64,000 nucleotides of DNA. It comes from Patescibacteria group bacterium (GTDB taxonomy: Bacteria > Patescibacteriota > Minisyncoccia > Minisyncoccales > RBG-13-36-15). This document shows positions 1 through 64,000 of the stretch, one piece after another. A program made the position numbers and the translations under genes. Below the pieces are notes generated by a model. The model saw only the letters and a program-made list of their open reading frames with translations. It did not search any database and was not told the DNA's origin. Location of the stretch: assembly GCA_022574775.1 (NCBI GenBank), contig JACZRI010000003.1, positions 34,308-98,307 on the forward strand, written 5' to 3'. Numbering within the stretch: position 1 is the first letter of the stretch; every line of letters starts with the position of its first letter.

Positions 1-1
1 A

Positions 2-370
2 TTTCCCGATAGGTTTTTTAATTTTGGCGTAACTGAACCAAGCACGATGATAATCGCTGCTGGATTGGCATTATCTGGCTTTAAGCCATATGTATACAGT
101 ATGATAAATTTTGTAGTTTTTCGGTCTTATGAAATGGTGCGTAATGCTGTTTGCTTGCATGCAGCTAATGTGAAAATTATTGGAGTTAGGGGCAGCGAGA
201 AATACAAATTTTTAGGTTTTAGTCATAATCTTATTGTTGAGGATGAGGAAATAAAAGTTTTGGAACATCTACCCAATCTTGAGTCCTTTATTATAAAAAA
301 CCCAGAAGAGGTAAAAAGAATTGTTTTAGAATCATATAAAAGAAAGGGCCCAGTTTATATAAGACTTTGA
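2..370 (+). CDS. Transketolase-family protein, C-terminal part; the 5' end lies outside the window
   Basis: The open frame runs from the window edge. The motif GVTEPSTMIIAAGLALSG resembles the transketolase GIAEQHAV..AAGLA motif and is followed by a transketolase C-terminal-like fold. Confidence 0.55.
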   Translation, partial: FPDRFFNFGVTEPSTMIIAAGLALSGFKPYVYSMINFVVFRSYEMVRNAVCLHAANVKIIGVRGSEKYKFLGFSHNLIVEDEEIKVLEHLPNLESFIIKNPEEVKRIVLESYKRKGPVYIRL

Positions 371-373
371 AAT

Positions 374-1486
374 ATGAGCTATAAAGTTCCTTTTGTAAAT
401 TACCGTCTTCAATATAAAGAATTAAAACAAGAAATAAACAAGACCACACAGAGAGTCTTATCGCGTGGTGATTTGATTCTGAGAAAAGACGTAAAAGATT
501 TTGAAAAAAAGTTAGCTGATTTTGTAGGAGTGAAATATGCCGTAGGTTTGAATAGCGGCACCGATGGTCTCTTTTTGTCACTTTTGGCTGCAGGAATTGG
601 CAAAGGAGATGAAGTGATCACAGTTTCCCACACTTTCATAGCTTCCATAGCTCCAATAGTTCATGTTGGAGCCAAACCAATTTTAGTGGATGTTGGGGAT
701 GATTTTCTAATGGACTTAGATCAGGCAGAAGAAGTAATCACCAAAAAAACTAAGGCAATAATTCCAGTGTACTTAAACGGAAGAATGTGTGACATGGGAA
801 GACTTACAAATATTGCCAGGAAACATAATTTGATTGTGATTGAAGATGCAGCCCAAGCATTAGGAGCTTCTTTTAAAGATAAAATAGCAGGTTCTTTTGG
901 TTTTACTGGTTTTTTTAGTTTTTATCCTGCCAAAGTCCTTGGCTGTTTCGGGGATGGAGGGGCAGTGACAACTAATAATTCTAAAGTTGCCAATATCATT
1001 CGTCTTTTTCGAGACCACGGCCAAAAAACCAAAACCAAGATAACTTTCTATGGATGGAATTCTAGGTTAGATAATTTACAAGCGGCATTTTTAAATATGA
1101 AATTTAAATATCTAAAAAAATGGATAAAAAGGAGAAGAGATATTGCGAGGTTATACGGTAAAGGACTTTTTAAAATAGGGGAGTTGAAACTGCCCTTTTC
1201 TCCCGATTCAGATTCAAGGTTTTTTGATGTTTTCCAAAATTATGTTTTGCGGGCCCAAAGACGGAATGATTTTTTCGAATTTTTAAAGAAAAAAGGCATA
1301 GAAACCCTGGTTAAAGACCCCATTCCTCTTCATTGGCAAAAGGGACTTTTTCTTTCTCGCTTTCATCTTCCTTATACAGAACAACTGGCAAAAGAAGTTA
1401 TTTCTCTTCCTATGTATCCTGAGCTTACTGGCACGCAAATAGAGTATGTAATAGATTGTGTAAAAGATTTTTATTCAAATGATTAA
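374..1486 (+). CDS. DegT/DnrJ/EryC1/StrS-family PLP-dependent sugar aminotransferase
   Basis: The 370 aa product has EDAAQALGA and a glycine-rich PLP-lysine region, and it sits in a sugar-nucleotide cluster. Confidence 0.7.
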   Translation: MSYKVPFVNYRLQYKELKQEINKTTQRVLSRGDLILRKDVKDFEKKLADFVGVKYAVGLNSGTDGLFLSLLAAGIGKGDEVITVSHTFIASIAPIVHVGAKPILVDVGDDFLMDLDQAEEVITKKTKAIIPVYLNGRMCDMGRLTNIARKHNLIVIEDAAQALGASFKDKIAGSFGFTGFFSFYPAKVLGCFGDGGAVTTNNSKVANIIRLFRDHGQKTKTKITFYGWNSRLDNLQAAFLNMKFKYLKKWIKRRRDIARLYGKGLFKIGELKLPFSPDSDSRFFDVFQNYVLRAQRRNDFFEFLKKKGIETLVKDPIPLHWQKGLFLSRFHLPYTEQLAKEVISLPMYPELTGTQIEYVIDCVKDFYSND

Positions 1487-3314
1487 TTTTTTTCAACAAA
1501 ATAGAAAAGTTTTCTTCTTTTTCGGAGACGCTATTTTAATTATTATTGCTATTTATTTAGCATTTTTTTTAAGGTTTGACGGGAGAATTCCCAGCCAATA
1601 TTTTGAAGGAGTTTTCCAAGGGGCAATTGTTTTAGCTTTGATTTTTTCTTTACCTCTTTTCTATTTTTTTCGACTTTATTCTTTTTCTTGGGCTTATGTT
1701 AGTACCAGCGAATTAATATCTTTAGTCAAAGCCCTGATTATAAGTTTTTCTTTTTTCGGGGCTACTCTTTTAATTTTTGGAGATGAGCTGATTTTCCAAG
1801 GTTTTCCCCGTTCAATTCTTGTTATTGGTTATTTTTTAATATTTATCTTCAGCGGGACGATTCGTTTTTCAAAAAGAATTTATCTACAATTATTTAAAGC
1901 AAGCCCCAAAAGAGAAAAAGAGAGAATTTTAATTGCAGGAGCTGGCGATGCCGGAGAGCAAATTTTGAGAAATATTCAAGCGTTTAGAAACAGCCCTTAT
2001 TCTCCAATAGGTTTTGTAGACGATAGCGCGTCAAAAAAAGGAGTTTTAATTCATGGTTTAAAGGTCTTGGGGAAAATAAGCGATATTCCTTCTTTAGTAA
2101 AAGAAAAGAACATCGAAAGTTTAATCATTGCTTTTCCTACAGCAGGCACAAGAGCTATCCAAGAAGCAGTGGAGCAAGGGAGGAAAGCCGGGCTTCAGAA
2201 AATTAAAATTATACCGTCAATGGATGAGGTTCTTGAGGGCAAAATAGGGCTTGAAGGTTTAAGAGAAGTTCAAGTAGGGGATTTGCTGAGAAGAAAACCG
2301 CTTGCTCTAGATCAAAAATCAATCGAAAATTTTATTCAAAATAAAGTGATTTTAATTACGGGAGCTGCAGGCTCTATAGGTTCAGAACTCTGTCGCCAAG
2401 TTGCGAAATTTAATCCCTCTTCCCTGATTTTGTTAGATCAAGATGAAACCGGAATTTTTAATATTTCAGAGGAGTTAAAAAATAAATACACCCAATTAAA
2501 GTTTTTTTCAATAATTGCCGATATCCAAGATGCAGAAAAAATTAATAAAATTTTTAATCAATTCCTGCCTCATATTATCTTTCATGCAGCTGCCTATAAA
2601 CACGTACCCTTGATGGAAAAGAATCCTGATGAGGCAGTGAAGAATAATATTTTTGGGACAAAAACAGTTGCGGAGATTGCCCGAGAATCTGGCGTCGAAA
2701 AATTTATTTTCATTTCTACAGATAAGGCGGTAAATCCAACTTCAGTCATGGGTGCAACGAAGAGAATAGGGGAAATGATGTGCCAGATTTTAAATCGGAA
2801 AAATAGTACGAAATTTATTTCTGTCCGTTTTGGCAATGTTTTAGATAGTCGGGGAAGTGTGATCCCAATTTTTAGAGAACAAATAAAAAAGGGAGGGCCA
2901 GTAGAAGTGACGCATCCTGGAATGAAAAGGTATTTTATGCTTATTTCCGAAGCCTGCCTTTTAGTGATACAGGCCGGGATAATTGGCAAAGGAGGAGAAG
3001 TCTTTGTTTTAGATATGGGTAAACCCATTAAAATATTGGATTTGGCGAGAGAAATGATTCGATTTTCTGGGCTAGAGCCAGACAGAGATATTCCGATTGT
3101 ATTTACTGAACCCAGGCCTGGAGAAAGATTATTTGAAGAGATTTTTACTGCCAAAGAGAAAATTTTAGCCACTCAGAACCAAAAGATTTTTATAGCAAAA
3201 CTCCCAGCGATAGATGAAAAAAAACTAAATCGAGCTTTAAAACAATTAAAAGATGAAACCCAAAAAGTTGAAAAGGAATCAATAATAAAGACACTGAAAA
3301 TGGCCACCTCTTGA
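1479..3314 (+). CDS. Membrane-anchored polysaccharide biosynthesis protein (CapD/WbpM/PglF-like UDP-sugar 4,6-dehydratase)
   Basis: N-terminal TM helices are followed by an NAD-binding LITGAAGSIGSEL motif and a YKH catalytic region. Confidence 0.75.
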   Translation: MINFFQQNRKVFFFFGDAILIIIAIYLAFFLRFDGRIPSQYFEGVFQGAIVLALIFSLPLFYFFRLYSFSWAYVSTSELISLVKALIISFSFFGATLLIFGDELIFQGFPRSILVIGYFLIFIFSGTIRFSKRIYLQLFKASPKREKERILIAGAGDAGEQILRNIQAFRNSPYSPIGFVDDSASKKGVLIHGLKVLGKISDIPSLVKEKNIESLIIAFPTAGTRAIQEAVEQGRKAGLQKIKIIPSMDEVLEGKIGLEGLREVQVGDLLRRKPLALDQKSIENFIQNKVILITGAAGSIGSELCRQVAKFNPSSLILLDQDETGIFNISEELKNKYTQLKFFSIIADIQDAEKINKIFNQFLPHIIFHAAAYKHVPLMEKNPDEAVKNNIFGTKTVAEIARESGVEKFIFISTDKAVNPTSVMGATKRIGEMMCQILNRKNSTKFISVRFGNVLDSRGSVIPIFREQIKKGGPVEVTHPGMKRYFMLISEACLLVIQAGIIGKGGEVFVLDMGKPIKILDLAREMIRFSGLEPDRDIPIVFTEPRPGERLFEEIFTAKEKILATQNQKIFIAKLPAIDEKKLNRALKQLKDETQKVEKESIIKTLKMATS

Positions 3315-3392
3315 CATAATCATTTGATTTTGTTAATATCTAATCAGTGAGTGTGACCCTGAGAGCAATTGAAGGGCCATTCTAAAGTCGGC

Positions 3393-3426
3393 AAAAATCC
3401 TCTCTCGAGAGGATTTTTGCTTTTCC
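3393..3426 (+). terminator. Rho-independent terminator after the capD-like gene
   Basis: AAATCCTCTC-tcga-GAGAGGATTT stem followed by a TTTTGCTTTT run. Confidence 0.6.
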
Positions 3427-3743
3427 GAGAAGCATCAATACGCTAGATGCATTAATATATCAACAATAAAGTTAATATATGAATAGTGTTTTATAAATAA
3501 ATACGCGTAAATCTTGCCATGGCTTAATTTTGGCGTATGGATATAAATAAATAATAAATATAAATTAGGTTGTTTTTTGCTATATTGTTTTTATATCTAT
3601 TTATATTACTTAAAAAAAACAATTTGCTTTTTTGTGTGGATTATTTACAATATAATTGGCGGGAGGATAGCACTCACTAAAGACTTAGAATTGGAGTCAA
3701 CTCTCCCGCCTTTGCTTATTAGCTATTAGATTTTAGCGTTTAG

Positions 3744-4760
3744 GTGTTTAAGGATAAGGTATACAATAAGAAGATGAAAAAGACGAGTTTGCAAAAGTTA
3801 CTACCAGGTTTAAAGAGAAATGTTTTACTAAAAAACTATACTACTTTTAAAATTGGGGGTGCCGCCCAATTTTTTTTTGTTGCGAAAAATAAAAAAGATG
3901 TAATGAAAGCAGTCCAAACGTCCAAAAAATTAAAGCTTCCATTTTTTATTCTAGGAGAGGGAAGTAATTTGTTGATATCTGATAGGGGATTTAAAGGGTT
4001 AGTTGTCAAAATACGAAATACGAAATACGAGATACCCCGCACCAGAACAAGTTCGGTGCGGGGCAGGCAAAACATTCTGGTTTATGCAGAAGCTGGGGTT
4101 TCTTTCCCTGTTTTGGTTAAGGCAACGACTGAATTGGGATTGTCTGGATTAGAGTGGGCAGGTGGATTGCCAGGTACTCTAGGTGGAGCAATAAGGGGTA
4201 ATGCAGGAGCATTTAGAGGAGAAATAAAAGATGTTATTTTGGAAGTTGAAGCTTTGGATGAAAAAGGTAATTTAAAAACATTATCTCGAAAGCAATGTAA
4301 TTTTTCTTATCGATCCTCTATTTTTAAAAAAAATAACTGGATTGTTTTATCAACTGCGCTAAAACTGGGAAAAGGAAATAAAAAATTGATTCAGTCGATT
4401 GCAAAAAGTCATATAAGATATCGAGAAGAAAAACATCCACTTGAATATCCTAATGCCGGCAGTATTTTTAAAAACTGTGACCTCAAAAAAATTCCAAAAA
4501 GACTAAGAGCCAGTTTTAATAAAGTTGTAAAGACAGATCCATTTCCATTAATACCTTCGGCCCACCTTATTTCAGAAGCTGGATTGAAAGGATTAAGAGT
4601 TGGCCAGGCAGAAGTTTCAACCAAGCACCCAAATTATATTGTTAATCTGGGTAATACTACAGCAAAAGATGTAATAAAATTAATAAATTTAGTAAAGAAA
4701 GAAGTAAAAGATAAATTTGGAATAGTATTAGAAGAGGAAATAAAACTTGTAGGGTTTTAA
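3744..4760 (+). CDS. murB: UDP-N-acetylenolpyruvoylglucosamine reductase MurB (alternative start at 3774); carries a 36 nt in-frame palindromic insertion at 4036-4071
   Basis: NYTTFKIGG and GEGSNLLISD FAD-binding motifs plus a MurB C-terminal domain. The PRTRTSSVRGRQ segment has no counterpart in reference MurB alignments. Confidence 0.8.
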   Translation: MFKDKVYNKKMKKTSLQKLLPGLKRNVLLKNYTTFKIGGAAQFFFVAKNKKDVMKAVQTSKKLKLPFFILGEGSNLLISDRGFKGLVVKIRNTKYEIPRTRTSSVRGRQNILVYAEAGVSFPVLVKATTELGLSGLEWAGGLPGTLGGAIRGNAGAFRGEIKDVILEVEALDEKGNLKTLSRKQCNFSYRSSIFKKNNWIVLSTALKLGKGNKKLIQSIAKSHIRYREEKHPLEYPNAGSIFKNCDLKKIPKRLRASFNKVVKTDPFPLIPSAHLISEAGLKGLRVGQAEVSTKHPNYIVNLGNTTAKDVIKLINLVKKEVKDKFGIVLEEEIKLVGF

Positions 4761-4862
4761 ATTTTTATTTTTTTGATTTCTCTCTTGACCCCGCAGAGAA
4801 TTTTTTACCTTCTTGCAATCTGAGGTTTTTTATAAAAACTTTGTCGAAATTTTTCTAAGGGG

Positions 4863-4891
4863 TTGACATTGTTTCTTGAAATGAAATAATA
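4863..4891 (+). promoter_or_regulatory. Sigma70-like promoter P1 (TTGACA, 16 nt spacer, TGaAATAAT extended -10)
   Basis: TTGACA at 4863-4868 and TG-n-AATAAT at 4882-4890. The same promoter module is duplicated at 5120-5148. Confidence 0.45.
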
Positions 4892-4980
4892 AAGTAATAA
4901 AAATAGATTTTCATAAAAATTTTTCAAATAGCTGGTCGACTATTTGTTTCACTGCTCATAAAACCAATTTATTTTCAATT

Positions 4981-5070
4981 ATGGTAAAGAAAAAAGCAAA
5001 GAAAAAGAAGAAAAAGGCAGTAGTAAAGAAAAAAGCAACAAAGTCTAAAAAAAGAAAAAAAAGAAGATAA
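4981..5070 (+). CDS. Lys-rich 29 aa micro-ORF (MVKKKAKKKKKKAVVKKKATKSKKRKKRR) bracketed by promoter P1 and a terminator; could instead be an sRNA
   Basis: An open frame of 29 codons lies between a consensus-like promoter and an intrinsic terminator. No homolog was recognised. Confidence 0.25.
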   Translation: MVKKKAKKKKKKAVVKKKATKSKKRKKRR

Positions 5071-5081
5071 TATTTCTTTCA

Positions 5082-5114
5082 CCCCGTACCAGTTGGCGCG
5101 GGGTTTTTTTATTT
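5082..5114 (+). terminator. Rho-independent terminator
   Basis: CCCCGtaccagttggcgCGGGG hairpin followed by T9. Confidence 0.55.
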
Positions 5115-5119
5115 TTCCC

Positions 5120-5148
5120 TTGACACCGTTTTTAAAAATGAAATAATA
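5120..5148 (+). promoter_or_regulatory. Sigma70-like promoter P2, a duplicate of the P1 module, upstream of hpf
   Basis: TTGACA at 5120-5125, 16 nt spacer, TG-n-AATAAT. The sequence AAATGAAATAATAAA is shared with P1. Confidence 0.45.
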
Positions 5149-5171
5149 AAATAACTATTCGAAAAATTTTT

Positions 5172-5606
5172 ATGAAAATTATTATTAAAACGAAAAATAT
5201 CAAATTAACAAAAAATTCACAAAAATATATTAATGACAAAATAAATTCTTTGGAAAAGTTTTCCAGAATTTTCCAACAAAACCAAAAATATTTTTTCAAA
5301 AAAACAGGAATAGTAATCCGGATAGAGATTGGAAAAGAAACCCTGCATCATAAAAAAGGAAATATTTTTTTCGTAAAATGCCAAATGAAACTTCTTGATA
5401 AAATCTTGCGAGCAGAAGTTGTTTCAAAAAATTTGCGGGAGGCAGTAAATGAAGTCAAAAATATTTTACAAAAAGAATTAAAGCAGTCTAAAGAAAAATT
5501 AACTTCCAAAAATTTAAGAAAAGCAAGAATTTTAAAAAAATCTTTCCACCTTTCTTCTCAAGCTCGCTTTTGGAGAAAAGGTAGAATAAGAGAAGAAGGA
5601 ATATGA
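5172..5606 (+). CDS. hpf: Ribosome hibernation promoting factor / RaiA family protein
   Basis: The size, beta-alpha-beta-beta-beta-alpha pattern, and the (I/V)xIxxG...TLH motif are typical of HPF/YfiA. Confidence 0.55.
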   Translation: MKIIIKTKNIKLTKNSQKYINDKINSLEKFSRIFQQNQKYFFKKTGIVIRIEIGKETLHHKKGNIFFVKCQMKLLDKILRAEVVSKNLREAVNEVKNILQKELKQSKEKLTSKNLRKARILKKSFHLSSQARFWRKGRIREEGI

Positions 5607-6145
5607 TTCCATCAAAATTTTTCTTTACCAAAGGAGTTGGGATAGCGAAAGAAAAACTGAGTTCTTTTGAGTTAGCTTTAAGAGACGCTGATATTGAGCA
5701 GTATAATTTAGTTTCTGTTTCCAGCATTTTACCACCCGGCTGTAAAAAAATTTCAAGAGACAAGGGAATATCTATGTTAAAACCAGGCGAGATTGTGTTT
5801 TGTATTATGGCTAGAAATGAAACGAATGAACCCAATAGATTGTTAGGAGCTGCAGTTGGTTTTGCGCTACCTACTGGAGATAAAAATTATGGTTATCTTT
5901 CTGAACATCATTCTTTTGGCGAGACAGAGGGGAAAGCAGGAGATTATGCCGAAGACTTAGCAGCTTCTATGTTAGCTTCTACTCTTGGAATTAAATTTAA
6001 TCCTGATGATGCCTGGGATACTAGAAAGCAAGCCTTTCGGTTAGGCGGAAAGATAGTCTATACTTCTAATGTTACCCAAACTGCCAAAGCTAACAAAAAT
6101 GGCCTGTGGACTTCAGTCTTAGCGGCAGTCATTTTTATTCCCTAA
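5603..6145 (+). CDS. pdaD: Pyruvoyl-dependent arginine decarboxylase
   Basis: MIPSKFFFTKGVG..FELALRDA..SVSSILPPGC closely matches the PdaD N-terminus, including the serinolysis site. Confidence 0.8.
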   Translation: MIPSKFFFTKGVGIAKEKLSSFELALRDADIEQYNLVSVSSILPPGCKKISRDKGISMLKPGEIVFCIMARNETNEPNRLLGAAVGFALPTGDKNYGYLSEHHSFGETEGKAGDYAEDLAASMLASTLGIKFNPDDAWDTRKQAFRLGGKIVYTSNVTQTAKANKNGLWTSVLAAVIFIP

Positions 6146-6168
6146 GGCATTTGGACCATTTTTTTGCA

Positions 6169-7317
6169 ATGAACAATAAACTTTCAAAAAAAGAAAAACA
6201 TCTTGCCAAACTTGTTTCTGAATACGCAAAACTGAACCTAAAAGAGTATAAAAAAGTAAGGAATATTACTCAAAAATACAAGACAAAAAAAGTTGAGACC
6301 ATTGATGTTAATTCCAAAAGTGTTTCTGAACTTTTATCTGCGATGGCAAAAACAGGTTTTCAGGGCAGGAAGCTTGGTGAAGTAGTTGATGTTTGGGAAG
6401 AGATGATTAAGGACAAGAATATAACTATCATAATGGGGTATACGGGTTCTTTAAGCACAACAGGTCAGTGGAAGATAATAAATTGGCTGATAGAAAATAG
6501 ATATATAGATGTTTTGGTTTCGACAGGAGCCAACATCTCTGAAGAGATTGTAGAGGGTATGGGGTATCATTACTGGCAAGGAAGCCAGAATGCTGATGAT
6601 GCTAAGTTATTAGATAGCGATATTAACAGGTATTATGATATTTTTGGGGACGATGTAGAGTATCTGGACATGATAAACTTGATAGCTAAATTTATCATGA
6701 CCTGTAAAGAAGGCTATAATTATTCTACAATGGAATTCCTGCGCGACTTTGGCCTGTGGTTGAATAAGAGAAAAGTAGACAGTATTGTAGGGGTTGCTGC
6801 CAAAGCCAAAGTTCCTGTTTTCAGTCCTGCTTTGGTAGATTCAGCGTATGGAGATGCTGTATTGATAGCAAAGAGTAAGAACTTCGATTTAATACTTGAT
6901 CAGGCAAAAGATTATGTAGAATTCATGGGTCTGGCAAGAAAGGTAAAGGATATCGGAGTAATTTACATAGGCGGTGGCGTACCAAAAGACTTCATTCAAC
7001 TTTTAGCGGTATCTGCGCCTCTTGAATATTATGATAAAAAAATACCTGACAGATCTGGAGGCGTTTTTCGTCCTGCAACCAACGAATGGTTTTATCCTCA
7101 CAAGTATGCTATACAAATAACTACTGACAGTCCGCAATGGGGAGGCCTTTCGGGATGCACTTTCGAAGAAGCGAGCAGCTGGGGCAAAGAAGAACCAGGT
7201 GGCAAGAATGTAACGTGCTACTGCGATGCCACCATAGCCTTGCCGATTGTCACACATGCTTTGGCAGAAAGAATCAAAACAAAAAGAAAAGGTACTGATT
7301 TTTCCGACCTTTTTTAA
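6169..7317 (+). CDS. Deoxyhypusine synthase-like protein (DHS family)
   Basis: The GSLSTTG...LVSTGANISEE Rossmann-like DHS signature is present, and the gene sits between pdaD and speB. Confidence 0.65.
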   Translation: MNNKLSKKEKHLAKLVSEYAKLNLKEYKKVRNITQKYKTKKVETIDVNSKSVSELLSAMAKTGFQGRKLGEVVDVWEEMIKDKNITIIMGYTGSLSTTGQWKIINWLIENRYIDVLVSTGANISEEIVEGMGYHYWQGSQNADDAKLLDSDINRYYDIFGDDVEYLDMINLIAKFIMTCKEGYNYSTMEFLRDFGLWLNKRKVDSIVGVAAKAKVPVFSPALVDSAYGDAVLIAKSKNFDLILDQAKDYVEFMGLARKVKDIGVIYIGGGVPKDFIQLLAVSAPLEYYDKKIPDRSGGVFRPATNEWFYPHKYAIQITTDSPQWGGLSGCTFEEASSWGKEEPGGKNVTCYCDATIALPIVTHALAERIKTKRKGTDFSDLF

Positions 7318-7326
7318 AGAATAAAA

Positions 7327-8190
7327 ATGAAGAAACCTTCTTATCCAACTTTGGAGCCTTTCAATTTTCTTGGCCTAGAAAAGCAAGATTATGAAAAAGC
7401 AAAAGTAATAATTTTCCCAGTTCCTTATAGCTCAACCACGTATTGGAAATCAGAAACAAAAGATGGGCCAAGAGCAATCATTGAGGCTTCCAGGCACTTG
7501 GAGCTTTACGATTTAGAGCTAAAAAAAGATCCCTCCAGAATAGGGATTTTTACGTTGGAGCAATTAGAACCATCAAAAGATTCTCCTAAAGCGACCATAG
7601 CCAGAATAAAAAAAATAATAAAAGATCTGTTAAAAGATGGGAAATTCCCCCTGATGATAGGGGGGGAACATTCAATTACTAACGGAGCTATTCAAGCTTT
7701 CAAAGAAAAATTTTTAAACTTTTCTGTTTTGCACATTGATGCCCATACAGATTCGAGAGATGAATTTGAAGGAACAAAATGGCATCATGCTTGTGTAATG
7801 AGAAGGGCAAGGGATTTTAAGATTCCAGTAACGCAAGTTGGAATTCGAAGTATTTCAGAAGAAGAAGCAGAATATTTTAAAAAGAAAAAGATTAAGAGTA
7901 TTTTTTATTCCCCAAATCTTCCGCTTAATAAAATCATTGCCACTTTGAAAAAAAATGTATATATAACCTTTGATTTAGACGTTTTTGATCCTTCTATTAT
8001 GCCCTCTGTGGGAACCCCAGAGCCTGGAGGTCTTGGCTGGTATGAAACCTTAGATCTTATTAGAGCAATTGCGAAAAAAAGAAAAATAATCGGAGCAGAC
8101 GTAGTAGAACTTTGCCCAATTCCAGGAATTTCTGCCCCTGATTTTTTAGCAGCAAAACTGGTGTATAAAATCATAAGCTATATAGCGTAA
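7327..8190 (+). CDS. speB: Agmatinase (arginase/ureohydrolase family)
   Basis: GGEHSIT, DAHTDSRD and DLDVFDPS..PGG manganese-binding motifs. Confidence 0.8.
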   Translation: MKKPSYPTLEPFNFLGLEKQDYEKAKVIIFPVPYSSTTYWKSETKDGPRAIIEASRHLELYDLELKKDPSRIGIFTLEQLEPSKDSPKATIARIKKIIKDLLKDGKFPLMIGGEHSITNGAIQAFKEKFLNFSVLHIDAHTDSRDEFEGTKWHHACVMRRARDFKIPVTQVGIRSISEEEAEYFKKKKIKSIFYSPNLPLNKIIATLKKNVYITFDLDVFDPSIMPSVGTPEPGGLGWYETLDLIRAIAKKRKIIGADVVELCPIPGISAPDFLAAKLVYKIISYIA

Positions 8191-8410
8191 TACGCAATAA
8201 AACAACTTTAAATAATTATTTCAGCCTAATGCGCAGTAAGAAATCTGTGCTTTTTTCTTTTGAAAAATCGGCATCAGGTAAGAATCCAGGAGAATTTTAC
8301 CAATTAATAAAAGATGGCCAAGAGAGCAGTTGATATATTCAAGTTATGCTGTGGCTATTCATAGCCGGGACAAACTATAACATCTCCAGTTTTTTACGAG
8401 CATTAAACCC

Positions 8411-8439
8411 TTGACAGATAATTATTATGGTATTATAAT
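8411..8439 (+). promoter_or_regulatory. Perfect-consensus sigma70 promoter (TTGACA-17-TATAAT)
   Basis: TTGACA at 8411-8416, a 17 nt spacer and TATAAT at 8434-8439, lying 40 nt upstream of a strong SD (AAGGGAGG) and the ATG at 8481. Confidence 0.6.
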
Positions 8440-8480
8440 AAATATAGAAACTAGGAAAGGAAGAAGAAAGGGAGGTTGGA

Positions 8481-8929
8481 TGACAACGATAGGAGAGCTG
8501 GAAGGTGTACAGCCTGGCGGTACGGTAATCGTTTCGGGGCAAGGCTACATCATCGTGGAGGTGGACGAGTACAAGTTCGGCGACTTTAAGTGGCTGAACC
8601 TGGTCTCTCATCATCAAGACAGCGAAAGGCTGATTGTCTTTGAAATCGCAGAAGGCAAAGTGAGGCGCTGGGATGAGGTTAATCTCCCTGGCGCTACGGT
8701 GGATGACGAGACCCTCGAGTACAAAAGAGAGAAGTTCGAGCGAGACGTGACGGGTATTCCCCACGTTTCAACCCATACCGAAGAGGAAGATGAAGAAGGC
8801 GAAATTTCTTACTCGGTCCTGGATGCTGAGTCTGAAAACAAACTTTTCATAAAGGAGAATGATGACGGTGAAGTCACTGTCTACTTCTCCGAAGGAACGG
8901 TTCCTCTCGACGCCATCCGGGTTCTGTAA
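8481..8929 (+). CDS. Hypothetical acidic protein encoded in a GC-rich (about 50%) island; the frame opens upstream at 8411
   Basis: A strong RBS (AAGGGAGG, 7 nt, ATG) and a terminator hairpin downstream. Its composition is strongly atypical for this genome. Confidence 0.5.
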
Positions 8930-8975
8930 GGATGTGGTAAATTTGAGCTAACTCCTTGGAAATACTCTCCATAGA

Positions 8976-9012
8976 AAGGCTCTCTGGCTTCGGTCGGAGA
9001 GCCTTTTGTATT
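8976..9012 (+). terminator. Rho-independent terminator
   Basis: aGGCTCTC-loop-GAGAGCCt stem followed by TTTTGTATT. Confidence 0.6.
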
Positions 9013-9028
9013 ACAAATCTAGCCCAAA

Positions 9029-11551
9029 ATGTCCAGCTTTTTATTGGACGAAACGGAGAACTTTTTGTATAATAAAGTTCGTATGAAACTTTTGTCTAAG
9101 ATTTTTAAAGACCCAAATGATGCTTATCTAAAGAAATTACAGCCCGTGATCGAGAGTATAAACAACCTCGAAAGAGAATTCGAGGATTTTTCTAACGAGA
9201 AACTGAAAGAAAAAACTTTGGAATTAAAGGAGAGACTGAAGAAAGGAGAAACCTTAGACGACCTATTGCCAGAAGCTTTCGCTTTAGTGAGAGAAGCTGC
9301 GAAACGAACCCTTGACCAAAGGCATTTTGATGTCCAGTTGATTGGAGGAATTGTTTTGTATCAAGGAAAAGTAGCTGAAATGAAAACCGGTGAGGGAAAG
9401 ACTTTAGCAGCTACCCTGCCATTATATCTTAACGCTTTGGCGGAGAATGGATGTCATTTGGTTACTGTTAATGACTATTTGGCCAAAAGGGACACTGTGT
9501 GGATGGGTCAGATATACGAAGCTGTTGGCATTTCGGTTGGCTGTATTGTGCACGATGCAGCTTTTTTATATGATTTGAACTATCAGCAATCAACAGCGAA
9601 TGATCAACAATCACAAGATCAAGAACGAGATACCTTAGGTTCTTTTAAAGTTATTGAAAGTTATTTAAGGCCGGTTTCAAGGAAAGATGCATATACAGCG
9701 GATATTACTTACGGCACCAATAATGAATTTGGTTTTGATTATTTGCGAGACAATATGGCTTATGACTTATCACAACTGGCGCAGAGGGGCTTTCATTACG
9801 CGATTGTTGACGAGGTTGACTCAATTTTAATTGACGAAGCAAGGACGCCTCTTATTATTTCTGCTCCAGACAAAGAGGCTTCCAAAATGTACACAGAATT
9901 TTCTAGAATTACCCCAAATCTTAAAGAAAATTCTAATTATGTCATTGATGAGAAACAACGAGTGGTTACTTTGACTGAAGAAGGAATTGATAAAGTAGAG
10001 AAAATTTTAGGATTAGAGAATATATATCAGGAAAAGGGAATAAGATATCTGCATCATTTAGAACAAGCCATAAGGGCCGACTTTCTATTTAAGAGAGATA
10101 AAGATTATGTTGTGAAAGATGGCCAAGTGATTATTATAGACGAATTTACAGGAAGGTTGATGCCCGGAAGAAGGTGGTCAGGAGGGCTTCATCAGGCAAT
10201 TGAGGCAAAAGAAGGGGTGAATGTTCAGCCAGAGTCTCTGACATTAGCTTCCATTACCTTTCAAAACTATTTTAGGCTCTATAAGAAAATAGCCGGCATG
10301 ACAGGAACAGCTCTTACTTCAGCAGAAGAGCTTGATAAGGTATATGGTTTGGATGTAATTCCTATTCCTACTCATAAACCAATGGTCAGAGTTGACTCTC
10401 CAGACAAAGTGTATAAAACAGAAAAAGGAAAATTTAAAGCAATCATTCAGGAAATAAAAGAAAAACACCAGAAAGGCCAGCCCGTTTTGATTGGGACAAG
10501 GTCGGTTGAGAGGAATGAATATTTAGGAAAATTATTGGAAAAAGAAGGGGTTCCTCACCAGATTTTAAATGCAAAAAATCATGAAAGGGAGGGAGAAATT
10601 ATTGCCCAGACTGGAAAGTTGGGAACTGTGACTGTGGCTACGAATATGGCAGGAAGGGGCGTGGATATTATTCTGGGAGGTAATCCCCGAGACCTTGAGC
10701 TGAGTAGAAGGGTTATTGAGCTAGGTGGTCTCCATGTGGTTGGTACAGAAAGACATGAGGCAAGAAGAATAGATGATCAGCTTCGGGGCAGATCAGGGAG
10801 GCAGGGAGATCCAGGATCCAGTCAATTTTTTGTTTCCCTGGAAGATGAATTATTGAGAGTATTTGGAGGAGATAAGATTAAGTCCTTAATGGGTTTTTTA
10901 AAGATTCCTGAAGACCAGCCAATTGAAGCTAATATGATTTCTTCAGCTATTGAACAGGCCCAGTCAAAAATTGAAGGCTTTAATTTTGATGTCAGAAAGC
11001 ATGTCTTGGAATATGACGATGTTTTAAATAAGCACAGAGGAGTTATTTATAAAAAAAGGAGAGAAGTGCTGAAAAAATCCCAAATCTTAGATTCCAGAGA
11101 CCAAAATAGCTTGAAGTTTTACGTTTTGGAGATAGTGAAAAAACAAGGGTATACAGAAGAAGATTATACAAAAAAGGAAAAAGAGCTGGGAGAAAAGAAC
11201 ATGCGTCAGATTGAAAAAGTAGTGGTTTTGCGGACTTTAGATATGTTATGGATGGATCATCTGGAAAATATGGATAGCCTGAGAGATTCCGTGAGGCTGA
11301 GGGCTTACGGTCAGCAAGATCCTTTAATGGAATATAAAAACGAGGGCCACAAAATGTTCCAGAACCTTTTAAGGATAATGGAGTCGAGTATTGCGCACAC
11401 AATTTTTAAGGCGCAGATTGCTCAACAACCAGCTCAACCTTCTTTTGCTGTACAGTCAGGTTCTCCCACACCTAACTCTAAAAAAATCGGCAGAAACGAC
11501 CCTTGTCCTTGTGGTTCCGGGAAAAAATATAAAAAATGTCATGGGAAATAG
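9029..11551 (+). CDS. secA: Preprotein translocase ATPase SecA, with C-terminal zinc-binding tail CPCGSGKKYKKCHGK
   Basis: Walker A MKTGEGKT, DEVDSILIDEARTPLIIS, and the SecA C-terminal zinc finger. Confidence 0.95.
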   Translation: MSSFLLDETENFLYNKVRMKLLSKIFKDPNDAYLKKLQPVIESINNLEREFEDFSNEKLKEKTLELKERLKKGETLDDLLPEAFALVREAAKRTLDQRHFDVQLIGGIVLYQGKVAEMKTGEGKTLAATLPLYLNALAENGCHLVTVNDYLAKRDTVWMGQIYEAVGISVGCIVHDAAFLYDLNYQQSTANDQQSQDQERDTLGSFKVIESYLRPVSRKDAYTADITYGTNNEFGFDYLRDNMAYDLSQLAQRGFHYAIVDEVDSILIDEARTPLIISAPDKEASKMYTEFSRITPNLKENSNYVIDEKQRVVTLTEEGIDKVEKILGLENIYQEKGIRYLHHLEQAIRADFLFKRDKDYVVKDGQVIIIDEFTGRLMPGRRWSGGLHQAIEAKEGVNVQPESLTLASITFQNYFRLYKKIAGMTGTALTSAEELDKVYGLDVIPIPTHKPMVRVDSPDKVYKTEKGKFKAIIQEIKEKHQKGQPVLIGTRSVERNEYLGKLLEKEGVPHQILNAKNHEREGEIIAQTGKLGTVTVATNMAGRGVDIILGGNPRDLELSRRVIELGGLHVVGTERHEARRIDDQLRGRSGRQGDPGSSQFFVSLEDELLRVFGGDKIKSLMGFLKIPEDQPIEANMISSAIEQAQSKIEGFNFDVRKHVLEYDDVLNKHRGVIYKKRREVLKKSQILDSRDQNSLKFYVLEIVKKQGYTEEDYTKKEKELGEKNMRQIEKVVVLRTLDMLWMDHLENMDSLRDSVRLRAYGQQDPLMEYKNEGHKMFQNLLRIMESSIAHTIFKAQIAQQPAQPSFAVQSGSPTPNSKKIGRNDPCPCGSGKKYKKCHGK

Positions 11552-12032
11552 AAACCAATATCTGCACGAAGTAGTAATTACAGCAATTATTATAAAAGAT
11601 GGTAAATACCTTATTACAAGGCGTTCTCCGAACAAAAAAAGATTTCCCGGGATGTGGACGGTGCCTGGAGGAAAGATGGAAACAAGTGACTACCTTCAGT
11701 TATCGAAAGATACAGAACACTATTGGTACAATGTTCTCGAGCGGACATTACGGCGAGAGGTAAAGGAAGAAGTGGGAATTGATATTGATAATATTGAGTA
11801 TGTAACGAGTCTTGCAACTATTCATGATGATGGAAGCCCGTCTCTTGTGATATCATGTATGGCAGATTATGTCTCGGGCGATATCAAACTTCAGGAGAAA
11901 GAATCAGATCAATTTGCCTGGGTTGATTTGGAAGGAGCTAAAAAGTACAACCTTATTGACGGAATCTATGATGAGTTTGTAATGGTTGAGAATAAAAGGA
12001 AAGGCAAGAAAACGGAATGGAAAAGATTTTAG
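11541..12032 (+). CDS. NUDIX hydrolase
   Basis: The Nudix box GGKMEtsdy...REVKEEVGI is present. The start codon overlaps the secA stop. Confidence 0.6.
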   Translation: MGNRNQYLHEVVITAIIIKDGKYLITRRSPNKKRFPGMWTVPGGKMETSDYLQLSKDTEHYWYNVLERTLRREVKEEVGIDIDNIEYVTSLATIHDDGSPSLVISCMADYVSGDIKLQEKESDQFAWVDLEGAKKYNLIDGIYDEFVMVENKRKGKKTEWKRF

Positions 12033-12038
12033 AATAAT

Positions 12039-12554
12039 ATGCCAGCTGAAAAAATAAGCTTACAAAATGCAAAAGAAAATAAGTTATTCTATTTTGTTGC
12101 AAATGTGGTAGTATACCGGGAAAAAGATTCGCGTTGTTTAATTTTAAAGAGAAGCGAACATGAAATTGTCCATCCCGGGAAATACGGAGTCATAGGAGGG
12201 AAACTAGAGTGGAAAGATTTAGATTTAGAGAACCCCACACGCATTCATGGAGATGTTCTTGATTATGAAGCAGCTATTGAAAAGTTATTGGTCAGGGAAG
12301 CAAAAGAAGAAGCAGGGATAGAGATAGAGCCTCAGCTTCTTTACGTAAACAGTGTTGCTTTTATCAGGCCTGATGAAGTTCCTGTGGTAATGGTAAAATT
12401 TGCTGCAAAATATAAAGGAGGAGAAATAAAACTCCAGAGAGAAGCTTTTACCGATTATGCTTGGGTAAATGAAAATGAAGTAAAAAATTATAACTGCATA
12501 AAAGGCATCGCAGAAGAGATAGCAGCTACTATTAAAAAATTTCAATTAAAATAA
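12039..12554 (+). CDS. NUDIX hydrolase
   Basis: Nudix box GGKLEW...REAKEEAGIE. Confidence 0.65.
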   Translation: MPAEKISLQNAKENKLFYFVANVVVYREKDSRCLILKRSEHEIVHPGKYGVIGGKLEWKDLDLENPTRIHGDVLDYEAAIEKLLVREAKEEAGIEIEPQLLYVNSVAFIRPDEVPVVMVKFAAKYKGGEIKLQREAFTDYAWVNENEVKNYNCIKGIAEEIAATIKKFQLK

Positions 12555-12556
12555 AA

Positions 12557-13966
12557 ATGTCAAAGAAAAACCTCTATTTTAGTCTTGCCTCTGTTCTTAT
12601 TTTGTTTTTCTTGGCTGCGAATTTAAGTTATCCAAAATATTTTAATCAAGGGGTAGATTTCATTAATTCTAAATTCCAGATTCAGGATTCAAAACTCAGA
12701 ATCCCGCATTTTCCAGAGATTCCATTCAAGTTAGGACTGGACTTGCAGGGAGGAAGCCATCTTTTATATGAGGCTGACTTGTCACAAATAGATCCCAAAG
12801 AGCAAGATTCTGCGATGGATGGTTTGAGGGATGTGATTGAAAGACGGGTCAACCTTTTTGGGGTTGCTGAACCGGTTGTTCAGATTCAGGAAGTGGGGGG
12901 GAGACTTGGGCTAATTGTAGAATTGGCAGGGATAAAAAATGTCGGAGAAGCCATTGAGATGATCGGAGAGACCCCCTATCTTGAATTTAAGGAACAGAGG
13001 TCAGAGGGTGAGACACAAAAAATCCTTGATAAACAAAAAGAAGTTGAGGGCAAGACTTCCGAAGAATTTCAACAAATTTCTGATTGGCAGTTGGCCTTTG
13101 AAGATCCTTATTTTAAAGCCACCTCTTTAACCGGGAAATACCTAGAAAAAGCAGAACTTAATTTTGACCCGACTACAAATGAACCATTAGTGTCGCTTTC
13201 CTTTGACGATGAAGGTTCAAAAATTTTTGAAGAACTGACCTCAAGAAATATCGGAAAACCTCTTCCAGTTTATGTTGATCAATTCCTAATTTCTGCCCCG
13301 GTTGTACAGGGAACTATTTCAGGCGGAAGGGCCCAAATTACAGGTAACTTTACTATTAATACGGCAAAAGAGTTAGCTAGGAATCTTAATGCGGGAGCTC
13401 TTCCGGTTCCAATTAATTTAATCTCTCAACAGACAGTAGGGCCAATTCTTGGCAAGATATCTCTGGAAAGGAGTTTGCGGGCAGGAATTTTCGGATTTTC
13501 AGCTGTTATTCTCTTTATGATTCTTTTTTATCGGTTGCCCGGAGTTTTAGCCTCTATATCCCTGCTTATTTATCTGACTTTTATTTTAGCCATTTTTAAG
13601 TTAATTCCCGTAACTTTAACTTTAGCAGGCATCGCGGGCTTAATTTTGTCAATTGGAATGGCAGTTGACGCGAATATTTTAATTTTTTCCAGAATGCGGG
13701 AAGAATTAAAAGAAGGCAAAGGTTTTTTAATCAGCGTAGAGGAAGGATTTCGAAGGGCTTGGTCTTCCATAAGAGACGGAAATTTTACCACATTAATTGT
13801 GGCTTTAATTTTATTTGGTTTTGGTACGAGTTTCGTTAAAGGATTCGCTTTAGTTTTAAGCTTGGGAGTCATTGTAAGCATGCTTTCTGCAATTTTCATT
13901 ACAAAAAATCTTCTCAAACTGTTTGTCAATACAAGGTTTGAAAAAATAAGTTGGCTGTGGAAATAA
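12557..13966 (+). CDS. secD: Protein translocase subunit SecD
   Basis: Periplasmic domain followed by a 6-TM SecD/SecF region (LDLQGGSHLLYE, GIAG..LSIGMAVDANI). Confidence 0.85.
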   Translation: MSKKNLYFSLASVLILFFLAANLSYPKYFNQGVDFINSKFQIQDSKLRIPHFPEIPFKLGLDLQGGSHLLYEADLSQIDPKEQDSAMDGLRDVIERRVNLFGVAEPVVQIQEVGGRLGLIVELAGIKNVGEAIEMIGETPYLEFKEQRSEGETQKILDKQKEVEGKTSEEFQQISDWQLAFEDPYFKATSLTGKYLEKAELNFDPTTNEPLVSLSFDDEGSKIFEELTSRNIGKPLPVYVDQFLISAPVVQGTISGGRAQITGNFTINTAKELARNLNAGALPVPINLISQQTVGPILGKISLERSLRAGIFGFSAVILFMILFYRLPGVLASISLLIYLTFILAIFKLIPVTLTLAGIAGLILSIGMAVDANILIFSRMREELKEGKGFLISVEEGFRRAWSSIRDGNFTTLIVALILFGFGTSFVKGFALVLSLGVIVSMLSAIFITKNLLKLFVNTRFEKISWLWK

Positions 13967-13976
13967 TGAACTAATT

Positions 13977-14014
13977 TTATCCTTCGATAAACTCAGGACA
14001 CTTCGACTTGCTTG
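13977..14014. repeat. GC-rich palindromic repeat, family B (core ATCCTTCGAnAAnCTCAGGACACTTCGACTT), truncated copy between secD and secF
   Basis: 37 of 40 nt identical to 25962-26001. Related copies lie at 53343 and 63676. Confidence 0.6.
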
Positions 14015-14052
14015 TAGAAATTTACAGTTTTCAGCAACAAAATACAATAATT

Positions 14053-14946
14053 ATGAATTTCATTAGATATAGAAAAATTTATTACACTTTTTCTGGAATC
14101 CTTATTGCGGCAAGTCTCTTTGCTTTGTTTTTTTTCGGAGTTAACTTAGGAATTGATTTTACTGGAGGAAGCATCCTCGAAGTAGAATTTAATAACTCAA
14201 GACCATCTAACCAGAAAGTTCAAGAAGGATTGGCGAATCTTAATCTGGGATCTATCTATTTACAGACAACAGGTGAGAAAGGATTAATCTTGAGGCTGAA
14301 AACCATTGATGAAAGCGCCCATCAAGAGCTTATAGAAAGACTGAAAGAAGAAGGAGAATTTGCAGAGAAGCGATTTGAAGTGATAGGACCTGCTATCGGT
14401 CAGGAGCTACAGCAAAAAACTAAGACTCTAATAGCCCTTTCTCTGTTAGCTATAGTTTTGTATGTTGCGCTGTCTTTCAGAAGAATTTCTCGGCCTCTTC
14501 TTTCTTGGCACTACGGGCTGGTGACAGCTTTCGTTGCGCTTTTTCACAATATTTTAATTCCTTTAGGTGTCTTTTCTGTTTTAGGCGAGTTTTTAGAAAT
14601 TCAGATAACAATCCCTATCATTGTTGGTTTATTAACCGTTTTTGGTTATTCAATCAACGATACTATCGTTGTTTTTGATAGGATAAGAGAGAATCTTTTA
14701 AGAAGGAAAGGGATAACTTATGAAGACACGGTAAATCTAAGCTTGAACCAGACCTTTACCCGTTCTCTTAATACTTCCCTAACAACATTGTTTGTTTTGA
14801 TTTCTCTCTTCTTTTTCGGTGGTGAGAGCTTAAAATACTTTGCTTTAGTGCTGATTCTTGGGGTAACATTAGGAACTTATTCTTCAATATTTATTGCGAG
14901 CCCAATCTTAGTCAGTTGGCTTAATTTTAAACAGAAGAGAGGTTGA
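14053..14946 (+). CDS. secF: Protein translocase subunit SecF
   Basis: GIDFTGGS motif and SecF TM topology immediately after secD. The track ORF starts at 14008, but the likely start is MNFIRYRK. Confidence 0.85.
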   Translation: MNFIRYRKIYYTFSGILIAASLFALFFFGVNLGIDFTGGSILEVEFNNSRPSNQKVQEGLANLNLGSIYLQTTGEKGLILRLKTIDESAHQELIERLKEEGEFAEKRFEVIGPAIGQELQQKTKTLIALSLLAIVLYVALSFRRISRPLLSWHYGLVTAFVALFHNILIPLGVFSVLGEFLEIQITIPIIVGLLTVFGYSINDTIVVFDRIRENLLRRKGITYEDTVNLSLNQTFTRSLNTSLTTLFVLISLFFFGGESLKYFALVLILGVTLGTYSSIFIASPILVSWLNFKQKRG

Positions 14947-15004
14947 CTCTTCCTATGAAATCTGATATAAAAATGTAATATGATCCTTAAATATATTCAG
15001 GGTC

Positions 15005-16093
15005 ATGATGAGGATTTCGACTGAGCCCAGCCGAAGTTTCTATCGAACCATGAAAAACCATTTTAATTTCGCTAAAATATGCCAGGATTTTCTAAAAGAC
15101 CTTTCCGTTAGGCATAAAGAGGTAATTTTAAGGCGTTTTGGCTTTAAGTCTGGCAACAGGGAAACCTTGGAATTTATCGGGATGAACTACGGTATTACAA
15201 GAGAGAGGGTGCGTCAGATTGAAAAAGACAGTTTTATGAAAATGGAGCCAAAGATTAAAAAATATGAAAAAGTATTTACCTCTTTTGTGAACCATTTTAA
15301 GAAACACGGGGAGTTGAAGAGAGAAGATATTTTACTCTCTCAGTTAACAGACCCTCAATTTCATCCTCATCTCAACTTTCTCTTGTCATTACATTCACGG
15401 TTCTCTAGGTTTTCTGACAGCAAGGAATTTTATCCTCTCTGGACGATAAATAATAATTCTTTAAAATTGGCTCTGCAAGTCAACAATTTTTTAATTTCAA
15501 AATTTAAAGAAAAAGGAATACCTTTGCCTTTTCCAAAAGTTTTCGAGCTTTGTAAAAAAAACCCACTTGTGATAAAAAAGAATCTTAATTCTCCTGCTAT
15601 ATTGTCTTTTATTGAAGCCTCAAAGGGTATTGAGCAGGGAATGAACAACCTTTTTGGACTTAAGGGTTGGCCAGAAATTAACCCAAAAGGAGTAAAAGAT
15701 AAAGCTTTCTTAGTTCTGAAAAGAGAGAAAAAACCAGTTCATTTTAATACTATAGCTTCTCTCATTTCTAAATTACCATTACAGGAGGAACTTGAAGAAA
15801 AAAAAGAAGTTATCTCACAGACTGTCCATAATGAACTTATCAAGGATCCAAGGTTTGTGTTGGTTGGCAGAGGAATGTATGCTCTTCGCGAGTGGGGGTA
15901 TGAACCCGGAGTAGTCAAGGATATTATCGTCAGACTGTTAAAAGAAAAGGAAAGATCAATGACCAGAGAAGAAATTATTAAGAAAACTTTGCAGCAGAGA
16001 TTCGTTAAGGAGAGCACCATTTTATTCAATCTCCAAGACAAAGGATATTTTTTAAAGAATTCTGATGGAAAATATACTTTAAGAAAAATATAA
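15005..16093 (+). CDS. DNA-binding protein with an N-terminal sigma70 region-4-like HTH and C-terminal HARE-HTH-like segments
   Basis: The segment KEVILRRFGF...ETLEFIGMNYGITRERVRQIEKDSFMKM resembles sigma region 4. The motif GMYALREWGY resembles the HARE-HTH of the RNAP delta subunit. Confidence 0.45.
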   Translation: MMRISTEPSRSFYRTMKNHFNFAKICQDFLKDLSVRHKEVILRRFGFKSGNRETLEFIGMNYGITRERVRQIEKDSFMKMEPKIKKYEKVFTSFVNHFKKHGELKREDILLSQLTDPQFHPHLNFLLSLHSRFSRFSDSKEFYPLWTINNNSLKLALQVNNFLISKFKEKGIPLPFPKVFELCKKNPLVIKKNLNSPAILSFIEASKGIEQGMNNLFGLKGWPEINPKGVKDKAFLVLKREKKPVHFNTIASLISKLPLQEELEEKKEVISQTVHNELIKDPRFVLVGRGMYALREWGYEPGVVKDIIVRLLKEKERSMTREEIIKKTLQQRFVKESTILFNLQDKGYFLKNSDGKYTLRKI

Positions 16094-16094
16094 G

Positions 16095-17384
16095 ATGCCA
16101 TTCGAAGATCTTTTGCAGGTTTTAAAGCCGGAACAATTGGCTTTTATCTGGGATATCGTAAAAAATTGGATCTGGGTACCCTTAGCCATTTTGTTTTTTT
16201 ATTTAACTGTCACTTTATACCTCTTTTTGATTAGAGAAAGATGGCTTTCTAGGACGAAATGGATAACACTGGAGATTAAGATCCCCAAGGAGATTTTAAA
16301 GCCAATAAAGGCTATGGAAAACGTTTTCTCCAATCTTTGGGCAATTTATGATCCAGCCAATCCTCGGGAGAGGTGGCTGGAAGGGAAAGTTCCTCTTTCT
16401 ATCTCCTGTGAAATCGTAAGCATTGATGGAGAACCGCATTTTTATATCAGAGTGCCAATAAAATTTCAGCCCTTAGTGGAATCTGCAATTTATTCTCAGT
16501 ATGCTGATGTTGAAATTTCTGTAGTTGATGATTATACAAAATATGTGCCTTTGGATATTCCGAACAAAGATTGGGAAATGTGGGGAACAGACTATATTTT
16601 AAACAAACCCGATTCTTATCCGATTAAAACGCATCCTTTTTTTGAGTTAGAGAGAGAAATAAAAGAAGAAAAAAGGGTTGATCCGATGTCTTTTCTCTTA
16701 GAGGGATTATCAAAGCTTGGGCCGGGAGAACAGCTATGGGTTCAAATTACAGCCGTTCCTGTTACAAACTTAGAGAATAATTGGGTGAGCAGGGGAGAAA
16801 AAATCAGAGATAAATTAGCAAAGCGTATCTTACAGGACGCCCCCAAACCCTTAATACAAGAAGCAGCTGAAGTTTTAATCTCAGGCCCTCCTGTTCCTTC
16901 TGCAGAAAAAGAAATATTTCCTCCTGAGATGAGGCTTACTCCTGGGGAAAGGGATGTAATTGTGGGAGTGGAAAATAAAATTGGGAAACACGGTTTTGAA
17001 ACAAACATCAGATTTATTTATTTGGCAAAAAGAGATGTTTATTTTCCTCCAAATTTCAGATCTGTTATGGGGTTTTTTGCATCTTTTGCAACTCAGAATC
17101 TTAACGCCTTAAGACCTTGGACGAATACTATAACTAAAATTCATACTCTACTCTTTTGGTTTCTGGATAAGAGAAGGCTTTATATAAGAAAAAGAAGGAT
17201 GTTCAGGAACTATATAAGAAGATTCTCGCCTCTTTTTCCAAGGCGGGGTGGGACTTATGTTTTAAATATTGAAGAATTAGCCACTTTATTTCATTTCCCA
17301 AGCAAGATAGTAGCACCTGCCCCGACTCTTCCCAGAGTAGAAGTTAAAAAAAGAGAAGCCCCTCCTGGATTACCTACAGAATAA
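16095..17384 (+). CDS. Hypothetical protein with an N-terminal TM helix and a basic C-terminal region
   Basis: Hydrophobic N-terminus; no recognised family. It is immediately followed by a TraD/FtsK-like ATPase. Confidence 0.4.
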   Translation: MPFEDLLQVLKPEQLAFIWDIVKNWIWVPLAILFFYLTVTLYLFLIRERWLSRTKWITLEIKIPKEILKPIKAMENVFSNLWAIYDPANPRERWLEGKVPLSISCEIVSIDGEPHFYIRVPIKFQPLVESAIYSQYADVEISVVDDYTKYVPLDIPNKDWEMWGTDYILNKPDSYPIKTHPFFELEREIKEEKRVDPMSFLLEGLSKLGPGEQLWVQITAVPVTNLENNWVSRGEKIRDKLAKRILQDAPKPLIQEAAEVLISGPPVPSAEKEIFPPEMRLTPGERDVIVGVENKIGKHGFETNIRFIYLAKRDVYFPPNFRSVMGFFASFATQNLNALRPWTNTITKIHTLLFWFLDKRRLYIRKRRMFRNYIRRFSPLFPRRGGTYVLNIEELATLFHFPSKIVAPAPTLPRVEVKKREAPPGLPTE

Positions 17385-17616
17385 TCGCTAGTTGCAAGCC
17401 TTCAAAGTTCCCAATTGTTTCAGACCCCAGCGTTTTGGGGTAATCTACGTCCTCCCCGGTTTTTTAAGCGAATAGAAGGGAATAAAGAGATATCCTCAAA
17501 TACTTATTATTGCGTAGTTTAAATGAGAATAGAAGGCGGGGTCTAAGAGTTACTTTGAAAACTTACCCCTCGCTTAAAGGTTTCGTAATTCGCATAAATT
17601 CATAATTCATAAGAGT

Positions 17617-19227
17617 ATGAATAAAGAAATAACACTTTTTGCAGAAACTACTTTCAGGAATTTGAGAAAGAAGTTTGGAATTAAGCTTGATGATAGAAGG
17701 AGACATGTTTATATCATAGGAAAAACCGGGATGGGAAAAACCGTGTTGCTTGAAAATATGATAATTCAAGATATTCAGCAGGGCAAAGGAGTAGGTTTTG
17801 TTGATCCTCATGGGGAGGCTGCGGAAGGATTGCTTGATTTCATTCCCTCCAACAGGATTAATGATGTAATTTATTTTAACCCTGCTGATCTGGAACATCC
17901 CATCGCTTTTAATATTATGGAGAAAGTGGATGTTGAGCATCGTCATTTGGTCGCAGGAGGATTAATGGGAGTTTTTAAAAAAATCTGGCCAGACGTCTGG
18001 TCAGCAAGAATGGAATACATTTTGAATAATTGTATTTTGGCTCTTTTGGAATACCCGGACTCAACCTTACTCGGAGTAAACCGGATGTTGGCCGATCCTG
18101 ATTATCGAAAAAAAGTCGTGGAAAAAGTTACAGATCCTATGGTAAAATCATTCTGGCTTCAAGAGTTTGCTAGGTATACTCAACGCTACGAGGTGGAGGC
18201 AACAGCTGCTATCCAGAATAAAGTCGGACAATTCATTTCAGCTCCTTTAATCAGAAATATTATTGGCCAGGTCAAGTCCACACTTGATATGAGGGATATT
18301 ATGGATAAAGGCAAAATTTTAATTTTGAATTTATCCAAAGGAAGAATAGGAGAAGATAATTCTCGGTTATTGGGGGCTCTTTTAATAACTAAATTGCAGT
18401 TAGCTGCTATGTCCCGCGTAGATGTACCAGAGGATGAGCGAAGAGATTTTTTTCTTTATGTTGATGAATTTCAGAATTACGCAACAGAGTCTTTCGTTAA
18501 TATTTTATCTGAAGCAAGGAAATATAGATTGTCCTTGATTTTGGCTCATCAGTACATTACCCAGATGGAGGAAACAGTAAGAGACGCAGTATTTGGAAAC
18601 GTGGGAACTATTATCGCTTTTCGGGTGGGAGCAGAAGATGCAGAATTTTTAGAAAAAGAATTTGTTCCTGAATTTACTGCCCAGGATCTAGTTAATTTAG
18701 CCAAATATAATATTTATTTAAAGCTGATGATTGATGGAATAGCAGGCTCTCCATTTTCTGCAGGGACTTTTCCTCCTTTTCCAAAGCTAGAGCATTCAAA
18801 TAGAGAGAAAATTATCAAGGCATCTAGGGAGAGATATGGGACGAAAAAAGAATTGGTAGAAGAGAAAATTATCAGATGGACAGGTATTGTAAACTCACTT
18901 CCACCCACTTCCGCCCAGACTGTTCTTTACGATGCAAAATGCTCACAATGCGGGAAACAGACAAAGGTTGTTTTTCCTCCAGATGGAGTGAGGCCTACTT
19001 ATTGTAAATCCTGCCGGAATAAAATGAAAAAAAGTGAGGCGCAAAGAGAGAGTGGAGAAGCTTCTATTTCTTTTAAGGAAGCCTTGAAAAAAGAACCAAC
19101 CTCTTTTTCTCCCAGAAAATTAAACAGAGAACCTTTTAAGAAAAGAAAAAACGTTAATGTAGAGGAATTAAAGAAAACATTAGATGAAATCTTAGAAAAA
19201 AGAGAAAATAAAGATTCCCAACAATGA
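17617..19227 (+). CDS. FtsK-HerA superfamily ATPase, TraD/VirD4 (type IV coupling protein)-like, with a C-terminal Cys4 zinc ribbon
   Basis: Walker A YIIGKTGMGKT within H-x-YIIG...VDPHGE context, Walker B FFLYVDEFQNY, and CSQCG...CKSCRNK. Confidence 0.55.
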   Translation: MNKEITLFAETTFRNLRKKFGIKLDDRRRHVYIIGKTGMGKTVLLENMIIQDIQQGKGVGFVDPHGEAAEGLLDFIPSNRINDVIYFNPADLEHPIAFNIMEKVDVEHRHLVAGGLMGVFKKIWPDVWSARMEYILNNCILALLEYPDSTLLGVNRMLADPDYRKKVVEKVTDPMVKSFWLQEFARYTQRYEVEATAAIQNKVGQFISAPLIRNIIGQVKSTLDMRDIMDKGKILILNLSKGRIGEDNSRLLGALLITKLQLAAMSRVDVPEDERRDFFLYVDEFQNYATESFVNILSEARKYRLSLILAHQYITQMEETVRDAVFGNVGTIIAFRVGAEDAEFLEKEFVPEFTAQDLVNLAKYNIYLKLMIDGIAGSPFSAGTFPPFPKLEHSNREKIIKASRERYGTKKELVEEKIIRWTGIVNSLPPTSAQTVLYDAKCSQCGKQTKVVFPPDGVRPTYCKSCRNKMKKSEAQRESGEASISFKEALKKEPTSFSPRKLNREPFKKRKNVNVEELKKTLDEILEKRENKDSQQ

Positions 19228-20297
19228 AGGTACTTTCAGATTTTGGTTTTGAAAATAAAAAAGTTTTGATGAGATGTGATTTTGATGTTCCCCTCGATGA
19301 AAAGGGGAATATTTTAGATGACTTTAGAATTGAACGGTCAATTCCCACAATTGTATATTTAACGAAAAAGAATGCAAAACTTATTTTAATGTGCCATCTG
19401 AAAGGATTTGGCGACGAGATAGTGAGCGTAGCTCCAATCCAGAAGAGATTAGCGGAATACCTGGATTGCCCGGTAATAAAAGCTAAAAATTGTGTTGGCA
19501 AGGAAATTGAAGACTGGATTTCGAAAATGTCTCCAGGAGATATTTTGCTCTTGGAAAATTTAAGATTTTATGCAGGCGAGAAAGAAAACGATCAGGAATT
19601 TGCCAGGAATTTGGCAAAATTAGGAGATATTTATATTAATGATGCTTTTGCTACTTGCCACAGAAAGCATGCTTCAATTGTTGGAGTGCCAAAATATCTA
19701 CCATCGGCAGCAGGGTTGGTTTTAATGGAAGAGATAAGGATATTGTCTAAGATCAGGAAAAATCCAGTAAGACCCTTAATAGCAATAATGGGGGGTACCG
19801 TTCAGGAAAAAAAAGGATTAATGTTCGTGGAAAAGATGTCACAAATCGCAGATTTTGTTTTAGTCGGCGGCCTAATTAAAAAATCAATTGAAAAAGAGAA
19901 ATTTTCTTTTACCAGTCCTCAGAAAATTATCCTTCCAGTAAAAGAAGCTATGTCTGACTTTGATTTAGGGCCAGAAACCTTGAAAATTTTTAAAGAAAAA
20001 ATTTCTCAGGCAAAAACTATCTTTTGGTCGGGACCTGTGGGGAAGATTGAAGAAGAAAGATTTTCGAAAGGAACTATGGAAATTGCCCAGGCAATTATCA
20101 GCGCTTCGGCTTTCAAAGTAGCAGGAGGGGGAGCAACAATTGATTTTCTAAGAGACCATAATTTAGCTTCCAAATTTAATCATCTTTCCACGGGAGGGGG
20201 ATCTGCATTGGCTTTTTTAGCAGGGGAGAAATTGCCAGGTATTGCCGCCCTCGAAGAGGGCGAGCCTCGCTCAGTGAAACTGAGCGGGAAGCCTTAA
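19224..20297 (+). CDS. pgk: Phosphoglycerate kinase with an atypical C-terminal extension (EEGEPRSVKLSGKP) built from two GC-rich hairpins
   Basis: RCDFDVPLDE N-terminus, GGGA..DFL, and a ...GGGSALAFLAGEKLPGIAAL C-terminus. Confidence 0.9.
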   Translation: MKVLSDFGFENKKVLMRCDFDVPLDEKGNILDDFRIERSIPTIVYLTKKNAKLILMCHLKGFGDEIVSVAPIQKRLAEYLDCPVIKAKNCVGKEIEDWISKMSPGDILLLENLRFYAGEKENDQEFARNLAKLGDIYINDAFATCHRKHASIVGVPKYLPSAAGLVLMEEIRILSKIRKNPVRPLIAIMGGTVQEKKGLMFVEKMSQIADFVLVGGLIKKSIEKEKFSFTSPQKIILPVKEAMSDFDLGPETLKIFKEKISQAKTIFWSGPVGKIEEERFSKGTMEIAQAIISASAFKVAGGGATIDFLRDHNLASKFNHLSTGGGSALAFLAGEKLPGIAALEEGEPRSVKLSGKP

Positions 20298-20301
20298 AAT
20301 A

Positions 20302-20372
20302 ATCCGAATACCATCCGAATCGTATCCGAATGTCACTAATAAATTATTCGGGTCATTTGGATTTTATTCGTA
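20302..20372. promoter_or_regulatory. Helically phased repeat array ATCCGAAT x3 (11 bp period) plus inverted ATTCGG/ATTCGTA copies upstream of the DHH gene
   Basis: ATCCGAAT at 20302, 20313 and 20324. Inverted copies at 20346 and 20367. Confidence 0.45.
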
Positions 20373-20388
20373 GATTAGGATTACATTT

Positions 20389-21543
20389 ATGGAAATAAAA
20401 AACCTAAAAAAAGTAGCTGATAGGATTTTAAAGGCAGTAAAAAATAAGGAGAAAATAATTTTATATGGTGATGCCGATATGGATGGTATATCTTCGGTTA
20501 TTATTCTCAAAGAAACTTTGAAGAATCTGGGAGGGGGTGTAGCATCAGTTTATTTTCCAGACAGAGAGACTGAAGGGTATGGGTTAAATGAGGAGGCTTT
20601 GCATTTTTTAAAACCAATAGCCCCTGCTCTTTTAATTACTTTAGACTGCGGGATTGGGAATTTTGAGGAGACAAAATTAGCAAAAAAAATGGGGTTTGAA
20701 GTAATTATTGTTGATCACCATGTGGTTTTAGGGAAATTGCCAGAAAATGCAATTGTTGTGGACCTGAAACAGAAAGGAGATACTTATCCTTTTAAAGAAT
20801 TTGCCGCAACCGGTGTTACTTTTAAGCTTTGTCAATTGTTGCTGGGAGAAAAGTTAAGCGAGAACTTGAAAAATAATTTTTTAGAGTTGGTAGCTTTAGC
20901 AACTTTAGCAGATATGATGCCGGAGCAAGAAGAAAATAAAACATTTATTGAGGATGGATTAAAATCTCTGGAAACAACCTATCGGCCTGGACTGAAAGTT
21001 TTTTTTGAGATTGATACTATCAAGGATCTTCCTTCAACCCGTCAAATTGCCCAGAAAATTATTTCTGCTTTGAATATTCCTACTCCTAAGGACCATTTAA
21101 ATAAATCCTATGACTTATTGACCTGTTCTTCTTTTTCTATCGCAAAGAGTTTAGCCGAAGAGCTTTTGGATAAAGCAGAACAGAAAAAGGCCAGAGTAAG
21201 AGAGATTGTGCAGACAGTAGAAGAAAGGCTTTCCAATAAAGAAGAGCTTATCGTTTTTGAAGGGGATCCTTACTGGTCCATTATTTTATCTGGGACAGTC
21301 GCTTCAAAAATATGTTATACTTATCGTAAACCCACTTTTATTTTTAAAAAGAGAGAAAAAGAAAGCCAGGGGGCAGTAAGAGTGCCAAAAGGTTTAGATG
21401 CGGTGAAGGCAATGATGCACTGCAAGAAATTTTTAATTACCTTCGGGGGACATCCTCCGGCAGCCGGGTTTCGATTAGATAATAAAAACTTAGAGGAATT
21501 TAAAAAATGCCTGAATGACTATTTTAGCGAACACAAGAATTGA
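20389..21543 (+). CDS. DHH-family phosphoesterase (RecJ-like/NrnA-like)
   Basis: DHH motifs GDADMDGISS and IVDHH. Confidence 0.65.
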   Translation: MEIKNLKKVADRILKAVKNKEKIILYGDADMDGISSVIILKETLKNLGGGVASVYFPDRETEGYGLNEEALHFLKPIAPALLITLDCGIGNFEETKLAKKMGFEVIIVDHHVVLGKLPENAIVVDLKQKGDTYPFKEFAATGVTFKLCQLLLGEKLSENLKNNFLELVALATLADMMPEQEENKTFIEDGLKSLETTYRPGLKVFFEIDTIKDLPSTRQIAQKIISALNIPTPKDHLNKSYDLLTCSSFSIAKSLAEELLDKAEQKKARVREIVQTVEERLSNKEELIVFEGDPYWSIILSGTVASKICYTYRKPTFIFKKREKESQGAVRVPKGLDAVKAMMHCKKFLITFGGHPPAAGFRLDNKNLEEFKKCLNDYFSEHKN

Positions 21544-21554
21544 TGCGCAAATTT

Positions 21555-21598
21555 TATACGAATGCTATACGAACAAATTATTTGTATCATTCGTATGT
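21555..21598. promoter_or_regulatory. Repeat array TATACGAA x2 (11 bp period), a CAAATtATTTG palindrome, and an inverted ATTCGTAT
   Basis: TATACGAA at 21555 and 21566; ATTCGTAT at 21591. Confidence 0.45.
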
Positions 21599-21742
21599 TA
21601 TTAGCCCCAGAACCAATCCTCACTTCGTTCGAATGGTACGGGGCAAGCATTAATTATGGTTTAACTTGTTTGGAGTTTCCTATGCCCGCCCCGTATTTCC
21701 CGACTTGTCGGGATAGTACCGGGGTATATTAGTGTCGCGTTT

Positions 21743-23605
21743 ATGGGACAACAATCATATTATGGCATTGTAGGCAACGGAGAGACTTGTGCATTGATTT
21801 CTTCCACAGGGAGCATTGACTGGTTTTGTCTGCCTTCATTTGACGGGAATATGGTTTTTTCCAAAGCTCTGAATCCAAATTTAGGAGAGTCTTTTTATAT
21901 TGAGTTATTTGATGGAGAAGAGGGGATATTGCCAAAGAAATTTAGCCAAAGCTACATTAAAAACACGAATATTTTAGTAACAGAAATAGAGTATAAACCT
22001 GTAAAGCTGAAGGTTATTGATTTTATGCCGTGGAAAGGAATTTCAGAAAGCATTCGAGAAAAAAGATATCTGTTCCGTATATTAGAGGTTCAGAATAAAA
22101 CACAGCGAAGAAAAAGTATTAAAATAAGTTTATCAACAGAGAAAGGAGGCGAGATAAAAGAAAGAGGTTTTATTGAAGATAAGAATTTTGCGCTCGGGGT
22201 TTATATAGAAAAAAACACATTTGAATTAAAGCCAAAGGGTCATAAAGAAACATTCATTGTATTATCTTATGGAGAGACAAGGGCTAAGGCAGAATATCTA
22301 TTAAATAAGGCAAAACGAATAAATATAAGAGACGAATTGGCAAAGACTGAAAACTTCTGGAAAAATTGGTTAGCGAGAGGATATAAGATTTCCTTCAAAG
22401 ACAAAGATTATGAAGACATGTATTCTCGTTCTTTGCTGGTCTGCAAGCTTTTAACATACCTTGAAACGGGAGCTTTTCTTGCAGCCCCCACAGCATCTTT
22501 TCCAGTTACTCCAAGCACAGCCGAGAACTGGGATTACAGGTTTTGTTGGTTAAGAGACAGCTATTTTGTATCTCGTGCATTTCTTAAAACAGGCCACTAT
22601 GAAGAAGTGAGAGATCTATTAGAATTTTTCTACTCTATTCAAGAATCAGACGGGAGTTGGCTTCCATTATATACGATAAGCGGTAAGAAACTAAGAAAAG
22701 AGGTTGTAATAGAAGCGGAAGGAAAGATTATACGGATGGGCAATGCAGCTAAAAATCAGCTGCAGTTGGATAATGAAGGGAGCGTCTTACATACAACATA
22801 CCTCTACTATCTTTTTACTAAAGAAAAAAGTTTTCTTCGGGAATACTGGAAAAAAATCGTGAAGGCAGCTGACTGGATCTCAAAGAACTATCAAAGGCCA
22901 GAGAATGGATTATGGGAGTTGCGTGAGAAAGAGCATAGAAAAAAAGCGCAGTGGGTTTACGGAAAAGTTATGTGTTATGTAGGCTTGGAGTCAGCTATTA
23001 AGATTGGAGAAGTTTTGGAGAAAAAGTTAAGGCCAAAGTGGGAGATGGTAAAAAACAGCCTTAAAAATGATATCCTTAAAGAAGGGTGGTCTAATCAAAG
23101 AAAATCTTTTTTACAGCTCTACGATGCTGATTCTCAAATAGACATCTCTGTTCTTGCGATAGAGGATTACGGGCTTTTGAGTCCGCTCAATCCAAAGATA
23201 CGTAAAACCGTGCAACTCATAGAAGAAAAATTAGTAACAAAAGGTTTTGGAGTGAAGAGGTTTGAGGATGCAAATCTGCCATTCTACCTGCCAACCTTAT
23301 GGCTTGCCACTCACTATATAAGGGCTGGAGATAAAGAAAAAGCAAAGAAATATATAGCAGCTTGTATAAGGTCAAGCACTAATCTATATCTGTGCGCAGA
23401 ACATTTTGATCCTATCAAAGGTGAGCAGCATGGCAATTTCCCGCAGGCATTTAATCATTCAATGTTTGTGGAGACACTGCTTTGCCTAAAAGAAGAAAAG
23501 TATGCACTTAGATTTTTAAATGTCCTGAATATTCACTTTAAAACATTTTTGAGCTTTTTAAGTAAGGTGAAGCCAAAGAAAGGATTTTATCTCCGAAAAA
23601 AATGA
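21743..23605 (+). CDS. Glycoside hydrolase family 15 (glucoamylase/glucodextranase-like)
   Basis: N-terminal GIVGNGETCALISSTGSIDWFCLPSFD, and a C-terminal (alpha/alpha)6 domain with the WDYRFCWLRDS motif. Confidence 0.75.
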   Translation: MGQQSYYGIVGNGETCALISSTGSIDWFCLPSFDGNMVFSKALNPNLGESFYIELFDGEEGILPKKFSQSYIKNTNILVTEIEYKPVKLKVIDFMPWKGISESIREKRYLFRILEVQNKTQRRKSIKISLSTEKGGEIKERGFIEDKNFALGVYIEKNTFELKPKGHKETFIVLSYGETRAKAEYLLNKAKRINIRDELAKTENFWKNWLARGYKISFKDKDYEDMYSRSLLVCKLLTYLETGAFLAAPTASFPVTPSTAENWDYRFCWLRDSYFVSRAFLKTGHYEEVRDLLEFFYSIQESDGSWLPLYTISGKKLRKEVVIEAEGKIIRMGNAAKNQLQLDNEGSVLHTTYLYYLFTKEKSFLREYWKKIVKAADWISKNYQRPENGLWELREKEHRKKAQWVYGKVMCYVGLESAIKIGEVLEKKLRPKWEMVKNSLKNDILKEGWSNQRKSFLQLYDADSQIDISVLAIEDYGLLSPLNPKIRKTVQLIEEKLVTKGFGVKRFEDANLPFYLPTLWLATHYIRAGDKEKAKKYIAACIRSSTNLYLCAEHFDPIKGEQHGNFPQAFNHSMFVETLLCLKEEKYALRFLNVLNIHFKTFLSFLSKVKPKKGFYLRKK

Positions 23606-23629
23606 AAGGTGATTCCAATATACTGATGC

Positions 23630-23679
23630 ATACGAATTATATAAATAATTTATTCGCATCATTAAAACTTATTCGCATA
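23630..23679. promoter_or_regulatory. Repeat array ATACGAAT / ATTCGCAT x2 upstream of rnhA
   Basis: ATACGAAT at 23630; ATTCGCAT at 23652 and 23671, spaced 22 and 19 nt apart. Confidence 0.4.
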
Positions 23680-23690
23680 TTACCGATTTT

Positions 23691-24131
23691 ATGAAAAAAA
23701 TTCTCATTTATACTGACGGCGGCTCCAGAAGCAATCCTGGACCGGCAGCCATTGGAATTGTTTTTTGTAATGAAAAAGGCCAAAAGATTAAAGAATTTTC
23801 AGAATATCTGGGAGAAGCGACAAACAACGAAGCTGAATATCAAGCTGCTATTTTTGCTTTAAAAAAATTCAAAGCTCTTTTTTCAAAAAAATTAGCCAGT
23901 CGTGCAGAAATTGAATTAAAATCAGATTCAGAGCTTTTGGTGAATCAACTATTAGGAAAATATAAAATTGTGGATCCAAAAATTCAACCTCTTTTTTTAC
24001 AACTTTGGAATTTAACGCTTGATTTTAAAAAAGTCAAATTCAAATTTATTCCTAGAGAAAAAAACAAAGAGGCAGACCGTTTGGTCAACGAAGCCCTTGA
24101 TGGGGCATCCAAGACCCAAAAACTTCTCTAA
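23691..24131 (+). CDS. rnhA: Ribonuclease H (RNase HI-like)
   Basis: IYTDGGSRSNPGPAAIG..NNEAEYQA catalytic DEDD signature. Confidence 0.75.
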   Translation: MKKILIYTDGGSRSNPGPAAIGIVFCNEKGQKIKEFSEYLGEATNNEAEYQAAIFALKKFKALFSKKLASRAEIELKSDSELLVNQLLGKYKIVDPKIQPLFLQLWNLTLDFKKVKFKFIPREKNKEADRLVNEALDGASKTQKLL

Positions 24132-24149
24132 AAAACCATATAATAATTC

Positions 24150-25436
24150 ATGACAAACAAAAAATTACCACTTATTTTTCTGTTAGCCGTTATATTGTCT
24201 TTTGCCATATCTCCTTCTGCAGCCTTTGCTGTAAGCGATGAAGAATTATTTAATGAGTTACTTGATAAATTAATAGATGTTTCTTTAGCCCTTTCTTTGC
24301 TTCAACAACAAATCAATGACCTAATAAATTCCTCACAGCCTTTGCATCAACTGGCATTAGGCGCATACTTAAAAGATTTATTTGAAAGTAATGAGATTAT
24401 TTTAGACAAAGATGATTTTTTAGAACAAACGGAAAATCCTTATCTTAGTTTCGCGAAAATATTAAATTTAATTCCGTCTTCCTATAAGGTGGATAAGAGA
24501 ATAACTCAAAGGGAAGTTGATCAAATTTCAGAGCAGTTTCTTTTACTAAAAGACCGGCTACTTCTTGACGGACTTTACGGAAAAGTCGATATGCATGAGC
24601 ACTATCGATCTGGAGGCGATATAGAGAAATTTTTGAAAGCAGCCGGTAGTTTGGGAATTTCTAAAATTGTTTTTGTGCCAACAGGATTGGGTCCTGACAA
24701 TAAAGGCTATATATTTCATCAGAGCTTTCTCATTAGATATATTAAAAAATTATACCCAGAGAAAATTATTGCTTTTTGTACTATTGATGAAGCAGACCCA
24801 AAAGCAGCTGAAGTTTTTGAAGACTGCCTTAAAAACGGCGGGCAGGGTTTGAAACTTCTCGGCGGCCACCCAAGTTTTTATGACGAACCTTTTAATTCTG
24901 AAAATATGTACAAAGTGTATCAAAAAGCTGCTGAATATCAGGTGCCCATTTTGCTCCACGGAAGTATTATCAATGTCCCAGAAACAAAAAATCAACTTCA
25001 CCAAGTATATTCAGATTTTCCCGAAGTAACTTTCATCCATGCTCATTACTGTTCCGCAATTTTTAGAGGCATTAACCTTGATCAATGTGCAGAGTTTTTG
25101 GATAAATATCCTAATGTATATGTTGACCTCTCAATGGGAGGAGGCATTAAAAGATACCATCGTTATTTTAGAGAAGATTTGGCGAAAGTAAAAGATTTTA
25201 TTTTAACTTATCAGGACAGAATTTTATTTGGCTCAGATATTATTTTAGATCGTGCCACATACAAAGATTTTGATTTTATTTACGACAGAATTCAGTGCGA
25301 TCTTGATTTACACCAGAAAAAAGAATACACTTGCCCTTATGGAGAAAAGGATGTTTTACACCAGGGTTTTGATTTAGACCGAGATATTCTTAAAAAACTT
25401 TATTTTGAAAATCCAAAGAAAGCTTTTAATTTTTAA
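24150..25436 (+). CDS. Secreted metal-dependent amidohydrolase-family (TIM-barrel) protein
   Basis: Signal peptide. HEHY..., HAHY and D..L motifs suggest an amidohydrolase_2 fold. Confidence 0.45.
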   Translation: MTNKKLPLIFLLAVILSFAISPSAAFAVSDEELFNELLDKLIDVSLALSLLQQQINDLINSSQPLHQLALGAYLKDLFESNEIILDKDDFLEQTENPYLSFAKILNLIPSSYKVDKRITQREVDQISEQFLLLKDRLLLDGLYGKVDMHEHYRSGGDIEKFLKAAGSLGISKIVFVPTGLGPDNKGYIFHQSFLIRYIKKLYPEKIIAFCTIDEADPKAAEVFEDCLKNGGQGLKLLGGHPSFYDEPFNSENMYKVYQKAAEYQVPILLHGSIINVPETKNQLHQVYSDFPEVTFIHAHYCSAIFRGINLDQCAEFLDKYPNVYVDLSMGGGIKRYHRYFREDLAKVKDFILTYQDRILFGSDIILDRATYKDFDFIYDRIQCDLDLHQKKEYTCPYGEKDVLHQGFDLDRDILKKLYFENPKKAFNF

Positions 25437-25445
25437 CTATGGACA

Positions 25446-25476
25446 TATAAGAATTAAAAAACCCGCCGGTGAGGCG
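25446..25476 (+). terminator. Rho-independent terminator, possibly bidirectional with the rnpB 3' end
   Basis: CCCGCC-ggtga-GGCGGG hairpin followed by ATTTTT. Confidence 0.6.
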
Positions 25477-25477
25477 G

Positions 25478-25853
25478 GATTTTTAATGTCCTAGCAAGTC
25501 TATAAGCCGAATTCTGTATTTGTGTGATCATTTGTCTGGGCCCCGATTTACATCTGAGCTCAAGCGAACTACTCTTTCACAAAAATTCTAGATAAACCCA
25601 GAATTTCTGATTTGTTCTTGCACCCAATAAGGATTTAGCCGTTTCACTCCTACATTGCTGCAGGACTACTCCGACAATAGTCGGAGTGCTCAACCTTTCG
25701 GTTTCGCGCGTCTCTGTTCGCACCTCTAGTCTTACGACCGACGGCCGTTAACCGCTATATTTTTTGACCCCGATATCTATTCGGAGAAATGGTGTTCGGA
25801 CTTTCCTCCCCCTGTCATTGCTGGCAAGGAGTAATCACCCAACTTACTAGGAC
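25478..25853 (-). ncRNA. rnpB: RNase P RNA, bacterial type A
   Basis: The minus strand reads GGGGGAGGAAAGUCCGAACACC (P4 5' strand), GGAGUGAAACGGCU and ACAGAAUUCGGCUUAUAG (P4 3' strand). P1 pairs UCCUAGUAAGU with ACUUGCUAGGA, and the region is GC-enriched. Confidence 0.8.
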
Positions 25854-25961
25854 AATTATATTGTATCGATTTAGACAAAATTTGTCAAGCTTAAGAATTC
25901 TCATTTGAAAAAGATGTCAAAAAAGATTAAAATAAGTTATTCGTGTTGATACTAGATTAAA

Positions 25962-26046
25962 GTTATCCTTCGACAAGCTCAGGACACTTCGACTTACTTG
26001 CACTGAGCGAGGCCTGAGCAGAGCGAAGGACGAGTCGAAGTGTGAC
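25962..26046. repeat. Family B palindromic repeat, full composite copy immediately upstream of and overlapping the murJ start
   Basis: CCTTCGacaaGCTCAGG...CCTGAGCagagCGAAGG and ACACTTCGACT...AGTCGAAGTGT form interleaved inverted pairs. Confidence 0.6.
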
Positions 26047-27718
26047 TTTTCACAACATTTTTAATTCTCAAACAAAGAGTATCACTTTTGCTGCTTTCTT
26101 GATTGCGATTTCTTCAGGTATTAGCGGTGTTTTGGGTTTGATTCGTGATGGATTATTGGCAGGCCGTTTTGGAGTCTGGTCAGAAACTAATTCCTATTTT
26201 GCAGCTTTTAGGGTTAATGATTTCTTCTATAACCTTTTTATTATAGGAGGATTTGCCGTGGTCTTTTTACCTCTTTTTGCCGAATATTATTCAAAAGAGA
26301 GAGAAAAGACCTGGGAGATGGTAAGTCATGTTTTAAATTTTTTTTTATTTCTGCTAATTTTAGCTTCTTTGTTTATTTTTATCTTTGCTCCCCAACTGGT
26401 GAAAATCATAACTCCAGGATTTTCCTTTGAAGAAAAGAACCAAACAGCTTTTTTAATCAGGATAATGATTTTAAGCCCGATACTATTTGGTCTGTCAGCA
26501 ATTTTCTCAGGGATTTTACACTATTTTAACCGTTTTTTCATATATTCACTTGCTCCAGTTTTATATAATCTTGGGATTATTTTCGGTATTTTGTTTCTGT
26601 CTCCATCCTTCGGTATTATCGGGGTTAGTATGGGAGTTGTTCTGGGGGCCTCACTTCATTGGGCGGTGCAGATTCCATCTGTTTTAAATTGCGGTTTTAA
26701 ATACCGCCTTCTTCTCAACTTCAGATATCCTGCTATAAAAAAGATTTTTTATTTAGTTATACCTCGGCTTTTTGCAGTAACTTCACAGCAAATAAACCTA
26801 ATCGTGATTACAGCTATTGCTTCAACTATTAGTGGGGGCATTGCTATTTTTACTTTCGCAAACAATCTTCAGCATTTTCCAATCAGTCTTGTTGCGATTC
26901 CCTTTGCCATAGCTTCTTTCCCGTCTCTTTCCAGAAACTGGGCGGCAAATCAAAAGAAAGATTTCTTGGAAAACTTCTCTTTAATTTTCAGGCAAATTCT
27001 TTTTTTTATGGTTCCTCTTACTATTTTGCTCTTTATTCTGAGAGCTCAAGTAGTCAGGTTGGTCTTGGGAACTTTAGGGGATGGTAAGTTTGACTGGGTC
27101 GCAACACAATTGATAGCCGCTTCACTTGGACTTTTCTGTTTAGGGATTATAGCTTTTGCATTTATTCCTTATTTAGCCAGAACTTTCTTTTCTTTTCAGG
27201 ACACGAAAACCCCAACTTTCATTGCCATATCCACAGTTCTGCTTAATATTACTTTAAGTTTTTTGCTGGTTTGGCTTTTGGGGTTTCAGAATGCTTTTCA
27301 AGATTTCTTGGTAAAGATCCTCAAATTAGGAGGAATAGAAAATGTCACAGTTGTCGGACTGCCTCTTGCTCTTTCCATTGCTGTGACTTTCCAATTCTTT
27401 CTTCTTTTGTTTTTTCTCTACCGGAGAATTGGTGATTTTGGCGTAAAGAAAATATTTTCTTCTTTCGCGAGAATAATTTCTGCCAGCTTTCTGGCTGGAA
27501 TTACAACCTTTTTCGTCCTCCGTTTGGCAGCTTTTTTTGTTGAGACAGACAAGGTTCTGGGATTGCTCGCCCAGACGGTTATAGCAGCTTTTTCCGGGAT
27601 TCTTATTTATTTTATCTTGACTCTCGTTTTTAAATTTCCAGAGCTGAAAATTATCGTCAAGTCTTTTAAAAAGCAATTTAGAAAAGAGGTTACACCAGTT
27701 GAAACAGAGTCCTCCTAA
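26042..27718 (+). CDS. murJ: Lipid II flippase MurJ (MviN); GTG start
   Basis: GVLGLIRDGLLAGRFG N-terminal motif and a 14-TM MOP-superfamily profile. Confidence 0.8.
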   Translation: MTFHNIFNSQTKSITFAAFLIAISSGISGVLGLIRDGLLAGRFGVWSETNSYFAAFRVNDFFYNLFIIGGFAVVFLPLFAEYYSKEREKTWEMVSHVLNFFLFLLILASLFIFIFAPQLVKIITPGFSFEEKNQTAFLIRIMILSPILFGLSAIFSGILHYFNRFFIYSLAPVLYNLGIIFGILFLSPSFGIIGVSMGVVLGASLHWAVQIPSVLNCGFKYRLLLNFRYPAIKKIFYLVIPRLFAVTSQQINLIVITAIASTISGGIAIFTFANNLQHFPISLVAIPFAIASFPSLSRNWAANQKKDFLENFSLIFRQILFFMVPLTILLFILRAQVVRLVLGTLGDGKFDWVATQLIAASLGLFCLGIIAFAFIPYLARTFFSFQDTKTPTFIAISTVLLNITLSFLLVWLLGFQNAFQDFLVKILKLGGIENVTVVGLPLALSIAVTFQFFLLLFFLYRRIGDFGVKKIFSSFARIISASFLAGITTFFVLRLAAFFVETDKVLGLLAQTVIAAFSGILIYFILTLVFKFPELKIIVKSFKKQFRKEVTPVETESS

Positions 27719-27768
27719 ATTTTTTTCTTTCTTAAATTATGACTGGTAAACCTTAAAATTGTTACATT

Positions 27769-29607
27769 ATGGAAGAACGAAAGAACATAATAAATTTCTG
27801 TATTATTAGCCATATAGATCATGGAAAGTCAACTTTATCTGATCGTTTCTTGGAGCTTACAGGCACTGTTTCAAAAAAGAAAATGCGGCCCCAGTATTTG
27901 GATTTAATGGATCTGGAAAGAGAGAAAGGGATTACCATCAAAATGCAGCCAGTAAGGATGTCCTATACCTTAAACGCCAAACCCTATATTCTAAACCTTA
28001 TTGACACGCCGGGTCATGTTGATTTCTCGTATGAAGTTTCAAGATCCTTGGCTGCAGTTGAGGGCGCAATATTATTGGTTGATGCGACAAAGGGAATTCA
28101 GGCGCAGACTATACACAATTTAGAATTGGCGAAAAAACCCCGATACTATTCATCTTCTGCGGAGTTACGGGGCAGGCAAAATTTCGTAATCATTCCAGTT
28201 GTTAATAAGATTGATTCGTTGTATGCGCGAGTTGAAGAAGTAAAGGCGGAAATTTCCCAGGTTTTAAATGTTGAGGAACGGGAAATTTTATCTATTTCAG
28301 CGAAAAACGGCACCAATGTAGAAGAACTTCTCAAAGTTGTGATAGAAAAAATTCCAAAGCATACTGGCAGCGAGGATGCTCCTTTCAAAGCGCTCATTTT
28401 CGACTCTAAATATGATTCCTTCAAAGGAATAATCGCCTACATAAGAATTTTTGAAGGGAAGATTAAAACAGGAGAGCAGATTTATTTAATAGGAGGGAAG
28501 TCAAAGTCTATTGTGAAAGAGGTAGGGTATTTTAAGCCGGGTTTAACCCCGGCTTTAGAGCTTAAAGCCGGGGAGATCGGGTATTTGGCTACTGGCATTA
28601 AGGAGCCTGGAAGGGTAAGAGTGGGAGACACCATTACGAAATTAAATACTGCTGAAATTAAACCATTGCCGGGCTATAAGGAGCCGAAGCCTGTGGTTTT
28701 TGCCAGTTTATATCCTGAAAGCCCAGAGGATTTTGACCTTCTCAAAGAAAGTTTAAACAAATTAGAACTGTCCGACCCTTCTTTTACGTTTGAGCAAGAA
28801 GCAAAAGAGATGCTGGGAAGAGGGTATCTCTGTGGATTTTTAGGTTCGTTGCATGCTGAAATTGTGATTGAGAGGCTTCAAAGAGAATTTGGACTGCATT
28901 TGATAATTTCTCATCCTTCGGTGGTATATAAAATTATTGATAAAAAAGGAAAGGAAGTTTTAGTTTTTTCTCCTATTGATTGGCCCGATGTATCTTCAAT
29001 CCAAAATACTGAGGAACTCTGGGTGAAGTTAGAAATTATTGTTCCCAAAAAATATTTCGGCAAAATCTTCAAGGTTTTAGAAACAACTAAAGGAAAGCAT
29101 ATTGAGAACAAGTTTTTTGGGAAGGAGCAAGTCTTGTTGATTTATGAGGTTCCTTTGCGAGAAATAATAAAAGACTTTTACGACAAACTAAAAGGAGCTA
29201 CAGAGGGCTTTGCCTCAATGAATTATGAAATTTTAGGTTTTCGAAAGGCAGATTTGGTGAAGTTGGATATTTTGATTGCCGGCAAGAAGGAGAAGGCATT
29301 TTCTAAAATTATCCCCAAAGAAAATACTTTTTTGGAAGGCAGAAAGATTGTAAGCAAATTAAAAGAAGTCTTGCCTCCTCAACAATTTGCTTTACCATTG
29401 CAGGCTGTTATCTCCGGGAAAATTATTGCAAGAGAAACACTTTCTGCGAGAAGAAAGGATGTTCTGGCATCTATCTACGGCGGAGATTATACGCGAAAAA
29501 AGAAACTGTTGCAAAGACAAAAAAAAGGCAAGAAGAAACTAAAAGGGAGATCCTTGCCAATTAAGATCCCCCCCAAAGTGTTCTTAGAAATTTTCAAAAG
29601 CTCTTAG
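27769..29607 (+). CDS. lepA: Elongation factor 4 (LepA); carries a 42 nt in-frame palindromic insertion at 28139-28180
   Basis: G-domain motifs HIDHGKST, DTPGH and NKID plus the LepA C-terminal domain. The PRYYSSSAELRGRQ segment is absent from reference LepA between QT..N and NKID. Confidence 0.9.
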   Translation: MEERKNIINFCIISHIDHGKSTLSDRFLELTGTVSKKKMRPQYLDLMDLEREKGITIKMQPVRMSYTLNAKPYILNLIDTPGHVDFSYEVSRSLAAVEGAILLVDATKGIQAQTIHNLELAKKPRYYSSSAELRGRQNFVIIPVVNKIDSLYARVEEVKAEISQVLNVEEREILSISAKNGTNVEELLKVVIEKIPKHTGSEDAPFKALIFDSKYDSFKGIIAYIRIFEGKIKTGEQIYLIGGKSKSIVKEVGYFKPGLTPALELKAGEIGYLATGIKEPGRVRVGDTITKLNTAEIKPLPGYKEPKPVVFASLYPESPEDFDLLKESLNKLELSDPSFTFEQEAKEMLGRGYLCGFLGSLHAEIVIERLQREFGLHLIISHPSVVYKIIDKKGKEVLVFSPIDWPDVSSIQNTEELWVKLEIIVPKKYFGKIFKVLETTKGKHIENKFFGKEQVLLIYEVPLREIIKDFYDKLKGATEGFASMNYEILGFRKADLVKLDILIAGKKEKAFSKIIPKENTFLEGRKIVSKLKEVLPPQQFALPLQAVISGKIIARETLSARRKDVLASIYGGDYTRKKKLLQRQKKGKKKLKGRSLPIKIPPKVFLEIFKSS

Positions 29608-29636
29608 GAGCACAGGGTTCGAACCAGAATTAATTG

Positions 29637-29845
29637 AGCGGAGCGAATTCAGGCAAGATTCGAGGCGCGAGGAGCGATGCGATGCCGAAGTGCATCGTGA
29701 GCGATGAGCAACAAAGAAGCTTGCCTGAATTCGCTCCGCCCGAAGGGAAACTGAAAAATGGCTAATTTCTTTGTTGCTCCTCCTTGAAGTAGTTTCTAAC
29801 TACTCCTTTGTCGTCGCGTCGCGAAATTACCTCATTTTTCAGTTT
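29637..29845. repeat. Interleaved long inverted repeats in the lepA/mscS convergent intergenic region
   Basis: Stem A is 21/22 bp (29637-29657 with 29719-29739). Stem B is 13 bp (29700-29712 with 29767-29779). Stem C is 14 bp (29748-29761 with 29832-29845). Small hairpins GTAGTT-tcta-AACTAC and CGATGC-cgaagt-GCATCG are also present. Confidence 0.6.
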
Positions 29846-29891
29846 CTCAATCTGATTTTGGTTCAAATCCTGCGCTCTTAGTTCAAGATAG

Positions 29892-30734
29892 TTATTTTTT
29901 CCTCAATAAAACTTCAGTGTGAGGATAGGCGAATTCTACATCTTTTAATGACCGTACATTTTTAAATATTTCCTGAGTAATCAAGCTTCTTATTTCTTCT
30001 CTGGAAACAGCTGGAGTAAAATATCGAACTAAAACATCAACTCCAGATGCTTGGAACCAGATTCTCAGATATGGCTCTTTCATATTTTCTACGAAATTTT
30101 TAAGAACTTTTTTTGCAGCAAGACTTGCGATTTCTTTCGCTTTCTTAAGATTTGATTCAAAGGTTATCGCAAATTTCACTTCATCCAGAATAGTTTCGCC
30201 TGTCTTTGTATAATTGATTATATCCTCATCAAATAATTTTGCATTAGGGACTAAAATTATTCTTCCTGAATTTTCCTCAGCAGCTATTGTTCCTCCAATT
30301 TCTCCAATATGAATGTGGGTTAATGTTATATCCACTACATCACCTTTCGTTTGACCAATAATTATTCTATCTCCAATCTCAAAAGGCCGTTTAATAACCA
30401 TCATCAGCCAGGCAGCAATACCAGTAATTGGTCTTTGTAAGGCCCAACCTAGAGCAGCCGTTAAAAAACCTGCGGCTATTCCTATTCCAGCTAAAGAACC
30501 AGCATAAGATAGAAAAGCAAAAATTATTATTAAGAGAAAAATTAAATATTGAGCTGCCCGAAAGAAAATTTCAATATTGGAACGCTCTTTTTTTGTTTTG
30601 ACTCTCCGGAGGAATCCCCTTTTCGCTATTCTAAGAAGAAAATTAAAAAGCCAAAATAAAATTATAAAAGTTAAAACTGATCTCAGAATATTTACAACCA
30701 GTTCCAAATTGAGATTGTTAATAAAATCTGCCAT
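29892..30734 (-). CDS. Mechanosensitive ion channel, MscS family
   Basis: 3 TM helices followed by an MscS beta-domain (GDRIIIGQTKGDVVDITL). Confidence 0.75.
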   Translation of the reverse strand: MADFINNLNLELVVNILRSVLTFIILFWLFNFLLRIAKRGFLRRVKTKKERSNIEIFFRAAQYLIFLLIIIFAFLSYAGSLAGIGIAAGFLTAALGWALQRPITGIAAWLMMVIKRPFEIGDRIIIGQTKGDVVDITLTHIHIGEIGGTIAAEENSGRIILVPNAKLFDEDIINYTKTGETILDEVKFAITFESNLKKAKEIASLAAKKVLKNFVENMKEPYLRIWFQASGVDVLVRYFTPAVSREEIRSLITQEIFKNVRSLKDVEFAYPHTEVLLRKK

Positions 30735-30875
30735 TTTACTTTTTATATTCTTTTGCTAAAATCAATACGGAAGAAGAAAGAGAACCAGACTCAAAATTAT
30801 AATTACAACAAGAATAAGCCAGACTATTTTAAAAATTGGAATTTTCTTCATTGCTATATTGTACCAAAAATAACA

Positions 30876-31283
30876 ATGTTTAAAAAGAGCAAGCTTTCTT
30901 CATCTTTCAGAAGGAAAAAAGAAACTACTTTTTTCAAATCTATTCTTACTCCTATTCTTTCAGGGTTGATGATTTTTGCAGTAATCGGTTTTTTGGTTAT
31001 TACAAATTTTGAGCGGAATAAAAAAAGATCAGAACTTAATTTAAGGATTGAAAATTTGAAAAATGAAATAGAAATTTTAGAAAGAAAAAAGCAGGAGTTA
31101 TCAGCCGGCATCTCTCAAATCTCCACAGAGGAGTATTTAGAAAAAGAAGCCAGAGAAAAATTTAACCTGAAAAAACCAGGAGAGGAGTTAGTGGTAATTT
31201 TGTCTTCGGAGGAAAGCGAGGAAGAAGTGCCTGAAAAAAAGGAAGGCTTTTGGCAAAGATTTTTAGAAAAAATCGGTTTCTAA
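30876..31283 (+). CDS. ftsB: Cell-division protein FtsB/DivIC-like (septum formation initiator)
   Basis: A single TM helix, a coiled coil, and EEYLEKEAREKFNLKKPGEELVVI. Confidence 0.55.
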   Translation: MFKKSKLSSSFRRKKETTFFKSILTPILSGLMIFAVIGFLVITNFERNKKRSELNLRIENLKNEIEILERKKQELSAGISQISTEEYLEKEAREKFNLKKPGEELVVILSSEESEEEVPEKKEGFWQRFLEKIGF

Positions 31284-31285
31284 GT

Positions 31286-31356
31286 GCGGGATTAGTTGAG
31301 CGGTTCAACGTGACCTTCCCAAGGTTAAAACGCGGGTTCGACTCCCGTATCCCGCT
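31286..31356 (+). tRNA. tRNA-Gly (anticodon CCC); CCA not encoded
   Basis: Manual cloverleaf: acceptor GCGGGAT/ATCCCGC, D-stem GTTG/CAAC, anticodon stem TGACC/GGTTA with loop TTCCCAA, T-loop TTCGACT. Confidence 0.85.
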
Positions 31357-31370
31357 TAAGAAACTGATAT

Positions 31371-31442
31371 GCCAGTGTAGCTCAGCGGCAGAGCAGGGCT
31401 TTCGTAAAGCTCAGGTCGTCGGTTCGAGTCCGACCGCTGGCT
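31371..31442 (+). tRNA. tRNA-Thr (anticodon CGT); CCA not encoded
   Basis: Acceptor GCCAGTG/CGCTGGC, D-stem GCTC/GAGC, anticodon loop TTCGTAA, T-loop TTCGAGT. Confidence 0.85.
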
Positions 31443-31488
31443 CAATACAAAGATTGATTTTTAATACATTTCGTGTTAAAATAAAAAA

Positions 31489-32584
31489 ATGGAGAATCTT
31501 TTAGAAAAAATCGGCGAATTGTACAAAAAAATCCTTCATCTGGAGGACTGTCTTTGACTTAGCTAAAAAAAGAGATAGAATCGAGGCATTAGAGAAAGAG
31601 ACCCAAGAGTCTGATTTCTGGTCTGATAAAGGAAATGCAGTAAAAATAAGTCAGGAGTTAGCTGGCTTAAAGGGAGAGGTAGAAAAAATTGATGGTTTAA
31701 AAAAAGAATTAGAGCGCTTGAACTTATTGGTGAAAAAGGATAAGGATAAGGATCTGGATTTTACTAAAGACTTTCAAAGCCTGGAAAGAAAGATTAAAAG
31801 CGAGGAAATAATCAGTTTTTTTTCCGGGAGATATGATAAGAATTCAGCCACTTTATCAATTTTTGCCGGGGCTGGCGGGCAAGACAGCCAGGATTTCGCA
31901 ACTATGCTGCTTCGGATGTATGAAAGATACTGTCAGAGGAAAGGATTTGGAACAAAAATTTTACATCAATCATTTGGAGAAGGAGGAGGGCCGGAAGGAA
32001 GAATTGGAATAAAATCTGTTACTTTGGAAATTGAAGGGACTTTCGCTTTCGGGTTTTTAAAAAAAGAGTCAGGAGTGCACAGACTGGTGAGAATTTCTCC
32101 TTTTTCTACGAAAAAGCTTCGCCATACCTCTTTTGCCTTAGTTGAAGTTTTACCGGAGATAGGAAAAGAAGTAGAGGATGAAATAGAGATCAGACCTGAA
32201 GATTTAAGAACTGATTTTTATCGAGCTTCCGGCCCTGGCGGACAGCATGTCAACAAACGGGAAACTGCAGTTAGAATCACCCACTTGCCGACTGGAATTG
32301 TTGTTTCTTGCCAGTTAGAAAGACTGCAGGGAAAAAATCGGGAAAGAGCAATGAAGCAGCTGTATGCAAAACTTTATCAGTTAAAGGGAGAGGAACAGCA
32401 AAAAGAATTATCCAAAATAAAAGGGAAAGCGGTTTCTGCAAGCTGGGGAAATCAGATTAGATCTTATGTGCTGCATCCTTATAAACTGGTAAAAGACTTA
32501 AGAACGAATATAGAGACTTCCAATGTTGAGAGAATTTTCGATGGTTACTTGGACGAATTCATAGAAGCGGAGATAAAGACATGA
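31489..32584 (+). CDS. prfB: Peptide chain release factor 2 with a programmed +1 frameshift at CTT TGA C (31552-31558)
   Basis: The frame-0 peptide MENLLEKIGELYKKILHLEDCL ends at an in-frame TGA that is preceded by SD-like GGAGG. The +1 frame continues DLAKKRDRIEALE... through SGPGGQHVN and the RF2 domains. Confidence 0.85.
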
Positions 32585-33261
32585 TTAAGTTTCAAAACAT
32601 TACCAAAATCTATAATCATAACACCACCGCAGTTGATGATGTTTCTTTTGAGATAGACGGAAAAGAATTCGTCTCAATTGTTGGCCGTTCAGGGGCGGGA
32701 AAGACGACTTTACTTAAATTACTTTTGGCTGAAGAGAAACCAACGCGGGGGAAAATTTTTTTGGATAACCAAAATGTCCATAAAATAAAACCGGAAGAAC
32801 TTCCCCGACTAAGAAGGAGAATCGGAGTAATTTTCCAGGATTATAGGCTTTTGTCTTCAAAAAACGTTTATGAGAATGTAGCTTATGTCTTGGAAGTGAT
32901 AGGAGCGTCAGACCTTGAGATTTCACGGGACGTTCCCCAAGTTCTGGAGATTGTCGAACTGGCAGATAAGGCCCAGAATTTTTCTAAAGAACTTTCAGGG
33001 GGGGAGCGCCAGCGGGTAGCTATTGCGAGGGCTTTAATCCCAAGACCGGAAATTATTTTAGCTGATGAGCCGACAGGCAACCTAGATCCTTACCACACGA
33101 GGGAAGTTATGAACCTTTTATCAAGAATTAACGAGATGGGAACGACAATTATTTTAGCTACTCATAACAAAGAAGTGATTAATAATTTAGGAAAAAGAGT
33201 AATCACCCTTGAAAAAGGCAGATTAGTGAGAGACGACGAAAAGGGTAGATTTATACTTTAG
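32581..33261 (+). CDS. ftsE: Cell division ABC transporter ATP-binding protein FtsE
   Basis: Walker A GRSGAGKTT, the ABC signature LSGGERQR, and ftsX follows it. Confidence 0.85.
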   Translation: MIKFQNITKIYNHNTTAVDDVSFEIDGKEFVSIVGRSGAGKTTLLKLLLAEEKPTRGKIFLDNQNVHKIKPEELPRLRRRIGVIFQDYRLLSSKNVYENVAYVLEVIGASDLEISRDVPQVLEIVELADKAQNFSKELSGGERQRVAIARALIPRPEIILADEPTGNLDPYHTREVMNLLSRINEMGTTIILATHNKEVINNLGKRVITLEKGRLVRDDEKGRFIL

Positions 33262-33264
33262 ATT

Positions 33265-34173
33265 ATGTTAGTTGCGTTAAAAAGAATAATTCATTCTGGT
33301 TGGTTGAGTTTTAGAAGGCAAACAGCTTTATCTTTTGCGACGGTTTCCATTATGATGATGGCCATCTTTTTAATAACTTCTCTTTTTCTTTTGCAGGGAA
33401 TGACGAAATTTTTGATTGCTGATCTGCAAGATAAAGTTGATATTTCAGTTTATTTTAAAAAAGATTCTTCTGAAGAAGACATCTTAAGGGTAAAAGCTGA
33501 ATTATCTGAAAATCCAGAGATTAAAAATGTTGCTTATGTATCAAGGGAAGAGGCATTGGAAAAATTCATTGAAAGGCACAAAGAAGACCAAATTTTAATA
33601 GAATCTTTAGCTGAAGTTGGGGAAAACCCTTTGTTGGCTTCTTTGAATATTAAGGCTTGGCAGGCGAGTCAATATACGGCAATATCAATTTTTTTAGAGA
33701 AAGGGCCTTACCAAGAGCTTATTGAGAAGGTAGATTATTACCGGAATAAAGAAGTTATTGGGAGAATTTTTGAAATTTCTTCAAATATTAACTTAGCAGG
33801 TATTATTTTCAGTCTTATCTTAGGGTTTATTGCTATCGTAGTTGCTTTTAATACTACAAGATTGGCAATTTATAATTCCAGAGAAGAAATTTCCATAATG
33901 AGGCTTGTAGGAGCTTCTAGTTGGTTCGTGCGAGGGCCATTTATCGTTCAAGGAGTAATTGTTGGGGTGATTGCCACTCTTCTTACCGTTTTGGTTTTCA
34001 CTATCGGTGTTTTCTTTTTTAGTTCAAGAATTGATCTTTTCATCCCTGGTTTTAGTCTCTTTGGGTATTTCAAAGCGCATTTCTTTACCTTGCTTTTCAT
34101 CCAGCTTGCAACGGGTGTGGGTCTGGGGGTAATATCTAGCTGGATCGCAGTAAGGAAGTATTTGAAAGTATAA
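33265..34173 (+). CDS. ftsX: Cell division permease FtsX
   Basis: TM1, a periplasmic domain and 3 TM helices in the FtsX topology, directly downstream of ftsE. Confidence 0.8.
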   Translation: MLVALKRIIHSGWLSFRRQTALSFATVSIMMMAIFLITSLFLLQGMTKFLIADLQDKVDISVYFKKDSSEEDILRVKAELSENPEIKNVAYVSREEALEKFIERHKEDQILIESLAEVGENPLLASLNIKAWQASQYTAISIFLEKGPYQELIEKVDYYRNKEVIGRIFEISSNINLAGIIFSLILGFIAIVVAFNTTRLAIYNSREEISIMRLVGASSWFVRGPFIVQGVIVGVIATLLTVLVFTIGVFFFSSRIDLFIPGFSLFGYFKAHFFTLLFIQLATGVGLGVISSWIAVRKYLKV

Positions 34174-34259
34174 TATCCACCTCTTCGGCGGATGCACCGA
34201 TGAGGTGCATTGCGAGGTCGTCTAATGGCCCCGTGTACTATAAAAATTATATTTAGAGC

Positions 34260-34330
34260 TGGGAGGTCATCTAATGGTAGGATGCAGGCCTCTGGAGCCT
34301 GGCATGATGGTTCGAGTCCATCCCTCCCAG
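34260..34330 (+). tRNA. tRNA-Gln (anticodon CTG); CCA not encoded
   Basis: Acceptor TGGGAGG/CCTCCCA, anticodon stem CAGGC/GCCTG with loop CTCTGGA, T-arm GATGG-TTCGAGT-CCATC. Confidence 0.75.
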
Positions 34331-34446
34331 CTGTGGATATAATTTTAGTACGGGGTAAATAGGACTTGGTTCGCCTGCCCCGCTGTGCCTCCCCAGTAAC
34401 CTTGAGCATAGTTCGAGAGACCGAGAGGTGTTATTTACGAATTCTA

Positions 34447-34470
34447 AAATCGCCAAGAAGGCGGTTTTTT
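34447..34470 (+). terminator. Rho-independent terminator (member of a repeated terminator module)
   Basis: CGCCaagaaGGCG hairpin followed by T6. The same roughly 50 nt module recurs at 40872-40922, and its core at 46483-46508 and 44072-44128. Confidence 0.6.
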
Positions 34471-34547
34471 ATATTAAGATAGAATAATTAGAATCTCTGT
34501 GGAAAAATACACTTGACGCCAATTTCATATGAAATATAATTCATACT

Positions 34548-34850
34548 ATGAAGAGGACTATTCGTGAACCATACAAAATATTTTTTGAGACACTCGGGAA
34601 TAAAACGAGGTGGGATATTATCCATTTGCTTCAAAAAGGAAAACTTAATGTAACTGCTATTGTAAAAACTCTTGGCTATGAACAGAGTCTCATCTCTCAT
34701 CACTTAGGGCGGCTTGAAAGATGTGGTTTTGTAGGTGTTGAAATAAATAAGAAAGAACGCATTTATACCTTAAACAAAAAAACAATTAAGCCTCTTTTGA
34801 AACTTATGGACAAACATATAAACAGGTATTGTAAGAATCTTTGCCGATAA
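34548..34850 (+). CDS. ArsR/SmtB-family transcriptional regulator
   Basis: HTH segment TRWDIIHLLQKGKLNVTAIVKTLGYEQSLISHHLGRLERCGFV. Confidence 0.7.
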   Translation: MKRTIREPYKIFFETLGNKTRWDIIHLLQKGKLNVTAIVKTLGYEQSLISHHLGRLERCGFVGVEINKKERIYTLNKKTIKPLLKLMDKHINRYCKNLCR

Positions 34851-34854
34851 GTTA

Positions 34855-35829
34855 ATGGAGAGCGACCAACAAAAATCAAAACTTCTTCTCGCTCTAATCG
34901 GTTTTATTCTTTTGGTAATTATCATTGCCGGCCTTTTCTTTTTAGCATTAAGTACGGCAGGGGCGACAAGCTTAGTTCTTTCTTACGTTGCTGGCCTTTC
35001 AATGATTTTCTTGCCCTGCACCCTTCCTCTAGCATTTATCATTGTACCCTTAACAATGGGGCAAAAGCCAAAAAAAGGATTGATAATGGCGCTTCTTTTT
35101 GGCCTTGGCATCTCGATTACCTTAGCGTTCTATGGAGTTCTTACTGCAAGCGTCGGCTCATTTCTTGGAGTGGATAAGGCGACCCGCATTATGTTTACTA
35201 TAGCAGGATTTGCCGCACTCATTTTTGGTCTTTCAGAACTGAAGCTTATTAACTTTACCATGCCGGGGTTTTCTGGAGCCATGCCCTCTTGGATTCAACA
35301 AAGAAAAGATTATACCAAAATCTTTTTTATAGGTTTGTTTCTTGGCAATGCTGGTGTAGGGTGTCCCAACCCGGCATTCTATGTCTTGCTCACCTATATT
35401 GCATCAGTCGGCAATGTAATTACAGGCGGCTGGCTTGCTTTTATTCATGGTGTAGGGAGAGCAACACCTCTTGTTTTCCTTGCCATTTTAGGACTCCTTG
35501 GTATTAATTCTTTGAAATGGATTACCGAGAGGAAGGCATCGGTAGACAAAATTATGGGCTGGGGACTGGTGGGAGTAGGGTCGTTTATCTTGACCTACGG
35601 CATTATGGGAATGAATTGGTGGGAAGACGGCCCTATTCATAAAGCATGGAATGATTTTGTGTTCCGTATTGCGCCAAATCTTGCAGAACTTGAAGGGCAT
35701 GATCTTTTGGTACCGAGAGGATTTGTTGATGCTCCACTATGGGCTGGCTGGGCTTTCTTCTTGGGATTAGTAACACTGAGTATTGTTTGGTACAAGATGA
35801 GAAAAAAGACTGACCAAAACACCGTATGA
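34855..35829 (+). CDS. CcdA/DsbD-like thiol-disulfide transporter membrane protein
   Basis: Cys motifs inside TM helices (LPCTLPLAF and GVGCPNPA) follow the C-x-x-P pattern of CcdA/DsbD. It is a paralog of the gene at 38348-39502. Confidence 0.45.
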   Translation: MESDQQKSKLLLALIGFILLVIIIAGLFFLALSTAGATSLVLSYVAGLSMIFLPCTLPLAFIIVPLTMGQKPKKGLIMALLFGLGISITLAFYGVLTASVGSFLGVDKATRIMFTIAGFAALIFGLSELKLINFTMPGFSGAMPSWIQQRKDYTKIFFIGLFLGNAGVGCPNPAFYVLLTYIASVGNVITGGWLAFIHGVGRATPLVFLAILGLLGINSLKWITERKASVDKIMGWGLVGVGSFILTYGIMGMNWWEDGPIHKAWNDFVFRIAPNLAELEGHDLLVPRGFVDAPLWAGWAFFLGLVTLSIVWYKMRKKTDQNTV

Positions 35830-36080
35830 CATATTCTCCATCAACAAAGACGACATATATCCTTTGGGTTGTTGCCGGAATTGCAGTGTTCGCGCTTATT
35901 ATCATCCTTGGCTTCATATTTTACGGTTTTGTAGTACCGCAGGCGCAAGCCGTAAGCCAATTTGGTACTTTTGTGGTGCTCGGTTTCGTTTTTATAGCAG
36001 GGGTCGCTGCTTTCTTTTCTCTCTGTCCTTTTGCGGTATATTGCCTATTATCTCAACACGGAGACAGAAGAGCACAGTGA
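35826..36080 (+). CDS. Small 2-TM membrane protein
   Basis: Two hydrophobic helices; overlaps the stop of the upstream gene. Confidence 0.35.
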   Translation: MTYSPSTKTTYILWVVAGIAVFALIIILGFIFYGFVVPQAQAVSQFGTFVVLGFVFIAGVAAFFSLCPFAVYCLLSQHGDRRAQ

Positions 36081-36440
36081 AAATAAAACCAGCGAGAATA
36101 GAGCTAAATTGAGACACGCCTCAAACCGTTTAATTTCCCCTTGAAACCCAGGTTCTAGACCGAGGATGCCAGCCAGATACTCCGTATTATAATTTTCCTT
36201 TTATTTTTGAGATATTTTATTAGATTTATGGGTTCAGCACGGATAATTTTTTGGTCTTTTACCCAGAATCCATCCCAGAAAAAGCTAAGGTCAAAAACTT
36301 ACGCAGAACTCCTTGTCAGTTTTTATTTAATATCGCCATCACAATAAACGAAACAAATACCATAATTGGTAAATATTCTTCGATTAAATTTTGAATCTTA
36401 TAAATCATAGAATTAAAAGAATTTAAATCAAATTACCTTT

Positions 36441-37019
36441 ATGATATTTCAACAGATGCTGATGGGAGATATGCAAAACTTCACCTACATAATAGGCGAT
36501 GAGAAGGATAAGGTAGCTGCGGTTGTAGATGCCGGTGAGGATACTAATGAGATAATCAAAGCCGTAGAAAGTAAGGGCTTGAAGGTAATCTATGTTATCA
36601 GTACCCACTCTCACTTTGACCACGTTTGGGGCAATGAAAGTTTAGCTGGTAAGATCGGCGCTAAGATTATTGCACACAAGAATTTTCCTCATAGGAAGGA
36701 TGTTGGTGTGGATGAGGGTAATGTCATTGATGTAGGTAGTATTAAGATCAAAGTACTATATACTCCCGGTCATACTGAAGATGCTATTTGCCTTCTGGTT
36801 GATGGTAAGCTTATTACTGGTGATGTCCTTTTTGTTGGTAATTGTGGTAGGACTGATCTTCCTGGTGGTGATGTTGATAAGATGAGGGATAGTCTTAAGA
36901 GATTGATGGAATTGGATGATGGTATAGAAGTTTGGCCTGGGCATGATTATGCTGATAGGAAGTATTCTACTATTGGTAATGAGAAAAGGAGTAATGTTTG
37001 TTTTAAGGAGATTATTTGA
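36441..37019 (+). CDS. MBL-fold metallo-hydrolase (glyoxalase II / persulfide dioxygenase-like)
   Basis: THSHFDHVWG (HxHxDH) motif. Confidence 0.7.
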   Translation: MIFQQMLMGDMQNFTYIIGDEKDKVAAVVDAGEDTNEIIKAVESKGLKVIYVISTHSHFDHVWGNESLAGKIGAKIIAHKNFPHRKDVGVDEGNVIDVGSIKIKVLYTPGHTEDAICLLVDGKLITGDVLFVGNCGRTDLPGGDVDKMRDSLKRLMELDDGIEVWPGHDYADRKYSTIGNEKRSNVCFKEII

Positions 37020-37571
37020 AAAATATCAGCATTTACTAGATAGAAAATTATTAAAAAGGGTAAGAGATAAAGAAGAATTATCATTACGATCTGTTCTAGA
37101 AGGTGTAGAGACAGAGAAGAAAGAAAAATTAGATTCAAAAAATATACCATTTTGAGATACTTTTGAATTCAAATTTTCAAGCCTAAACTCTAAATCGTCC
37201 AGCTAAAAGAGTTTGAGCCGGTGTTTTAACCCCAAACCCCTCTATAAACCAAGTTCTAATACTGTACCATCCCCGCAGTCATTTAGGGCACCTGACCGAA
37301 ACCAGTCTCAAGCCACAAGAAAACCGCCTTGTCCAGGCGGCTTTCTTTTTACTTCTCAACACGCTTGTCTTATATTCTTCAACGAGATTCAACTGGTATC
37401 ATTCATTTCAGATCATGTGAATCTGAAAATACTACAGAGATTTCGGTATCCAGAAAGTCTTTAATCTATATAATATAGTTTCCGAATGCTACTCCCACGT
37501 TTCCCGTAGAGATAGTATTATTCGCTTTATTCTTATCGGTGCTATAATTAATAAGATAACAATTTATTGCT

Positions 37572-38003
37572 ATGCTTGATTCTATAGCTTTTCGTTTTCA
37601 AAAATTCGCGCCTCTCCTTTTACGATTTGGGCTCGCGACGGTGTTTCTGCTTTTTGGAGTGCAAAAACTCATAAATCCAAGCCAGACCACCGTAGAGATT
37701 CAATTGCTTTTAAACTTTGAGTTAGCTGATGCTGCCGCTCTAAGTTTTTATATGGGTTTGTTCGAAATACTAATTGCGCTGGCTTTTATAGTTGGATTGA
37801 AAGTCAGATTTTCTGCACTTGTTTCCAGCCTGCTAATTTCCATATTCTTCATTTCATTTCTTGTAAAATACGGTTTTTCCATTAGCCCCGACCTTTATCG
37901 AGATATAGGGCTCCTAGGAGCTTCTATGGCACTTTTCTTACTTGGTGCGGGACCCTGGAGTATAGATAGTTTGTTACGAAAAAAAGGATATGAATCCCGT
38001 TAG
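37572..38003 (+). CDS. DoxX-family membrane protein
   Basis: 4 TM helices in DoxX topology with a FGVQKL-like N-terminal motif. Confidence 0.6.
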   Translation: MLDSIAFRFQKFAPLLLRFGLATVFLLFGVQKLINPSQTTVEIQLLLNFELADAAALSFYMGLFEILIALAFIVGLKVRFSALVSSLLISIFFISFLVKYGFSISPDLYRDIGLLGASMALFLLGAGPWSIDSLLRKKGYESR

Positions 38004-38092
38004 AGATAACAAGATGTTTTACACTTATCTGACACAAAGCTCAAAAGACCATAAATGGTATAATACGAATATATAAAATTTATAGTGTTATT

Positions 38093-38311
38093 ATGACCAA
38101 AAAAGTTCAATTTTCTATAGAAGGCATGCATTGCGGTTCATGCGCTGCAGGAATAAAAATGGTCTTGGACAATACAGACGGAGTTTTAAGCGCTTCTGCA
38201 GATTGGGACAGCAAAAATGGCGAGGTTGAATATGACGAAGAAAAAATAAAGCTGGAGGATATCTTGAAGGCGATTGGGGAGCTTGGATATAAAGCGACCC
38301 CTAAAAGTTAA
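38093..38311 (+). CDS. Heavy-metal-associated (HMA) domain protein, CopZ-like metallochaperone
   Basis: GMHCGSCA metal-binding motif in a 72 aa ferredoxin-like fold. Confidence 0.75.
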   Translation: MTKKVQFSIEGMHCGSCAAGIKMVLDNTDGVLSASADWDSKNGEVEYDEEKIKLEDILKAIGELGYKATPKS

Positions 38312-38347
38312 TAATATATATTTTCTTTAGAAAAAAAATAAATATAT

Positions 38348-39502
38348 ATGAGTGATGAAATTCTTCAGGAGCAAAAGAACGAACTAAGCAACGATGAAGT
38401 GTCTCAAAAAAGAGGAGCTGGGCGTTTTATTTTTGCTTTGTTAACATTCTTCTTTCTCGCTGTTGTAATCGGAGGACTTTTTTGGATTTTTGCGTTAAGC
38501 CCGAGTTCTCCTGTAGGGTTTGGATGGTATCTTTTTGCGTTTGCTGCGGGGCTCTCAATGATTGTTTTGCCATGTACTCTGCCATTGGCATTTGTCATTG
38601 TTCCCATGGTGATTGGGAAAAGTTACGCGAAGGGTCTTGCGACTGCGTTAAGTTTTAGTATTGGGGTCGTGATAACTCTTAGTATGTATGGTATATTTGC
38701 CGCCTTACTTGGCAAGGCAGTATTTGGTTTTTCTGGTGGAAGCGGGGAGATGATTAAAAATATTTTCTATGCGCTTGCGGGAATATTTGCGATTGTCTTT
38801 GCTTTTGGAGAGCTCGGATTTTTAAAAGTGAGAATGCCAAGTTATTCGGGGGCAGTACCCGGATTTATTCAGAAACGTAAAGATATATTAAAGCCGCTGC
38901 TTCTCGGACTATTTTTGGGAAATATTGGTGTTGGTTGTCCTCATCCCGCAACTCCTATGATTTTAGGACAAATTGGCGTTGTAGGAGATGTGTTCTATGG
39001 CTGGCTTTTGTTCTTTGTTCATGCTATTGGAAGGGTAATTCCACTTTTGGTTCTCGCAATGTTTGGAATAATTGGAATTAATGCGACAAAAGCATTGGTT
39101 CGTCATAGAGTAACTATCGCAAAAACAACTGCTTGGGGAATGGTATTTGTTGGTGGTTTCCTCTTCACTCTTGGGTTCTTCGGTCATGATTGGTGGGTAA
39201 ATTCTGGCCAGCATACATTTTTTGAACAGATTGTTCAAGAAGAACGTTTTACCGGAATACTCAAAGGACGTTTAGACAGCGAGGTTATCCATGCCCATAG
39301 GATTGCAGATGGGAAAGGAATGTTCGGGGCGCCTCTTTGGCTCGGGAACTGGGTTTTAGTTGCCCTTTGGGTTCTGCCGATGTGGTGGTATTGGTTGCAG
39401 TCAGGGCGCAGAAAAAAAATGGGAGCACTTTTTGTGGCGATTACTATTTTGTTAGGTTTAATCTTTATTCGTATCTTGCCTAATTGGTTTCTTGGCTTAT
39501 GA
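38348..39502 (+). CDS. CcdA/DsbD-like membrane protein (paralog of 34855-35829) with a C-terminal extension
   Basis: Shares the LPCTLPLAFVIVP and GVGCPHPA motifs with its paralog. Confidence 0.45.
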   Translation: MSDEILQEQKNELSNDEVSQKRGAGRFIFALLTFFFLAVVIGGLFWIFALSPSSPVGFGWYLFAFAAGLSMIVLPCTLPLAFVIVPMVIGKSYAKGLATALSFSIGVVITLSMYGIFAALLGKAVFGFSGGSGEMIKNIFYALAGIFAIVFAFGELGFLKVRMPSYSGAVPGFIQKRKDILKPLLLGLFLGNIGVGCPHPATPMILGQIGVVGDVFYGWLLFFVHAIGRVIPLLVLAMFGIIGINATKALVRHRVTIAKTTAWGMVFVGGFLFTLGFFGHDWWVNSGQHTFFEQIVQEERFTGILKGRLDSEVIHAHRIADGKGMFGAPLWLGNWVLVALWVLPMWWYWLQSGRRKKMGALFVAITILLGLIFIRILPNWFLGL

Positions 39503-39618
39503 TAAATATTCGATAAAATAAAGATATTTTGAGAGTAGATATATAACCAAAAAATCGCAAAAACGGCGGTTTTTCTTGATTGTTTTGTCAAATCAAAAAA
39601 TTGAACTTTCAACATCTT

Positions 39619-40185
39619 ATGAAGAGGGAAATTATAATACATAATAAAACTGTTTCTTACATTCTTTGTAAAAGCAAGCGGGCGCGCAGGGTGAGGCTAG
39701 TTGTGCATTGTGATGGAAGTATAATTGTTACTACTCCCTATGATATTTCAGAAAATGTGGCAGAGAGATTTATCAAGGATAAGGCTAAATGGATTTTTAC
39801 TAAATTATCTTTCTTTAAGAAATATAACGGTAAACTGACATCAAAAAACCACACAGATTATTTAAAATATAGAGATAAAGTGCAAAGATTAGCTGAGGAT
39901 AGAGTGGAATATTTCAACGAAATTTATAATTTTAAATTTAATCGTATAAATATCAGAAACCAAAAGACCAGATGGGGGAGTTGTTCTAAGAAAAGAAATT
40001 TAAGCTTTAATTATAAAATACTATTTCTGCCTTCACATATCTTTGATTACATTATTACTCACGAACTATGCCATCTGAAAGAATTTAATCATTCGCGAAA
40101 GTTTTGGAATCTTGTTGCCGAAACGATTCCTAATTGTTCAGAGATCAAGAAGGATTTGAAGCGAAATGTTTTGAATTCTTATTAG
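39619..40185 (+). CDS. YgjP/DUF45-family metal-dependent hydrolase (SprT-like HExxH)
   Basis: WGSCSKKRNLSFNYKILFLP and the ITHELCHLKEFNHSRKFW motif. Confidence 0.65.
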   Translation: MKREIIIHNKTVSYILCKSKRARRVRLVVHCDGSIIVTTPYDISENVAERFIKDKAKWIFTKLSFFKKYNGKLTSKNHTDYLKYRDKVQRLAEDRVEYFNEIYNFKFNRINIRNQKTRWGSCSKKRNLSFNYKILFLPSHIFDYIITHELCHLKEFNHSRKFWNLVAETIPNCSEIKKDLKRNVLNSY

Positions 40186-40286
40186 AATATAAAAATATCT
40201 TTTTATAAGTTCTATTTTACGAGGCTTAGCCTCGTAAAGTTACTTAATCGCTAAGAATGCGATTTTTTGGTAGAATTAAATAAATT

Positions 40287-40868
40287 ATGAAAATATCAAA
40301 AGCAGAATTTATTAAAGGTGTTATCGGGGACGATTACGGTTTGGAAGACAATTTACCGCACATCGCTTTTTTTGGCCGTTCTAATGCGGGGAAATCAAGC
40401 GTGATTAACTCCTTAGTTGGCAAGAAAGATCTTGTAAAAACAAGCAAGATGCCAGGGAAAACACGTGAAGCGAATTTTTTCCGCATCAATGATTCTTTCT
40501 ATTTTGTGGATTTTCCCGGATATGGATATGCGAAGCGTTCGATATTAGAGCGCAACAAAATAATCAAAAGGATTTTTTGGTATGTGAAATTTTCCAATAC
40601 GAGGCCTAAAGCAGTTTTCTTAATTATTGACGCTAATGTCGGTTTGACTGCTCTTGATCGGGATATGATAAAAATTCTCGAGGCAAATAAACATCAAATT
40701 ATCATTATTGCAAACAAAATTGATAAATTGGCTAAAGGCGCTGCGGGAAAACAGCTTTCCTCAATCCAAAAAGAAGCGCGAGATATACTAGTTTTGGGAT
40801 ACTCGGCCAAAACAAACGAAGGAAAAGACGAATTAACTGAAAAAATTGCGGGTTTTGTAATAAAATAA
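40287..40868 (+). CDS. engB: Ribosome biogenesis GTP-binding protein EngB/YihA
   Basis: G1 GRSNAGKSS, G3 DFPGYGY, G4 NKID. Confidence 0.8.
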   Translation: MKISKAEFIKGVIGDDYGLEDNLPHIAFFGRSNAGKSSVINSLVGKKDLVKTSKMPGKTREANFFRINDSFYFVDFPGYGYAKRSILERNKIIKRIFWYVKFSNTRPKAVFLIIDANVGLTALDRDMIKILEANKHQIIIIANKIDKLAKGAAGKQLSSIQKEARDILVLGYSAKTNEGKDELTEKIAGFVIK

Positions 40869-40895
40869 GTCTGACCGAAACGCGTTATTTACGAA

Positions 40896-40930
40896 TTCTA
40901 AAATCACCAAGAAGGCGGTTTTCTTTTATT
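40896..40930 (+). terminator. Rho-independent terminator (repeat of the 34416-34468 module)
   Basis: CACCaagaaGGCGG hairpin followed by TTTTCTTTT. The upstream 30 nt are also shared with the 34416 copy. Confidence 0.55.
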
Positions 40931-40934
40931 AAAG

Positions 40935-41340
40935 AAAAGAGGGGAGCACGCCTGACTGACGCAACTCCCCTTGTTCGTTCGAAGACTCTGAGCACCTATT
41001 AAGAGAGGGCTATTTCACTGGCGACTTCACGGAAGCTGGCGCCCCCGCTTCATAGTCTCGCCCCTATTCTACACATTCTAAGAGGTGTTCCCTCCAACGG
41101 TATACTCCGCGAGTCAGAACCACTGGGAGGTTGAACCCAGCTCTCCCATCCATGTGGAGATTATCCCAACCAACGACTAGTCCTTTTTCCGAACGAACAT
41201 AGTTTTTTTATAACAATCCAAATAACGTGTCAATAGGGCAACAGAAAATCGTCAACCTGTCCGCCTGTGGAAGAAAAGCATGCCTCACACCGTCGAGTCA
41301 AACTCGACTGGTGCGGGGGTCCACGGCTACCAGTCGCTTA
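40935..41340. ncRNA. Candidate structured ncRNA in a GC-rich (about 50%) non-coding segment; identity unresolved
   Basis: 400 nt with no credible ORF, marked GC enrichment as seen for rnpB, and multiple GC hairpins (GGGGAGC...GCTCTCC, CTGGG-aggttgaa-CCCAG, GGTGCGGGGGTCCACGG). Confidence 0.3.
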
Positions 41341-41373
41341 GAAATTATGCTAAACTAAGTTTAGTGAAAAAAT

Positions 41374-41931
41374 ATGGTACTAACACAATCACAAACAAAA
41401 CTTCGTCTTGGAGATAAAGCTCCGGACTTTACCTTGCAAGGTATAGACGGCAAGAGATACTCTCTGTCAGATTTTGCTGACTCTGAAGGCTTTCTCCTCA
41501 TCTTTATATGCAATCACTGTCCATATGTGAAAGCAAAGATTGACGATATTGTAAAATTACATGAGCAATTTAAAGATAGGGTTGCTGTGGTAGGTGTTAA
41601 CAGCAATGACCCTGAATATCCTGGAGAGGGTATTGAAAACATGAAGAAATTTGCGCAGGAACGAAATATCACATTTCCCTATCTATTGGATGATACGCAG
41701 AAAGTTGCCAGGTCTTATGGCGCTACCTGTACTCCAGACCCGTTTCTTTTTGATAAAATGCAGCAATTGGTGTTTCATGGCAGAATAGATGATGCATTCA
41801 ATCCAGAAGATAAAGTGACTGAACGTACTATGGAAGACAACATTCAAAAGATGCTGAAGGGTGACAAAATAGACAGAGAACTTAAACCCTCAATGGGGTG
41901 TTCTATTAAATGGATTGAACCTGCCGCGTAA
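41374..41931 (+). CDS. Thioredoxin-fold redoxin (AhpC/TSA-like, CxxC)
   Basis: CNHCP active-site motif within the redoxin fold. Confidence 0.65.
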   Translation: MVLTQSQTKLRLGDKAPDFTLQGIDGKRYSLSDFADSEGFLLIFICNHCPYVKAKIDDIVKLHEQFKDRVAVVGVNSNDPEYPGEGIENMKKFAQERNITFPYLLDDTQKVARSYGATCTPDPFLFDKMQQLVFHGRIDDAFNPEDKVTERTMEDNIQKMLKGDKIDRELKPSMGCSIKWIEPAA

Positions 41932-41952
41932 GTTTGTTTTGGAATAATTGAC

Positions 41953-43113
41953 ATGCGCATCTCAAAAAAAGAAGCTTTACAATATCATAAGAAATACAGA
42001 GGGAAGATAGGGATTGTTGCAAAAACTTCAATTAAGACGAAAAAGGACTTGAGTTTAGCGTACACTCCTGGTGTTGCTTTTGTGTCTCAAGCTATAGCTG
42101 AGGATAAAAGTTTGGATAGGGTACTGACAAATAAAGGAAACAGCGTTGCCATTATTACTGACGGTACGGCTGTTTTAGGTTTGGGGGACATTGGGCCAGA
42201 AGCCGCCATTCCCGTAATGGAGGGGAAGGCAGCTATTTTTAAGTCCTTTGCCGGAATTGATGCTTATCCTATTTCTTTAGATGAAAAAGATCCAAAGAAG
42301 ATTATTGATATAGTAAAGGCATTGGCTCCCAACTATGCCGGAATTAATCTTGAGGATATTTCAGCTCCAAGATGTTTTGAAATAGAGCGCACGTTACAAA
42401 AAGAGCTTAAAATACCCGTGTTTCATGATGATCAGCACGGAGCTGCAATCATTATTCTAACAGCACTCATAAACGCGCTTTTAGTTGCAAAGAAGAAGTT
42501 TGAAAAGGTGCGTGTGGTTATAAACGGGGCTGGGGCAGCTGGTATTGCAACAACTCATCTTTTACTTGCTTATGGGGTAAAACACATAACTGTTGTTGAT
42601 AAACAAGGGGTTCTGCATAAAAAAGCAAAAGGCATGAACCGATACCAGGCTGAGGTGGCGCGATTAACCAATCCCAAAGTTAAAGGAGGGTTAAAAGAGG
42701 CGATAAAAGGGGCAGATGTGTTTATTGGTTTTTCGGTTGGAAACATTCTGTCAAAGAGCATGGTTACCTCCATGGCTCCAAAATCAATTGTATTTGCTGC
42801 AGCAAATCCAGTACCTGAAATTAGTCCAAAAGACGCAAAAGCAGCCGGTGCTTTTATTGTGGCAACCGGGCGATCTGATTATCCAAATCAGATAAACAAT
42901 GCACTTGTGTTTCCAGGTTTGTTTAAAGGATTGCTTGATGCGGGAGCTTCGAAGGTTACGCCAGAACCCATGATATGCGCTGCAACATGTCTTTCAGGAT
43001 TGATTAAAAAGCCAACTCCAAACAACATAGTTCCTTCTCTTTTTGACAAGCGGGTTGTTGAAACCGTTGCTTTTACCGTTCGGCAAGAAGGAGTGTGCGT
43101 GTGCAAGTATTAA
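41953..43113 (+). CDS. maeA: NAD(P)-dependent malic enzyme (short form)
   Basis: YTPGVA, GLGDIG and NGAGAAG Rossmann motifs. Confidence 0.8.
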   Translation: MRISKKEALQYHKKYRGKIGIVAKTSIKTKKDLSLAYTPGVAFVSQAIAEDKSLDRVLTNKGNSVAIITDGTAVLGLGDIGPEAAIPVMEGKAAIFKSFAGIDAYPISLDEKDPKKIIDIVKALAPNYAGINLEDISAPRCFEIERTLQKELKIPVFHDDQHGAAIIILTALINALLVAKKKFEKVRVVINGAGAAGIATTHLLLAYGVKHITVVDKQGVLHKKAKGMNRYQAEVARLTNPKVKGGLKEAIKGADVFIGFSVGNILSKSMVTSMAPKSIVFAAANPVPEISPKDAKAAGAFIVATGRSDYPNQINNALVFPGLFKGLLDAGASKVTPEPMICAATCLSGLIKKPTPNNIVPSLFDKRVVETVAFTVRQEGVCVCKY

Positions 43114-43324
43114 GAATGACTACTCTTTTCTCAGCGGTGCGTTTTTTACAATACGCAAGTCAAAACTTAATAATTATTTAGGAATTTTCTATTTTCTCTC
43201 CTCCTTTATTTCTATATCAAACAAGTAACCAAACAAGCTAACTTTAAAAAACGGCTTCTATAAGCCATTTTTATTTTATGCCGAAACCTGGGTATTTAAG
43301 CTCTCCAAATGATATAATGAATGT

Positions 43325-44035
43325 ATGGAGCATTTTTTCTTTTTTGGAGTTGCTTTTATTGCTGCAGTAATTGGGACTATAGCGGGCTTTGGTACAGCTA
43401 CTATTTTAACCCCGTTTAGTTCTTTGGTGATTGATATTAAGGTGGCCATTGTTTTGGTAGCCTTTTTTCATTTATTTAGGAATGTATCTACAATTTTTCT
43501 TTTTAAGAAAATAAATTGGGGGATTTTTTTAAAATTTGGTATCCCCAGTATTGGGGCTTCATTCCTTGGCGCCAAACTCATAACCACATTAGATACAGAA
43601 ACCGTAAAAGTTATTTTTGGTTTATTTTTGATCACTTTTGTTCTTTATTCCTTTACGAAAAAAGTCATTCAACTAAGACCAGTCAATTATGTTGCGTTTT
43701 CTGGCGGATTGAGTTCAGGATTTTTAGCGGGGCTTATTGGTACAGGCGGAGCCATTCGTTCACTTTTTTTGAATGCTTTTGGTTTACCCAAAAAAGTTTA
43801 TATAGCCACTTCCGCGATGATCGCCATTGTTATTGATTTAACTAGAATACCTGTGTATTTTGCAGGTGGGATTATTTTTGATAAAATTTATCTCTATTAT
43901 ATCCCAGCTTTAATTCTAATAGCTTTTTTCGGAGTTATAATCGGGAAAAAGATAGTCAAAAAAATACCAACCGAAACTTTTAGAAGAGTGGTGTTAATAG
44001 CCTTACTTTTGATTGGGCTAAAGTTAATATTTTGA
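43325..44035 (+). CDS. TauE/SafE (DUF81) family sulfite/anion exporter
   Basis: Duplicated 4-TM repeats, each with a G-rich motif (GTIAGFGTAT and GLIGTGGAI). Confidence 0.7.
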   Translation: MEHFFFFGVAFIAAVIGTIAGFGTATILTPFSSLVIDIKVAIVLVAFFHLFRNVSTIFLFKKINWGIFLKFGIPSIGASFLGAKLITTLDTETVKVIFGLFLITFVLYSFTKKVIQLRPVNYVAFSGGLSSGFLAGLIGTGGAIRSLFLNAFGLPKKVYIATSAMIAIVIDLTRIPVYFAGGIIFDKIYLYYIPALILIAFFGVIIGKKIVKKIPTETFRRVVLIALLLIGLKLIF

Positions 44036-44071
44036 ATTTAAATAAACCAAATATAAACTCATCTAATAAAA

Positions 44072-44128
44072 AAATCGCCAAGCCCTAAACCAGAACAAGT
44101 ACGGTTCAGGGTAAAAAGGCGGTTTTTT
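44072..44128 (+). terminator. Rho-independent terminator whose loop carries a nested 33 nt palindromic insertion (44083-44115)
   Basis: AAAATCGCCAAG[CCCTAAACC-AGAACAAGTAC-GGTTCAGGG-TAAA]AAGGCGGTTTTTTT. The flanks equal the intact terminator module found at 34447 and 46483. Confidence 0.55.
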
Positions 44129-44272
44129 TAGTAGAATTGTTTGATGAAAAAGAAGACTTTGATGGCCAGCTTGAAAAATTTCTTTATTTAGAACCTCTCT
44201 TTTTTTAATTTATAATTAGATAGAGTAGATAAAAAAAACTTCAACTAAGCCTGTGGATTTAAGTCTGGTATT

Positions 44273-45160
44273 TTAATTTTTGAGTTGGTTAATAATTTTG
44301 AATGTATCAGATTGGCGATTACTGGAATAAAACAAGATAATGACGACAGGCTCTTTGTTTATATTAAATAACGATGCTGATGTCTGTCTGGCTTCTGGCA
44401 GGTAGCCAGTTTTTCCGCCAATAAATTCAGGAAGAGCATAAAAATTATTTACATTTTGGAACTTGAGTAATCTTCCTGTTGGATCCGGAAGCCAAAAGTT
44501 ATTATTTTTGGTAATGCTTAAAATTTCTGCATGATTCTCGTGAATATAAGTTAAGAGTTTTGCTATGTCGGTGGCAGTAGAGCGGTTTGCGGGATTTAAT
44601 CCGTGGGGGTCAAAAAAAACAGTATTAGCCATATCGAGCTCTTTTGCTTTTTGATTCATCAGATCCAAAAAATTTCCCTTTCTTAAAAAATAAGTTAAAG
44701 ATTCAGCAGCATCATTTGTTGATTGAATAAGACTGGCTTGGAGAAGATTTTTTGCGCTAACATTTAAGCCTAGGAAAAGGGATGGGCTATATCCTAAAGG
44801 CTCAAGCATTTTTTCTGTTAAAGTTATTGTTTGGTCAGTATCAATATTTTCAAAAGCAACTACAGCGCTCATGAGCTTGGTAATAGAAGCAATGGGAAAG
44901 GGTTGATTAGCGTTTTTCTCTAAAACCACTGAATTATTAGAAAGGTTTACTGCCAAATATGATGCAGCTGTAATTTCTTGTTGTAAACGTAAATTTAAAA
45001 TCAGTGCTTGAAGATGTTGAATTTTTTGTTTGAGGACTTGTATTTGCTGGATTAATTTCATCCTTTCTGTCTGGTCGAAGGCTTTAGCTGTTTTAGAAGC
45101 AAAGGGTGAAAAAGCTAAAAGTAATGTACAAAATAGAAGACAAAAGATTTTGTATTGCAT
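44273..45160 (-). CDS. D-alanyl-D-alanine carboxypeptidase (peptidase S11, PBP5-like)
   Basis: Signal peptide, and SITK (SxxK), SxN and KTG-like motifs. Confidence 0.7.
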   Translation of the reverse strand: MQYKIFCLLFCTLLLAFSPFASKTAKAFDQTERMKLIQQIQVLKQKIQHLQALILNLRLQQEITAASYLAVNLSNNSVVLEKNANQPFPIASITKLMSAVVAFENIDTDQTITLTEKMLEPLGYSPSLFLGLNVSAKNLLQASLIQSTNDAAESLTYFLRKGNFLDLMNQKAKELDMANTVFFDPHGLNPANRSTATDIAKLLTYIHENHAEILSITKNNNFWLPDPTGRLLKFQNVNNFYALPEFIGGKTGYLPEARQTSASLFNINKEPVVIILFYSSNRQSDTFKIINQLKN

Positions 45161-45411
45161 ATCTAAAATATATTTTAATCCATCTTTATTTTACCAGAAT
45201 GATAAAATAATATAAGATTGCCAATCAGGCGGTTTTGCGTTTAAAAATCTATGCCTTAAATCCAGCGTGGTTCAAACGATTGACAAGATATTGTCTATAT
45301 GCTAATCTTACTAACGAGATAGTTGCCTAATAAAAATTTAGTCGAGTTTATTTGGGAAGCTAAACTTTAGGGTAAAACCTTAAAATACTAATAAGAATAA
45401 TTCATATAACT

Positions 45412-45612
45412 ATGGAAGGAACAATTAAAAACCTTACAGACAAAGGATTTGGATTTATTACCGTTGAAGGTGAAGATAAGGATTTATTTTTTCACAGCAA
45501 CGAGCTTGAAGGCGTGAAATATGAAGAGTTGAAGGTAGGCGATAAGGTTTCTTTTGAGAAAGCTGATTCTCCAAAAGGACCTAACGCAGTAAAAGTAAAT
45601 CGCATTCAATAA
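45412..45612 (+). CDS. csp: Cold-shock protein (CspA family)
   Basis: GTIKNLTDKGFGFI RNP1 motif and FFHSNEL. Confidence 0.9.
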   Translation: MEGTIKNLTDKGFGFITVEGEDKDLFFHSNELEGVKYEELKVGDKVSFEKADSPKGPNAVKVNRIQ

Positions 45613-45630
45613 AATCCGATTCAGCGATAT

Positions 45631-45667
45631 AAAAAACAAGCCCATCTCCGGGCTTGTTTTTTATATC
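45631..45667 (+). terminator. Rho-independent terminator after csp
   Basis: AACAAGCCC-atctcc-GGGCTTGTT hairpin followed by T6. Confidence 0.75.
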
Positions 45668-45856
45668 GTTAATCGCGCGTTTAATCCTTGTTTCTTTTTC
45701 AAAGAAGTTTTTTTCGCATTTTTGGATGTTTTTTCTCATATGTTCATTAATAATCCCTCTTTATCATCTCAAAAAACCGGCTTCATATCAATTCTTTTTA
45801 CTTAATCAAAAAACTTTTCGAGAGGTTATTGGAAAACAGGTATAAACCACTAATCT

Positions 45857-46219
45857 TTAATCTCGAGTATGCCAGTGAGCCCACGCAATAAACAGGGGCT
45901 GAAACGGCAACCTAACCAACAACGCCCACAGGGGTGTGCCCAAACCAGCGCCAGCAGAAGTTAAATGATAAATGTTGGCGGGAAATATTGCTATGAGTAA
46001 AAATATGATTCCCCAAGATGCCGGTTTTCGTAATTTTTTTGCCAAAAGAAGTATTCCAAGGAATATTTCTATGACCCCAGAAAGATATACTAACTCTAAA
46101 TGAAAAGGAATATAAGGTGGCATGATGACTAAATAAAATTCCGTTGATAGGAAATGATTCACACCATTAAAAATATAAAAGACCGACATTACATAAAGAC
46201 TGGCTTTTTTAAATTTCAT
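45857..46219 (-). CDS. Small integral membrane protein (DoxX-like)
   Basis: 4 predicted TM helices; family assignment is weak. Confidence 0.35.
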   Translation of the reverse strand: MKFKKASLYVMSVFYIFNGVNHFLSTEFYLVIMPPYIPFHLELVYLSGVIEIFLGILLLAKKLRKPASWGIIFLLIAIFPANIYHLTSAGAGLGTPLWALLVRLPFQPLFIAWAHWHTRD

Positions 46220-46482
46220 ACAAACTCGTTTTTAACTTATAAATATTAGATTAATCATATCACGGTTTGGATTTTTACTTGAACCATATGTCATTTCACG
46301 GCAGAACCATAATGAGATATTAAGCTAGGAGTTTCGGATCAATTAATTTCTCCTTTGCATCAGCTTCGTTAAACACGATCGTTTCTCATATCATCCTAAA
46401 AACAATCCGAGAGTTGCTTGCTCTGAATTTATTGAAGGGTTGTCTCGGGCCCGACTTTTTTTATAGCTTTTAACGAGATTTA

Positions 46483-46508
46483 AAAATCGCCAAGAAGGCG
46501 GTTTTTTG
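46483..46508 (+). terminator. Rho-independent terminator (same module as 34447)
   Basis: AAAATCGCCAAGAAGGCGGTTTTTTG. Confidence 0.6.
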
Positions 46509-46904
46509 TTTGGCAAAAAAGCAATTTTGTAATAGTGTTAATTTAATCGCACATCATAAATAGAAAGGAGGCATCTTATGGTTACTCTGGGAAAAATACA
46601 GATTCCAGAAACATTAAGGGAAGGAAATCAGTGTCCGGCATTGGACGGCGGAACGCTTGGTCTATTCCGGAGCTGAGGGGTGAAGTTGGGATGCAGTGTG
46701 CATCCTGAAATACACAGACGCCGACCGAGGCAACGGATAAGGAGAAAAAGCAGTTCCAAGAGCGACTAGAACAGTCCACAAGACCCTGCGTGTAGGGGTC
46801 AAACCCCGCCCGATTCAATACTTTGCAGTATGTCTGAAAAGAGCGGGTTATTTATTTACAAATTTTTTAGTATAATGATTAAAGGAGAGTGTATTTAATA
46901 AATA

Positions 46905-47219
46905 TTGACTATGGAAATATTTTGGTTGTTAGCTGGCCATTTTCTCGGGGATTTTGCATTCCAGGTTGAATGGATAAAGAGTGAGAAAGGGAAATCCTGG
47001 GAAATAAACGGCTACCACGCGATTGTGTACACAGCCACGGTTTTTGTAGTGGCTGGTATTGGTGATATTGCGTTGTCTCCTCTGGTGCTTGCGATACTTT
47101 TTACTTCCCATTTTCTCATTGATCCTTTCAAGGCAAGGTGGGGTATTATCAAGCATATTTGGATAGACCAAATTCTTCACATTGCAGTTCTTGCGGCAAT
47201 AGCCATATTTCTTTTGTAA
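46905..47219 (+). CDS. DUF3307-like membrane protein
   Basis: HFLGDFAFQ motif within the first TM helix. Confidence 0.4.
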   Translation: MTMEIFWLLAGHFLGDFAFQVEWIKSEKGKSWEINGYHAIVYTATVFVVAGIGDIALSPLVLAILFTSHFLIDPFKARWGIIKHIWIDQILHIAVLAAIAIFLL

Positions 47220-47249
47220 TAACTCAATATTTTTGTATAATTAATTTGT

Positions 47250-47444
47250 ATGAAAAGACTTTATAAGAGCAACAATAATAAGGTTTTTTTTGGTGTTATC
47301 GGAGGCATTGGAGAATATTTCAATATCGACCCTGTTATTTTGAGGATTATTTGGGTTGTAATAGTTATTTTTACGGCTTTTATTCCAGGTACCATTGCCT
47401 ATATGATTGCTATTTTTGTCATTCCTCATAGAACAAATCCTTAA
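47250..47444 (+). CDS. PspC-domain protein
   Basis: RLYKSNNNKVFFGVIGGIGEYFNIDPVILRIIWVV is the canonical PspC domain. Confidence 0.75.
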   Translation: MKRLYKSNNNKVFFGVIGGIGEYFNIDPVILRIIWVVIVIFTAFIPGTIAYMIAIFVIPHRTNP

Positions 47445-47493
47445 AGGTCGACATTCCCATAAAAGGAAATAATAATTCTAATCAGAGAATAAA

Positions 47494-47694
47494 ATGTTTT
47501 TCGGAATTATTCTTATTGTCGTGGGCGCGATTTTCCTTGCCCAGAATTTAAACCTCATTTCAGGCGATGTTTTGGGTACGTTGTGGCCGATTATTTTAAT
47601 TGCGCTCGGCGCAGGACTGTTGCTTAAAAAAAGAGGAAGTGGGCGTTGCTGGTGCTGCGCTTGGGTACATCGGGGGCGTAAAGAGTCTCAATAA
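47494..47694 (+). CDS. Small membrane protein (LiaF-like TM helix region) associated with PspC
   Basis: 2 TM helices and a Cys-rich tail. Confidence 0.35.
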   Translation: MFFGIILIVVGAIFLAQNLNLISGDVLGTLWPIILIALGAGLLLKKRGSGRCWCCAWVHRGRKESQ

Positions 47695-47709
47695 AGCACT
47701 TTCAGAAAA

Positions 47710-48225
47710 ATGAGAGATATTGTACATAGATTTTGGGTATGGTATGAAAGAAATCTTGTCCTGAATACCAGTATTGCAGCTGGTTTATTTTTATGGCAAT
47801 TGGTTCATCTTTTTTGGCTTTTTACGAACGTAGTTTTGCTGCGCCTCTTTGGAGAAAGTTATTTTAATCTTTCTGGGACCTGGGAATATGTGATTATTTT
47901 TGTTGATTATACAGAAATCCCAGCTATCTTAAGCGTTTCTTTACTCTATATCAATGACCTGAGAAAAGGTTTTCGCTGGAAGCCTGTCTGGTTTCTCCTT
48001 TTATTGAACTCCCAGTGGCTGCATCTCTTTTGGCTTACAGACGAATTTGTGGTCAGCCAGTTGATTGGTTCTGTCCGGAATCCTTTTTTACCTTTGTGGC
48101 TTGCCTGGATTGCTATTGGTGTTGATTATCTGGAATTGCCTGTCATGTACGATATCACAAAAAAGGCAATTGACGGGATTAAAAAAAAGCTGTCGAAACA
48201 AAAAAGCGCCCAAGGGAAATCCTGA
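47710..48225 (+). CDS. Hypothetical membrane protein
   Basis: Multiple TM helices; no recognised family. Confidence 0.35.
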   Translation: MRDIVHRFWVWYERNLVLNTSIAAGLFLWQLVHLFWLFTNVVLLRLFGESYFNLSGTWEYVIIFVDYTEIPAILSVSLLYINDLRKGFRWKPVWFLLLLNSQWLHLFWLTDEFVVSQLIGSVRNPFLPLWLAWIAIGVDYLELPVMYDITKKAIDGIKKKLSKQKSAQGKS

Positions 48226-48250
48226 GCGATCTTCGCTTTCCCTTTCTTAT

Positions 48251-48976
48251 TTAATTTTTCAAAATTATTTTCTTGAATCCTTCGGCAAATCTATATCCTT
48301 TTTTTTTGCCAACTCTTTTTGCCCATTCTTTAATTCTTTCCGTTGCTTCTTTCGAGACTTGGCTTTTGTGTAGCAACAAGGCTTTTATTTTTAAGTGAAT
48401 CGTTGAACTAATGTCAAGAAAAGTATCCTGTTCATCAAAGTTTATTAAATAGACTTTTTTGACTTTATGAGGTTTAAGTTTTTCTTTCTCATGGTTCGGG
48501 AATGTGAGGCGGTCGCGGGAGAGAGGATAAATTGAATCTAAAACTGCTTGGCCGCAAGCCCTGTGGTCAGGATGGTTGAGATACCCCCTTTTTTTGGAAT
48601 AAATCATAAGAGGATCCGTAGTAAAAACAATATCTGGGCGGACTTTTCTAATTATTCTTGTAACTTTTTCTTTTAGTTCAAGATTATTCTCCAACTCCCC
48701 ATCTTCGTGGCTCAAAAAGAATACCTTTTTTATTCCCAATACTTTGGCTGCTGCAAGTTGCTCCATTTTTCGAATTTTAACTAATTTTTTTTGAGTCATT
48801 TTTGGATCATCAGAGCCCTTGCTTCCATTCGTGCAGATTAAATAATAAGCCGTAGCTCCTTCTTTTACCCATTTGGCAACTGTACCCGAACAGCCAAAAT
48901 CTAAATCGTCAGGATGGGCTCCAACGGCCAGAATAATTTTTCTATTCATTGATTTTCTATATTTTTTTCCAATCAT
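48251..48976 (-). CDS. PIG-L/LmbE-family N-acetylglucosaminyl deacetylase
   Basis: AHPDDLDFGCSGT motif. Confidence 0.7.
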   Translation of the reverse strand: MIGKKYRKSMNRKIILAVGAHPDDLDFGCSGTVAKWVKEGATAYYLICTNGSKGSDDPKMTQKKLVKIRKMEQLAAAKVLGIKKVFFLSHEDGELENNLELKEKVTRIIRKVRPDIVFTTDPLMIYSKKRGYLNHPDHRACGQAVLDSIYPLSRDRLTFPNHEKEKLKPHKVKKVYLINFDEQDTFLDISSTIHLKIKALLLHKSQVSKEATERIKEWAKRVGKKKGYRFAEGFKKIILKN

Positions 48977-49056
48977 ACGAATATATTTTAAAATTTTTAT
49001 TCAACGACATAATGTTGCCATGGCGATATTATGTCGTTGAATACTCACACTTTTTC

Positions 49057-49656
49057 TTATTCAACTCTTCTTATATACTCGTGTGTCTCCGTGTTTATTT
49101 CGATGATATCTTCCTCTTTTATAAAGAGGGGAACATTTATTTTAGCTCCGGTTTCCAGGGTCACTTGTTTTTTTCCGGGCTGCGATCTCCCGCCTTTAAT
49201 ACCTGGCGGGGATTCTATGACCTTCAATTGGACTTTAACGGGCAGCGCGATATTGATCACCTTTTCTTTAAAAATTATTTGCTTAATGATTTGATTCGGC
49301 TTTAGAAAGCTGGTTTGTTCTCCAATTTGCTCCGATGTTAAATCAAATCTTTTACTTGGATCATCTTTTTTTGAAAAAAAATAGCGATGGCGGCTTGTCC
49401 CATCGGAGATTGAAGATTTTCTATCGAGGTGGGAGTATAGAAATTTTGCTTCAATTTTCGAAATATCCGCTTCGTGGAAAGTTTCTCCCTGGTGGAAATT
49501 TTTAGAAAAAACATTGCCGTTAATAAGATTCTTAATCTTGGTTTGAATAATAACCCTTCTTTGAGCCATTTTCAAAGGACGAGCCTCCAATATCTCGTAA
49601 GGTTCTTCGTCAAGAATAATTTTTACTCCTTTTTTTAAATTAGTATGAGTGAGCAC
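49057..49656 (-). CDS. efp: Elongation factor P; carries a 39 nt in-frame GC hairpin insertion (RKSSISDGTSRHR) at 49384-49422
   Basis: The KPGKG-equivalent N-terminal domain, a KOW-like fold, and OB domains II and III (PPGIKGG). The product is about 13 aa longer than typical EF-P between the FLYS and SEQIGE landmarks. Confidence 0.8.
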   Translation of the reverse strand: MLTHTNLKKGVKIILDEEPYEILEARPLKMAQRRVIIQTKIKNLINGNVFSKNFHQGETFHEADISKIEAKFLYSHLDRKSSISDGTSRHRYFFSKKDDPSKRFDLTSEQIGEQTSFLKPNQIIKQIIFKEKVINIALPVKVQLKVIESPPGIKGGRSQPGKKQVTLETGAKINVPLFIKEEDIIEINTETHEYIRRVE

Positions 49657-49657
49657 A

Positions 49658-50680
49658 TTACTTTAAAATAGTTCCTATAAAATCCGTGCGGCCTCTTAGA
49701 AAATCTTCAGAGGTTGTTGATTTTTTTCCTTCCAATTGCAATTCAGTGATTATAAGAAAATCTTTTCCTGTTTGAACTGCGATTTTGCTATCTGGGGCTA
49801 AAAAAGTTTTTCCAGGGCTCCCAAATGGTCCTTTGCTTGTCTGTTTTAAAACATTTACCTTCAAGATTTTTAATCTTAAGCATTTTTTTTCTTCACAATA
49901 AAGACAAAAACTTTCCGGCCATCCTTCAAAAGCCCTAACCTGTCTTTCAATTCCTATTGCTGGCATTTTCCAATCAATCTTCCCGTCTTCCCTTTTTAAA
50001 ATTTTTGAAAAAGTAACTTTTGAATTGTCTTGTGGAACTGGTTTTATATCGCCATTTATCCATTTCGGGATTGTTTCAACTAATAATTTTGCCCCCAAAT
50101 TCGCTAATTTATTTTCTAATTCTCTATAAGGAACCTTCAGGCTTTCTGCTTCATACTTCGTACTTGCAATTATTGGTCCGTGATCAATTTTTTCATCCAT
50201 TAAGATTATGGTTACTCCGGCTTCTTTGTCTCCAGCTAAAATTGTGTGTTGAACAGGCGATGGCCCCCGCCATCGAGGAAGTAAAGAGGGATGCAAATTT
50301 AAAGAGCCATATTTTGGAATTTCTAAGATTTCTTTGGGTAAAATTTCATTGTAGGCAGCAACAACTATTAAGTCTGGTTCATAGCCTTCAATTGTAAATT
50401 TATAATTCTTAATTTTTTCTGGTTGCAAAACAGGAATATTATATTTTTCCGCTAAAATTTTTACTGGTGGGGGAGTAAGAATTTTTTTTCTTCCTGCCGG
50501 TTTATCAGGGGCAGTGATAACGAAAACCGGTTGGAAAGGTCCATGCAAGGAGAGAGAAAAAGAGGACACATATGGAGAGAGAACAAAAGAAGGGATATAC
50601 TCAATAAGCTTTTTTAGGATAGTTGCTCCAAATTCCGGCGTTCCCAGAAAGATAATTTTTAGATTTGTTTTGTTTTTCAT
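49658..50680 (-). CDS. fmt: Methionyl-tRNA formyltransferase, with a CT-rich low-complexity insertion near the N-terminus
   Basis: IIFLGTPEFG, the SLLPRWRGPSP formyltransferase motif, and a C-terminal domain. Confidence 0.8.
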   Translation of the reverse strand: MKNKTNLKIIFLGTPEFGATILKKLIEYIPSFVLSPYVSSFSLSLHGPFQPVFVITAPDKPAGRKKILTPPPVKILAEKYNIPVLQPEKIKNYKFTIEGYEPDLIVVAAYNEILPKEILEIPKYGSLNLHPSLLPRWRGPSPVQHTILAGDKEAGVTIILMDEKIDHGPIIASTKYEAESLKVPYRELENKLANLGAKLLVETIPKWINGDIKPVPQDNSKVTFSKILKREDGKIDWKMPAIGIERQVRAFEGWPESFCLYCEEKKCLRLKILKVNVLKQTSKGPFGSPGKTFLAPDSKIAVQTGKDFLIITELQLEGKKSTTSEDFLRGRTDFIGTILK

Positions 50681-50684
50681 AGAG

Positions 50685-51158
50685 CTATTTCACAATTCTC
50701 CATTCAATTTCTTCTTCCTTGCCTGCGAATTCCAACCAACTGTTGCTTTCATCAATGACATACCATTTCCTCTTTGTTTCTGACCAGACCATTGGATTTC
50801 CCTGAAAATATGGTTTTTTTATAATTTCTTTTGGCTTCAACCTGTCCAATTCCAACCACTTTTTAAAGACAGTTTCAATTGCATAATCTAAATTTCGTGA
50901 TTTTGCCCATTCAGCAACTTTCGTAATTGCTTTTTTTGCTTTTCTTGCAGACCCTGCTAATTCTAAAAGCTGTTTTGCAGGTCTTGTAAATCTGGAATAA
51001 ATTATTTTTTTCTTTTTGGCGTCTTTTTTGATCAGATCCAAGGTCAACCCTTTGCTGTAAAAATAATGATTAACAATTTTTTGGATAGCAGTTTCCTCAC
51101 GCCTTTTTGCCAGAGATTTTTCCTTTCTTTTCACTTTTTCGCTTTTGGTTTTTGCCAT
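50685..51158 (-). CDS. Hypothetical highly basic protein
   Basis: Lys/Arg-rich N-terminus; the C-terminal YFQGNPMVWSETKRKWYVID has no recognised family. Confidence 0.35.
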   Translation of the reverse strand: MAKTKSEKVKRKEKSLAKRREETAIQKIVNHYFYSKGLTLDLIKKDAKKKKIIYSRFTRPAKQLLELAGSARKAKKAITKVAEWAKSRNLDYAIETVFKKWLELDRLKPKEIIKKPYFQGNPMVWSETKRKWYVIDESNSWLEFAGKEEEIEWRIVK

Positions 51159-51303
51159 TGCTATATATTAAAATAATAACCTATTTCAAGGTCATTTTAA
51201 AGAGGAGAACATCAATCTTCATTATCTGCTAAAATATAAAAAAACCATCATCGTTTGCCGATAATGGTTCTTTGGAGATTTTCTAAGAAAATCAAGCGCC
51301 AGT

Positions 51304-52167
51304 TTATTCTTCAAATTCTATCGCAATAGCGGTTGCCTCTCCGTGTTCTATATGCCTTTCTTTTTCTTTTTTCTCAAAATTTCTCGTTTCCTCTAAGATA
51401 CCCTTCAGGCTTCTTTGTTTATAGAGTGCTATCATTTCTTTTGCTAAGAATTCTTCATTTCCAGGATCAAGCAAAAGTGGCAATAAGCCATCACTGAAAA
51501 GTATTAAAAGTTTGAGATTTTCTAAAGGAATTATTAATCTTTGCCAGCATTTTTCAAATAGAGCTTGACCATTTAAAAGGCCATAACCTGTTGGCTGATT
51601 GATTTGATTGATATCTCGAAGCCGAAGACTAGAAAGGGGTTTGTGAAATTTTACCCAAGTTTCTCGACGATCTTGAATGCCCTCAGTTTGTTGAATGATT
51701 CTCCAAGTTTCCCGAATTTCTACCTCATGCAAAGAGGCTTGATTTTTGGTGAATCCTATTCTTCCTTTATTTGTAATCCAAATTGCGAAGCAATCACCTG
51801 CCTGGATGATATCTATGTTATTTTGGCTTAATCTTGCTACTACAATACAGGCTCCAGCGAGGAGATCTGCTCGATCTAAAGGGATACCGTGTTCAGATTG
51901 GATAATTCCAACTTGTTTATTGGCATGTAGGAGAATTTTCTCAAGGGTTTCATCATTGTTTGCCGAGTATAGAGCTTTAAGGATTTCTTGTCGGACCATT
52001 TGTCCGCCGCTCATTCCATTAAAAAGGGGCCGCTTCATTTCATGATGAAAAGGAGCGCTTAGTCCATCAATTACCCCAACGAGTGGTAGGTTTACACAAA
52101 GGCCATCTTCTTGGTCTTCAGCTGTTCCCTGGCTGTAAATCGTTTCAATCCTCTTAATATTTGACAT
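51304..52167 (-). CDS. PP2C-family Ser/Thr protein phosphatase-like protein
   Basis: VIDGLS, GDCFA and SDGLL motifs at the PP2C metal-binding positions. Confidence 0.45.
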   Translation of the reverse strand: MSNIKRIETIYSQGTAEDQEDGLCVNLPLVGVIDGLSAPFHHEMKRPLFNGMSGGQMVRQEILKALYSANNDETLEKILLHANKQVGIIQSEHGIPLDRADLLAGACIVVARLSQNNIDIIQAGDCFAIWITNKGRIGFTKNQASLHEVEIRETWRIIQQTEGIQDRRETWVKFHKPLSSLRLRDINQINQPTGYGLLNGQALFEKCWQRLIIPLENLKLLILFSDGLLPLLLDPGNEEFLAKEMIALYKQRSLKGILEETRNFEKKEKERHIEHGEATAIAIEFEE

Positions 52168-52274
52168 TCTTCACCTCCTTAGAAGTATTTACCGAAGTTA
52201 AAGAACTATTACTATATTACATATTTGAGTAGTTTTGTCAAGATTTAAATCTTTTCGAATTTGTGATATCTTAA

Positions 52275-52877
52275 ATGAAAATGAGAACAAAACACAGAAT
52301 CTTTATTGCTATTAATTTCCTTCCAGAAATAAAAAAGGAGTTCCTTTTTTATCAGAAGAAATGGGAAGATTTACCGGTTCGATGGACGAAAAAAGATAAT
52401 TTACACTTAACTTTGGTTTTTATCGGCTCTGTGGAGGATGAAGGTTTACTAAAAATCCTTGAAACTGCAAGGGAAGTAGCGAAAAATTCCCAACCTTTTT
52501 CAATACATTTTCAAAGAATTCTTCTTGGTCCGCCTGACAGAACTCCTCGAATGTTTTGGGTAGAAGGGGAAAAGAATCAAGATTTGAGTGTCTTAAAAAA
52601 TAATTTAGAAAAAGAATTGTCAGAGTTAAAATTAAGACGAGAGCTTCGAGAATTCAAAGTCCATATTACCATAGGAAGAATTAAAATATTAGAATGGCGC
52701 CAGCTTCAAAAGAAACCAAGAATTGAAGAAAAAATCTCCTTAACGGTATCGGTAAATTCTATTGAAGTTATGGAGAGTAAATTAAAACCAACTGGGCCGG
52801 ACTATTTTGTTTTAGAGTCAATCAAGCTTGGACCCCTTTCTTTTTCAAAAAAGAAAGGTGATCCCCCGGTACTATAA
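52275..52877 (+). CDS. thpR: RNA 2',3'-cyclic phosphodiesterase (ThpR/LigT, 2H family)
   Basis: Two H-x-T/S-x motifs (HLTLVF and HITIGR). Confidence 0.65.
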   Translation: MKMRTKHRIFIAINFLPEIKKEFLFYQKKWEDLPVRWTKKDNLHLTLVFIGSVEDEGLLKILETAREVAKNSQPFSIHFQRILLGPPDRTPRMFWVEGEKNQDLSVLKNNLEKELSELKLRRELREFKVHITIGRIKILEWRQLQKKPRIEEKISLTVSVNSIEVMESKLKPTGPDYFVLESIKLGPLSFSKKKGDPPVL

Positions 52878-53091
52878 ATCCTTTCGGATTTGAGTACGGG
52901 GCTAGAATACGAAATACATACGTTATTTTACAAGATGCTCGCCCCGTACCATGCGAACGCAGTGAGAATTGGTACTGGGGCAACCTCCAAAGAAAAAATA
53001 TAATGTTATCGCTCGCTCGGCGCCGGTAAGCCGTAGCTCGCGATATTTGTTCGAGACCTTTTTAAAAAAAGGTTCTCGAGCTCTCAAAATT

Positions 53092-54453
53092 ATGAAAAAG
53101 GTTCATTTCATTGGCATTGGAGGAATTGGGGTTTCTGCATTGGCCAGATTTTATTTGAAAAATGGGTGGGAAGTTTCAGGTTCTGATTTGGAAAGTTCAG
53201 AAACCATAACGGCGCTGGAAAAATTAGGAGTTAAAATTTTTGTCGGCAAACATAAAGTTAAAAACTTGAATCCTCAAGCTGATTTGGTTATTTACAGCCC
53301 AGCCATTAAATCGGACAATCCAGAGTTGCTGAAAGCTAAAAGCTATCCTTCGGCAAGCTCAGGATCCCGAGCAGCGTCGAGGGGTAAGTTGGAAGCTATC
53401 TCTTATCCTCAAGCTTTAGGCCAATTAACAAAGAAATATTTTACCATTGCTGTCTCTGGGACGCACGGAAAAAGCACAACCGTAGCCATGATTAGCCTGA
53501 TTTTAATAAAAGCAGGACTTGACCCAACTGTAATTTTAGGAACAAAACTTAAGGAATTCGGCAACAGCAATTTTCGAATGGGCAGCAAACTGCCAACTAC
53601 TAAATATAAACTGCCTTTTCTGGTGATTGAGGCTGATGAATGGGGAGCATCTTTTTTGTATTTTTGGCCAAAGATTATTGTTTTGACCAACATTGAGAAA
53701 GAACACCTCGATTATTATAAAAACTTAAACCATATTTTGAAAACTTATAAAAAATATATTTCCCATTTGCCAAAAACCGGCGTTTTGATAGCAAATAGAG
53801 ATGACCAAAATATAAAAAAAATTATAAGAAAAGAAAAAACGTCATTTTATTCTCTAAGCGATACGGAAGCAAAGAAATTAAAAAATATTTTGGAAGTTCC
53901 GGGAGTTCACAATATTTCTAATGCTCAAAGCGCCTTGACAACTGCCAGAGTTCTAAAAATCCCAGATAGGATCTCTTTTAAAGCTCTTTCAGAATATAAA
54001 GGAGCCTGGCGACGGTTTGAGATTTTTACTAAATATCTAGCAGCTCGGCCCTATACCTTAATTTCAGATTATGCTCATCATCCAACAGAGATAAAAGCTA
54101 CCCTTCAAGCCGCCAGAGAAAAATTTAAGGGAAGAAAAATATGGGCTGTTTTCCAGCCCCATCAATATCAAAGAACATATTATTTTTTTAAAGATTTCGT
54201 TAGAGCTTTTGATTTGGCAGACGAAATTATCTTAACTGAAATTTATCAGGTTACAGGAAGAGAGGAAAGAAAAATTTTAAGAAAAGTCAGCGCTAGAAAA
54301 TTAGCAGTAGATATTAGAAAAAGAAGGAAAAAAGTCCACTTTGTTAAAGATTTTGAGAAAATCCCAAAATTTATTAAAACAAGAGTCAAAGGAAAAGATG
54401 TTGTTTTAGTAATGGGAGCAGGAGACATTTATAAGATAATCGACTTTTTATAA
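53092..54453 (+). CDS. murC: UDP-N-acetylmuramate--L-alanine ligase MurC; carries an in-frame GC palindromic insertion at about 53343-53384 (SASSGSRAASRGK)
   Basis: IHFIGIGGIGVSALA, GTHGKSTT, and the Mur ligase middle and C-terminal domains. The track ORF extends upstream to 52969, but the likely start is MKKVHFIG. Confidence 0.8.
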   Translation: MKKVHFIGIGGIGVSALARFYLKNGWEVSGSDLESSETITALEKLGVKIFVGKHKVKNLNPQADLVIYSPAIKSDNPELLKAKSYPSASSGSRAASRGKLEAISYPQALGQLTKKYFTIAVSGTHGKSTTVAMISLILIKAGLDPTVILGTKLKEFGNSNFRMGSKLPTTKYKLPFLVIEADEWGASFLYFWPKIIVLTNIEKEHLDYYKNLNHILKTYKKYISHLPKTGVLIANRDDQNIKKIIRKEKTSFYSLSDTEAKKLKNILEVPGVHNISNAQSALTTARVLKIPDRISFKALSEYKGAWRRFEIFTKYLAARPYTLISDYAHHPTEIKATLQAAREKFKGRKIWAVFQPHQYQRTYYFFKDFVRAFDLADEIILTEIYQVTGREERKILRKVSARKLAVDIRKRRKKVHFVKDFEKIPKFIKTRVKGKDVVLVMGAGDIYKIIDFL

Positions 54454-54971
54454 ATGTCGCCTGCTAGGTATTGACAGACCTTGGTAATAAAGAGAAAATA
54501 GAATAAAGGTTATAAGTTGTAAATTCGCCACGTATTTTATGTCAACTGCAGTCTTGGGGATAGTTGTGGCAGTGGTGGTGATCGCAATCGTGGGTTATTT
54601 CCTGGTAAGAAAGAAGGGAAAGAAATCTTCCCAGGGACCGGAAACACCCTCATCTCCACCTTTTCAGCCGCCAACGTCCTAAATAAAAACTAAGCACTAA
54701 GCATTACGAACTAACAACTATTTTATGGATTGGCCATTAATTATTTTTGTTTTGGCAGTTATTAGCATTTCTCTTGGTTATTGGTGGTATCGCCGAAAGA
54801 ACAATAGAATTCCTCCTTCCACAGAAAGCTGAAGCTAAGTTGAATCTTTTAAGCTATTAGAAAGCAGTGAATTTCTGCTTTTTTGTTTTGGAAAATAAGT
54901 AGGCTTGCATTTTTTAATTTATCAGTTATTATGTGTATAGTTCTTACTATGCTTTTTCAAGGAGGGATAAT

Positions 54972-55430
54972 ATGGGAGTGTATACGGTGGAACGAGAAAT
55001 TCCAGTGCCTGATGGTCCTCACGTTTGGCTTAATCTAAATCAGCTGATTAATGGAGTTATCGCAGAGTCTGATTTCCGAGAAGGATTTGTCATAATTCAA
55101 ACAAAACATACAACTACTGGCCTGTTGATCAATGAAGATGAAAGAGGATTTAAGAATGATTTACTTCGCCGCTTAACGAAAATGGTTCCTGATGATGAAT
55201 ATTATGAACATGATGATTTTACGAAGAGGACAGAAAACATTGGTCCTGACGAAAGGAAGAATGCAGTAAGTCATATCAGAGCTTCCTTTTTACAGACATC
55301 TCTGTCTCCTATAATCTTTAAAAACCGTCAGCTGCAACTTGGAACTTGGCAATCAGTTTTATTTGTCGACTTTGATCCTAATGGAAGGCCATCTAGAAAT
55401 CTCGTTGTCCAGATTCATGGAGAAAAGTAA
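54972..55430 (+). CDS. yjbQ: YjbQ/UPF0047 family protein (secondary thiamine-phosphate synthase-like)
   Basis: HTTTGLLINEDE...LGTWQSVLFVDFD signature. Confidence 0.7.
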   Translation: MGVYTVEREIPVPDGPHVWLNLNQLINGVIAESDFREGFVIIQTKHTTTGLLINEDERGFKNDLLRRLTKMVPDDEYYEHDDFTKRTENIGPDERKNAVSHIRASFLQTSLSPIIFKNRQLQLGTWQSVLFVDFDPNGRPSRNLVVQIHGEK

Positions 55431-55534
55431 TATGCCTGTCGGCTAAAAGAGAGAACCTTTACGTTCTCTCTCTTTTTTTACAAGCTCTTATTCCTATTTG
55501 TTCAATAAATTGCTAAAATAAAATAACATAGAGT

Positions 55535-57082
55535 ATGCAAAAGAAACTACTTCTTGTAAATAAAAAAGATAAAGTTATAGGAACCGAGACAAAGGAAAAA
55601 TGCCATGATGGCAGGGGAATTTTGCATAGAGCTTTTTCTATTTTAATTCTGAATAACAAAAATCAAGTCCTTCTTTCAAAAAGAAGTAAATTTAAAAGAC
55701 TTTGGCCATTATATTGGGATAACACCTGCTCAAGCCATCTCCTTAAAGGTGAAGGCTATGAGTCGGCTGGCAGAAAGAGGTTAAAAGAGGAGTTCGGTTT
55801 TAACAATTCTCTTAAATTAATAGATAAGTTCCAATACCAGGCTCCATATAAAAATGTAGGTTCAGAGAATGAATTGTGCGCTTTGTTAGTAGGAAAATAC
55901 GATGAAGAAAAGATTAAACCTGATAAAAGAGAAATCGCCGCATGGAAATGGATGGATTTTTCAAAGCTTCAAAAAAGCATGAAAAAGAACCCCAAAAAAT
56001 ACACCCCTTGGTTTAAAATCGGCGTGAAACGTTTAAAAAAGGAAATTTTGTCTAATGAGCAAGATAAAGAAAAATTAAATTCAATTTTGACCGAATTGAC
56101 AAAGAAGGTAGATCCAGTGATTAAAAAAACTCTTATTTCCGGAGTTGATAAAAAATTCCAAAAAGTTGTAAGTTATCAAATTACAACTGGCGGAAAGAGA
56201 CTAAGGCCGGCTTTAGCCATAATTTGCTGCAGAATGCTTGGAGGACGGCTAAAAGATGTTCTGTATGCGGCAGCAGGCCTAGAAATACTGCATAATTACA
56301 CCTTAATCATTGATGATGTTATTGATAAAAGCACTCTCCGAAGAGGAAAACCAACTACTTGGTCCAAATTTGGGAAATCTGTTGCTGAATGCGTTGGTGT
56401 ATATTATTCAGCAGCTATTTTCCAAGCGGCAAACAAATCAAAAGCGCCGGTTTTAATATCCGAATTTTTTGCCAAGACTATTAAAATAATTATTGATGGA
56501 GAAATTTTAGATATTTTATTTGAGCAATCTGGCAGAAGTGACGAGCCCTACGTTATGAAGAATAGATACCGCGAAATAAGAAAGAAAGATTATTTTAAAA
56601 TGATTGGCAAGAAAACAGCGTCTTTACTGCAAACCAGCTGTGAGGTAGGCGGAATTTGCGCTGGAGCCAAAGAGAAGGAACTAACAGTTTTAAGAAAATA
56701 TGGGTTTAACATAGGAATGGCTTTTCAGATCACAGATGATATTTTAGACATTTTTGGTGAAGAGAAAAAATTTAGGAAAAAAATTGGGAGAGATATAATA
56801 GAAAGCAAAAAAGGGAATATTGTTATCCTTTTGACACTAAAAGAGCTAAACTCCGCTGATAGGAATAAATTTTTAAAAATAATGAAAAAGGATAAAATTA
56901 GCAAAAAAGATGTTAGAGAGGCAATGATATTGATTGAAAAAACAGACAGTAGGCAAAAGGCTTATCAATTAGGAGAGGGCTTTACAGAAGAGGCTAAAAA
57001 AGATTTGAAAGCTCTGCCGCAAAACAAATGGAATGAAATGTTGAGAATTTTGGCTGATTTTACCCTTGAAAGAGAAAAATAA
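55535..57082 (+). CDS. Fusion protein: type-1 isopentenyl-diphosphate isomerase (NUDIX fold) fused to a polyprenyl diphosphate synthase (GGPPS/FPPS-like)
   Basis: The N-terminus has HRAFSILIL...WPLYWDNTCSSH and the IDI Nudix-like box. The C-terminus has the first DDxxD (LIIDDVIDKS) and the second (FQITDDILD). Confidence 0.7.
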   Translation: MQKKLLLVNKKDKVIGTETKEKCHDGRGILHRAFSILILNNKNQVLLSKRSKFKRLWPLYWDNTCSSHLLKGEGYESAGRKRLKEEFGFNNSLKLIDKFQYQAPYKNVGSENELCALLVGKYDEEKIKPDKREIAAWKWMDFSKLQKSMKKNPKKYTPWFKIGVKRLKKEILSNEQDKEKLNSILTELTKKVDPVIKKTLISGVDKKFQKVVSYQITTGGKRLRPALAIICCRMLGGRLKDVLYAAAGLEILHNYTLIIDDVIDKSTLRRGKPTTWSKFGKSVAECVGVYYSAAIFQAANKSKAPVLISEFFAKTIKIIIDGEILDILFEQSGRSDEPYVMKNRYREIRKKDYFKMIGKKTASLLQTSCEVGGICAGAKEKELTVLRKYGFNIGMAFQITDDILDIFGEEKKFRKKIGRDIIESKKGNIVILLTLKELNSADRNKFLKIMKKDKISKKDVREAMILIEKTDSRQKAYQLGEGFTEEAKKDLKALPQNKWNEMLRILADFTLEREK

Positions 57083-57542
57083 AATAAAGCAACTTAAAAT
57101 GGAGAGAAATAATAAAGAAAGTAAGAATTTAGAGTACGAAGATTTTTTGAATTTAGGAGTAGCTGTTAATAATAGAGGCGAAGTTCTGTTGATTCGTTGG
57201 GTTGAACCGGAAGTCGGAAAAGATGGCTCTGTTTTGACTTGGGCTTTTCCTGGCAGTGGGCAACGATTAAACGAGACGCGGGAAGAATGCGTCAAGAGAG
57301 GTATATTAGCGAAAACCGGTTATGATGTTGAATCGATTAAGCAAATATCTTTACGGTCTCATCCTCAATTCCCAGTATTTATTGTTTATCATCTCTGTAG
57401 ATTAGTCTCTCCCGAACAGGTTGCCAAACCCAATAAATCTCACGAGGTGGCAGAGATTAGATGGGTTAAGCTGGAAGAAATTAAGAATCTAATTAAAACA
57501 GATATTGACCCTAAGGTCAGTCGAGAACTCGGTTTACGTTGA
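57066..57542 (+). CDS. NUDIX hydrolase (alternative start at 57099)
   Basis: Nudix box GQRLNETREECVKRGILAKTG. Confidence 0.6.
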   Translation: MKEKNKIKQLKMERNNKESKNLEYEDFLNLGVAVNNRGEVLLIRWVEPEVGKDGSVLTWAFPGSGQRLNETREECVKRGILAKTGYDVESIKQISLRSHPQFPVFIVYHLCRLVSPEQVAKPNKSHEVAEIRWVKLEEIKNLIKTDIDPKVSRELGLR

Positions 57543-57700
57543 TTCTTAGAATAATATAGTGAATTTCCCGCGCAGCTTCACTGTACGGTTTTTTGTTTGT
57601 CTTGAGACAAGAAGAGATACTAAGCACCAAAGGGGTTCTTGATTAAACGAAATTTAATAGCATGTTTTCGAAAAAGAAATTTTTATGAGAACTAAAAATT

Positions 57701-58585
57701 CTACGTTTCCACAGAATCTATACTTAAAACAGTTTTGATAATGAGGTTAGTGATATCAATATTCGATGCTTTTCGATTGATCGTGTTTGTGAGATAAAGT
57801 TTCGAATATATTTGCTTAATTTTTGAGATACCGGGAGGAAAGACACCGTGGGCCACCAATGCGATAATTCTTTTTGCCTTGGATTTTTTGGCAATTTCAT
57901 AAAACTTCAAAAGAGTGCCTCCGGTTTTAATCATATCGTCAACCACTCCAACTGTTTTTCCGTCCAGATCGATTCTGGGAAAAGCCATCTTTACTTGATA
58001 GGAGTTTATTCTTTCTTTTTTCATTCCTGGAATTTTAGTTCGCCTTTCTCCTCCTATATCCGGCGATAAAAACAAGATATGTTTTCCGAAATTCTTTTTC
58101 GCCATTTTGATTAACAGTGGAACTGCTGAAATGTATGATATTGGGTACTTTTTAGTCCATTGCCGCCCGTGGAAATGGGCATCGATAATGTAGATTTTCT
58201 TCACTCCGTAATAGTGCGCGAGCTTTTCGATTAAATTTTCTGCAACATTAGTTTCTCCAACTTCCAAAACTTGATCTTGCATACCGTAAGGAAAATAAGT
58301 AAAGAACACCTCTGGTTTTACATTATTGTCTCTTAAGATTTGTAGGATTAATTCCAGCTCAATCAGTCCTTCATTCGGTTTTGGCGCTCCTGAATGGAGA
58401 ACAATCACCTTTCTGTTTTGTAAATTTTTTGCTTTAACAATCTTCATATAAATTTCTCCATCAGGAAAGTATCTCTTTCCTTCCATATTTAAATCCGGAA
58501 GATGAACTTCAATATCTTTTGTTTTCGCTTTGAGGCGTTTTGCCAAATGTTTCGCAGAGGAGGTTGGAATAAGAATAGTTTTCAT
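57701..58585 (-). CDS. prs: Ribose-phosphate pyrophosphokinase (PRPP synthetase)
   Basis: PRPP-binding loop VGVVDDMIKTGGTL and a Prs N-terminal domain. Confidence 0.8.
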   Translation of the reverse strand: MKTILIPTSSAKHLAKRLKAKTKDIEVHLPDLNMEGKRYFPDGEIYMKIVKAKNLQNRKVIVLHSGAPKPNEGLIELELILQILRDNNVKPEVFFTYFPYGMQDQVLEVGETNVAENLIEKLAHYYGVKKIYIIDAHFHGRQWTKKYPISYISAVPLLIKMAKKNFGKHILFLSPDIGGERRTKIPGMKKERINSYQVKMAFPRIDLDGKTVGVVDDMIKTGGTLLKFYEIAKKSKAKRIIALVAHGVFPPGISKIKQIYSKLYLTNTINRKASNIDITNLIIKTVLSIDSVET

Positions 58586-58642
58586 ACTATTTATTTTAGA
58601 ACAGAAATTTTACAAAATCAAAAAATATGATAAGCTTTAAAT

Positions 58643-59359
58643 ATGGAGGTGATTCCGGCCATTGATATCATTTCAGGTAAATGCGTAAGGTTAACGAGAG
58701 GGGATTATCAGTTAAAAAAGATTTATAACGATACTCCAATTAAGACAGCCAGACGTTTTGAAAGGGCCGGGTTCAGGAGATTACATCTTATAGATTTAGA
58801 AGGGGCAAGGGAGGGAAAAATAAAAAATTGGAAAAGCATAAAAAATATCGCAGAGAATACCAACCTTTTATTGCAAGTTGGCGGTGGCATTCATTCACAA
58901 GGAGATATAAAAACACTTTTTGACTTAGGGGTAGATAGAGTAATTTTAGGAACAGTTGCTATTAAGGAGTCTCAAAAACTGAAAAAGTTCTTAAAAAAAT
59001 TTGGAAACGAGAAAATTGCTGTTGCAGTTGATATAAGGAAAAACAAAATTTGCTACCGAGGTTGGCGAAAAGAGAAGAAAATTACTCTCCGTACATTCTT
59101 AAAGAGTTTGATTCGATTGGGAATAAAAACCGCTATTGTCACTGATATTGAGCGGGATGGCATGCTCAGAGGCCCGAACTTCTCCCTTTACAAGACACTG
59201 ATAAAGACCTTCTCAAATTTAGAAATAATCGCCTCGGGAGGAATAAGAACAAAGGAAGATTTGCAAAAACTTTCCAAAATTGGACTTTCTGGAGCAGTCG
59301 TGGGAAAAGCAATATATGAAAAGAAAATCCTGCTCAAGAATCTTAAAGCCTTTCTATGA
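58643..59359 (+). CDS. hisA: ProFAR isomerase HisA
   Basis: VIPAIDIISGKCVRL, the (beta/alpha)8 HisA/HisF fold, and a GG..SGAVVG phosphate-binding end. Confidence 0.8.
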   Translation: MEVIPAIDIISGKCVRLTRGDYQLKKIYNDTPIKTARRFERAGFRRLHLIDLEGAREGKIKNWKSIKNIAENTNLLLQVGGGIHSQGDIKTLFDLGVDRVILGTVAIKESQKLKKFLKKFGNEKIAVAVDIRKNKICYRGWRKEKKITLRTFLKSLIRLGIKTAIVTDIERDGMLRGPNFSLYKTLIKTFSNLEIIASGGIRTKEDLQKLSKIGLSGAVVGKAIYEKKILLKNLKAFL

Positions 59360-59952
59360 TCATTATCATTAACTATGGAATGGGAAACCTTAGGTCTCTC
59401 GCTAACGCTTTCCAGTTTTTAGGGGAAAAGGTAAAAATAATTGATAACCCAAAAGAAATCGAAAGGGCCCAAAAGATCGTATTTCCCGGTGTGGGGCATT
59501 TTGGGGAAGCAATGAGAAGTCTAAAAACAAGAAAGATTGATGGAGCGATTCAAACGCGTATTCATAAAGGAATTCCTTTTTTGGGTATCTGTCTGGGACT
59601 TCAGTTATTATTGGAAGAAAGCGAAGAGGCGCCAGGAGTGAAGGGCTTCGGAGTCTTTAAAGGAAAAGTTTTGAAATTTCAAAAAGTGAAAATTCCTCAA
59701 ATTGGCTGGAATCAAATAAAAATTCAAAGGAAAACGAAAATTCTTAAAGGTATTCAAGATAAAAGCTTCGTTTATTTTATGCACAGTTTTTATGTTAAAC
59801 CTTCAGATAAAAAGATTATAGTTTCGCAAACTCATTATGGAAAAGATTTCTGTTCAACTATTGAATCAGAAAATATCTTTGGAGTTCAGTTTCATCCCGA
59901 AAAAAGTGGAGCGGTTGGACTCCAAATTCTAAGAAATTTTATTAAACTTTAA
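59356..59952 (+). CDS. hisH: Imidazole glycerol phosphate synthase glutaminase subunit HisH
   Basis: Class I GATase with the GICLGLQ catalytic Cys and a FHPEKS His-Glu end. Confidence 0.8.
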   Translation: MIIIINYGMGNLRSLANAFQFLGEKVKIIDNPKEIERAQKIVFPGVGHFGEAMRSLKTRKIDGAIQTRIHKGIPFLGICLGLQLLLEESEEAPGVKGFGVFKGKVLKFQKVKIPQIGWNQIKIQRKTKILKGIQDKSFVYFMHSFYVKPSDKKIIVSQTHYGKDFCSTIESENIFGVQFHPEKSGAVGLQILRNFIKL

Positions 59953-60731
59953 TGTTAACCAGAAGAATAATACCTTGTTTAGATTGTGATTTGGGCATAA
60001 AAGGAGGAAGAGTGGTTAAAGGAATAAAATTTAAAAAAATAAGATATGCTGGTCTTCCATGGGAATTGGCTGAAAGGTATTATAAAGAAGGAGCCGATGA
60101 AATTGTCTTTTTAGATATTACTGCTTCTTATGAAAAAAGGGCGACAATGATAGAAATTGTCGAGAAGACTTGCCAAAGAGTGTTTATTCCAATTACGGTT
60201 GGAGGCGGAATTAAAAACATTGAAGATGCTCAAAAATTATTTAAGGCAGGAGCCGATAAAATCTCGATTAACACAGCTGCAATCCAAAGGCCTAAATTGG
60301 TTCAAGAATTAAGTAAAGCTTTCGGCTCTCAAGCAGTAGTAGTGGCAATTGACGCTAAAAGAAGATATAAAAAAGGAAGATGCTGGTTTGAGTGTTCAAT
60401 TTATGGGGGTAGAAAATTTACTGGAGTTGATGCTATTTTCTGGGCAAAAAAGGCAGCTAAACTGGGGGCTGGGGAAATTCTTTTAACGAGCATGGACAGA
60501 GATGGGACAAAACAAGGCTTTGATTTAGAACTCAATAAAAAAACTTCAGAAGCAATTTCCATTCCAGTCATTGCTTCGGGAGGAGTGGGAGAAAAAAGAC
60601 ATTTCCTCGAAGTTTTCAAAAAAACCAAAGTTAATGCCGCTTTGGCTGCCGGAACTCTGCATTTTAACAAAATATCAATACCAGAACTAAAAAAATATCT
60701 CAAAAGTAAAGGAATTAATGTAAGAGTATGA
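59952..60731 (+). CDS. hisF: Imidazole glycerol phosphate synthase cyclase subunit HisF
   Basis: RIIPCLD, DELVFLDI-like and SGGVG motifs. Confidence 0.85.
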   Translation: MLTRRIIPCLDCDLGIKGGRVVKGIKFKKIRYAGLPWELAERYYKEGADEIVFLDITASYEKRATMIEIVEKTCQRVFIPITVGGGIKNIEDAQKLFKAGADKISINTAAIQRPKLVQELSKAFGSQAVVVAIDAKRRYKKGRCWFECSIYGGRKFTGVDAIFWAKKAAKLGAGEILLTSMDRDGTKQGFDLELNKKTSEAISIPVIASGGVGEKRHFLEVFKKTKVNAALAAGTLHFNKISIPELKKYLKSKGINVRV

Positions 60732-61054
60732 AAAATTTAACAAAGAATCTTGACTGGAAAAAATTAAATGGTTTAATTCCGGTAATTGCCCAGGATTTTA
60801 AAACAGAAAAAGTTTTAATGCTCGGTTTTATGAATAGAGAAGCTCTAAAGAAAACTTTAAAAGAAGGAAAAATTACTTATTTCAGTCGGGTAAGAAAAAA
60901 ACTCTGGACAAAAGGAGAAACCTCTGGGCATTTCTTGCAAACTAAAGCAATTTGGGTTGATTGCGATAATGATACTCTTTTAATTAGGGTGAAAGCACAG
61001 GGTAATGTTTGTCACACCGGTCATAAAAGCTGTTTTTATAGGAAAATTCTATGA
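60728..61054 (+). CDS. hisI: Phosphoribosyl-AMP cyclohydrolase HisI (no fused HisE)
   Basis: LIPVIAQD...SRVRKKLWTKGETSGH...DCDNDTLLIRV. Confidence 0.8.
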   Translation: MKNLTKNLDWKKLNGLIPVIAQDFKTEKVLMLGFMNREALKKTLKEGKITYFSRVRKKLWTKGETSGHFLQTKAIWVDCDNDTLLIRVKAQGNVCHTGHKSCFYRKIL

Positions 61055-61935
61055 AAAAAGAAAAGAAAATAAAAATAGGAATTCCAACCAGATTTTTACT
61101 TCTACCAACTTTAACAATTTTTAGAGCTGCAGGTTACAATCTCGAAGTTGATGAGAAAACCTTTCAAGTAAAAATTGATGATCCAGAAATCGAATGTTTT
61201 CCGGGAAGAACGCGAGAAATAGCTGAAAGAGTGGGAGATGGTATTCTGGATGCTGGAATTTCAAGGAAAGATAGAGTTTTGGCAAGTGGGGTCAAAGTCC
61301 GTGAAATTTGCGACTTAGATTATAACAGAACGGAGACCTGGGAAAAGGGAAAAATTGTTTTAGTTGTGCCAAAGACCTCAAAGATTAAAACCTTGAAGGA
61401 TCTCAATGGGAAAACAATCATTACTAGATTTCCTGAAATTACGAAAAAATTTTTAAAAAGGCATAAAGTCTCAGCCAAGATTGAAACTTCTGATACTCCA
61501 AACGAGTTTCAGATAGGCAAATTAGTTGATGCAGGAGTCGAATTTACTTTGACCGGCAGCACTTTGGCGGCTAACAATCTAAAACCTCTGGCAGTTTTAA
61601 TGGAAACTTCGGCAATTTTTATTGCTAATGAAAAATCCCTTAAAGATAAATGGAAAAGAGAAAAGATAGAAAACTTAGCGATTTTACTTAAGGGAGCAAG
61701 GTTGGCTCAAGAAATGGCAGGATTGATGCTTCATGCCTCAAATAAAATGATGGAAGAAGTTCTTGAGATTTTACCAGCCCTGAAAAAACCAACCGTAACT
61801 CAATTAAGAGGTGAAAACTGGTTTGATGTTCTTACCGTTGCAAATAAAAAAGAGATAAGAAAAATTATTCCAAGACTTAAAAAAATTGGCTGTACCGACA
61901 TCATTGAATTTCCTTTAAATAAAGTTGTAATCTAA
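61051..61935 (+). CDS. hisG: ATP phosphoribosyltransferase HisG (long form), copy 1
   Basis: KIGIPTRF, DAGISRKD and the LTGSTL PRPP-binding region, plus a C-terminal regulatory domain. Confidence 0.7.
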   Translation: MKKEKKIKIGIPTRFLLLPTLTIFRAAGYNLEVDEKTFQVKIDDPEIECFPGRTREIAERVGDGILDAGISRKDRVLASGVKVREICDLDYNRTETWEKGKIVLVVPKTSKIKTLKDLNGKTIITRFPEITKKFLKRHKVSAKIETSDTPNEFQIGKLVDAGVEFTLTGSTLAANNLKPLAVLMETSAIFIANEKSLKDKWKREKIENLAILLKGARLAQEMAGLMLHASNKMMEEVLEILPALKKPTVTQLRGENWFDVLTVANKKEIRKIIPRLKKIGCTDIIEFPLNKVVI

Positions 61936-61941
61936 ATATAT

Positions 61942-62817
61942 ATGGCTTTGAAACTAAAACTTGGAATTCCCAAAGGATCGCTTCAAAATTATACTTTAAA
62001 AATATTTAAGGAAGCTGGATTTAATATTGATATCCCTGAAAGGGGGTATTTTTTAAAAATTGATGATCCGGAAATTGACTGCTTTTTATTGAGACCCCAG
62101 GAAATCCCGAAATATATTGAAAAAAGAAAATTAGATTTAGGCATCAGCGGCGATGATTGGATTTTAGAGTCAAGGGCAAAAGTAATTGAGGTTTGTGACT
62201 TGAAATACGCGAAACAAGAAATGAAAAAGGTCAAATGGGTTTTAGCAGTTCCTGAAAATTCAAAAATAAAATCTATAAAAGATCTTGAAGGAAAAATCAT
62301 TTCCACGGAAATAGTTAATTTGGTAAAAGACTATTTAAGAAAAAATAAAGTTAAGGCCAAGGTTGAATTCTCCTGGGGGGCGGCCGAGATAAAACCTCCA
62401 AGGTTTGCTGACGCCATTGTTGATATCACCGAAACCGGGGCTTCTCTCAAAGCTCATAATTTAAAAATTCTAGATACAATTTTGGTAAGTTCAACAAAAC
62501 TAATCACGAATAAGGAAGCTTGGAAAAATAAATGGAAAATAAAAAAAATAAAAGATCTGGCTCTTTTACTTCAAGGGGCTGTTCGAGGCGAAGGGGCAGT
62601 AAGTTTAATAATGCATGTTCCCGGGGAGAAATTAAACAGAATTTTAAAAGTTTTACCAAAATTAAAATCGCCGACTGTCAGGAAAACCGCTGGTCAAAAT
62701 TGGTATGATGTTATAATTTCTTGCAAAGAGGAAGAGGCTAGAGAATTAATTCCAAAGTTAAAAAGAATGGGCGGTCAAGGGATTGTTGAATTCCCAATAA
62801 TTAAACTGGTGCCGTAA
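61942..62817 (+). CDS. hisG: ATP phosphoribosyltransferase HisG paralog, copy 2 (tandem duplicate)
   Basis: Same architecture as copy 1: LGIPKGSL, LGISGDDW and TETGASL. Confidence 0.7.
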   Translation: MALKLKLGIPKGSLQNYTLKIFKEAGFNIDIPERGYFLKIDDPEIDCFLLRPQEIPKYIEKRKLDLGISGDDWILESRAKVIEVCDLKYAKQEMKKVKWVLAVPENSKIKSIKDLEGKIISTEIVNLVKDYLRKNKVKAKVEFSWGAAEIKPPRFADAIVDITETGASLKAHNLKILDTILVSSTKLITNKEAWKNKWKIKKIKDLALLLQGAVRGEGAVSLIMHVPGEKLNRILKVLPKLKSPTVRKTAGQNWYDVIISCKEEEARELIPKLKRMGGQGIVEFPIIKLVP

Positions 62818-62967
62818 TTCCCAAACAGGATAGATATCATCTCGATTTTCTGCTTTTTAATTCCTAAAAACTTGACCGAAAGTAAGATAATATACTATGC
62901 TTGAGATAGTACATAAGAGCTCAATTCGGATAAATGGATAGCTTAGACACTAGAAAGGAGGCATATA

Positions 62968-63642
62968 ATGGAAAGCATTGCAAGCCGAACTAGCAGCCAG
63001 GAGCTCAGCCGGGAGATAATGGGGAATAACTTCTTGGGAGTTGAAGAGGTTGTTGAACACTTCGGCATTTCTTTAGTCCAAGAGGAACTGGCTAAGATAG
63101 CAGAGGTTCCTTTCTTTGAGGCGACACTTCAAGAATGTAAGGATTCTCATGTCCTTTTCCTGGGTGTTCCTGTAAATAGAGTAGGAAATCCTCTGACTGT
63201 TAATTATTTCCGTGATATGTTTCCTGCTGACAGTCCTCGTTTTTGGGCATATCAAGATTCTCGGTATGACCGGGAGAGGTTTGCCACCGAGGAAACCTGT
63301 GAGCTTCGTTGGTATCTCCTCAGGAAATCTATCCTTGATGAAAGTAGGCCTTTGGATTATAAAGAACAAAATTACCTCCTGCAGGAGAATGAATATCGTG
63401 AGCGGGCCATTGTCTATATTTTTTGCGAGCTCTTGATGTTTAGGGCGAGAAGCGAATTACTCTTTAAGGACGATTGGGTTTGGTGTACGGATGTTGATTC
63501 TGACGGCAGCCAGGTTCGTGTCGGCCGGCCCCTCGTTTCGGAGGGCCTCTATGTTAGCCTTGGATTTGGCGGCCACTATGTTCACCATCCTCTCGGCCTC
63601 ATTCCCGCCCGGAAGGAAGTCCGATCGAATTTCAAAGATTGA
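62968..63642 (+). CDS. Hypothetical protein encoded in a GC-enriched segment, with a strong SD leader identical to the one at 46565
   Basis: An open frame of 224 aa preceded by AGAAAGGAGGCAT-ataATG. Composition is atypical and no family was recognised. Confidence 0.5.
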   Translation: MESIASRTSSQELSREIMGNNFLGVEEVVEHFGISLVQEELAKIAEVPFFEATLQECKDSHVLFLGVPVNRVGNPLTVNYFRDMFPADSPRFWAYQDSRYDRERFATEETCELRWYLLRKSILDESRPLDYKEQNYLLQENEYRERAIVYIFCELLMFRARSELLFKDDWVWCTDVDSDGSQVRVGRPLVSEGLYVSLGFGGHYVHHPLGLIPARKEVRSNFKD

Positions 63643-63675
63643 CCACCTGTCTCTTTTTTAAGCTCTTGCCCACTC

Positions 63676-63790
63676 GATCCTTCAACAAAGTTCAGGGTCG
63701 CCCTGAGTTAAATCGAAGGGCGATAAACTCAGGGTAACCCTGAGTCCTTCGGTCCTGAATTCAGGGTTGAAGGATAAAGTCGAAGGATTT
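63676..63790. repeat. Cluster of degenerate family B palindromic repeats (CCTTCg/CGAAGG and CTCAGGG/CCCTGAG arms)
   Basis: Several hairpins, for example CCTTCaacaaaGTTCAGGG-tcg-CCCTGAGttaaatCGAAGG and ACTCAGGG-taa-CCCTGAGT. Confidence 0.55.
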
Positions 63791-63791
63791 A

Positions 63792-63830
63792 AGCCCTGCC
63801 TTGTAAATAGCGATGGCAGGGTTTTTTGTT
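63792..63830 (+). terminator. Rho-independent terminator
   Basis: CCCTGCC-loop-GGCAGGG hairpin followed by T6. Confidence 0.65.
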
Positions 63831-63869
63831 TGTCTTGAGACAGAAAAGATAGTAAAATATAGGAAAGCT

Positions 63870-64000
63870 ATGGTAATAGAAAAAATTCTACGTACAATTT
63901 GGAGGGAGTTTATTTATGGGGGGCATTTCCAATCATTGGGAGCAGCAAGTATTGTTTTTGTTTCGGCTATTTTATTGAAAATTCAAATCACTTGGGATGT
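63870..64000 (+). CDS. Partial ORF, hydrophobic (3' end outside the window)
   Basis: ATG at 63870, open to the window edge (MVIEKILRTIWREFIYGGHF...). It is not in the supplied track because no stop lies within the window. Confidence 0.25.
   Translation, partial: MVIEKILRTIWREFIYGGHFQSLGAASIVFVSAILLKIQITWD

Follow-up and report, generated by a model that had tools for sequence, protein, structure and literature searches.

The 39-nt insert in a patescibacterial lepA gene is an in-frame hairpin repeat of the tagged-REP and Rickettsia-palindromic-element kind

The lepA gene of a Patescibacteria group bacterium, found in a 64,000-nt stretch of contig JACZRI010000003.1 (hereafter, the window), contains a real in-frame hairpin repeat of the kind known from tagged REPs and Rickettsia palindromic elements. 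We consider it probable that the extra 39 bases are a copy of a small, non-coding, GC-rich stem-loop repeat from a REP-like family. A second member of the family lies in murB. The two host genes and their inserts are as follows:

27769..29607, + strand: host gene lepA (EF4), intact, 612 aa, with the G motifs and all five domains present
28138..28176, + strand: 39-nt hairpin-repeat insert in lepA, encoding PRYYSSSAELRGR; a decayed copy of the CCCCGATAC...GTTACGGGGCAGG subfamily
3744..4760, + strand: host gene murB (UDP-N-acetylmuramate dehydrogenase), with the annotated start probably at 3774
4035..4067, + strand: 33-nt canonical hairpin repeat in murB, encoding PRTRTSSVRGR

Between QAQT and NKID the LepA of the window has 31 residues (reading ...LELAKK PRYYSSSAELRGR QNFVIIPVVNKID around the insert), compared to 18 in 118 of the 120 nearest homologues and 16 in one; the only longer sequence is P0066, with 43. 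An alignment of orthologs, which a first-pass annotation of this DNA had proposed as a check, upholds the insertion: it is absent in 119 of these 120 homologues, the site is empty in the five nearest relatives, and the solved structures 2ywe and 4w2e show the same 13-residue gap opposite the insert when aligned. (The window's own LepA was not among the matches of this search although it is in the contig collection, which we read as a database quirk.) At the DNA level, the empty site reads GCT AAA AAA|CAG AAC in one relative (L004) and GCG AAA AAG|CAA AGT in another (L002), compared to GCG AAA AAA [CCCCGATACTATTCATCTTCTGCGGAGTTACGGGGCAGG] CAA AAT in the filled site of the window. The Gln codon CAA belongs to the native gene, so that the in-frame insert is 39 nt long (28138-28176 or 28139-28177, owing to a 1-nt ambiguity) rather than 42 nt as first described. 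The excess over reference LepA, given as 14 codons from a spacing of 27 residues against about 13, is likewise real but amounts to 13 codons. An assembly artefact, named beforehand as what would refute the insertion, is ruled out by the recovery of the identical 612-aa LepA from a 155,698-bp MEGAHIT contig and from a Logan contig that was assembled separately, and a search for an empty lepA allele in independent assemblies of the same strain recovered the filled allele only.

In an AF2 model of LepA, pLDDT is below 50 from residue 125 to residue 137, in the stretch that separates helix 112-122 from strand 140-146. The alignments and the model show a secondary insertion in a G-domain surface loop that lies between the post-G3 helix and the strand that bears NKID. 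The insert would be translated as a disordered, hydrophilic loop of 13 residues, and it has been able to persist owing to its length of 13 codons and its freedom from stops. As a palindrome it is less regular than was first claimed: its terminal stem is 5 bp long with a few pairs further in, and the DNA fold is weak (z = -1.3, at -4.7 kcal/mol).

The lepA and murB inserts both begin with CCCCG and end with CGGGGCAGG, as do about eight further copies in the window, and the ends fall in the same codon phase in both genes (CCC CGx ... CGG GGC AGG). These shared termini and this shared phase had been noticed in the first-pass annotation and stand, as does the shared 14-mer CGGGGCAGGCAAAA, which occurs at exactly two sites in the window, in murB (4059) and in lepA (28168), and in 0/100 shuffles. 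The claim that both genes carry the same element does not hold, since the murB insert is a canonical 33-mer and the lepA insert a 39-mer with GATAC/GTTAC arms; they are different subfamilies of one dispersed hairpin-repeat superfamily. The broader idea of an insertion-repeat family is supported by this superfamily, with about 10 copies in the window and many other genomes that contain it.

In members of the family a GC-rich stem of 9-13 bp closes a variable loop, and an unpaired tag, CRRG(CA), follows on the 3' side. The consensus is 5'-CCCCG(G)TAC..loop..GTAC(C)GGGG followed by the unpaired CRRG, often with CA next, and on the top strand the element reads CCCC...GGGGCAGG. Tag variants are CAGG, CAAG, CGGG and CGAG (CYYG on the complement), usually with CA after them. 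In canonical copies the outer stem spans 9 bp and the inner one 3-4 bp, and there is covariation: pair 11-26 is CG in 8, GC in 8, AU in 7 and UA in 2, and the observed score was reached by 0/500 shuffles, with the inner stem left free by the search pattern used to gather the copies. In the window the pattern CCCCN{8,38}GGGGCRRG has 5 matches compared to 0.25 expected (0/100 shuffles reach 5), and a covariance model trained on other genomes finds 7-8 further copies besides the one in murB. The repeat density is about 1 per 7 kb, and the copies include two opposite-orientation dimers with facing tags. Outside lepA and murB, the copies and related hairpins of the window are:

21605..21647, + strand: intergenic copy, left half of a tag-facing dimer
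21685..21724, - strand: intergenic copy, right half of the 21605 dimer, after a 37-nt spacer
52864..52905, + strand: copy over the 3' end of a LigT-like ORF, giving its last four codons and stop; left half of the second dimer
52938..52980, - strand: intergenic copy, right half of the second dimer; 89% identical to the 21605 copy
41279..41318, - strand: degenerate intergenic copy (CCCCGCACCAGTCGAG...GGTGTGAGGCATG)
44083..44112, + strand: related hairpin with the loop ACCAGAACAAGT as in the murB copy, within the loop of a terminator-like repeat, AAAATCGCCAAG^AAGGCGGTTTT
5082..5103, - strand: short related hairpin CCCCGCGCCAACTGGTACGGGG, tagless, with a T-run after it on the + strand (terminator-like); weak, at 8.8 bits
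34351..34382, - strand: partial copy with the 3' end CGGGGCAGGCGA and an unrecognisable 5' arm, just downstream of tRNA-Gln

Copies also occur nested in the loops of other hairpins (the L001 lepA and the terminator repeat at 44083). The flank preference across copies is weak (A at -1 and CA at +1/+2, each ~54%), and the lepA and murB sites both fit AAAAWA|CAAAAY. Target-site duplications, for which a test had been suggested, were not found: 0/57 copies have one of at least 3 nt, and the lepA and murB junctions show no duplication when compared to the empty sites. The heptamer AATACGAAATAC, which stands beside three copies, was considered as a part of the element and rejected, having no overall enrichment (13 compared to 7.7 expected); in murB it is native coding sequence (IRNTKYEI), and is hence excluded from the element.

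The murB insert is shown by the same kinds of comparison to be a secondary, intact copy of the canonical 33-nt subfamily. It sits in a beta-hairpin loop, at the low-confidence residues 91-96 of an AF2 model of MurB. A covariance model built from the copies of other genomes only gives it 47.8 bits (E = 2e-8), it folds into a strong hairpin (-12.9 kcal/mol, z = -5.3), and the site is empty in close relatives (L005/P0122; sister lineage at 89% nucleotide and 87% protein identity). Filled and empty sites are interleaved in the MurB tree, corresponding to at least five gain or loss events. At the lepA site, the P0066 gene (its protein 63% identical to that of the window) carries a decayed 39-nt copy of the same subfamily at the identical codon, with a second copy nested within it. 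Together with the visible age of the window's lepA copy and the filling of the murB site in several separate clades, this coincidence would suit ancient single entries of both inserts deep in a Paceibacteria-like clade, followed by precise repeated loss, with the family now a fossil. We regard such a history as improbable. It requires many independent, scar-free lepA deletions to yield 118 relatives at exactly 18 residues, and only a 1-nt repeat borders the insert. Moreover, the murB inserts of the window and of the distant L006 are 30/33 identical (91%), loop included, compared to 68% for the genes themselves. In nearer lineages the inserts are of 42 nt and 39 nt and differ markedly in sequence type. 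This pattern is better fitted by separate arrivals from a conserved master pool than by an ancient single entry.

The family occurs in Patescibacteria, in Omnitrophota and in MAGs that carry the labels of other phyla, with unit lengths of 27-51 nt and near-identical 27-36-mers in genomes labelled as different phyla. In these other genomes 16 of 43 canonical copies (~37%) lie at least 30 codons inside ORFs of at least 200 aa. Host genes of the family include those for PBP1A, UvrD, MurF, an RluD-like protein, ArgRS, Pfk and an ABC ATPase. The length is divisible by three in 15 of the 16 deep genic copies, compared to 10/27 for copies that lie elsewhere than in genes (Fisher p = 3e-4). Sense orientation is seen in 16 of 17 genic copies (p = 3e-4), and among the intergenic copies 18 of 26 point the same way as the genes. 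All three sense phases are used (PRTRTSSVRGR, PVPEQVRYGAG, PYQSKHGTGQ), and every lepA and murB insert (33, 36, 39 or 42 nt) is a stop-free multiple of three. In-frame residence in housekeeping genes is a general property of the family and, because their lengths are almost always multiples of three and their orientation is sense, the deep genic copies are most likely translated. Several other matches were set aside: those of the genome scan in high-GC genomes (Streptomyces and others) were taken as chance or generic terminators, and a viral scan gave no sign of carriage by phages, its 8 matches of the canonical pattern all lying in contigs of 47-68% GC and five being identical copies from one phage type. 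A search for arrays or a larger composite element around the L131, L134 and L139 copies brought up mixed clusters of unrelated small repeats only.

Near-identity across genomes labelled as different phyla, a stem kept by covariation, the strong sense-strand bias in genes and the terminator-like placement of some intergenic copies (5082) might all be expected if the hairpin were a selected functional signal, for instance one for the uptake of DNA, for the binding of a protein or RNase to an RNA hairpin, or for pauses in translation. We think this quite unlikely. The repeat occurs in unrelated genes and at unrelated sites, its copies decay (the one in lepA is an example), close relatives manage without it, and the hydrophilic peptides given by the sense frames would also explain the sense bias. 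Known DNA-uptake sequences occur at a density far above that of the present repeat.

The GC-rich hairpin, the AT-rich genome and the essential host genes also give the outward picture of the GC-rich 'byp' elements of Magnusiomyces mitochondria, which are reportedly bypassed by the ribosome, and yeast mitochondria have an optional in-frame GC cluster in VAR1. Like these, the present repeats are short, GC-rich, palindromic mobile units that have invaded coding genes of a compact, AT-rich genome; unlike them, they reside in bacterial chromosomes rather than in organelle genomes. Byps break the frame and are bypassed, whereas 15 of the 16 deep genic copies here are in frame. Ribosomal bypassing, or removal of the insert from the mRNA, is accordingly a very unlikely fate for the lepA insert: a bypassed or spliced insert need not keep the frame and, if bypassed, may contain stops, and no known bacterial mRNA ligation pathway is applicable to removal. 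Inteins need a splicing domain of at least ~130 aa and self-splicing introns a ribozyme core of hundreds of nt, for which 39 nt or 13 aa is far too short. Rfam returned only RNase P and tRNAs for the whole window at the gathering threshold, and no match for the murB copy and one dimer at a permissive E-value.

On the lepA copy the covariance model gives 16 bits (E = 0.14), with the termini alone matched. Because this score is low, we assign the copy to the family from its termini, from the agreement of the motif edges with the indel edges, and from an intact relative, L130. This 39-mer, CCCCGATACCATCCGCCTTCGGCGGAGTTACGGGGCAGG, differs from the lepA copy solely by 5 GC-to-AT changes, and is intergenic, after a stop codon, so that it is no lepA fragment. 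Arms of the lepA type (both the 9- and the 13-nt arm) are present at 11 metagenome loci; the intact 39-mer is among these, and one locus shares most of the interior. The comparison with L130 shows that the lepA copy has drifted towards AT and that little of its inner stem is left. The recent activity that had been suggested for both inserts is plausible for the murB copy and is not borne out for the one in lepA. The site is a variable surface loop, and the model score alone is not significant, but an ordinary lineage-specific loop expansion that resembles the murB insert by chance is barely credible for an insert with indel edges exactly at CCCCG... and ...CGGGGCAGG, a 14-mer in common with murB, both arms recurring elsewhere, an intergenic relative, and a GC content of 56% in a genome of 37%.

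Tagged REPs comprise the GTAG and CGTC superfamilies, including intragenic REPs of Opitutus terrae and Rickettsia conorii, and are imperfect palindromes of 20-40 nt with a stem of 5-13 bp and a loop of 2-20 nt; the CGTC REPs have no identified transposase (Di Nocera et al., 2013; PMC3733652). The present family resembles them in its stem-loop of 20-40 nt, tagged on one side by an unpaired tetranucleotide, its variable loops, its many dispersed copies, its variants common to several species and phyla, its opposite-orientation dimers with adjacent tags (21605/21685 and 52864/52938), the units within ORFs that add residues to known proteins and, as for the CGTC REPs, in having no identified transposase. 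Canonical copies have REP dimensions, and the lepA copy retains the 5-bp outer stem with its few inner pairs. It is unlike them in the tag, CRRG(CA) or CYYG on the other strand rather than GTAG or CGTC; in the stem, CCCCGTACC compared to the A/T-initiated CGTC stems; in its hosts, which are Patescibacteria, Omnitrophota and others outside the survey of PMC3733652; and in the ~37% of sampled canonical copies that lie in genes, well above typical REPs, with no RAYT seen.

Rickettsia palindromic elements (Ogata et al., 2000, 2002) are, as summarised in PMC10969869, selfish palindromes of a small AT-rich genome that sit in frame in many housekeeping genes with no relation to each other, both genic and intergenic, and tolerated through landing on protein surfaces. 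The present repeats share these traits, with in-frame, surface-exposed sites in lepA and murB, and also in PBP1A, UvrD, MurF, the RluD-like gene, ArgRS and others elsewhere. The classic RPE-1 is ~100-150 bp long, encodes a conserved peptide in one frame and belongs to one genus, whereas our units are 27-51 nt long, use three sense frames, span genomes labelled as several phyla and have no sequence relation to it.

In their hairpin-defined ends, seamless insertion and loss without target-site duplication, asymmetry with a short motif at the hairpin foot, strand bias and presence in the loops of other hairpins, the repeats are also like REPIN/RAYT systems and the 'peel and paste' elements of IS200/IS605. 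Unlike those systems, no Y1/HUH transposase was found within the sequences screened here; the weak A | CA flank preference (A at -1 in about 53%) contrasts with the sharp 4-5 nt target of IS200/IS605, and the arms of each window dimer have unrelated loops and so form no single REPIN hairpin. A REPtron consists of a RAYT (a Y1/HUH transposase) flanked by repeats, with the RAYT in single copy per genome. Classical MITEs, defined by a TIR and a target-site duplication, differ in that none of the 57 copies has a flanking direct repeat of at least 3 nt.

A Pfam search of the window (~58 ORFs) found no Y1/HUH transposase, RAYT or other recombinase, and a crude screen found no HUH/Y motif in 1010 ORFs taken from low-GC loci that total ~490 kb, a sample in which a single-copy RAYT is easily missed. 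Because no transposase or recombinase was found, how the repeat is mobilised is something we only infer. The lepA insertion itself is seamless, without a target-site duplication. Insertion and seamless loss may proceed via a single-strand hairpin intermediate, as in IS200/IS605 or RAYT-driven REP mobility, with mobility presumably supplied by a trans-acting enzyme. Selection would then retain only those frame-preserving, sense-oriented copies that land in tolerant loops.

The element was unmatched in literature searches on Patescibacteria in-frame repeats, on CPR palindromic repeats (poorly targeted) and with sequence strings. We tentatively suggest, at somewhat short of an even chance, that the repeats are a previously undescribed, cross-phylum superfamily of tagged hairpins, CCCCGTACC-loop-GGTACGGGG-CRRG, which moves seamlessly, recurrently targets the same codons and is a steady source of new loops. 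If so, 27/33/36/39-nt variants would be spread nearly unchanged across Patescibacteria, Omnitrophota and MAGs labelled Elusimicrobia, Planctomycetota and others, through seamless movement by a trans-acting single-strand DNA enzyme or through horizontal exchange. The same codons would have been hit repeatedly (murB in at least five events, the RluD-like gene in three lineages, lepA twice), with a steady supply of new surface loops for the proteins of ultra-small bacteria.

Genomes of Patescibacteria (CPR) and Omnitrophota are very small and are regarded as poor in mobile DNA, and their conserved proteins are known for odd insertions. A hairpin repeat that lands in frame and is then read as protein offers a concrete, sequence-defined source for some of these insertions, and extends to new phyla the rare pattern of selfish DNA in working genes known from Rickettsia. 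The recurrent gains at the same sites make the spread of REP-like elements with no obvious transposase a tractable question. Our covariance model (R1) can serve as a marker for such inserts and aid the correction of alignments, annotation and phylogenies.

The LepA of the window carries an in-frame insert: its QAQT and NKID motifs are separated by 31 residues, compared with exactly 18 in 118 of the 120 nearest homologues (the outliers have 16 and, in P0066, 43), and comparison with solved LepA structures gives an identical 13-residue gap. Around the insert, the product reads LELAKK-PRYYSSSAELRGR-QNFVIIPVVNKID. The empty sites in the DNA of two relatives (GCT AAA AAA|CAG AAC and GCG AAA AAG|CAA AGT) delimit 39 nt, with edges uncertain by one base because C lies on both sides; the 42 nt of the first-pass annotation had counted the native Gln codon. 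A second insert lies in murB. Its residues are missing from solved MurB structures, and the closest MurB relative (P0122; 87% protein and 89% nucleotide identity) is empty at the site, reading KYEI-RNTYLY.

27769-29607, +: lepA, with neighbours murJ and a DivIC-like gene, as in relatives
28138-28176: lepA insert, 39 nt between AAA and CAA, CCCCGATACTATTCATCTTCTGCGGAGTTACGGGGCAGG, from comparison with two uninterrupted relatives
3744/3774-4760: murB, product reading KYEI-PRTRTSSVRGR-QNILVY
4035-4067: murB insert, 33 nt, GAG ATA CGA AAC becoming GAG ATA [CCCCGCACCAGAACAAGTTCGGTGCGGGGCAGG] CAA AAC

The two inserts are in identical codon phase, start with CCC CG. and end with CGG GGC AGG. The 14-mer CGGGGCAGGCAAAA is found at only these two positions in the window and is absent from all shuffles, and the flanks of the two sites are alike (AAAAWA|CAAAAY). 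The earlier observation, an insert absent from reference LepA that shares termini and codon phase with murB, is real and well beyond chance, and its interpretation is right in substance. Against a covariance model of foreign canonical copies, the lepA copy matches at its ends only (16 bits, E = 0.14), and it folds weakly (z = -1.3, versus -5.3 for the murB copy). A metagenome scan with the lepA-type arms CCCCGATAC...GTTACGGGGCAGG found 11 loci, among them an intergenic 39-mer, L130, whose inner stem is intact (CCCCGATAC CA TCCGCC TTCG GGCGGA GTTACGGGGCAGG). Five positions separate the lepA copy from L130, each G/C in L130 and A/T in lepA, and by this sequence comparison the lepA copy is old, decayed towards AT, and belongs to a sister subfamily, as an element distinct from the murB insert. 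The claim that both genes carry the same element holds for the termini and fails for the subfamily, and the lepA copy is no evidence of the recent activity read from it. The lepA of P0066 (locus L001) has a decayed 39-nt copy at the window's codon, and a second, better-preserved copy of 36 nt is nested within the loop of the first.

Both inserts are CCCC...GGGG stem-loops with an unpaired 3' tag, CRRG, and the proposal of an in-frame insertion-repeat family is borne out by the window, where CCCCN{8,38}GGGGCRRG occurs five times versus 0.25 expected, and by genic copies elsewhere. A looser reading gives about ten window copies.

21605 (+) / 21685 (-): intergenic dimer, tags facing
52864 (+) / 52938 (-): second dimer, tags facing
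41279: degenerate copy
5082: short terminator-like hairpin
34351: partial 3' end of the repeat
44083: related 30-nt hairpin of the CCCC...GGGG kind, in the loop of terminator-like repeat AAAATCGCCAAG^AAGGCGGTTTT
34445-34469, 39550-39574, 40899-40923, 46482-46506, 44065-44135: terminator-like repeat family AAAATCGCCAAGAAGGCGGTTTT, 3' of several genes

The terminator-like repeat at 44065-44135 is otherwise unbroken and is split by the inserted hairpin. Scored with a covariance model of foreign copies only, the murB copy reaches 47.8 bits (E = 2e-8) and the others 8-22 bits. Copies within genes of the window and its relatives measure 33, 36, 39 or 42 nt; intergenic copies in the window and L002, a relative with an empty lepA site, measure 36, 40, 42, 43 and 43 nt. 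The hairpin repeat at 52864-52905 supplies the final four codons (PPVL) and stop (52863-52877) of a LigT-like ORF (52275-52877), and the repeats therefore also reshape C-termini. ATACGAA-type heptamers lie directly beside three copies (4010-4035, 21560-21600, 52906-52925); those in murB are native coding sequence (IRNTKYEI), and overall enrichment in the window is not significant (13 versus 7.7 expected).

Scanning one genome per species for CCCCGTACCN{4,34}GGTRCGGGGCRRG yielded at least 120 loci. For matches in high-GC genomes (Streptomyces and similar), chance or generic terminators are the probable explanation; we kept genomes below 52% GC, where this 22-base GC-rich pattern has no chance expectation. 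Among the matches listed, 43 copies come from such genomes, with sources including Paceibacterota, Nealsonbacteria, Nomurabacteria, Kerfeld-, Uhr- and Peregrinibacteria, Saccharibacteria and many Omnitrophota; further labels are Elusimicrobia, Pirellulales/Planctomycetota, Spirochaetota, a cyanobacterium and Gammaproteobacteria. Because MAG labels are sometimes wrong, the secure host range is Patescibacteria and Omnitrophota. One variant recurs as the 33-mer CCCCGTACCAGAACAAGTTCGGTACGGGGCAGG, from which the window murB insert differs by a single compensatory T-A to C-G pair; a second is its covarying sister with loop region AGAGCAAGCTC, and a 27-mer and a 36-mer are typical of Omnitrophota. 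The inner stem of canonical copies, left free by the search pattern, covaries strongly.

On the MurB tree, filled and empty sites are intermixed: the insert is present in the window but missing from its sister, present in P0124 and P0125 but missing from P0126, and P0128, P0134 and the PLDSARGK clade are each paired with an empty sister. A minimum of five events, gains or losses, is therefore required at this one codon. The window insert is identical at 30 of 33 positions to that of L006, a distant relative whose murB gene is 68% identical, and lineages nearer to the window than L006 have different insert variants; we read the murB-site inserts as repeated arrivals out of a conserved master pool, an ancient insertion followed by seamless losses being the less likely alternative.

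Of the 43 canonical copies from other genomes among the matches listed, 16 are set 30 or more codons deep within ORFs of at least 200 aa. Length is divisible by three in 15/16 of these deep genic copies versus 10/27 elsewhere (Fisher p = 3e-4), and 16/17 genic copies are in sense orientation (p = 3e-4), both among the matches listed. All three sense phases are used, giving hydrophilic, Gly/Pro/Ser-rich peptides of the PRTRTSSVRGR-, PVPEQVRYGAG- and PYQSKHGTGQ- types; the antisense frames of the consensus 33-mer, read by eye, are likewise stop-free. This pattern is as predicted by selection on a translated insert and argues against bypass or mRNA removal. The hosts, identified by eye through conserved motifs, are housekeeping genes unrelated to one another (PBP1A, UvrD, MurF, an RluD-like synthase, ArgRS, CCA-adding enzyme, Pfk and an ABC ATPase). 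In the RluD-like pseudouridine synthase gene, a canonical 33-mer occupies one codon, after KPxGxxVH-P, in three lineages, and the divergent flanking DNA suggests a further hot spot.

L064 5288-5320: copy in a MAG labelled Paceibacterota
L020 1083-1115: copy in a MAG labelled Saccharibacteria
L083 263-295: copy in a MAG labelled Parcubacteria

A Saccharibacteria UvrD/PcrA-like ORF (L068 2114-5440, 1109 aa) contains an intein-like insertion, one sense hairpin copy and one antisense hairpin copy. AF2 gives LepA insert residues 125-137 a pLDDT below 50 and places them between helix 112-122 and the strand entering NKID, in a model that is moderate overall (mean pLDDT 65) with a well-predicted G domain; the MurB insert (low-confidence residues 91-96) is placed at a beta-hairpin turn.

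Tagged REPs are stem-loops with an unpaired tetranucleotide at one end and tag-adjacent dimers, with some intragenic units and families spanning several phyla, and no transposase is known for CGTC REPs (Di Nocera et al., 2013; PMC3733652). The hairpin repeat resembles them in all these respects, including the lack of a known transposase. However, its tag is CRRG/CYYG, neither GTAG nor CGTC; it therefore lacks the defining feature of tagged REPs and, judged by sequence, would make a third class. Its behaviour is that of Rickettsia palindromic elements, but it is much shorter, uses three frames and extends beyond one genus. A byp-like bypass element was rejected, since genic lengths and orientation fit a translated insert; intein or intron identity was also rejected, and a classical MITE is ruled out because there is no target-site duplication. 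We found no description in Rfam or the searchable literature. The repeat stands out for its host breadth, high intragenic fraction and recurrent same-site occupancy of essential genes.

The target-site duplications that the first-pass annotation proposed to look for are absent from the lepA junctions, compared with empty-site DNA of relatives, and from the flanks of 57 copies, which show a weak A|CA preference. Two insertions into another hairpin's loop, at 44083 and in the nested lepA copy of L001, hint at a single-stranded target. Among the matches listed, 18/26 copies outside ORFs are co-oriented with genes, a milder bias than in genic copies. By analogy with IS200/IS605 and RAYT, the best-fitting known mechanism would be hairpin-guided single-strand 'peel and paste', a step we propose tentatively and consider rather doubtful; no enzyme of either type was found in the window or sampled loci.

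Elsewhere in lepA, a perfect palindrome at 28547-28573 (CCCCGGCTTTAGAGCTTAAAGCCGGGG; 11-bp stem, DNA fold z = -5.0) encodes conserved PALELKAG with length unchanged and is non-palindromic in three relatives; it might be chance or repeat-driven conversion. At a second site, after the DWP motif, L002 and L001 have in common an insert of another repeat type (TSLNERRASRGGP / VSSNERMVRGGGL), and at a third, P0004 and P0040 have ALRGVA inserts in common. A GC-rich hairpin cluster lies just 3' of lepA (29650-29703), at a point where a contig from an independent Logan assembly also ends; another (20231-20294) makes up the C-terminal tail of phosphoglycerate kinase (ORF 19224-20297).

The window is AT-rich (about 37% GC), with positive GC skew throughout and nearly all genes on the + strand. 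Its proteins have Patescibacteria matches, its MurB shares 100% identity with a protein filed at NCBI under 'Patescibacteria group bacterium', and its contig is also deposited as ENA ERZ27267408 k141_730483. Patescibacteria genomes normally lack amino-acid biosynthesis, and the histidine cluster at 58643-62817 (hisA/hisF-like, hisH, hisI and two neighbouring HisG paralogues) is unusual there. A second repeat family, unrelated to the hairpin repeat (TTATCCTTCGRCAAGCTCAGGA..., continued by GC-rich hairpins), is represented three times (53325-53392, 13943-14014, 25929-26042); the copy at 53325 lies in frame within a MurC-like ORF (52969-54453), adding about 13 residues (YPSASSGSRAASRGK) missing in solved MurC structures. 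A class A bacterial RNase P RNA (25487-25850, -, 125 bits) lies directly upstream of murJ and of one copy of this second family.

Follow-up and report, generated by a model that had tools for sequence, protein, structure and literature searches.

Positions 29604-29882 of the window, the whole 64,000-nucleotide stretch of Patescibacteria DNA analyzed here, are one copy of an undescribed family of DNA elements that are about 265 to 315 nt long, non-coding, and strongly self-complementary. About 25 further copies were found in Patescibacteria genomes and metagenome contigs, each beside different genes, and the family is so far known only from these ultra-small bacteria. We favor the reading, with a probability of roughly 60%, that the family is a non-autonomous, structure-dependent mobile element, that it is moved in trans by a putative enzyme reading a folded strand together with a conserved core, and that the window copy was inserted at the stop codon of lepA.

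Placement and limits of the element

Two genes converge on the region, lepA (elongation factor 4; 27769-29607, + strand) on the left and an MscS-type channel gene (29892-30734, − strand) on the right, an arrangement that the original prediction had given and with which the gene calls agree. Homologues of this LepA are from Patescibacteria, with Nealsonbacteria, Pacebacteria, and Parcubacteria among the source names of the matches listed. An ENA metagenome contig of 155.7 kb contains the window sequence unchanged. Over the region the local G+C content peaks at 55-58%, against a background of 31-40%.

The limits of the unit are set by an outer inverted repeat of 26-28 bp that was absent from the original prediction and that encloses all other stems. 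A repeat search finds it at 29605-29630 and 29855-29880 (26 nt, 81% complementary); with the minimum-energy fold and the family covariation, the arms of this outer stem run from 29604 to 29632 (5' arm) and from 29855 to 29882 (3' arm), giving an element of about 279 nt, 29604-29882. A family profile (nhmmer) matches the window at 29604-29880 with E = 5e-78, the window copy being itself in the profile. Homology between copies ends exactly at the outer-stem tips when copies are compared with one another. We designate as the + strand of the element the orientation with the better consensus fold; in the window this is the forward strand, and the module coordinates given below all refer to it.

The 5' arm overlaps the lepA stop codon TAG (29605-29607), and the junction at the end of lepA reads TCT TAG/GAGCAC, with the outer stem starting within the stop codon. 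On the other side, 10 nt separate the end of the 3' arm from the MscS stop codon on the opposite strand.

Stems of the window copy

Within the outer stem lie three stems that had been described before the family was known, and all three are present. The first, stem A, pairs GAGCGGAGCGAATTCAGGCAAG (29636-29657) with a complement that has a single mismatch (29720-29741); by repeat search the arms are 24 nt long, 96% complementary, and 54 nt apart, and no match of this type arose in 100 shuffled sequences. Together with the family pairing, these data place the arms of hairpin A at 29636-29661 and 29716-29741. Stem B pairs 29703-29725 with 29760-29782 (23 nt, 83% complementarity) around a perfect 13-nt core, 29706-29718 with 29767-29779, and its 5' half lies within the loop of A and its 3' half past A, just as originally placed. 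Stem C pairs GAAACTGAAAAATG at 29747-29760 with CATTTTTCAGTTTC at 29833-29846 (14/14), and it encloses both the 3' strand of B, here called B', and a 6-bp hairpin, GTAGTT/AACTAC, at 29789-29803. The full 5' arm of hairpin C, 29747-29769, comprises the perfect 14-bp part and an inner part of 7 bp taken from RNAalifold; the 3' arm, located by repeat search, RNAalifold, and family pairing, is at 29823-29846.

Each of the two hairpins carries a large internal bubble and an apical hairpin. The bubble of hairpin A has a purine-rich 5' strand, D (GATTCGAGGCGCGAGGAGCGA, 29657-29677), and a purine-rich 3' strand, which is B; between them is the apical hairpin hp1 (29678-29699). The bubble of hairpin C has a pyrimidine-rich 5' strand, B', and a pyrimidine-rich 3' strand, D' (29814-29828), and its apical hairpin, hp2, at 29786-29806, contains the 6-bp stem (29789-29794 with 29798-29803, read from the sequence). 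The family alignment reveals a further cross-pairing, D:D', of about 29657-29670 with 29814-29828, which the original prediction did not contain. D' of the window copy is partly degenerate. The same alignment defines a mini-hairpin, CCC-GAA-GGG, between A and C at 29739-29747.

Folding, which had been proposed as a check, was run on both strands and showed the region to be far more stable than shuffled sequence. The minimum free energy (MFE) of the 296-nt region is −128.1 kcal/mol on the + strand and −125.2 kcal/mol on the − strand, compared with averages of −83 and −76 for dinucleotide shuffles (z = −9.4 and −9.9), none of which was as stable (0/200). In the minimum-energy fold, the outer stem closes hairpins A and C, which stand side by side.

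A family of elements in Patescibacteria

Copies were sought with two kinds of bait. A 20-mer from arm A, GCGGAGCGAATTCAGGCAAG, was scanned against one genome per GTDB species and gave seven matches, four of which are in Patescibacteria genomes (three Saccharibacteria and one other), with one match in each genome; the other three lie inside GC-rich coding DNA and were set aside as chance. In the four GTDB genomes, blastn aligned 251-288 nt of the 296-nt query at 76-82% identity. An independent two-block pattern, AGGCGCGAGGAG followed after a gap of 35-65 nt by TTGCCTGAAT, was used to scan metagenomes, and 26 of the 28 loci that it returned, on low-GC contigs, are true copies. AGGCGCGAGGAG, which lies in D, is identical in the four GTDB copies, which were found without using it as a bait; in the metagenome copies it was required by the search pattern, so its identity there was preset.

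A profile built from 21 distinct copies matches all copies with E = 1e-46 to 1e-85. Any two copies are 55-87% identical (median 70%). Over 288 kb, made up of the window and the loci and including the whole 64-kb window, the profile finds exactly one copy per contig, the exception being a rearranged partial fragment in L038. Because the baits were exact words, the search under-samples both the diversity and the host range of the family.

No family matches were found among viral contigs, GenBank phages, or PLSDB plasmids, and an origin from a phage, plasmid, or virus was set aside on the result from those collections. Searches against Rfam 15, another check that had been proposed, matched no family: the window has no covariance-model match at gathering thresholds, the region gives chance-level matches only (≤19 bits) at E ≤ 10, and 13 other copies at E ≤ 1 give nothing on the element. 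The sequence GGTTCGAAYCC in the outer arms resembles a T-arm, which raised the possibility of tRNA- or tmRNA-like ends, but neither ARAGORN nor the Rfam tRNA model finds a tRNA or tmRNA at the element; moreover, the flanking bases form no T-stem, the arms do not match the window's own tRNAs, and TTCGAA is not conserved. Literature searches returned no description of the element or of mobile non-coding elements of Patescibacteria.

Coding potential was also considered. Six-frame translation of the 21 copies gave no conserved open reading frame. In many copies an ATG after a GGGA motif opens a small peptide, M-A/D-D-F-F-V-A-P-P, but no frame stays open, with a stop at codon 10 in the window and in L019, and some copies lack the ATG.

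Conserved architecture and alternative folds

The architecture was counted on a single alignment (A2) of the 21 distinct copies. The order of the modules, outer stem, A, D, hp1, B, mini-hairpin, C, B', hp2, and D', is the same in 21/21. RNAalifold recovers the outer stem, A, and C, with changes on both sides in 34 of 67 pairs. When D:D' and B:B' are added to the structure, 90.5% of cells are paired, compared to 36-51% when the partners are slid by one to three columns, and none of 500 shuffles reached any of five structure measures.

The modules differ in how they are conserved. The outer stem, formed by the two ends of the element and 26-33 bp long across the family, has changes on both sides in 16 of 18 pairs, and hairpin C covaries at 9 of 14 pairs with 97.3% of its cells paired. 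Hairpin A is nearly invariant, at 96.8% paired. D:D' is likewise mainly invariant (88.7% of cells paired), and B:B', the interleaved stem of the original prediction, is 79.9% paired with four pairs changed on both sides; the two purine-rich bubble strands are near-invariant. The apical hairpins show the opposite behavior in that hp1 (stem of at least 5 bp) and hp2 are each a hairpin in 21/21 copies with unrelated sequences and varying lengths, and hp2 is replaced by a rod of about 250 nt in L018 and L022. Some relatives only, L018/L031 and L022/L024, have an extra nested palindrome inside hp2. The CCC...GGG of the mini-hairpin is kept in every one of the 21 copies around a loop that varies (GAA, TTC, AAA, and others).

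The A-B-A'-C-B'-C' topology, which had been said not to be that of a simple terminator, is a selected feature of the family and not an accident of nesting, and its interleaving is conserved across copies. The strands of either bubble are unable to pair together because both belong to the same class, purine in A and pyrimidine in C; the two bubbles are mutually complementary through D:D' and B:B', and alternative folds result, either side-by-side hairpins or a rod with a central cruciform. Both folds are conserved, and they are partly exclusive. Formation of all pairings at once as a double crossover was considered and rejected, given that D:D' (14 bp) and B:B' (13 bp) are not whole half-turns; with both helices off half-turn spacing, we treat the two folds as alternatives, which is how we would read the geometry.

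Variable ends, fixed interior, and strand asymmetry

Identity of the outer 14 nt is nearly uncoupled from that of the interior (r = 0.27). For L032 and L041 the figures are 90% in the interior and about 40% at the tips, and for L012 and L040 they are 83% in the interior and 93-100% at the tips. Despite this drift in sequence, complementarity between the two tips is retained in each copy. Terminal repeats that are read by a transposase are expected to keep their sequence, and the conservation pattern seen here is the reverse of that of a classical transposon: the ends vary yet remain paired, and the interior is fixed. On the basis of this pattern, we propose that what is recognized is a folded strand.

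There is also an asymmetry between the strands. In the three stems, G-T exceeds A-C by 72 cells to 26, with 17 of the 72 G-T cells coming from one nearly fixed pair. The + strand has the lower MFE in 16 of 21 copies, and its consensus fold is also the more stable, at −72.4 kcal/mol compared to −58.0 kcal/mol for the − strand. These differences modestly suggest that one strand may be the selected folded form. By our own reading of the loci, orientation relative to the flanking genes is unbiased, with roughly 7 sense and 7 antisense. Only L016/L044 and L022/L024 have a TATAAT box immediately before the element, and a dedicated promoter was dismissed on the grounds that the box abuts just two to three distinct copies and most flanks are not promoter-like. 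The lack of an orientation bias and of a conserved promoter would make a single-stranded DNA intermediate more plausible than a cis-acting RNA.

Evidence for insertion

The element is inserted DNA, as shown by its absence from the closest relatives, its unrelated sites elsewhere, a filled/empty polymorphism, and the splitting of a gene. Comparison with syntenic regions, which the original prediction had called for, showed that the whole unit is missing downstream of lepA in the five closest LepA relatives (73-75% identity). The three of these with longer contigs (L005-L009) have MurJ-LepA-DivIC synteny with a spacer of 130-240 nt, no element, and no MscS gene; the contigs of the other two, L045 and L046, end shortly past lepA, so that the absence of MscS rests on the three. 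In the relatives the end of lepA reads TCT TAA and is followed by an A-rich spacer.

A filled and an empty site can be compared directly in L028 and L033, whose contigs are collinear at 80-92% identity. On the two sides of the site, 33 and 97 nt of flank match at 100%, and the identity breaks exactly at the outer-stem ends: the empty site in L033 reads AAAGCATT, a single T, and ATGC, and the filled site in L028 reads AAAGCATT, the element running from AAGGAGTGC to GCACTCCC, and ATGC. A precise deletion of the palindrome could also explain this pair, and so the direct evidence for insertion is only the interrupted Gmad2 gene described next and the diversity of the loci.

L033 has a copy of its own (87% identical), which lies 2.1 kb from the empty site inside a minus-strand TspO-Gmad2 gene. 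An open reading frame entering from the TspO side stops about 40 nt within the element. Deleting 6761-7058 from the L033 sequence restores an open reading frame of 236 codons that matches the Gmad2 Pfam profile without interruption (positions 2-83 of 86). The inserted 298 nt are not divisible by three, and they truncate the Gmad2 domain.

The flanking genes differ between loci and are housekeeping genes, among them those for TyrRS, a DEAD helicase, Jag, a PBP, Dut, and L11, and at no locus examined does a transposase, integrase, or reverse transcriptase gene adjoin a copy. Three insertion sites can be reconstructed, and all are AT-rich and near-palindromic: GCATT/T/ATGC, TGGTTT/AAAGCA, and CTCTTA/G. 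In the flanks of the 21 copies, we see no consistent direct repeat distinct from the palindromic ends, and a fixed TA, TTA, or TTAA target duplication was discarded for the inconsistency of the flanks. The 5' flank has a loose consensus, CYTWR, which may be part of the element itself. The idea that the tips are copied from the target site was dropped, as neither tip sequence occurs in the empty site of L033.

Proposed mechanism and alternative explanations

Having no gene of its own, the element must be moved in trans. In the mechanism that we favor, the mobilizing enzyme would read a folded single strand by its shape and its conserved core, a logic already known from the Y1 transposases of the IS200/IS605 type and from integron integrases acting on attC; a classical transposase acting on duplex terminal inverted repeats would be a poorer fit. 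Insertion would be into short AT-rich, near-palindromic sites without a clear target duplication. In the window, the sense transcript of lepA and the antisense transcript of the MscS gene would each end in a structure of about −125 kcal/mol, which could serve at the 3' end as a barrier or processing site for both converging genes. Any effect on the termination or stability of the flanking transcripts is probably incidental and would not be the element's reason for existing. Several observations weigh against the mobile-element reading: one copy is seen per contig or genome, whereas classical MITEs are multi-copy; no clean target-site duplication could be defined; no autonomous partner or mobilizing enzyme turned up at the loci examined; the asymmetry between the strands is modest; and the covariation, conserved core, and single copy are also expected of a functional RNA gene.

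The RNA alternatives take up this last point. An independent gene for a structured non-coding RNA, with transcription from the + strand, horizontal spread, and gene flux behind the apparent mobility, would account for the covariation of the outer stem, of hairpin C, and of both apical hairpins around an invariant core, as in many functional RNAs, for the single copy, and for the preference of G-U pairs and consensus energy for one strand; hp1 and hp2 vary in length as peripheral RNA stems do, and a few copies have the TATAAT box. We nonetheless consider such a gene unlikely, since conservation goes no further than the stem tips and promoter-like flanks are missing from most copies, the window copy begins inside the lepA stop codon, another copy lies within a coding gene and disrupts it, orientation relative to neighboring genes is unbiased, the family is rare, with four GTDB species matched by the 20-mer, and 14 copies are without an Rfam match. 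The small RNA offered by the original prediction is likewise not supported, no promoter or terminator being conserved and conservation stopping at the outer-stem tips. A purely local role, either as a bidirectional terminator or as a riboswitch-like regulator of lepA or the MscS gene, would suit a structure that sits between converging genes, is very stable on both strands, and can pair in alternative ways; it has very little to recommend it once the same sequence is seen beside unrelated genes in other classes and is absent from the closest relatives. In a scan of 29300-30100 for intrinsic (rho-independent) terminators, in which a short GC-rich hairpin runs straight into a row of Ts, none is called inside the element, the sole site being within lepA on the minus strand (29574-29543), and the best Rfam riboswitch, SAH, scores 16 bits against a gathering score of 37. 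The suggestion of a riboswitch-like RNA is not supported either, there being no conserved neighbor gene, no preferred orientation, and no Rfam match.

The remaining alternatives concern DNA. The element might, in line with another option of the original prediction, be a site for a site-specific recombinase or invertase, att-like docking DNA or an invertible module, with the nested repeats as duplex binding and crossover sites. Several nested inverted-repeat pairs, including the near-invariant 20-bp pair A, do resemble such substrates, and hp2 is a recurrent place of extra insertions. In L032 too, a copy occupies the same position just past the lepA stop codon, but its interior runs the other way. 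The host of L032 is less closely related than are relatives in which the element is missing, and two separate insertions are just as possible. Furthermore, a second (Logan) assembly for this strain stops at 29661, where arm A ends on its inner side, and picks up again at 29835, within arm C. We reasoned that these points are not exactly those expected from inversion of the loop or of the whole interior, and inversion was rejected as the cause of the breaks. No recombinase gene is nearby at any locus, the 54-72 bp between the repeats is very short for inversion, and covariation in the stems fits pairing of a strand better than recognition by a protein, all of which leave a recombinase site improbable. 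The interleaving of the inverted repeats, together with the real nested palindrome in hp2 of L018/L031 and L022/L024, could instead point to several independent small MITEs nested in one another, as the original prediction had suggested. One half of that suggestion held: an inserted element of MITE type is supported by the empty relatives, the unrelated loci, the filled/empty pair, and the split gene. The nesting did not hold; all modules are in fixed order in the 21 distinct copies, the interleaved pairings are conserved as such, and no module stands on its own in the 288 kb of window and loci except for the rearranged fragment in L038, which makes nesting most improbable.

A further reading is that the family is a new Patescibacteria-specific class, single-copy and horizontally spreading, in which the bubbles switch between the two-hairpin and rod/cruciform forms as the working part, and not a decaying MITE. 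In that case the element might be the substrate of a single-strand recombinase acting on DNA imported by competence, or it might be a functional RNA. We put this forward tentatively and think it unlikely.

Significance

The genomes of Patescibacteria are very small and poor in repeats, and to our knowledge these hosts are not yet open to genetic manipulation. It is of interest that a gene-less element of about 270 nt passes from class to class within the phylum (Saccharibacteria and Paceibacteria-like lineages) and is able to disrupt genes. The mobilizing enzyme, once found, would reveal a route of gene flow in these hosts and might give an insertion tool. For annotation, the family should be masked or modeled, lest its hairpins be taken for terminators, riboswitches, or small RNAs.

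Comparison with known systems

Read as a non-autonomous mobile element, the family resembles several known systems in part, in its working most of all the palindromic MITEs of bacteria (Correia, ERIC, RUP, RPE) and substrates recognized by structure (IS200/IS605 ends, integron attC). The small, non-coding Correia, ERIC, and RUP elements come to mind, given the inverted ends of about 26 bp, the AT-rich intergenic sites next to gene ends, and the possibility that the element is co-transcribed with flanking genes as a long hairpin. Those elements number in the tens to hundreds in a genome, their terminal repeats are conserved, they come with a defined TA duplication, and their interiors are simple; the present element, in contrast, is seen once per contig or genome and shows variable but complementary tips, a conserved interior, and no clean duplication. 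The Rickettsia palindromic elements (RPE) are likewise palindromic selfish insertions of a reduced genome that can enter protein-coding genes. They are about 100-150 bp long, multi-copy, and usually in frame so that the host protein survives, whereas the 298-nt insertion in L033 is not an in-frame multiple and truncates the Gmad2 domain.

Other likenesses concern recognition by structure. With the IS200/IS605-derived PATEs and REPINs, the element shares the absence of a clear target duplication, a dependence on folded hairpins, a strand asymmetry consistent with one active strand, and a non-autonomous nature. PATEs and REPINs are moved by Y1 (HUH) transposases on single-stranded DNA and have similar left and right sub-terminal hairpins, asymmetric unpaired ends, and a fixed insertion motif of 4-5 nt. 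In the present family, hairpins A and C are unrelated in their stems, the ends form a helix of 26-33 bp, and no TnpA or RAYT gene is seen near any copy. The integron attC sites offer the same logic of a substrate recognized by its structure, with pairing conserved while the sequence drifts and one strand preferred; they are 57-141 nt long, lie in arrays, each one behind a cassette ORF, and contain R and L boxes (GTTRRRY), and none of the boxes, cassette ORF, or arrays is seen for the element. The inverted terminal repeat of the parvovirus AAV, in which an outer stem closes two side-by-side hairpins (the T-shaped A-B-B'-C-C'-A'), is similar in shape only: about 125 nt of it is folded, it lies at the end of a linear single-stranded genome, and it has no cross-complementary bubbles, whereas the present element is internal to a bacterial chromosome and its bubbles are cross-complementary.

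The features of a MITE that we do see are a length of 265-315 nt, under the limit of about 600 bp, no conserved ORF, an outer inverted repeat in every full-length copy, and evidence of insertion. Many copies per genome, another MITE feature, are not seen in the 288 kb or, by the 20-mer, in the four GTDB genomes, and the outer repeats are unlike classical terminal repeats in that their complementarity is kept and their sequence is not. Copy number, conserved terminal repeats, a target duplication, an autonomous partner, and the attC boxes are defining features that the family does not clearly share with these systems; we assign it to no named group and file it as a kind of MITE, MITE-like but atypical.

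Copies of the element at the 3' end of lepA

A second member of the family lies immediately 3' of a lepA stop codon, in the stretch 2-675 of locus L032, which is comparable to window positions 29560-29882; the gene upstream of it was assigned to lepA by a LepA_C Pfam match. The interior of the L032 element is reversed relative to the window copy, at the equivalent post-lepA site. The lepA 3' end could be a favoured target for the element; alternatively, the L032 arrangement could descend from an ancient insertion that was subsequently inverted across the outer repeat. The LepA C terminus in L032 is seemingly further diverged than those of the element-free relatives, as estimated by eye.

In these relatives the spacer between lepA and divIC carries a minus-strand open reading frame of about 32 to 34 codons, which appeared conserved when the sequences were inspected by eye (approximate positions: L006, 5000-5085; L008, 4810-4900; L009, 4160-4250; and L046, 2420-2520). 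Judged from its sequence (..F/IFKIIWxIL..), the product resembles a small membrane peptide. The MscS-type gene occupies the place of this reading frame in the window. The spacer of L006, the closest complete relative, also contains unrelated GC-rich hairpins at 4890-4960, e.g., GAACCGAGCACATAAATTATATGCTCGGTTC, and because of these the lepA-divIC spacer seems to accumulate structured inserts.

The minus strand, opposite to lepA, carries a terminator-like hairpin with a T-run after it at window positions 29543-29574, within the 3' end of the gene. A transcript reading through from the MscS-type gene would cross the element first and then reach this hairpin.

The strain is also represented by an independent Logan assembly (SRR12886643), in which one contig stops at window position 29661, where arm A has its inner end. 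The next contig begins at 29835, within arm C (loci L004 and L002). The 173 nt between these positions are absent from the SRR12886643 contigs, a gap that may reflect heterogeneity or reduced coverage within the element.

Other repeats and RNA genes

The window also contains a 72-nt direct repeat with 78% identity (13943-14014 and 25929-26000), one copy of which sits just 5' of the gene for RNase P RNA; an inverted repeat with 47-nt arms that are 89% complementary and 31 kb apart (21604-21650 and 52935-52981); and three copies of a terminator-like motif, AAAATCGCCAAGAAGGCGGTTTT, at 34419-34468, 40873-40922, and 46456-46505. The RNA genes annotated in it encode class A RNase P RNA (125 bits), tRNA-Gly(CCC), tRNA-Thr(CGT), and tRNA-Gln(CTG), located at 25487-25850 (minus strand) and at 31286-31443 and 34260-34331 (both plus strand). 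Elsewhere in the family, tRNA genes lie 50 to 1500 nt from the element in L032, L037, L040, and L043, and a mild association between the two is possible.

Nested and rearranged copies

In L018 (9539-10057), L022 (1466-1966), L024, and L031, the hp2 apex of hairpin C is swapped for a second long palindromic rod of about 250 nt, a distinct foldback sequence nested within the element. The same site, with the same flanks, occurs in L028 but lacks the rod. At L038, a fragment spanning profile positions 139-219 (locus positions 3-83) lies directly 5' of a copy at 103-354 that is without the 5' outer arm; this pair is a tandem or rearranged arrangement.

The gene carrying the insertion in L033 (6536-7526, minus strand) encodes a TspO/MBR protein that carries a Gmad2 immunoglobulin-like domain as a C-terminal fusion. 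In the related contig L028 the TspO gene terminates without the Gmad2 domain, and the fusion region is therefore variable, besides being the insertion site in L033.

Follow-up and report, generated by a model that had tools for sequence, protein, structure and literature searches.

The 64-kb window examined here (the whole stretch of 64,000 nt that was analysed) derives from a Nealsonbacteria-like member of the Patescibacteria (CPR), which we take to belong to the class Paceibacteria. Its EngB is up to 93–95% identical to MAG proteins of the Nealsonbacteria group. The genes encoding EngB/YsxC and an AhpC/TSA-type redoxin are separated by an intergenic gap of 505 nt (40869–41373). When the GC content was calculated in 200-nt windows, a peak of 0.555 was found over 40861–41240, which is the maximum of the 64-kb window (mean, 0.367; standard deviation, 0.052). 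A sequence-only reading had pointed out a GC-rich non-coding segment between these two genes and put it forward as a candidate structured RNA, and the segment is real. It consists of two distinct elements, a unit of about 270 nt at 40931–41200 and a long hairpin at 41262–41327. The features of the locus are as follows.

40287–40868, plus strand: EngB/YsxC gene, flanking the gap
40873–40930, plus strand: EngB 3′ UTR/terminator motif GACCGAAACGCGTTATTTACGAATTCTAAAATCACCAAGAAGGCGGTTTTC, convergent with the RNA unit and outside it
40931–41200, minus strand: predicted transcript of about 270 nt, with ends set by promoter and terminator signals
41233–41207, minus strand: putative sigma-70-type promoter, with −35 TTGACA at 41233–41228 and −10 TATAAA at 41212–41207
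41262–41327: long imperfect hairpin, the other GC-rich element of the gap, 47 nt before the redoxin ATG and on the upstream side of the promoter
41374–41931, plus strand: AhpC/TSA-type redoxin gene, flanking the gap

The motif at 40873–40930 exhibited 97% identity over 39 nt to 34430–34468 and was partially repeated at 46483–46505; its EngB-proximal part is kept in relatives. The hairpin at 41262–41327 folded with z-scores of −2.1 on the plus strand and −1.7 on the minus strand. It had no rRNA or Rfam match, and it was not found in the 81 nt available upstream of the closest redoxin relative (89% identity), which are AT-rich and unrelated to the ~270-nt unit as well.

The longest stop-to-stop frame in 40869–41373 was 51 amino acids. 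None of the 10 longest frames of the gap, taken as six-frame pieces, gave a Pfam match at E ≤ 1, so a coding remnant is unsupported and the earlier statement that the segment holds no plausible ORF stands. The search of Rfam 15 that had been proposed for the segment gave no match at the gathering thresholds, and only two chance-level matches (snoR9 and wcaG) appeared at E ≤ 10. ARAGORN detected neither a tRNA nor a tmRNA. Thus, none of the families suggested from the letters, namely tmRNA, SRP RNA, 6S RNA and fragments of group I/II introns, applies. RNase P and T-box were likewise set aside, since no covariance-model match to any of these families and no ARAGORN detection was obtained; the rnpB of the same genome is located elsewhere (25487–25850). 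A search for mobile-element ends around the unit found only an unconvincing 11-nt imperfect inverted repeat (40880–40890 with 41220–41230).

A permissive BLAST search of the segment against a plasmid collection yielded 32 matches, all of which fell at query bases 92–157 and on replicons known for rRNA operons (Aureimonas pAU20rrn, Azospirillum and Phyllobacterium). In a cmscan of two of these plasmid loci, the matches lay inside 23S/LSU rRNA on the strand opposite to the plus strand of the window. Therefore, the RNA sense of the element is the minus strand. BLAST identity was 59/73 (81%) to the 23S rRNA of Phyllobacterium, an alphaproteobacterium, and 75% to that of Aureimonas. The equivalent of the element in E. 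coli rrlH, as determined by alignment, is located at positions of about 2090–2200, which correspond to helices 76, 77 and 78 (H76, H77 and H78). The covariance model described below and BLAST together define the following feature.

41090–40990, minus strand: complete homologue of helices 76-77-78 of 23S rRNA, the L1 stalk, equivalent to E. coli positions of about 2093–2196

An L1-stalk covariance model was built from 18 genuine 23S L1 stalks, comprising nine diverse bacterial 23S and nine CPR sequences (supplementary alignment of PMC12641178), with the element left out. Against the 64-kb window, this model gave a single match, 41090–40990 on the minus strand (74 bits; E = 7.7e-17), which extended end to end over model positions 1–104 of 104. 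The same model found no match in 279 kb of related loci.

In the nine bacterial 23S and the element, 91.6% of the cells of the canonical H76–H78 structure were paired and 20 pairs showed double changes, whereas slid controls reached 38–51%. As judged from these alignments, the canonical structure is strongly backed by covariation across the nine diverse 23S and the element. The element retains 5 of 5 standard pairs in H77 and 13 of 14 in H78. Compared with E. coli, U-A is replaced by G-C and G-C by C-G in H77, and G-C by A-U in H78; the changes in H77 and H78b are all compensatory or wobble. The double T-loop core of the stalk is defined by invariant AGNN(U)A...UGNNA residues in two bulge loops (PMC3664808). 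This core is intact in the element (AGAAUA...UGAAA), with loops that read UGUAGAAUA and GCCAGUGAAAUA, and the co-varying loop positions of the A2117/U2172 type agree with each other, as they do in Paceibacteria 23S. When the 105-nt L1 segment was folded in isolation, its minimum free energy (MFE) structure was H76, H77 and H78, with a stability no better than that of shuffled sequences (z = −0.36). H76 is loosened: only 7 of its 18 pairs are in the canonical register, as against 15–17 of 18 in the 23S references, and its best fold has about 12 bp with an internal loop in place of a continuous helix of 17–18 bp. In addition, 9 of the 48 columns that are invariant among the nine non-CPR 23S references are altered. 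The GC content is still 0.52, compared with 0.37 for the genome.

On either side, the homology extends no further than the base of H76. The universally conserved flanks, invariant in all nine bacterial 23S aligned, GACGGAAAGACCCCGUG (H73–75) upstream and GGGUAGUUUGACUGGGGCGGU (H80) downstream, are not present at the element, and no other rRNA-like sequence was found in the 64-kb window. The Rfam LSU model (RF02541, ~2.9 kb) was silent on the element at both the gathering threshold and E ≤ 10, and it recovered full-length LSU rRNA in the two plasmid loci used as controls. A bacterial 23S rRNA gene was rejected on the grounds that the RF02541 threshold was not reached and both conserved flanks were missing. 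On sequence grounds, the element is an L1-stalk module with the three-helix topology, the H77 and H78 pairs and the double T-loop core, yet it is not a member of the 23S rRNAs. The proposal of a structured RNA thus holds in so far as a genuine structured domain is present; the informative strand is the minus strand and not the one that had been read.

The stalk is embedded in a larger unit, whose parts on the minus strand are as follows.

41187–41198, minus strand: 5′ strand of the closing helix P1, GUUCGUUCGGAA, pairing with 40973–40983 in the MFE fold
41116–41186, minus strand: 5′ branch of about 70 nt with two hairpins, UCUCC-N9-GGAGA and the T-loop-like CUGGG-UUCAACCU-CCCAG (41140–41123)
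40984–41115, minus strand: helix P2 of the MFE fold, GACUC (41115–41111) with GAGUC (40988–40984), enclosing the linker and the L1 stalk
41110–41091, minus strand: linker of 20 nt between P2 and the L1 stalk
40973–40983, minus strand: 3′ strand of P1, UUCGAACGAAC, from the MFE fold and the inverted repeat
40970–40941, minus strand: intrinsic-terminator-like hairpin GGGGAGUUGCGUC-AGUCA-GGCGUGCUCCCC, from fold and sequence
40940–40931, minus strand: U tract UCUUUUCUUU, directly after the terminator hairpin

The −35 and −10 boxes of the putative promoter are separated by a 15-nt spacer ending in TGn (41215–41213), which constitutes an extended −10. The promoter is directed towards the unit, with about 7 nt between its end and P1, and the predicted transcription start lies near 41200. 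TTGACA-N14-18-TATAAW occurs twice on the two strands of the 64 kb against 0.21 expected occurrences; the second match drives the gene at 8481, which has a clear Shine-Dalgarno site. Upstream of rnpB lies TTGACA-N17-TACAAT, and a terminator of similar type is found downstream of it. Because rnpB and the gene at 8481 share the TTGACA type of −35, the signals of the unit are of the kind used by this organism, and 41233–41207 presumably acts as a promoter.

P1 is formed by the inverted repeat I3, which is 100% complementary over 10 nt and extends to 11–12 bp when wobble pairs are counted. The terminator hairpin and U tract lie directly 3′ of P1. In the sequence-only reading, GGGGAGC (~40940) had been paired with GCTCTCC (~41145) in the manner of a tRNA acceptor; instead, GGGGAG at 40941–40946 pairs locally with CTCCCC at 40965–40970 to give the terminator-type hairpin, which a simple terminator scanner passed over because its stem carries a bulge. 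The other helix named there, the hairpin CTGGG-AGGTTGAA-CCCAG, is found at 41123–41140. The whole unit had an MFE of −104.7 kcal/mol (z = −3.2 against dinucleotide shuffles), and its excess stability came mostly from P1/P2 and the terminator. The 5′ branch alone was no stabler than shuffled sequence (z = +0.34) and had no detectable homologue; BLAST against 23S gave nothing beyond chance. The sequence signals of an independent small RNA gene, promoter and terminator, are thus present in the right order and orientation.

To follow the distribution of the unit, more than 30 relatives, metagenome scans, viral scans, and phage and plasmid collections were searched, none of which yielded a counterpart of the complete unit. 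The unit is not next to EngB in any of 25 relatives whose EngB has 77–95% amino acid identity (77–93% in 23 genomes and 94–95% in two relatives from metagenomes). In these relatives, neither flank was shared and no BLAST or covariance-model match was obtained. Redoxin relatives at 73–74% identity were not syntenic. One metagenome scan, with the 20-mer GTGTAGAATAGGGGCGAGAC, found nothing; a second, with the T-loop hairpin plus ATGTGTAG, returned two candidates that were rejected as chance matches, the motif being followed by no L1 sequence in either. No homologue came from two viral scans or from the phage collection, there was no match at E ≤ 0.01 among E. coli genomes, and a search for spurious ORFs called over rRNA, with a 43-amino-acid antisense frame as the query, gave no candidate. 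Exact EngB and redoxin look-ups returned just four near-identical contigs. All assemblies of the species are 99.97–100% identical, and therefore carry no population signal.

The locus is a synteny breakpoint, and the unit sits where synteny with relatives ends. Since there are no homologues, covariation and conservation give no support beyond the inherited L1 fold, and, with the assemblies being nearly identical, comparison says nothing for or against selection on the non-rRNA parts. The conservation in relatives that the sequence-only reading had looked to was thus not found. That reading had named as contrary outcomes the lack of an Rfam hit, the lack of conservation in relatives and evidence of a degraded gene remnant; these are largely what was observed, so the case is weak by that measure. 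A conserved new RNA family is unsupported, given the lack of an Rfam match, the lack of conservation and the derivation from part of another gene. In view of the transcription signals and the closing helix read from the sequence, a lineage-specific small RNA derived from rRNA is still a live possibility.

The evidence on the source of the stalk copy, drawn from sequence comparison, is mixed. Two features point to the organism's own lineage. The loops GUAGA-AUAG and GCC-AGUGAAAUA are of the Paceibacteria 23S type. In addition, the last pair of H77 is C-G (GGC|GAG...AGCC), a rare orientation that, in the published alignment of CPR and Rfam-seed sequences (PMC12641178, Supplementary Data 3), recurs only in its single Nealsonbacteria 23S. 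Against this origin, the closest sequences to the H78 apical stem-loop are alphaproteobacterial, and the identity to Paceibacteria stalks is only 61–73% over the core, or 76–82% when the H78 apical stem is excluded. The affinity of the H78 apical stem-loop and the identity of 61–73% indicate that the copy is no recent duplicate of any 23S compared. Neither the organism's own 23S nor rplA was found in the window or up to 10 kb past each window end (~15 kb beyond the 64 kb) on the source, an ENA metagenome contig of 156 kb.

The reading that we prefer is that 40931–41200 on the minus strand specifies an independently transcribed small RNA, about 270 nt long, which has co-opted the fold of the L1 stalk and works through mimicry. 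We advance it tentatively, as having somewhat less than an even chance of being correct. A 23S L1 stalk (H76–H78) would have been copied and excised exactly at the base of H76. The unit would be transcribed from its own promoter into a stable RNA with paired ends, and this RNA would mimic the ribosomal L1 stalk by offering the same platform for a tRNA elbow or uL1. In the ribosome, the L1-stalk platform is where the elbow of deacylated tRNA stacks and where protein uL1 binds. Variation among CPR ribosomes is known to affect the L1 stalk, uL1 and Der (PMC9297842; PMC12641178). In Paceibacteria, H78 is kept, and rplA (encoding uL1) and der are mostly missing (PMC12641178); uL1-less Parcubacteria tend to be without the anti-Shine-Dalgarno sequence (PMC9297842). 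Since Paceibacteria are mostly without uL1, a tRNA elbow or a tRNA-like RNA would be a more plausible ligand than uL1. It is rather unlikely, in our estimate, that a CPR bacterium probably lacking uL1 expresses a free-standing, trans-acting L1 stalk that docks tRNA or tRNA-like elbows outside the ribosome. Sequestering deacylated tRNA, or sensing it, could be among the roles of such a free stalk, and the T-loop hairpin of its own 5′ branch might be one docking partner. As for P1, a closing helix of 10–11 bp is just mildly improbable by chance in 270 nt, which counts against the preferred reading.

The locus might alternatively be an inert relic, in which a 23S fragment was captured or left where a rearrangement joined the EngB block to the redoxin-malic enzyme block, with signals and a closing helix that are fortuitous or belong to the neighbours, and in which the RNA would serve no function. 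A random fragment should break arbitrarily, whereas both ends here coincide with the base of H76 and the ultra-conserved flanks were left behind. Decay would also have to be reconciled with the compensatory or wobble changes in H77/H78b, the intact tertiary core motif and a GC content still at 0.52 in a genome of 0.37. Furthermore, a perfect TTGACA with an extended −10, rare in the window, occurs in the correct place and orientation, and 500 nt of junk would be unusual in CPR genomes, which are compact. On the side of a relic are the occurrence of the unit in a single species, exactly at the end of synteny with all relatives, and the lack of a homologue in any collection searched. The degenerate H76 and the 9 of 48 otherwise invariant columns that have changed argue in the same direction, and these two features, together with the lack of homologues and the breakpoint location, weaken the preferred reading. 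The non-L1 parts have no excess stability, the terminator hairpin could equally serve the convergent engB, and the contrary outcomes named in the sequence-only reading were largely observed. On balance, a relic is a quite possible explanation, although not a probable one. A reading on the plus strand would make the segment, or at least the hairpin at 41262–41327, a structured leader or regulator at the 5′ end of the mRNA for the redoxin, or else a longer terminator region of engB, with the L1-like part as an irrelevant antisense passenger. The hairpin does lie 47–112 nt upstream of the redoxin ATG, and the plus strand folds well (z = −2.97 for 40920–41210 and −2.09 for 41225–41375). However, the homology to a real RNA is confined to the minus strand, a plus-strand promoter upstream of the segment was looked for and not found, and the region upstream of the closest redoxin relative is unrelated. 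Genes in the window mostly have no Shine-Dalgarno site and several have a −10 box a few nucleotides before the ATG, so that long leaders are not the rule. We consider this reading very unlikely.

Two further readings place the element in direct relation to the ribosome. If the RNA were an autoregulatory site or decoy that titrates uL1, like the L1-binding mimics in rplK-rplA and archaeal L1 operon mRNAs, the presence of the natural binding site of uL1 in its entirety (H77, H78 and the loops) would be accounted for, and rRNA mimicry by uL1 operators is well established. Known operators copy just ~20–50 nt and not the whole stalk, and the G2124-C2174 pair of H77 is flipped to C-G in the element. 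The unit is convergent with engB and hence controls no downstream gene, and a tblastn search with E. coli L11, L1, L10 and L12 found nothing in the window, in keeping with the lack of a ribosomal protein operon nearby. A Shine-Dalgarno-like motif was found for only 9 of the 67 genes in the window, which fits the trait accompanying uL1 loss (PMC9297842), and rplA is mostly missing from Paceibacteria (PMC12641178). The Shine-Dalgarno-poor genes and the lack of a nearby ribosomal protein gene make an operator or decoy role for uL1 unlikely, and we would give it only a small chance. The remaining reading is a split ribosome, in which the organism's own 23S would be without helices 76–78 and this locus would provide the stalk in trans, in the manner of the fragmented rRNAs of organelles. 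Nothing is missing from the module, which could be transcribed separately and has a closing helix of its own, and CPR ribosomes do vary around the L1 stalk (PMC9297842; PMC12641178). However, Paceibacteria are reported to keep H78, and the stalk is in line and normal in the sole Nealsonbacteria 23S of the published set (PMC12641178). The EngB relatives (77–95%) have no such gene near EngB, and the unit has no single-stranded segment for anchoring to the 50S subunit. We regard a split ribosome as extremely unlikely.

Expression of the unit would make it a clear example of an rRNA domain that was duplicated, cut out along its structural boundaries and put to new use as a small RNA of its own. 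The lineage concerned (Patescibacteria/CPR) is one in which the L1 stalk, uL1 and Der of the ribosome are already known to be variable. Such expression would be surprising, and it would provide an experimentally tractable handle on L1-stalk RNA acting alone, for example in tRNA elbow binding. Were the proposal of a free stalk outside the ribosome true, the RNA would be the first rRNA-derived tRNA-elbow-binding RNA in a class that so far consists of T-box Stem I, RNase P and the L1 stalk. If the locus is a relic, it cautions that GC-rich intergenic signals of a "structured RNA" can be rRNA fragments and, in addition, that the full-length LSU model of Rfam was silent on this one.

The literature searched contained no account of an L1-stalk paralogue that stands alone and is transcribed separately. 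One of the closest systems is the bacterial 23S L1 stalk itself, with which the element shares sequence homology, the three-helix topology, the AGNN(U)A...UGNNA core and the GCCA-type H78 loop. It differs in its location outside a 23S gene, without the H75, H79 and H80 flanks and with a loosened H76, and in having an unrelated 5′ branch of ~70 nt, a new closing helix and its own promoter and terminator signals. uL1 operators, which in the rplK-rplA mRNA of bacteria and the L1-operon mRNA of archaea reproduce the uL1 binding surface of H77, resemble the element in being extra-ribosomal RNAs that carry this surface. In contrast to the element, they are short cis elements inside ribosomal protein mRNAs and arose as mimics, whereas the element is a full-length stalk homologue that would act in trans, far from ribosomal protein genes, in a lineage probably without uL1. 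The best functional analogy for a free L1 stalk is given by the apex of T-box Stem I and the J11/12-J12/13 module of RNase P. The tRNA elbow docks on a double T-loop platform, a device that also serves T-box Stem I and RNase P away from the ribosome (PMC3664808). These modules are structural analogues with no sequence homology to 23S rRNA, and the element has neither their features nor an Rfam match to them. Finally, orphan rRNA fragments (pseudogenes) are, like the element, isolated and lineage-specific pieces of rRNA outside an rrn operon. Unlike these, the element has boundaries that coincide with those of a structural module, its pairing is preserved, and transcription signals and a closing helix are arranged around it.

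The 100-nt L1-stalk fragment, a minus-strand copy of 23S rRNA helices 76-78 lying between EngB and the redoxin gene, was not reported by the Rfam LSU_rRNA_bacteria model in window 40800-41450, even at E<=10, whereas a dedicated small model built from 18 genuine 23S L1 stalks gave it 74 bits. Therefore, isolated rRNA modules can escape standard Rfam annotation. The RNase P RNA of the window was recovered with a score of 125 bits, only modestly above the gathering threshold of 100.

Window 25487-25850, minus strand: rnpB (RNase P class A)

This rnpB has a lineage-specific insertion near P3, a shortened P12 region, and a textbook promoter and terminator.

A recurrent motif of about 50 nt, GACCGARAGG-GTTATTTACGAATTCTAAAATCRCCAAGAAGGCGGTTTTTT, was found 3' of tRNA-Gln, of EngB, and of one further gene in the window, and also in related genomes.

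Window 34419-34468, 40873-40922 and 46483-46505: copies in the window
L007 3498-3532; L023 3962-3984 and 4631-4666: copies at loci of related genomes

Its 3' end is a small terminator hairpin (CGCC-AAGAA-GGCG) followed by a T run. The motif looks like either a terminator common to the whole lineage or a REP-like element.

GC-rich non-coding stretches were also located 3' of tRNA-Gln or EngB.

Window 34332-34430: stretch in the window
L003 4575-4850: stretch in a related genome, about 250 nt, GC up to 61%, with repeated GACCGAGAGG units
L092 1590-1700: stretch at the metagenome locus of the closest EngB relative

They have short motifs in common, such as CTTGAGC..GTTCGAGAG.CCG and GAAATT.CCCTTTAAAAC..GG.TCTAAACCG, and matched neither Rfam families nor tRNAs. 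The stretches may represent a further unannotated RNA or repeat family in Nealsonbacteria. Another relative carries a GC-rich unit of about 55 nt, CCTTCGCCTCGCTGAGCGGGGCTTCGCCTTGTAGGCTTCGGACGGACAAGGT, twice in tandem immediately 3' of EngB (L021 4600-4720). At L092, the roughly 140 nt at 1760-1900, 5' of an NTP-transferase/CDP-alcohol phosphatidyltransferase gene, are moderately GC-rich and could be a leader RNA.

Several protein-coding loci of the window also stood out.

Window 5172-8187 and 58643-62814: metabolic gene sets
Window 8411-8929: GC-rich gene (GC 0.53), function unassigned, ATG at 8481, 149 aa

The histidine biosynthesis cluster comprises two HisG-like genes, HisA/F, HisH, and PRA-CH; adjacent genes for a pyruvoyl arginine decarboxylase, a deoxyhypusine synthase, and an arginase-family protein form a predicted polyamine/hypusine-like set. 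Such metabolism is unexpected in a CPR genome. For the product of the 8481 gene, no Pfam family was recorded in the contig annotation. The mechanically called ORF begins at TTG 8411, within a promoter that matches TTGACA-N17-TATAAT perfectly. Because it has this promoter and a strong Shine-Dalgarno (SD) site, AAGGGAGG, unlike most window genes, the gene may be foreign in origin.

Across the whole window, only 9 of the 67 gene starts carry an SD-like motif. In several genes a TATAAT-like box lies 6-8 nt 5' of the ATG, which suggests that leaderless mRNAs are frequent. This pattern fits the Parcubacteria subgroup that is without the anti-SD and without the ribosomal protein uL1 (PMC9297842).

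Follow-up and report, generated by a model that had tools for sequence, protein, structure and literature searches.

A covarying 33-nt hairpin in the loop of a terminator module belongs to a widespread, apparently undescribed family in Patescibacteria, Omnitrophota and Elusimicrobia

The locus examined here lies between two convergent genes of a Patescibacteria group bacterium, a TauE/SafE-family gene on the plus strand and a D-Ala-D-Ala carboxypeptidase-like gene on the minus strand. Both are part of a stretch of 64,000 nucleotides, here called the window, which is also contained in the 155.7-kb ENA metagenome contig ERZ27267408 k141_730483 (Table 1). The intergenic region carries a discrete 33-nt unit made of a 29-nt hairpin and a 4-nt tail, reading CCCTAAACC (44083-44091), AGAACAAGTAC (44092-44102), GGTTCAGGG (44103-44111) and TAAA (44112-44115) on the plus strand, and TTTA followed by CCCTGAACC GTACTTGTTCT GGTTTAGGG, with a G.T wobble, on the minus strand. 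It is flanked on the left by AAAATCGCCAAG and on the right by AAGGCGG and seven T residues, the two halves of a terminator module interrupted after AAG and before AAGGCGG. The undivided module, AAAATCGCCAAGAAGGCGGTTTTTT, occurs twice elsewhere in the window as an exact match and once more with two mismatches, and no match was found in any of 100 shuffled sequences. The initial annotation had described a repeated terminator module split by an inserted hairpin, and this layout is confirmed; one of the two intact copies that it gave is placed correctly, and the other starts at 34446 rather than 34447.

The intact module is predicted to fold into a 9-bp stem with a 5-nt loop ahead of the T run (-10.5 kcal/mol), and the composite of module and insert into a nested hairpin (-25 kcal/mol, z = -6.3). 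The T run belongs to the host module and is absent from the 33-nt unit, which on its own does not qualify as an intrinsic terminator; with a loop longer than 8 nt, the composite escaped a simple terminator scan. The same insert is present in a second, independent assembly (L002, 99.98% identical). L002 and L170 are both 99.9% identical to the window with no indels and have the same insert where they overlap it, and no filled/empty polymorphism was seen within the population, the three assemblies being identical.

Table 1. Features of the window, with strand and the evidence for each assignment.
Feature	Position	Strand	Evidence
A-type 33-nt unit in the terminator	44083..44115	-	covariance model 52.2 bits on - vs 16.6 bits on +; fold
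Left-hand (5') part of the divided module: stem arm AAAATCGCC, loop bases AAG	44071..44082	+	intact copies as reference
Right-hand (3') part of the divided module: loop bases AA, stem arm GGCGG, run of seven T	44116..44129	+	composite fold
Intact terminator module (empty form of the target)	34446..34470	+	exact match, fold
Intact terminator module	46483..46507	+	exact match
Module copy with 2 mismatches, downstream of the gene for the YsxC GTPase	40900..40924	+	
TauE/SafE-family gene, whose 3' terminator carries the insert	43325..44035	+	PF01925; orthologue comparison
D-Ala-D-Ala carboxypeptidase-like gene	44273-45160	-	
A-type 33-nt unit, in frame in murB, encodes PRTRTSSVRGR	4035..4067	-	56.8 bits; empty site in P0002/L121; gap in MurB 3tx1
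Related hairpin, same outer stem type, CAAG tail, 20-nt loop: CCCAGAACC AATCCTCACTTCGTTCGAAT GGTACGGGG CAAG on +	21606..21647	-	21.4 bits
Other-loop hairpin on the same kind of stem and tail	21685-21724		
Related hairpin, opposite orientation: CTCG CCCCGTACC ...19 nt... T GGTACTGGG	52938..52979	+	covariance model, 20.8 bits
Further related hairpin	52864-52905		covariance model, 9.6 bits
Related bulged hairpin: CCTCACACC GTCGAGTCAAACTCGAC T GGTGCGGGG	41279..41318	+	16.3 bits
Short hairpin, same stem type, then T run: CCCCGTACC AGT T GGCGCGGGG TTTTTTT	5078..5103	+	19.9 bits

A second copy of the unit, which we call A-type, lies in frame in murB and reads CCCCGCACC AGAACAAGTTC GGTGCGGGG CAGG. The stems of the two copies differ at three paired positions. 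Two of these are compensatory double changes (C-G to T-A and C-G to A-T), as expected from the initial suggestion that pairing had been kept; the third leaves an A.C mismatch on the plus strand of the terminator insert, and thus 8 of 9 Watson-Crick pairs; read on the complementary strand, this mismatch becomes a G.U/G.T wobble. When both copies were scored with a covariance model derived from copies found in other genomes, the murB copy reached 56.8 bits (E ~1e-12) and the terminator copy 52.2 bits (E ~2e-11), so that the resemblance between them is not due to chance. The window holds only two A-type copies and nearly all other copies come from metagenome-assembled genomes (MAGs), as might be expected of a chance resemblance or an assembly artefact; this explanation is effectively refuted by the two E-values, by the agreement of independent assemblies from three samples, and by copies from many unrelated studies that carry compensatory stem variants.

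About six relatives accompany the two A-type copies in the window. Their common form is ACC-A-GA...TC-GGT, with an unpaired A followed by a small inner palindrome. The hairpin with its own T run near murB is terminator-like and occupies the gap between the end of murB (4760) and the next ORF (5172). Hairpins with other loops also adjoin A-type copies at other loci, usually in inverted orientation.

We searched one genome per species (GTDB representatives, 596 Gb) with the pattern CCN5CCAGAACAAGTNCGGN5GG, which prescribes the loop and, in the stem, the two outermost and two innermost pairs while leaving five stem positions free without any pairing requirement; conservation of the loop among the copies found is therefore by construction. 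The scan returned at least 117 loci with at least 121 pattern matches. Among the matches listed, 102 of 121 form hairpins with at least seven of nine Watson-Crick pairs. By our own arithmetic, the chance that at least four of the five free positions pair is ~1.6%, and ~17 matches would arise by chance in 596 Gb. Of the matches listed, the 19 that form no hairpin come from organisms that are cultured or have a high G+C content, Streptomyces, Hymenobacter and Prevotella among them, and every listed match from a cultured organism is a non-hairpin chance match. The hosts of the listed hairpins are nearly all MAGs of Patescibacteria/CPR, Omnitrophota and Elusimicrobia. The CPR hosts listed include Saccharibacteria, Parcubacteria, Microgenomates and Doudna-, Uhr-, Roizman-, Nealson-, Berkel-, Falkow- and Gottesmanbacteria; the others are several Omnitrophota, an Elusimicrobia MAG with at least three copies, a Ratteibacteria MAG and one Woesearchaeota MAG. 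One Omnitrophota MAG (Tantalella remota) has at least six hairpin copies (seven pattern matches), and a single 804-kb contig has at least three. Automatic labels such as 'Gammaproteobacteria' and 'Planctomycetia' on binchicken TPA MAGs are doubtful and were not taken at face value. The 804-kb contig bears one of these doubtful labels, and three 8-kb stretches of it have a G+C content of 37-39%.

The consensus of the listed copies is CCCYGNACC AGAACAAGTWC GGTNCRGGG followed by a tail, which is CAAG in 26, CAGG in 23 and TAAA in 23 of them. On the strand that tolerates wobbles the corresponding tags are CTTG (26), CCTG (23) and TTTA (23), with GTAG in one copy (L090). The absence of further copies, which had been named as grounds for giving up the initial interpretation, does not hold, as more than 100 exist beyond the window. 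At the gathering score, Rfam models matched only RNase P RNA and three tRNAs in the window, and at a permissive E-value the insert region gave only noise-level microRNA matches. Viral contigs contained one non-hairpin chance match to the A-type pattern and, with a stem-plus-tail pattern, only ordinary phage hairpins lacking A-type loops, so no phage carrier is evident. We also considered a CRISPR repeat and rejected it, as the copies are single and dispersed and the only tandem case (L094) has 4-nt spacing. The incomplete part of the literature that we searched contained no description of the 33-nt unit or its peptides; the family is widespread and appears to be undescribed.

Covariation in the stem was assessed in 75 distinct copies that had been pre-selected for at least seven Watson-Crick pairs. 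Standard pairs on the complementary strand account for 95.9% of cells in these copies, five pairs show double-sided changes (81 cells), and none of 500 shuffles reached the observed covariation score. Sliding the partner columns against each other abolished the signal. The figures from the unselected scan (102 hairpins in 121 listed matches) make the same point as the covariation in the pre-selected copies. Stem changes that do not covary beyond chance, the second proposed ground for refutation, are thus not what we find.

Deviations from Watson-Crick pairing differ strongly between the two strands. On the strand that reads AGAACAAGTWC, the listed copies contain 48 C.A or A.C pairs and 7 G.T pairs, and the same 48 pairs are G.T/G.U wobbles on the complementary strand. 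The asymmetry is found in sense-coding (21:2), antisense-coding (7:0) and noncoding (21:5) copies among those listed, and the covariance model favours the complementary strand by 30-35 bits. The terminator copy follows the same pattern, its A.C mismatch becoming a G.T wobble on the minus strand. Since ordinary deamination bias would be expected to give the opposite asymmetry, the wobbles most likely mean that the complementary strand is the one constrained to fold; on it, the 4-nt tag (CTTG, CCTG or TTTA) comes first and the hairpin follows. The initial proposal of a selected RNA or DNA secondary structure is therefore supported by the covariation, with the qualifications that pairing is not fully kept on the plus strand and that the wobbles point to the complementary strand as the one that folds.

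Comparison with homologous sites provides a polarity for both copies in the window. The closest MurB homologue (P0002, 87% identical) is without exactly the residues PRTRTSSVRGR. At the DNA level, ACGAGATA is followed directly by CGAAAC at the empty site (P0002/L121), and by the 33 nt and then CAAAAC in the window. Nothing is present at this position in 108 of the 119 homologues that cover it, and the solved Listeria MurB structure 3tx1 has a gap there. The other 11 homologues have some insert, and the length of every one is a multiple of 3 nt. One MurB that is 63% identical (P0008) has an A copy with another stem variant at the same site, and another homologue (P0004) has, also at this site, a 42-nt hairpin with the same outer stem and CAGG tail around a 20-nt loop. 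The exact murB empty junction was absent from the metagenome collection scanned. For the terminator copy, a TauE gene that is 94% identical (L125) is followed by other small hairpins and then by an intact module, AGAATCGCCAAGAAGGCGGTTTTTT (10910-10934). Tandem arrays of heptamers at four further loci (L083, L113, L023 and L010) become perfect and in register once 33 nt are deleted, and insert boundaries are unambiguous to within one base. On these comparisons, both the terminator copy and the murB copy are insertions.

No target-site duplication accompanies the unit: neither the left nor the right flank matched the tail more often than in permutations. A small excess of 4-nt matches between flank and tail comes from tandem units. 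The flank preference is weak, with A at -2 in 62 of the 104 copies listed and a purine at -1, while a pyrimidine is preferred after the tail (G follows it in only 1 of 74 listed copies with one of the three main tails), so that both junctions and the empty site have a weak A-R^Y step in common. Target choice guided by the tag was rejected, as, composite repeat families apart, there is little to distinguish the flanks of copies that end in CAAG, CAGG or TAAA. These observations bear on whether the unit is an ultra-short classical MITE, with 9-bp arms serving as terminal inverted repeats that a DDE transposase binds as double-stranded DNA. The arms are indeed inverted repeats and the copies are dispersed, but we consider such an element very unlikely given that there is no target-site duplication, that the arms covary where a fixed protein-binding sequence would be expected, that the wobbles are strongly strand-asymmetric and accompanied by an asymmetric bulge and a one-sided tail, and that the unit is 33 nt long as opposed to 70-300 bp.

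About 40-50% of the listed copies are intragenic. Specifically, 51 of the 104 copies listed are located in stop-free frames of 150 codons or more, 41 of them in sense and 10 in antisense orientation. The mRNA of sense copies reads AGAACAAGUWC, and all three frames are used, giving the peptides PRTRTSSVRGR, PHQNKFGAGQ and PAPEQVRYGA. Host genes encode SecA, RecR, an RluA-like synthase, sigma-70, DinB, ferredoxin, a MinD/Mrp ATPase and MurB. The insert leaves the murB ORF intact and falls between conserved blocks, at a gap in the alignment with solved homologues; in SecA, RecR, sigma-70 and other hosts the insertion is likewise in frame, with putatively retained function. Being 33 nt long, the unit never shifts the reading frame, and survival in essential genes would be possible because neither a CAAG- nor a CAGG-tailed unit contains a stop codon, whichever frame is read. 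These two tails occur in 28 of the 41 listed sense copies, and the TAAA tail, which brings a stop codon in one frame, in 1 of 41 sense copies as against 19 of 53 noncoding ones. The listed noncoding copies have no orientation bias relative to the gene-majority strand (26:27) or to GC skew (25:28), and replication-linked orientation is rejected for them. Since noncoding copies lack an orientation bias, the excess of sense copies within genes is best attributed to selection acting on the mRNA or the peptide it encodes, not to the insertion mechanism.

The hairpin could instead be a functional cis-acting RNA that strengthens terminators, stabilises 3' ends or takes part in processing near tRNA genes, and is kept by selection. 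The predicted gain in terminator stability (-10.5 to -25 kcal/mol with the insert) would fit such a role, many of the listed noncoding copies adjoin tRNA genes or terminators, and G.U-type wobbles are a classic RNA signature. It is nevertheless quite unlikely: some 40-50% of the listed copies fall within coding sequences of unrelated essential genes in all three frames, the mRNA of the host genes carries the strand with C.A mismatches and not the wobble strand, noncoding copies have no preferred orientation to neighbouring genes, and there is no Rfam match.

The initial annotation had further proposed that the element moves into pre-existing hairpin loops, and had asked whether copies prefer them. 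For this terminator module the proposal is upheld: intact paralogues of the module exist, an intact module lies 3' of the TauE gene with 94% identity, and other hairpins occupy the same AAG^AAG point. A scan of metagenome contigs for the module with any insert of 20-50 nt recovered several other inserts exactly at AAG^AAG. One, a different 35-nt hairpin, CCCGCCCAAGTTTCTTTGAAATTTAGGTGGGCAAG, occurs on five contigs with different upstream flanks; another (L157) combines the outer stem and TAAA tail of the window copy with another loop; and L162 and L129 have two further hairpins. As a general preference the proposal fails. With flanking hairpins predicted at stems of at least 4 bp, 24% of noncoding copies sit at an apex, compared with 22% of random noncoding positions, and ~40-50% of the listed copies are in protein-coding genes. 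An enrichment of outer stems abutting the unit is due to a few composite repeat families within single genomes.

The repeated use of AAG^AAG means either that the module loop is a hot spot or that composites spread as units by recombination between module copies. One Patescibacteria MAG (L042) has an A-type composite 93% identical over 71 nt at a non-syntenic place, and for this pair spread of the composite by recombination is favoured, because the two copies share derived features, namely the A.C mismatch, a GTAC loop variant and the TAAA tail. The filled murB site in distant lineages and the composite in a non-syntenic genome could equally be the result of recombination rather than transposition. 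Extending this to the whole family, new sites would be rare, and filled alleles and composites would mostly be copied by homologous recombination, gene conversion or natural transformation, possibly with a motif uptake bias. Several observations speak for it: the murB site is filled in lineages that are only 63% identical and empty in the closest relative, the 71-nt composite with its shared derived features is found in a non-syntenic genome, a second composite type of the same module occurs at five different loci, and the TauE gene is found at 94% identity in unrelated neighbourhoods. We regard it as unlikely to be the main route, however, as more than 100 copies in unrelated, non-homologous contexts need a mechanism of de novo insertion, insertion is precise to the base without flanking homology or duplication, and copies are far sparser than known uptake sequences.

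Among known elements, bacterial palindromic repeats are the nearest match. REP units are 20-40 nt long with a GTAG or CGTC tag and a G+C-rich stem of 6-13 bp, and have complementary stem variants, G.T pairs, complex self-complementary loops, inverted dimers (REPINs) and occasional intragenic units, while RPEs are in-frame insertions in ORFs that likely encode functional proteins, RPE-4 and RPE-6 being CGTC-tagged (Di Nocera et al. 2013, PMC3733652). The unit shares with REPs its form as a small palindrome in the 20-40 nt range (29-nt hairpin and 4-nt tail) with an unpaired tetranucleotide and a G+C-rich stem, its alternative complementary stem residues, frequent G.T pairs and variable self-complementary loops, its inverted neighbours (A beside B-type hairpins), and its location often downstream of genes and sometimes within ORFs. 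It differs in its tag, which is YYTR (CTTG, CCTG or TTTA) and not GTAG or CGTC; in being ~40-50% intragenic among the listed copies, whereas REPs are predominantly extragenic; in having few copies per genome, among those listed, as opposed to tens to thousands; in a length that is a multiple of three; and in the presence of the same sequence across CPR, Omnitrophota and Elusimicrobia MAGs. No gene for a RAYT, the Y1 HUH transposase associated with REPs, was seen near the unit at the loci or at window positions ~2,557-64,000. The likeness to RPEs lies in palindromes, presumably selfish, inserted in frame in functional, often essential, genes of reduced genomes and adding a peptide. RPE-1-type elements are ~100-150 bp long and RPEs are confined to Rickettsia, whereas the unit is 33 nt long, has another tag and sequence, and is hosted by CPR and other MAGs. 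We therefore regard the unit as acting in the manner of a REP or RPE but do not class it with either; it is kept apart from REPs because it lacks their defining tag, is about half intragenic, frame-neutral and low in copy number, and comes from phyla outside REP surveys.

Elements of the IS200/IS605 group, mobilised by Y1 HUH enzymes, have two different subterminal hairpins, a strict target of 4-5 nt and a replication-strand bias. The unit resembles them in the lack of target-site duplication, in precise gain and loss, in a bulged hairpin on one strand with a short conserved oligonucleotide at its foot, and in junctions and target that share a short step (A-R^Y in the unit). It differs from them in having a single hairpin, a weak target preference and no strand bias in noncoding DNA (25:28 among the listed copies). 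The G+C-rich clusters of yeast mitochondria, including 'byp' elements, are organellar, and some are bypassed in translation or associated with frameshifting. They too are mobile G+C-rich hairpins of ~30-55 nt in an A+T-rich genome, some of them in protein-coding genes; the unit differs in being frame-neutral and stop-free, so that no bypass is needed.

A search for a mobilising enzyme gave no candidate. When 2,240 ORFs from the loci were compared all against all, no gene family recurred beside the unit. No transposase or recombinase Pfam was found among the genes over window positions ~2,557-64,000 (positions 1-2,556 are without Pfam cover), nor was a transposase or recombinase found in a scan of window ORFs of at least 100 aa. 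A crude regular expression for the HUH-Y1 motif, which is a weak test, found no match in six-frame ORFs from ~1 Mb of loci.

On balance, we think it probable that the 33 nt are a non-coding, selfish mini-palindrome of the REP/RPE kind, mobilised in trans in single-stranded, folded form from one particular strand. The unit would be a non-autonomous palindrome with a 9-bp G+C-rich stem, a one-base bulge, an inner stem of 3-4 bp, a tetraloop and a 4-nt tail (CAAG, CAGG or TAAA), and would be gained and lost as a precise block without target-site duplication. A trans-acting enzyme would recognise the folded hairpin on one strand, the complement of the window's plus strand, on which the tag YYTR precedes the hairpin, and the intermediate would most likely be single-stranded DNA. 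Copies may then survive in essential genes as 11-residue surface loops and also between genes, for instance in the apical loop of the terminator described here, which would thereby become a longer nested hairpin. By analogy, the enzyme may be Y1 HUH-like, as suggested by precise gain and loss without duplication, the bulged hairpin with its tetranucleotide, the strand-specific wobbles and the junction steps. The presence of one hairpin only, the weak target specificity and the lack of a replication-strand bias count against this analogy; low copy number, a tag that is neither GTAG nor CGTC, the failure to find an enzyme, and the lack of any filled/empty polymorphism among the three assemblies count against the REP/RPE-like interpretation as a whole.

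A broader proposal, which we put forward tentatively and hold to be possible rather than probable, is that the unit belongs to a previously undescribed superfamily of frame-neutral mini-palindromes in CPR, Omnitrophota, Elusimicrobia and perhaps DPANN, with CCC...GGG stems, a YARR tail and exchangeable inner loops. A widely distributed enzyme acting on strand-specific folded single-stranded DNA would move these elements, which would repeatedly add loops of 7-14 residues to essential proteins encoded by the smallest genomes known and would nest within other hairpins.

The first reading of this locus was essentially right in that a covarying hairpin has entered a pre-existing terminator loop, and two copies in one window have led to a large family in essential genes of ultra-small bacteria. 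Although CPR/Patescibacteria genomes are among the smallest and most streamlined in bacteria, a 33-nt selfish hairpin appears to have colonised both their essential genes and their terminators. Lineage-specific loops of 11 residues in CPR proteins are explained by these inserts, which can also lead gene callers and predictors of structure or of terminators astray. How palindromic repeats move is unsettled even for classical REPs, and with its precise boundaries, empty and filled sites, covarying stems and marked active strand, the family is a natural dataset on this movement.

The A unit, a 33-nt hairpin element, also occurs in other genomes. In a Saccharibacteria MAG (L094, 160-345), a block of ~107 nt is duplicated in tandem: two doublets of A units arranged head-to-tail (unit-TAAA-unit-TAAA) are found in alternation with a 41-nt spacer, which is itself repeated. 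A Woesearchaeota MAG (L075, PCVE01000014.1) carries one A copy in frame within an uncharacterised 254-codon ORF; the contig is binned as a DPANN archaeon, and the copy could reflect either spread between domains or the wrong binning of a contig from CPR.

Many A copies directly adjoin tandem heptanucleotide runs, in the murB gene of the window and at L083, L113, L010, L023, L014, L017, L020, L087 and L046 (loci of other genomes or metagenomes), and A insertions often adjoin or interrupt such arrays. Heptamers beside copies outside the window murB include AAATCCG, CAAAAGT, GGGAATA and GAGACAA. The murB run is native, since it encodes the conserved segment KIRNTKY. The loop and stem of the A element include ACAAGTWCGGT, which resembles the cores of the Pasteurellaceae DNA uptake signals, AAGTGCGGT and ACAAGCGGT. 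This likeness is probably a coincidence, because the density of A copies is far below that of an uptake sequence.

Another hairpin repeat family may be represented near the end of the window by a dense nest of small palindromes, among them TTCAGGGTCGCCCTGA, CTCAGGGTAACCCTGAG and CCTGAATTCAGG, enclosed by CCTTCAAC...GTTGAAGG.

Features of the window discussed here, with other gene content
Feature	Position	Strand	Remark
(AAATACG)x3 run	4012-4032		within murB, beside A copy
ACAAGTWCGGT in A element	4044-4057, 44092-44105
Pyruvoyl arginine decarboxylase / deoxyhypusine synthase-like / arginase cluster	5603-8190
TrwB-type coupling-protein-like gene	17617-19227		beside DUF8128 gene
RNase P RNA class A	25487-25850	-	125 bits
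Larger sequences including terminator module	34396-34470, 40886-40924
TauE gene	43325-44035	+
Two HisG paralogues	61051-62817		in tandem
Nest of small palindromes	63680-63790		built on TCAGGG/CCCTGA
Terminator-like hairpin	~63794-63825		follows palindrome nest

The terminator module (25 nt when intact), one copy of which has an A unit in its hairpin loop, is part of larger shared sequences in the window and at L125 (10866-10934). Two window copies have the 5' extension GTTATTTACGAATTCT in common, AACCTTGAGCNNNGTTCGAGAGACCGAG lies 5' of the module both 3' of tRNA-Gln in the window and 3' of TauE in L125, and TTGATAGAAT follows the T run in many contigs. Possible readings of the module with its shared flanks are a dispersed unit and a small RNA gene with the module at its end.

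The TauE orthologues in L125 (array at 10740-10860) and L127 (4425-4470) are followed by arrays in which two kinds of hairpin alternate: other mini-hairpins that have the A type of stem but a minimal loop of 4 nt (CCCAGTACC ATTC GGTACGGGG TAGG), and hairpins of the GAACCGGCTGGTTC type. The window lacks all of them at the corresponding place 3' of TauE, and several hairpin-sized intergenic indels therefore distinguish close relatives. The window TauE gene is 88-94% identical to those of L125, L127 and L128, amid neighbouring genes wholly unlike the window's, which suggests that the TauE gene and its terminator move as a cassette.
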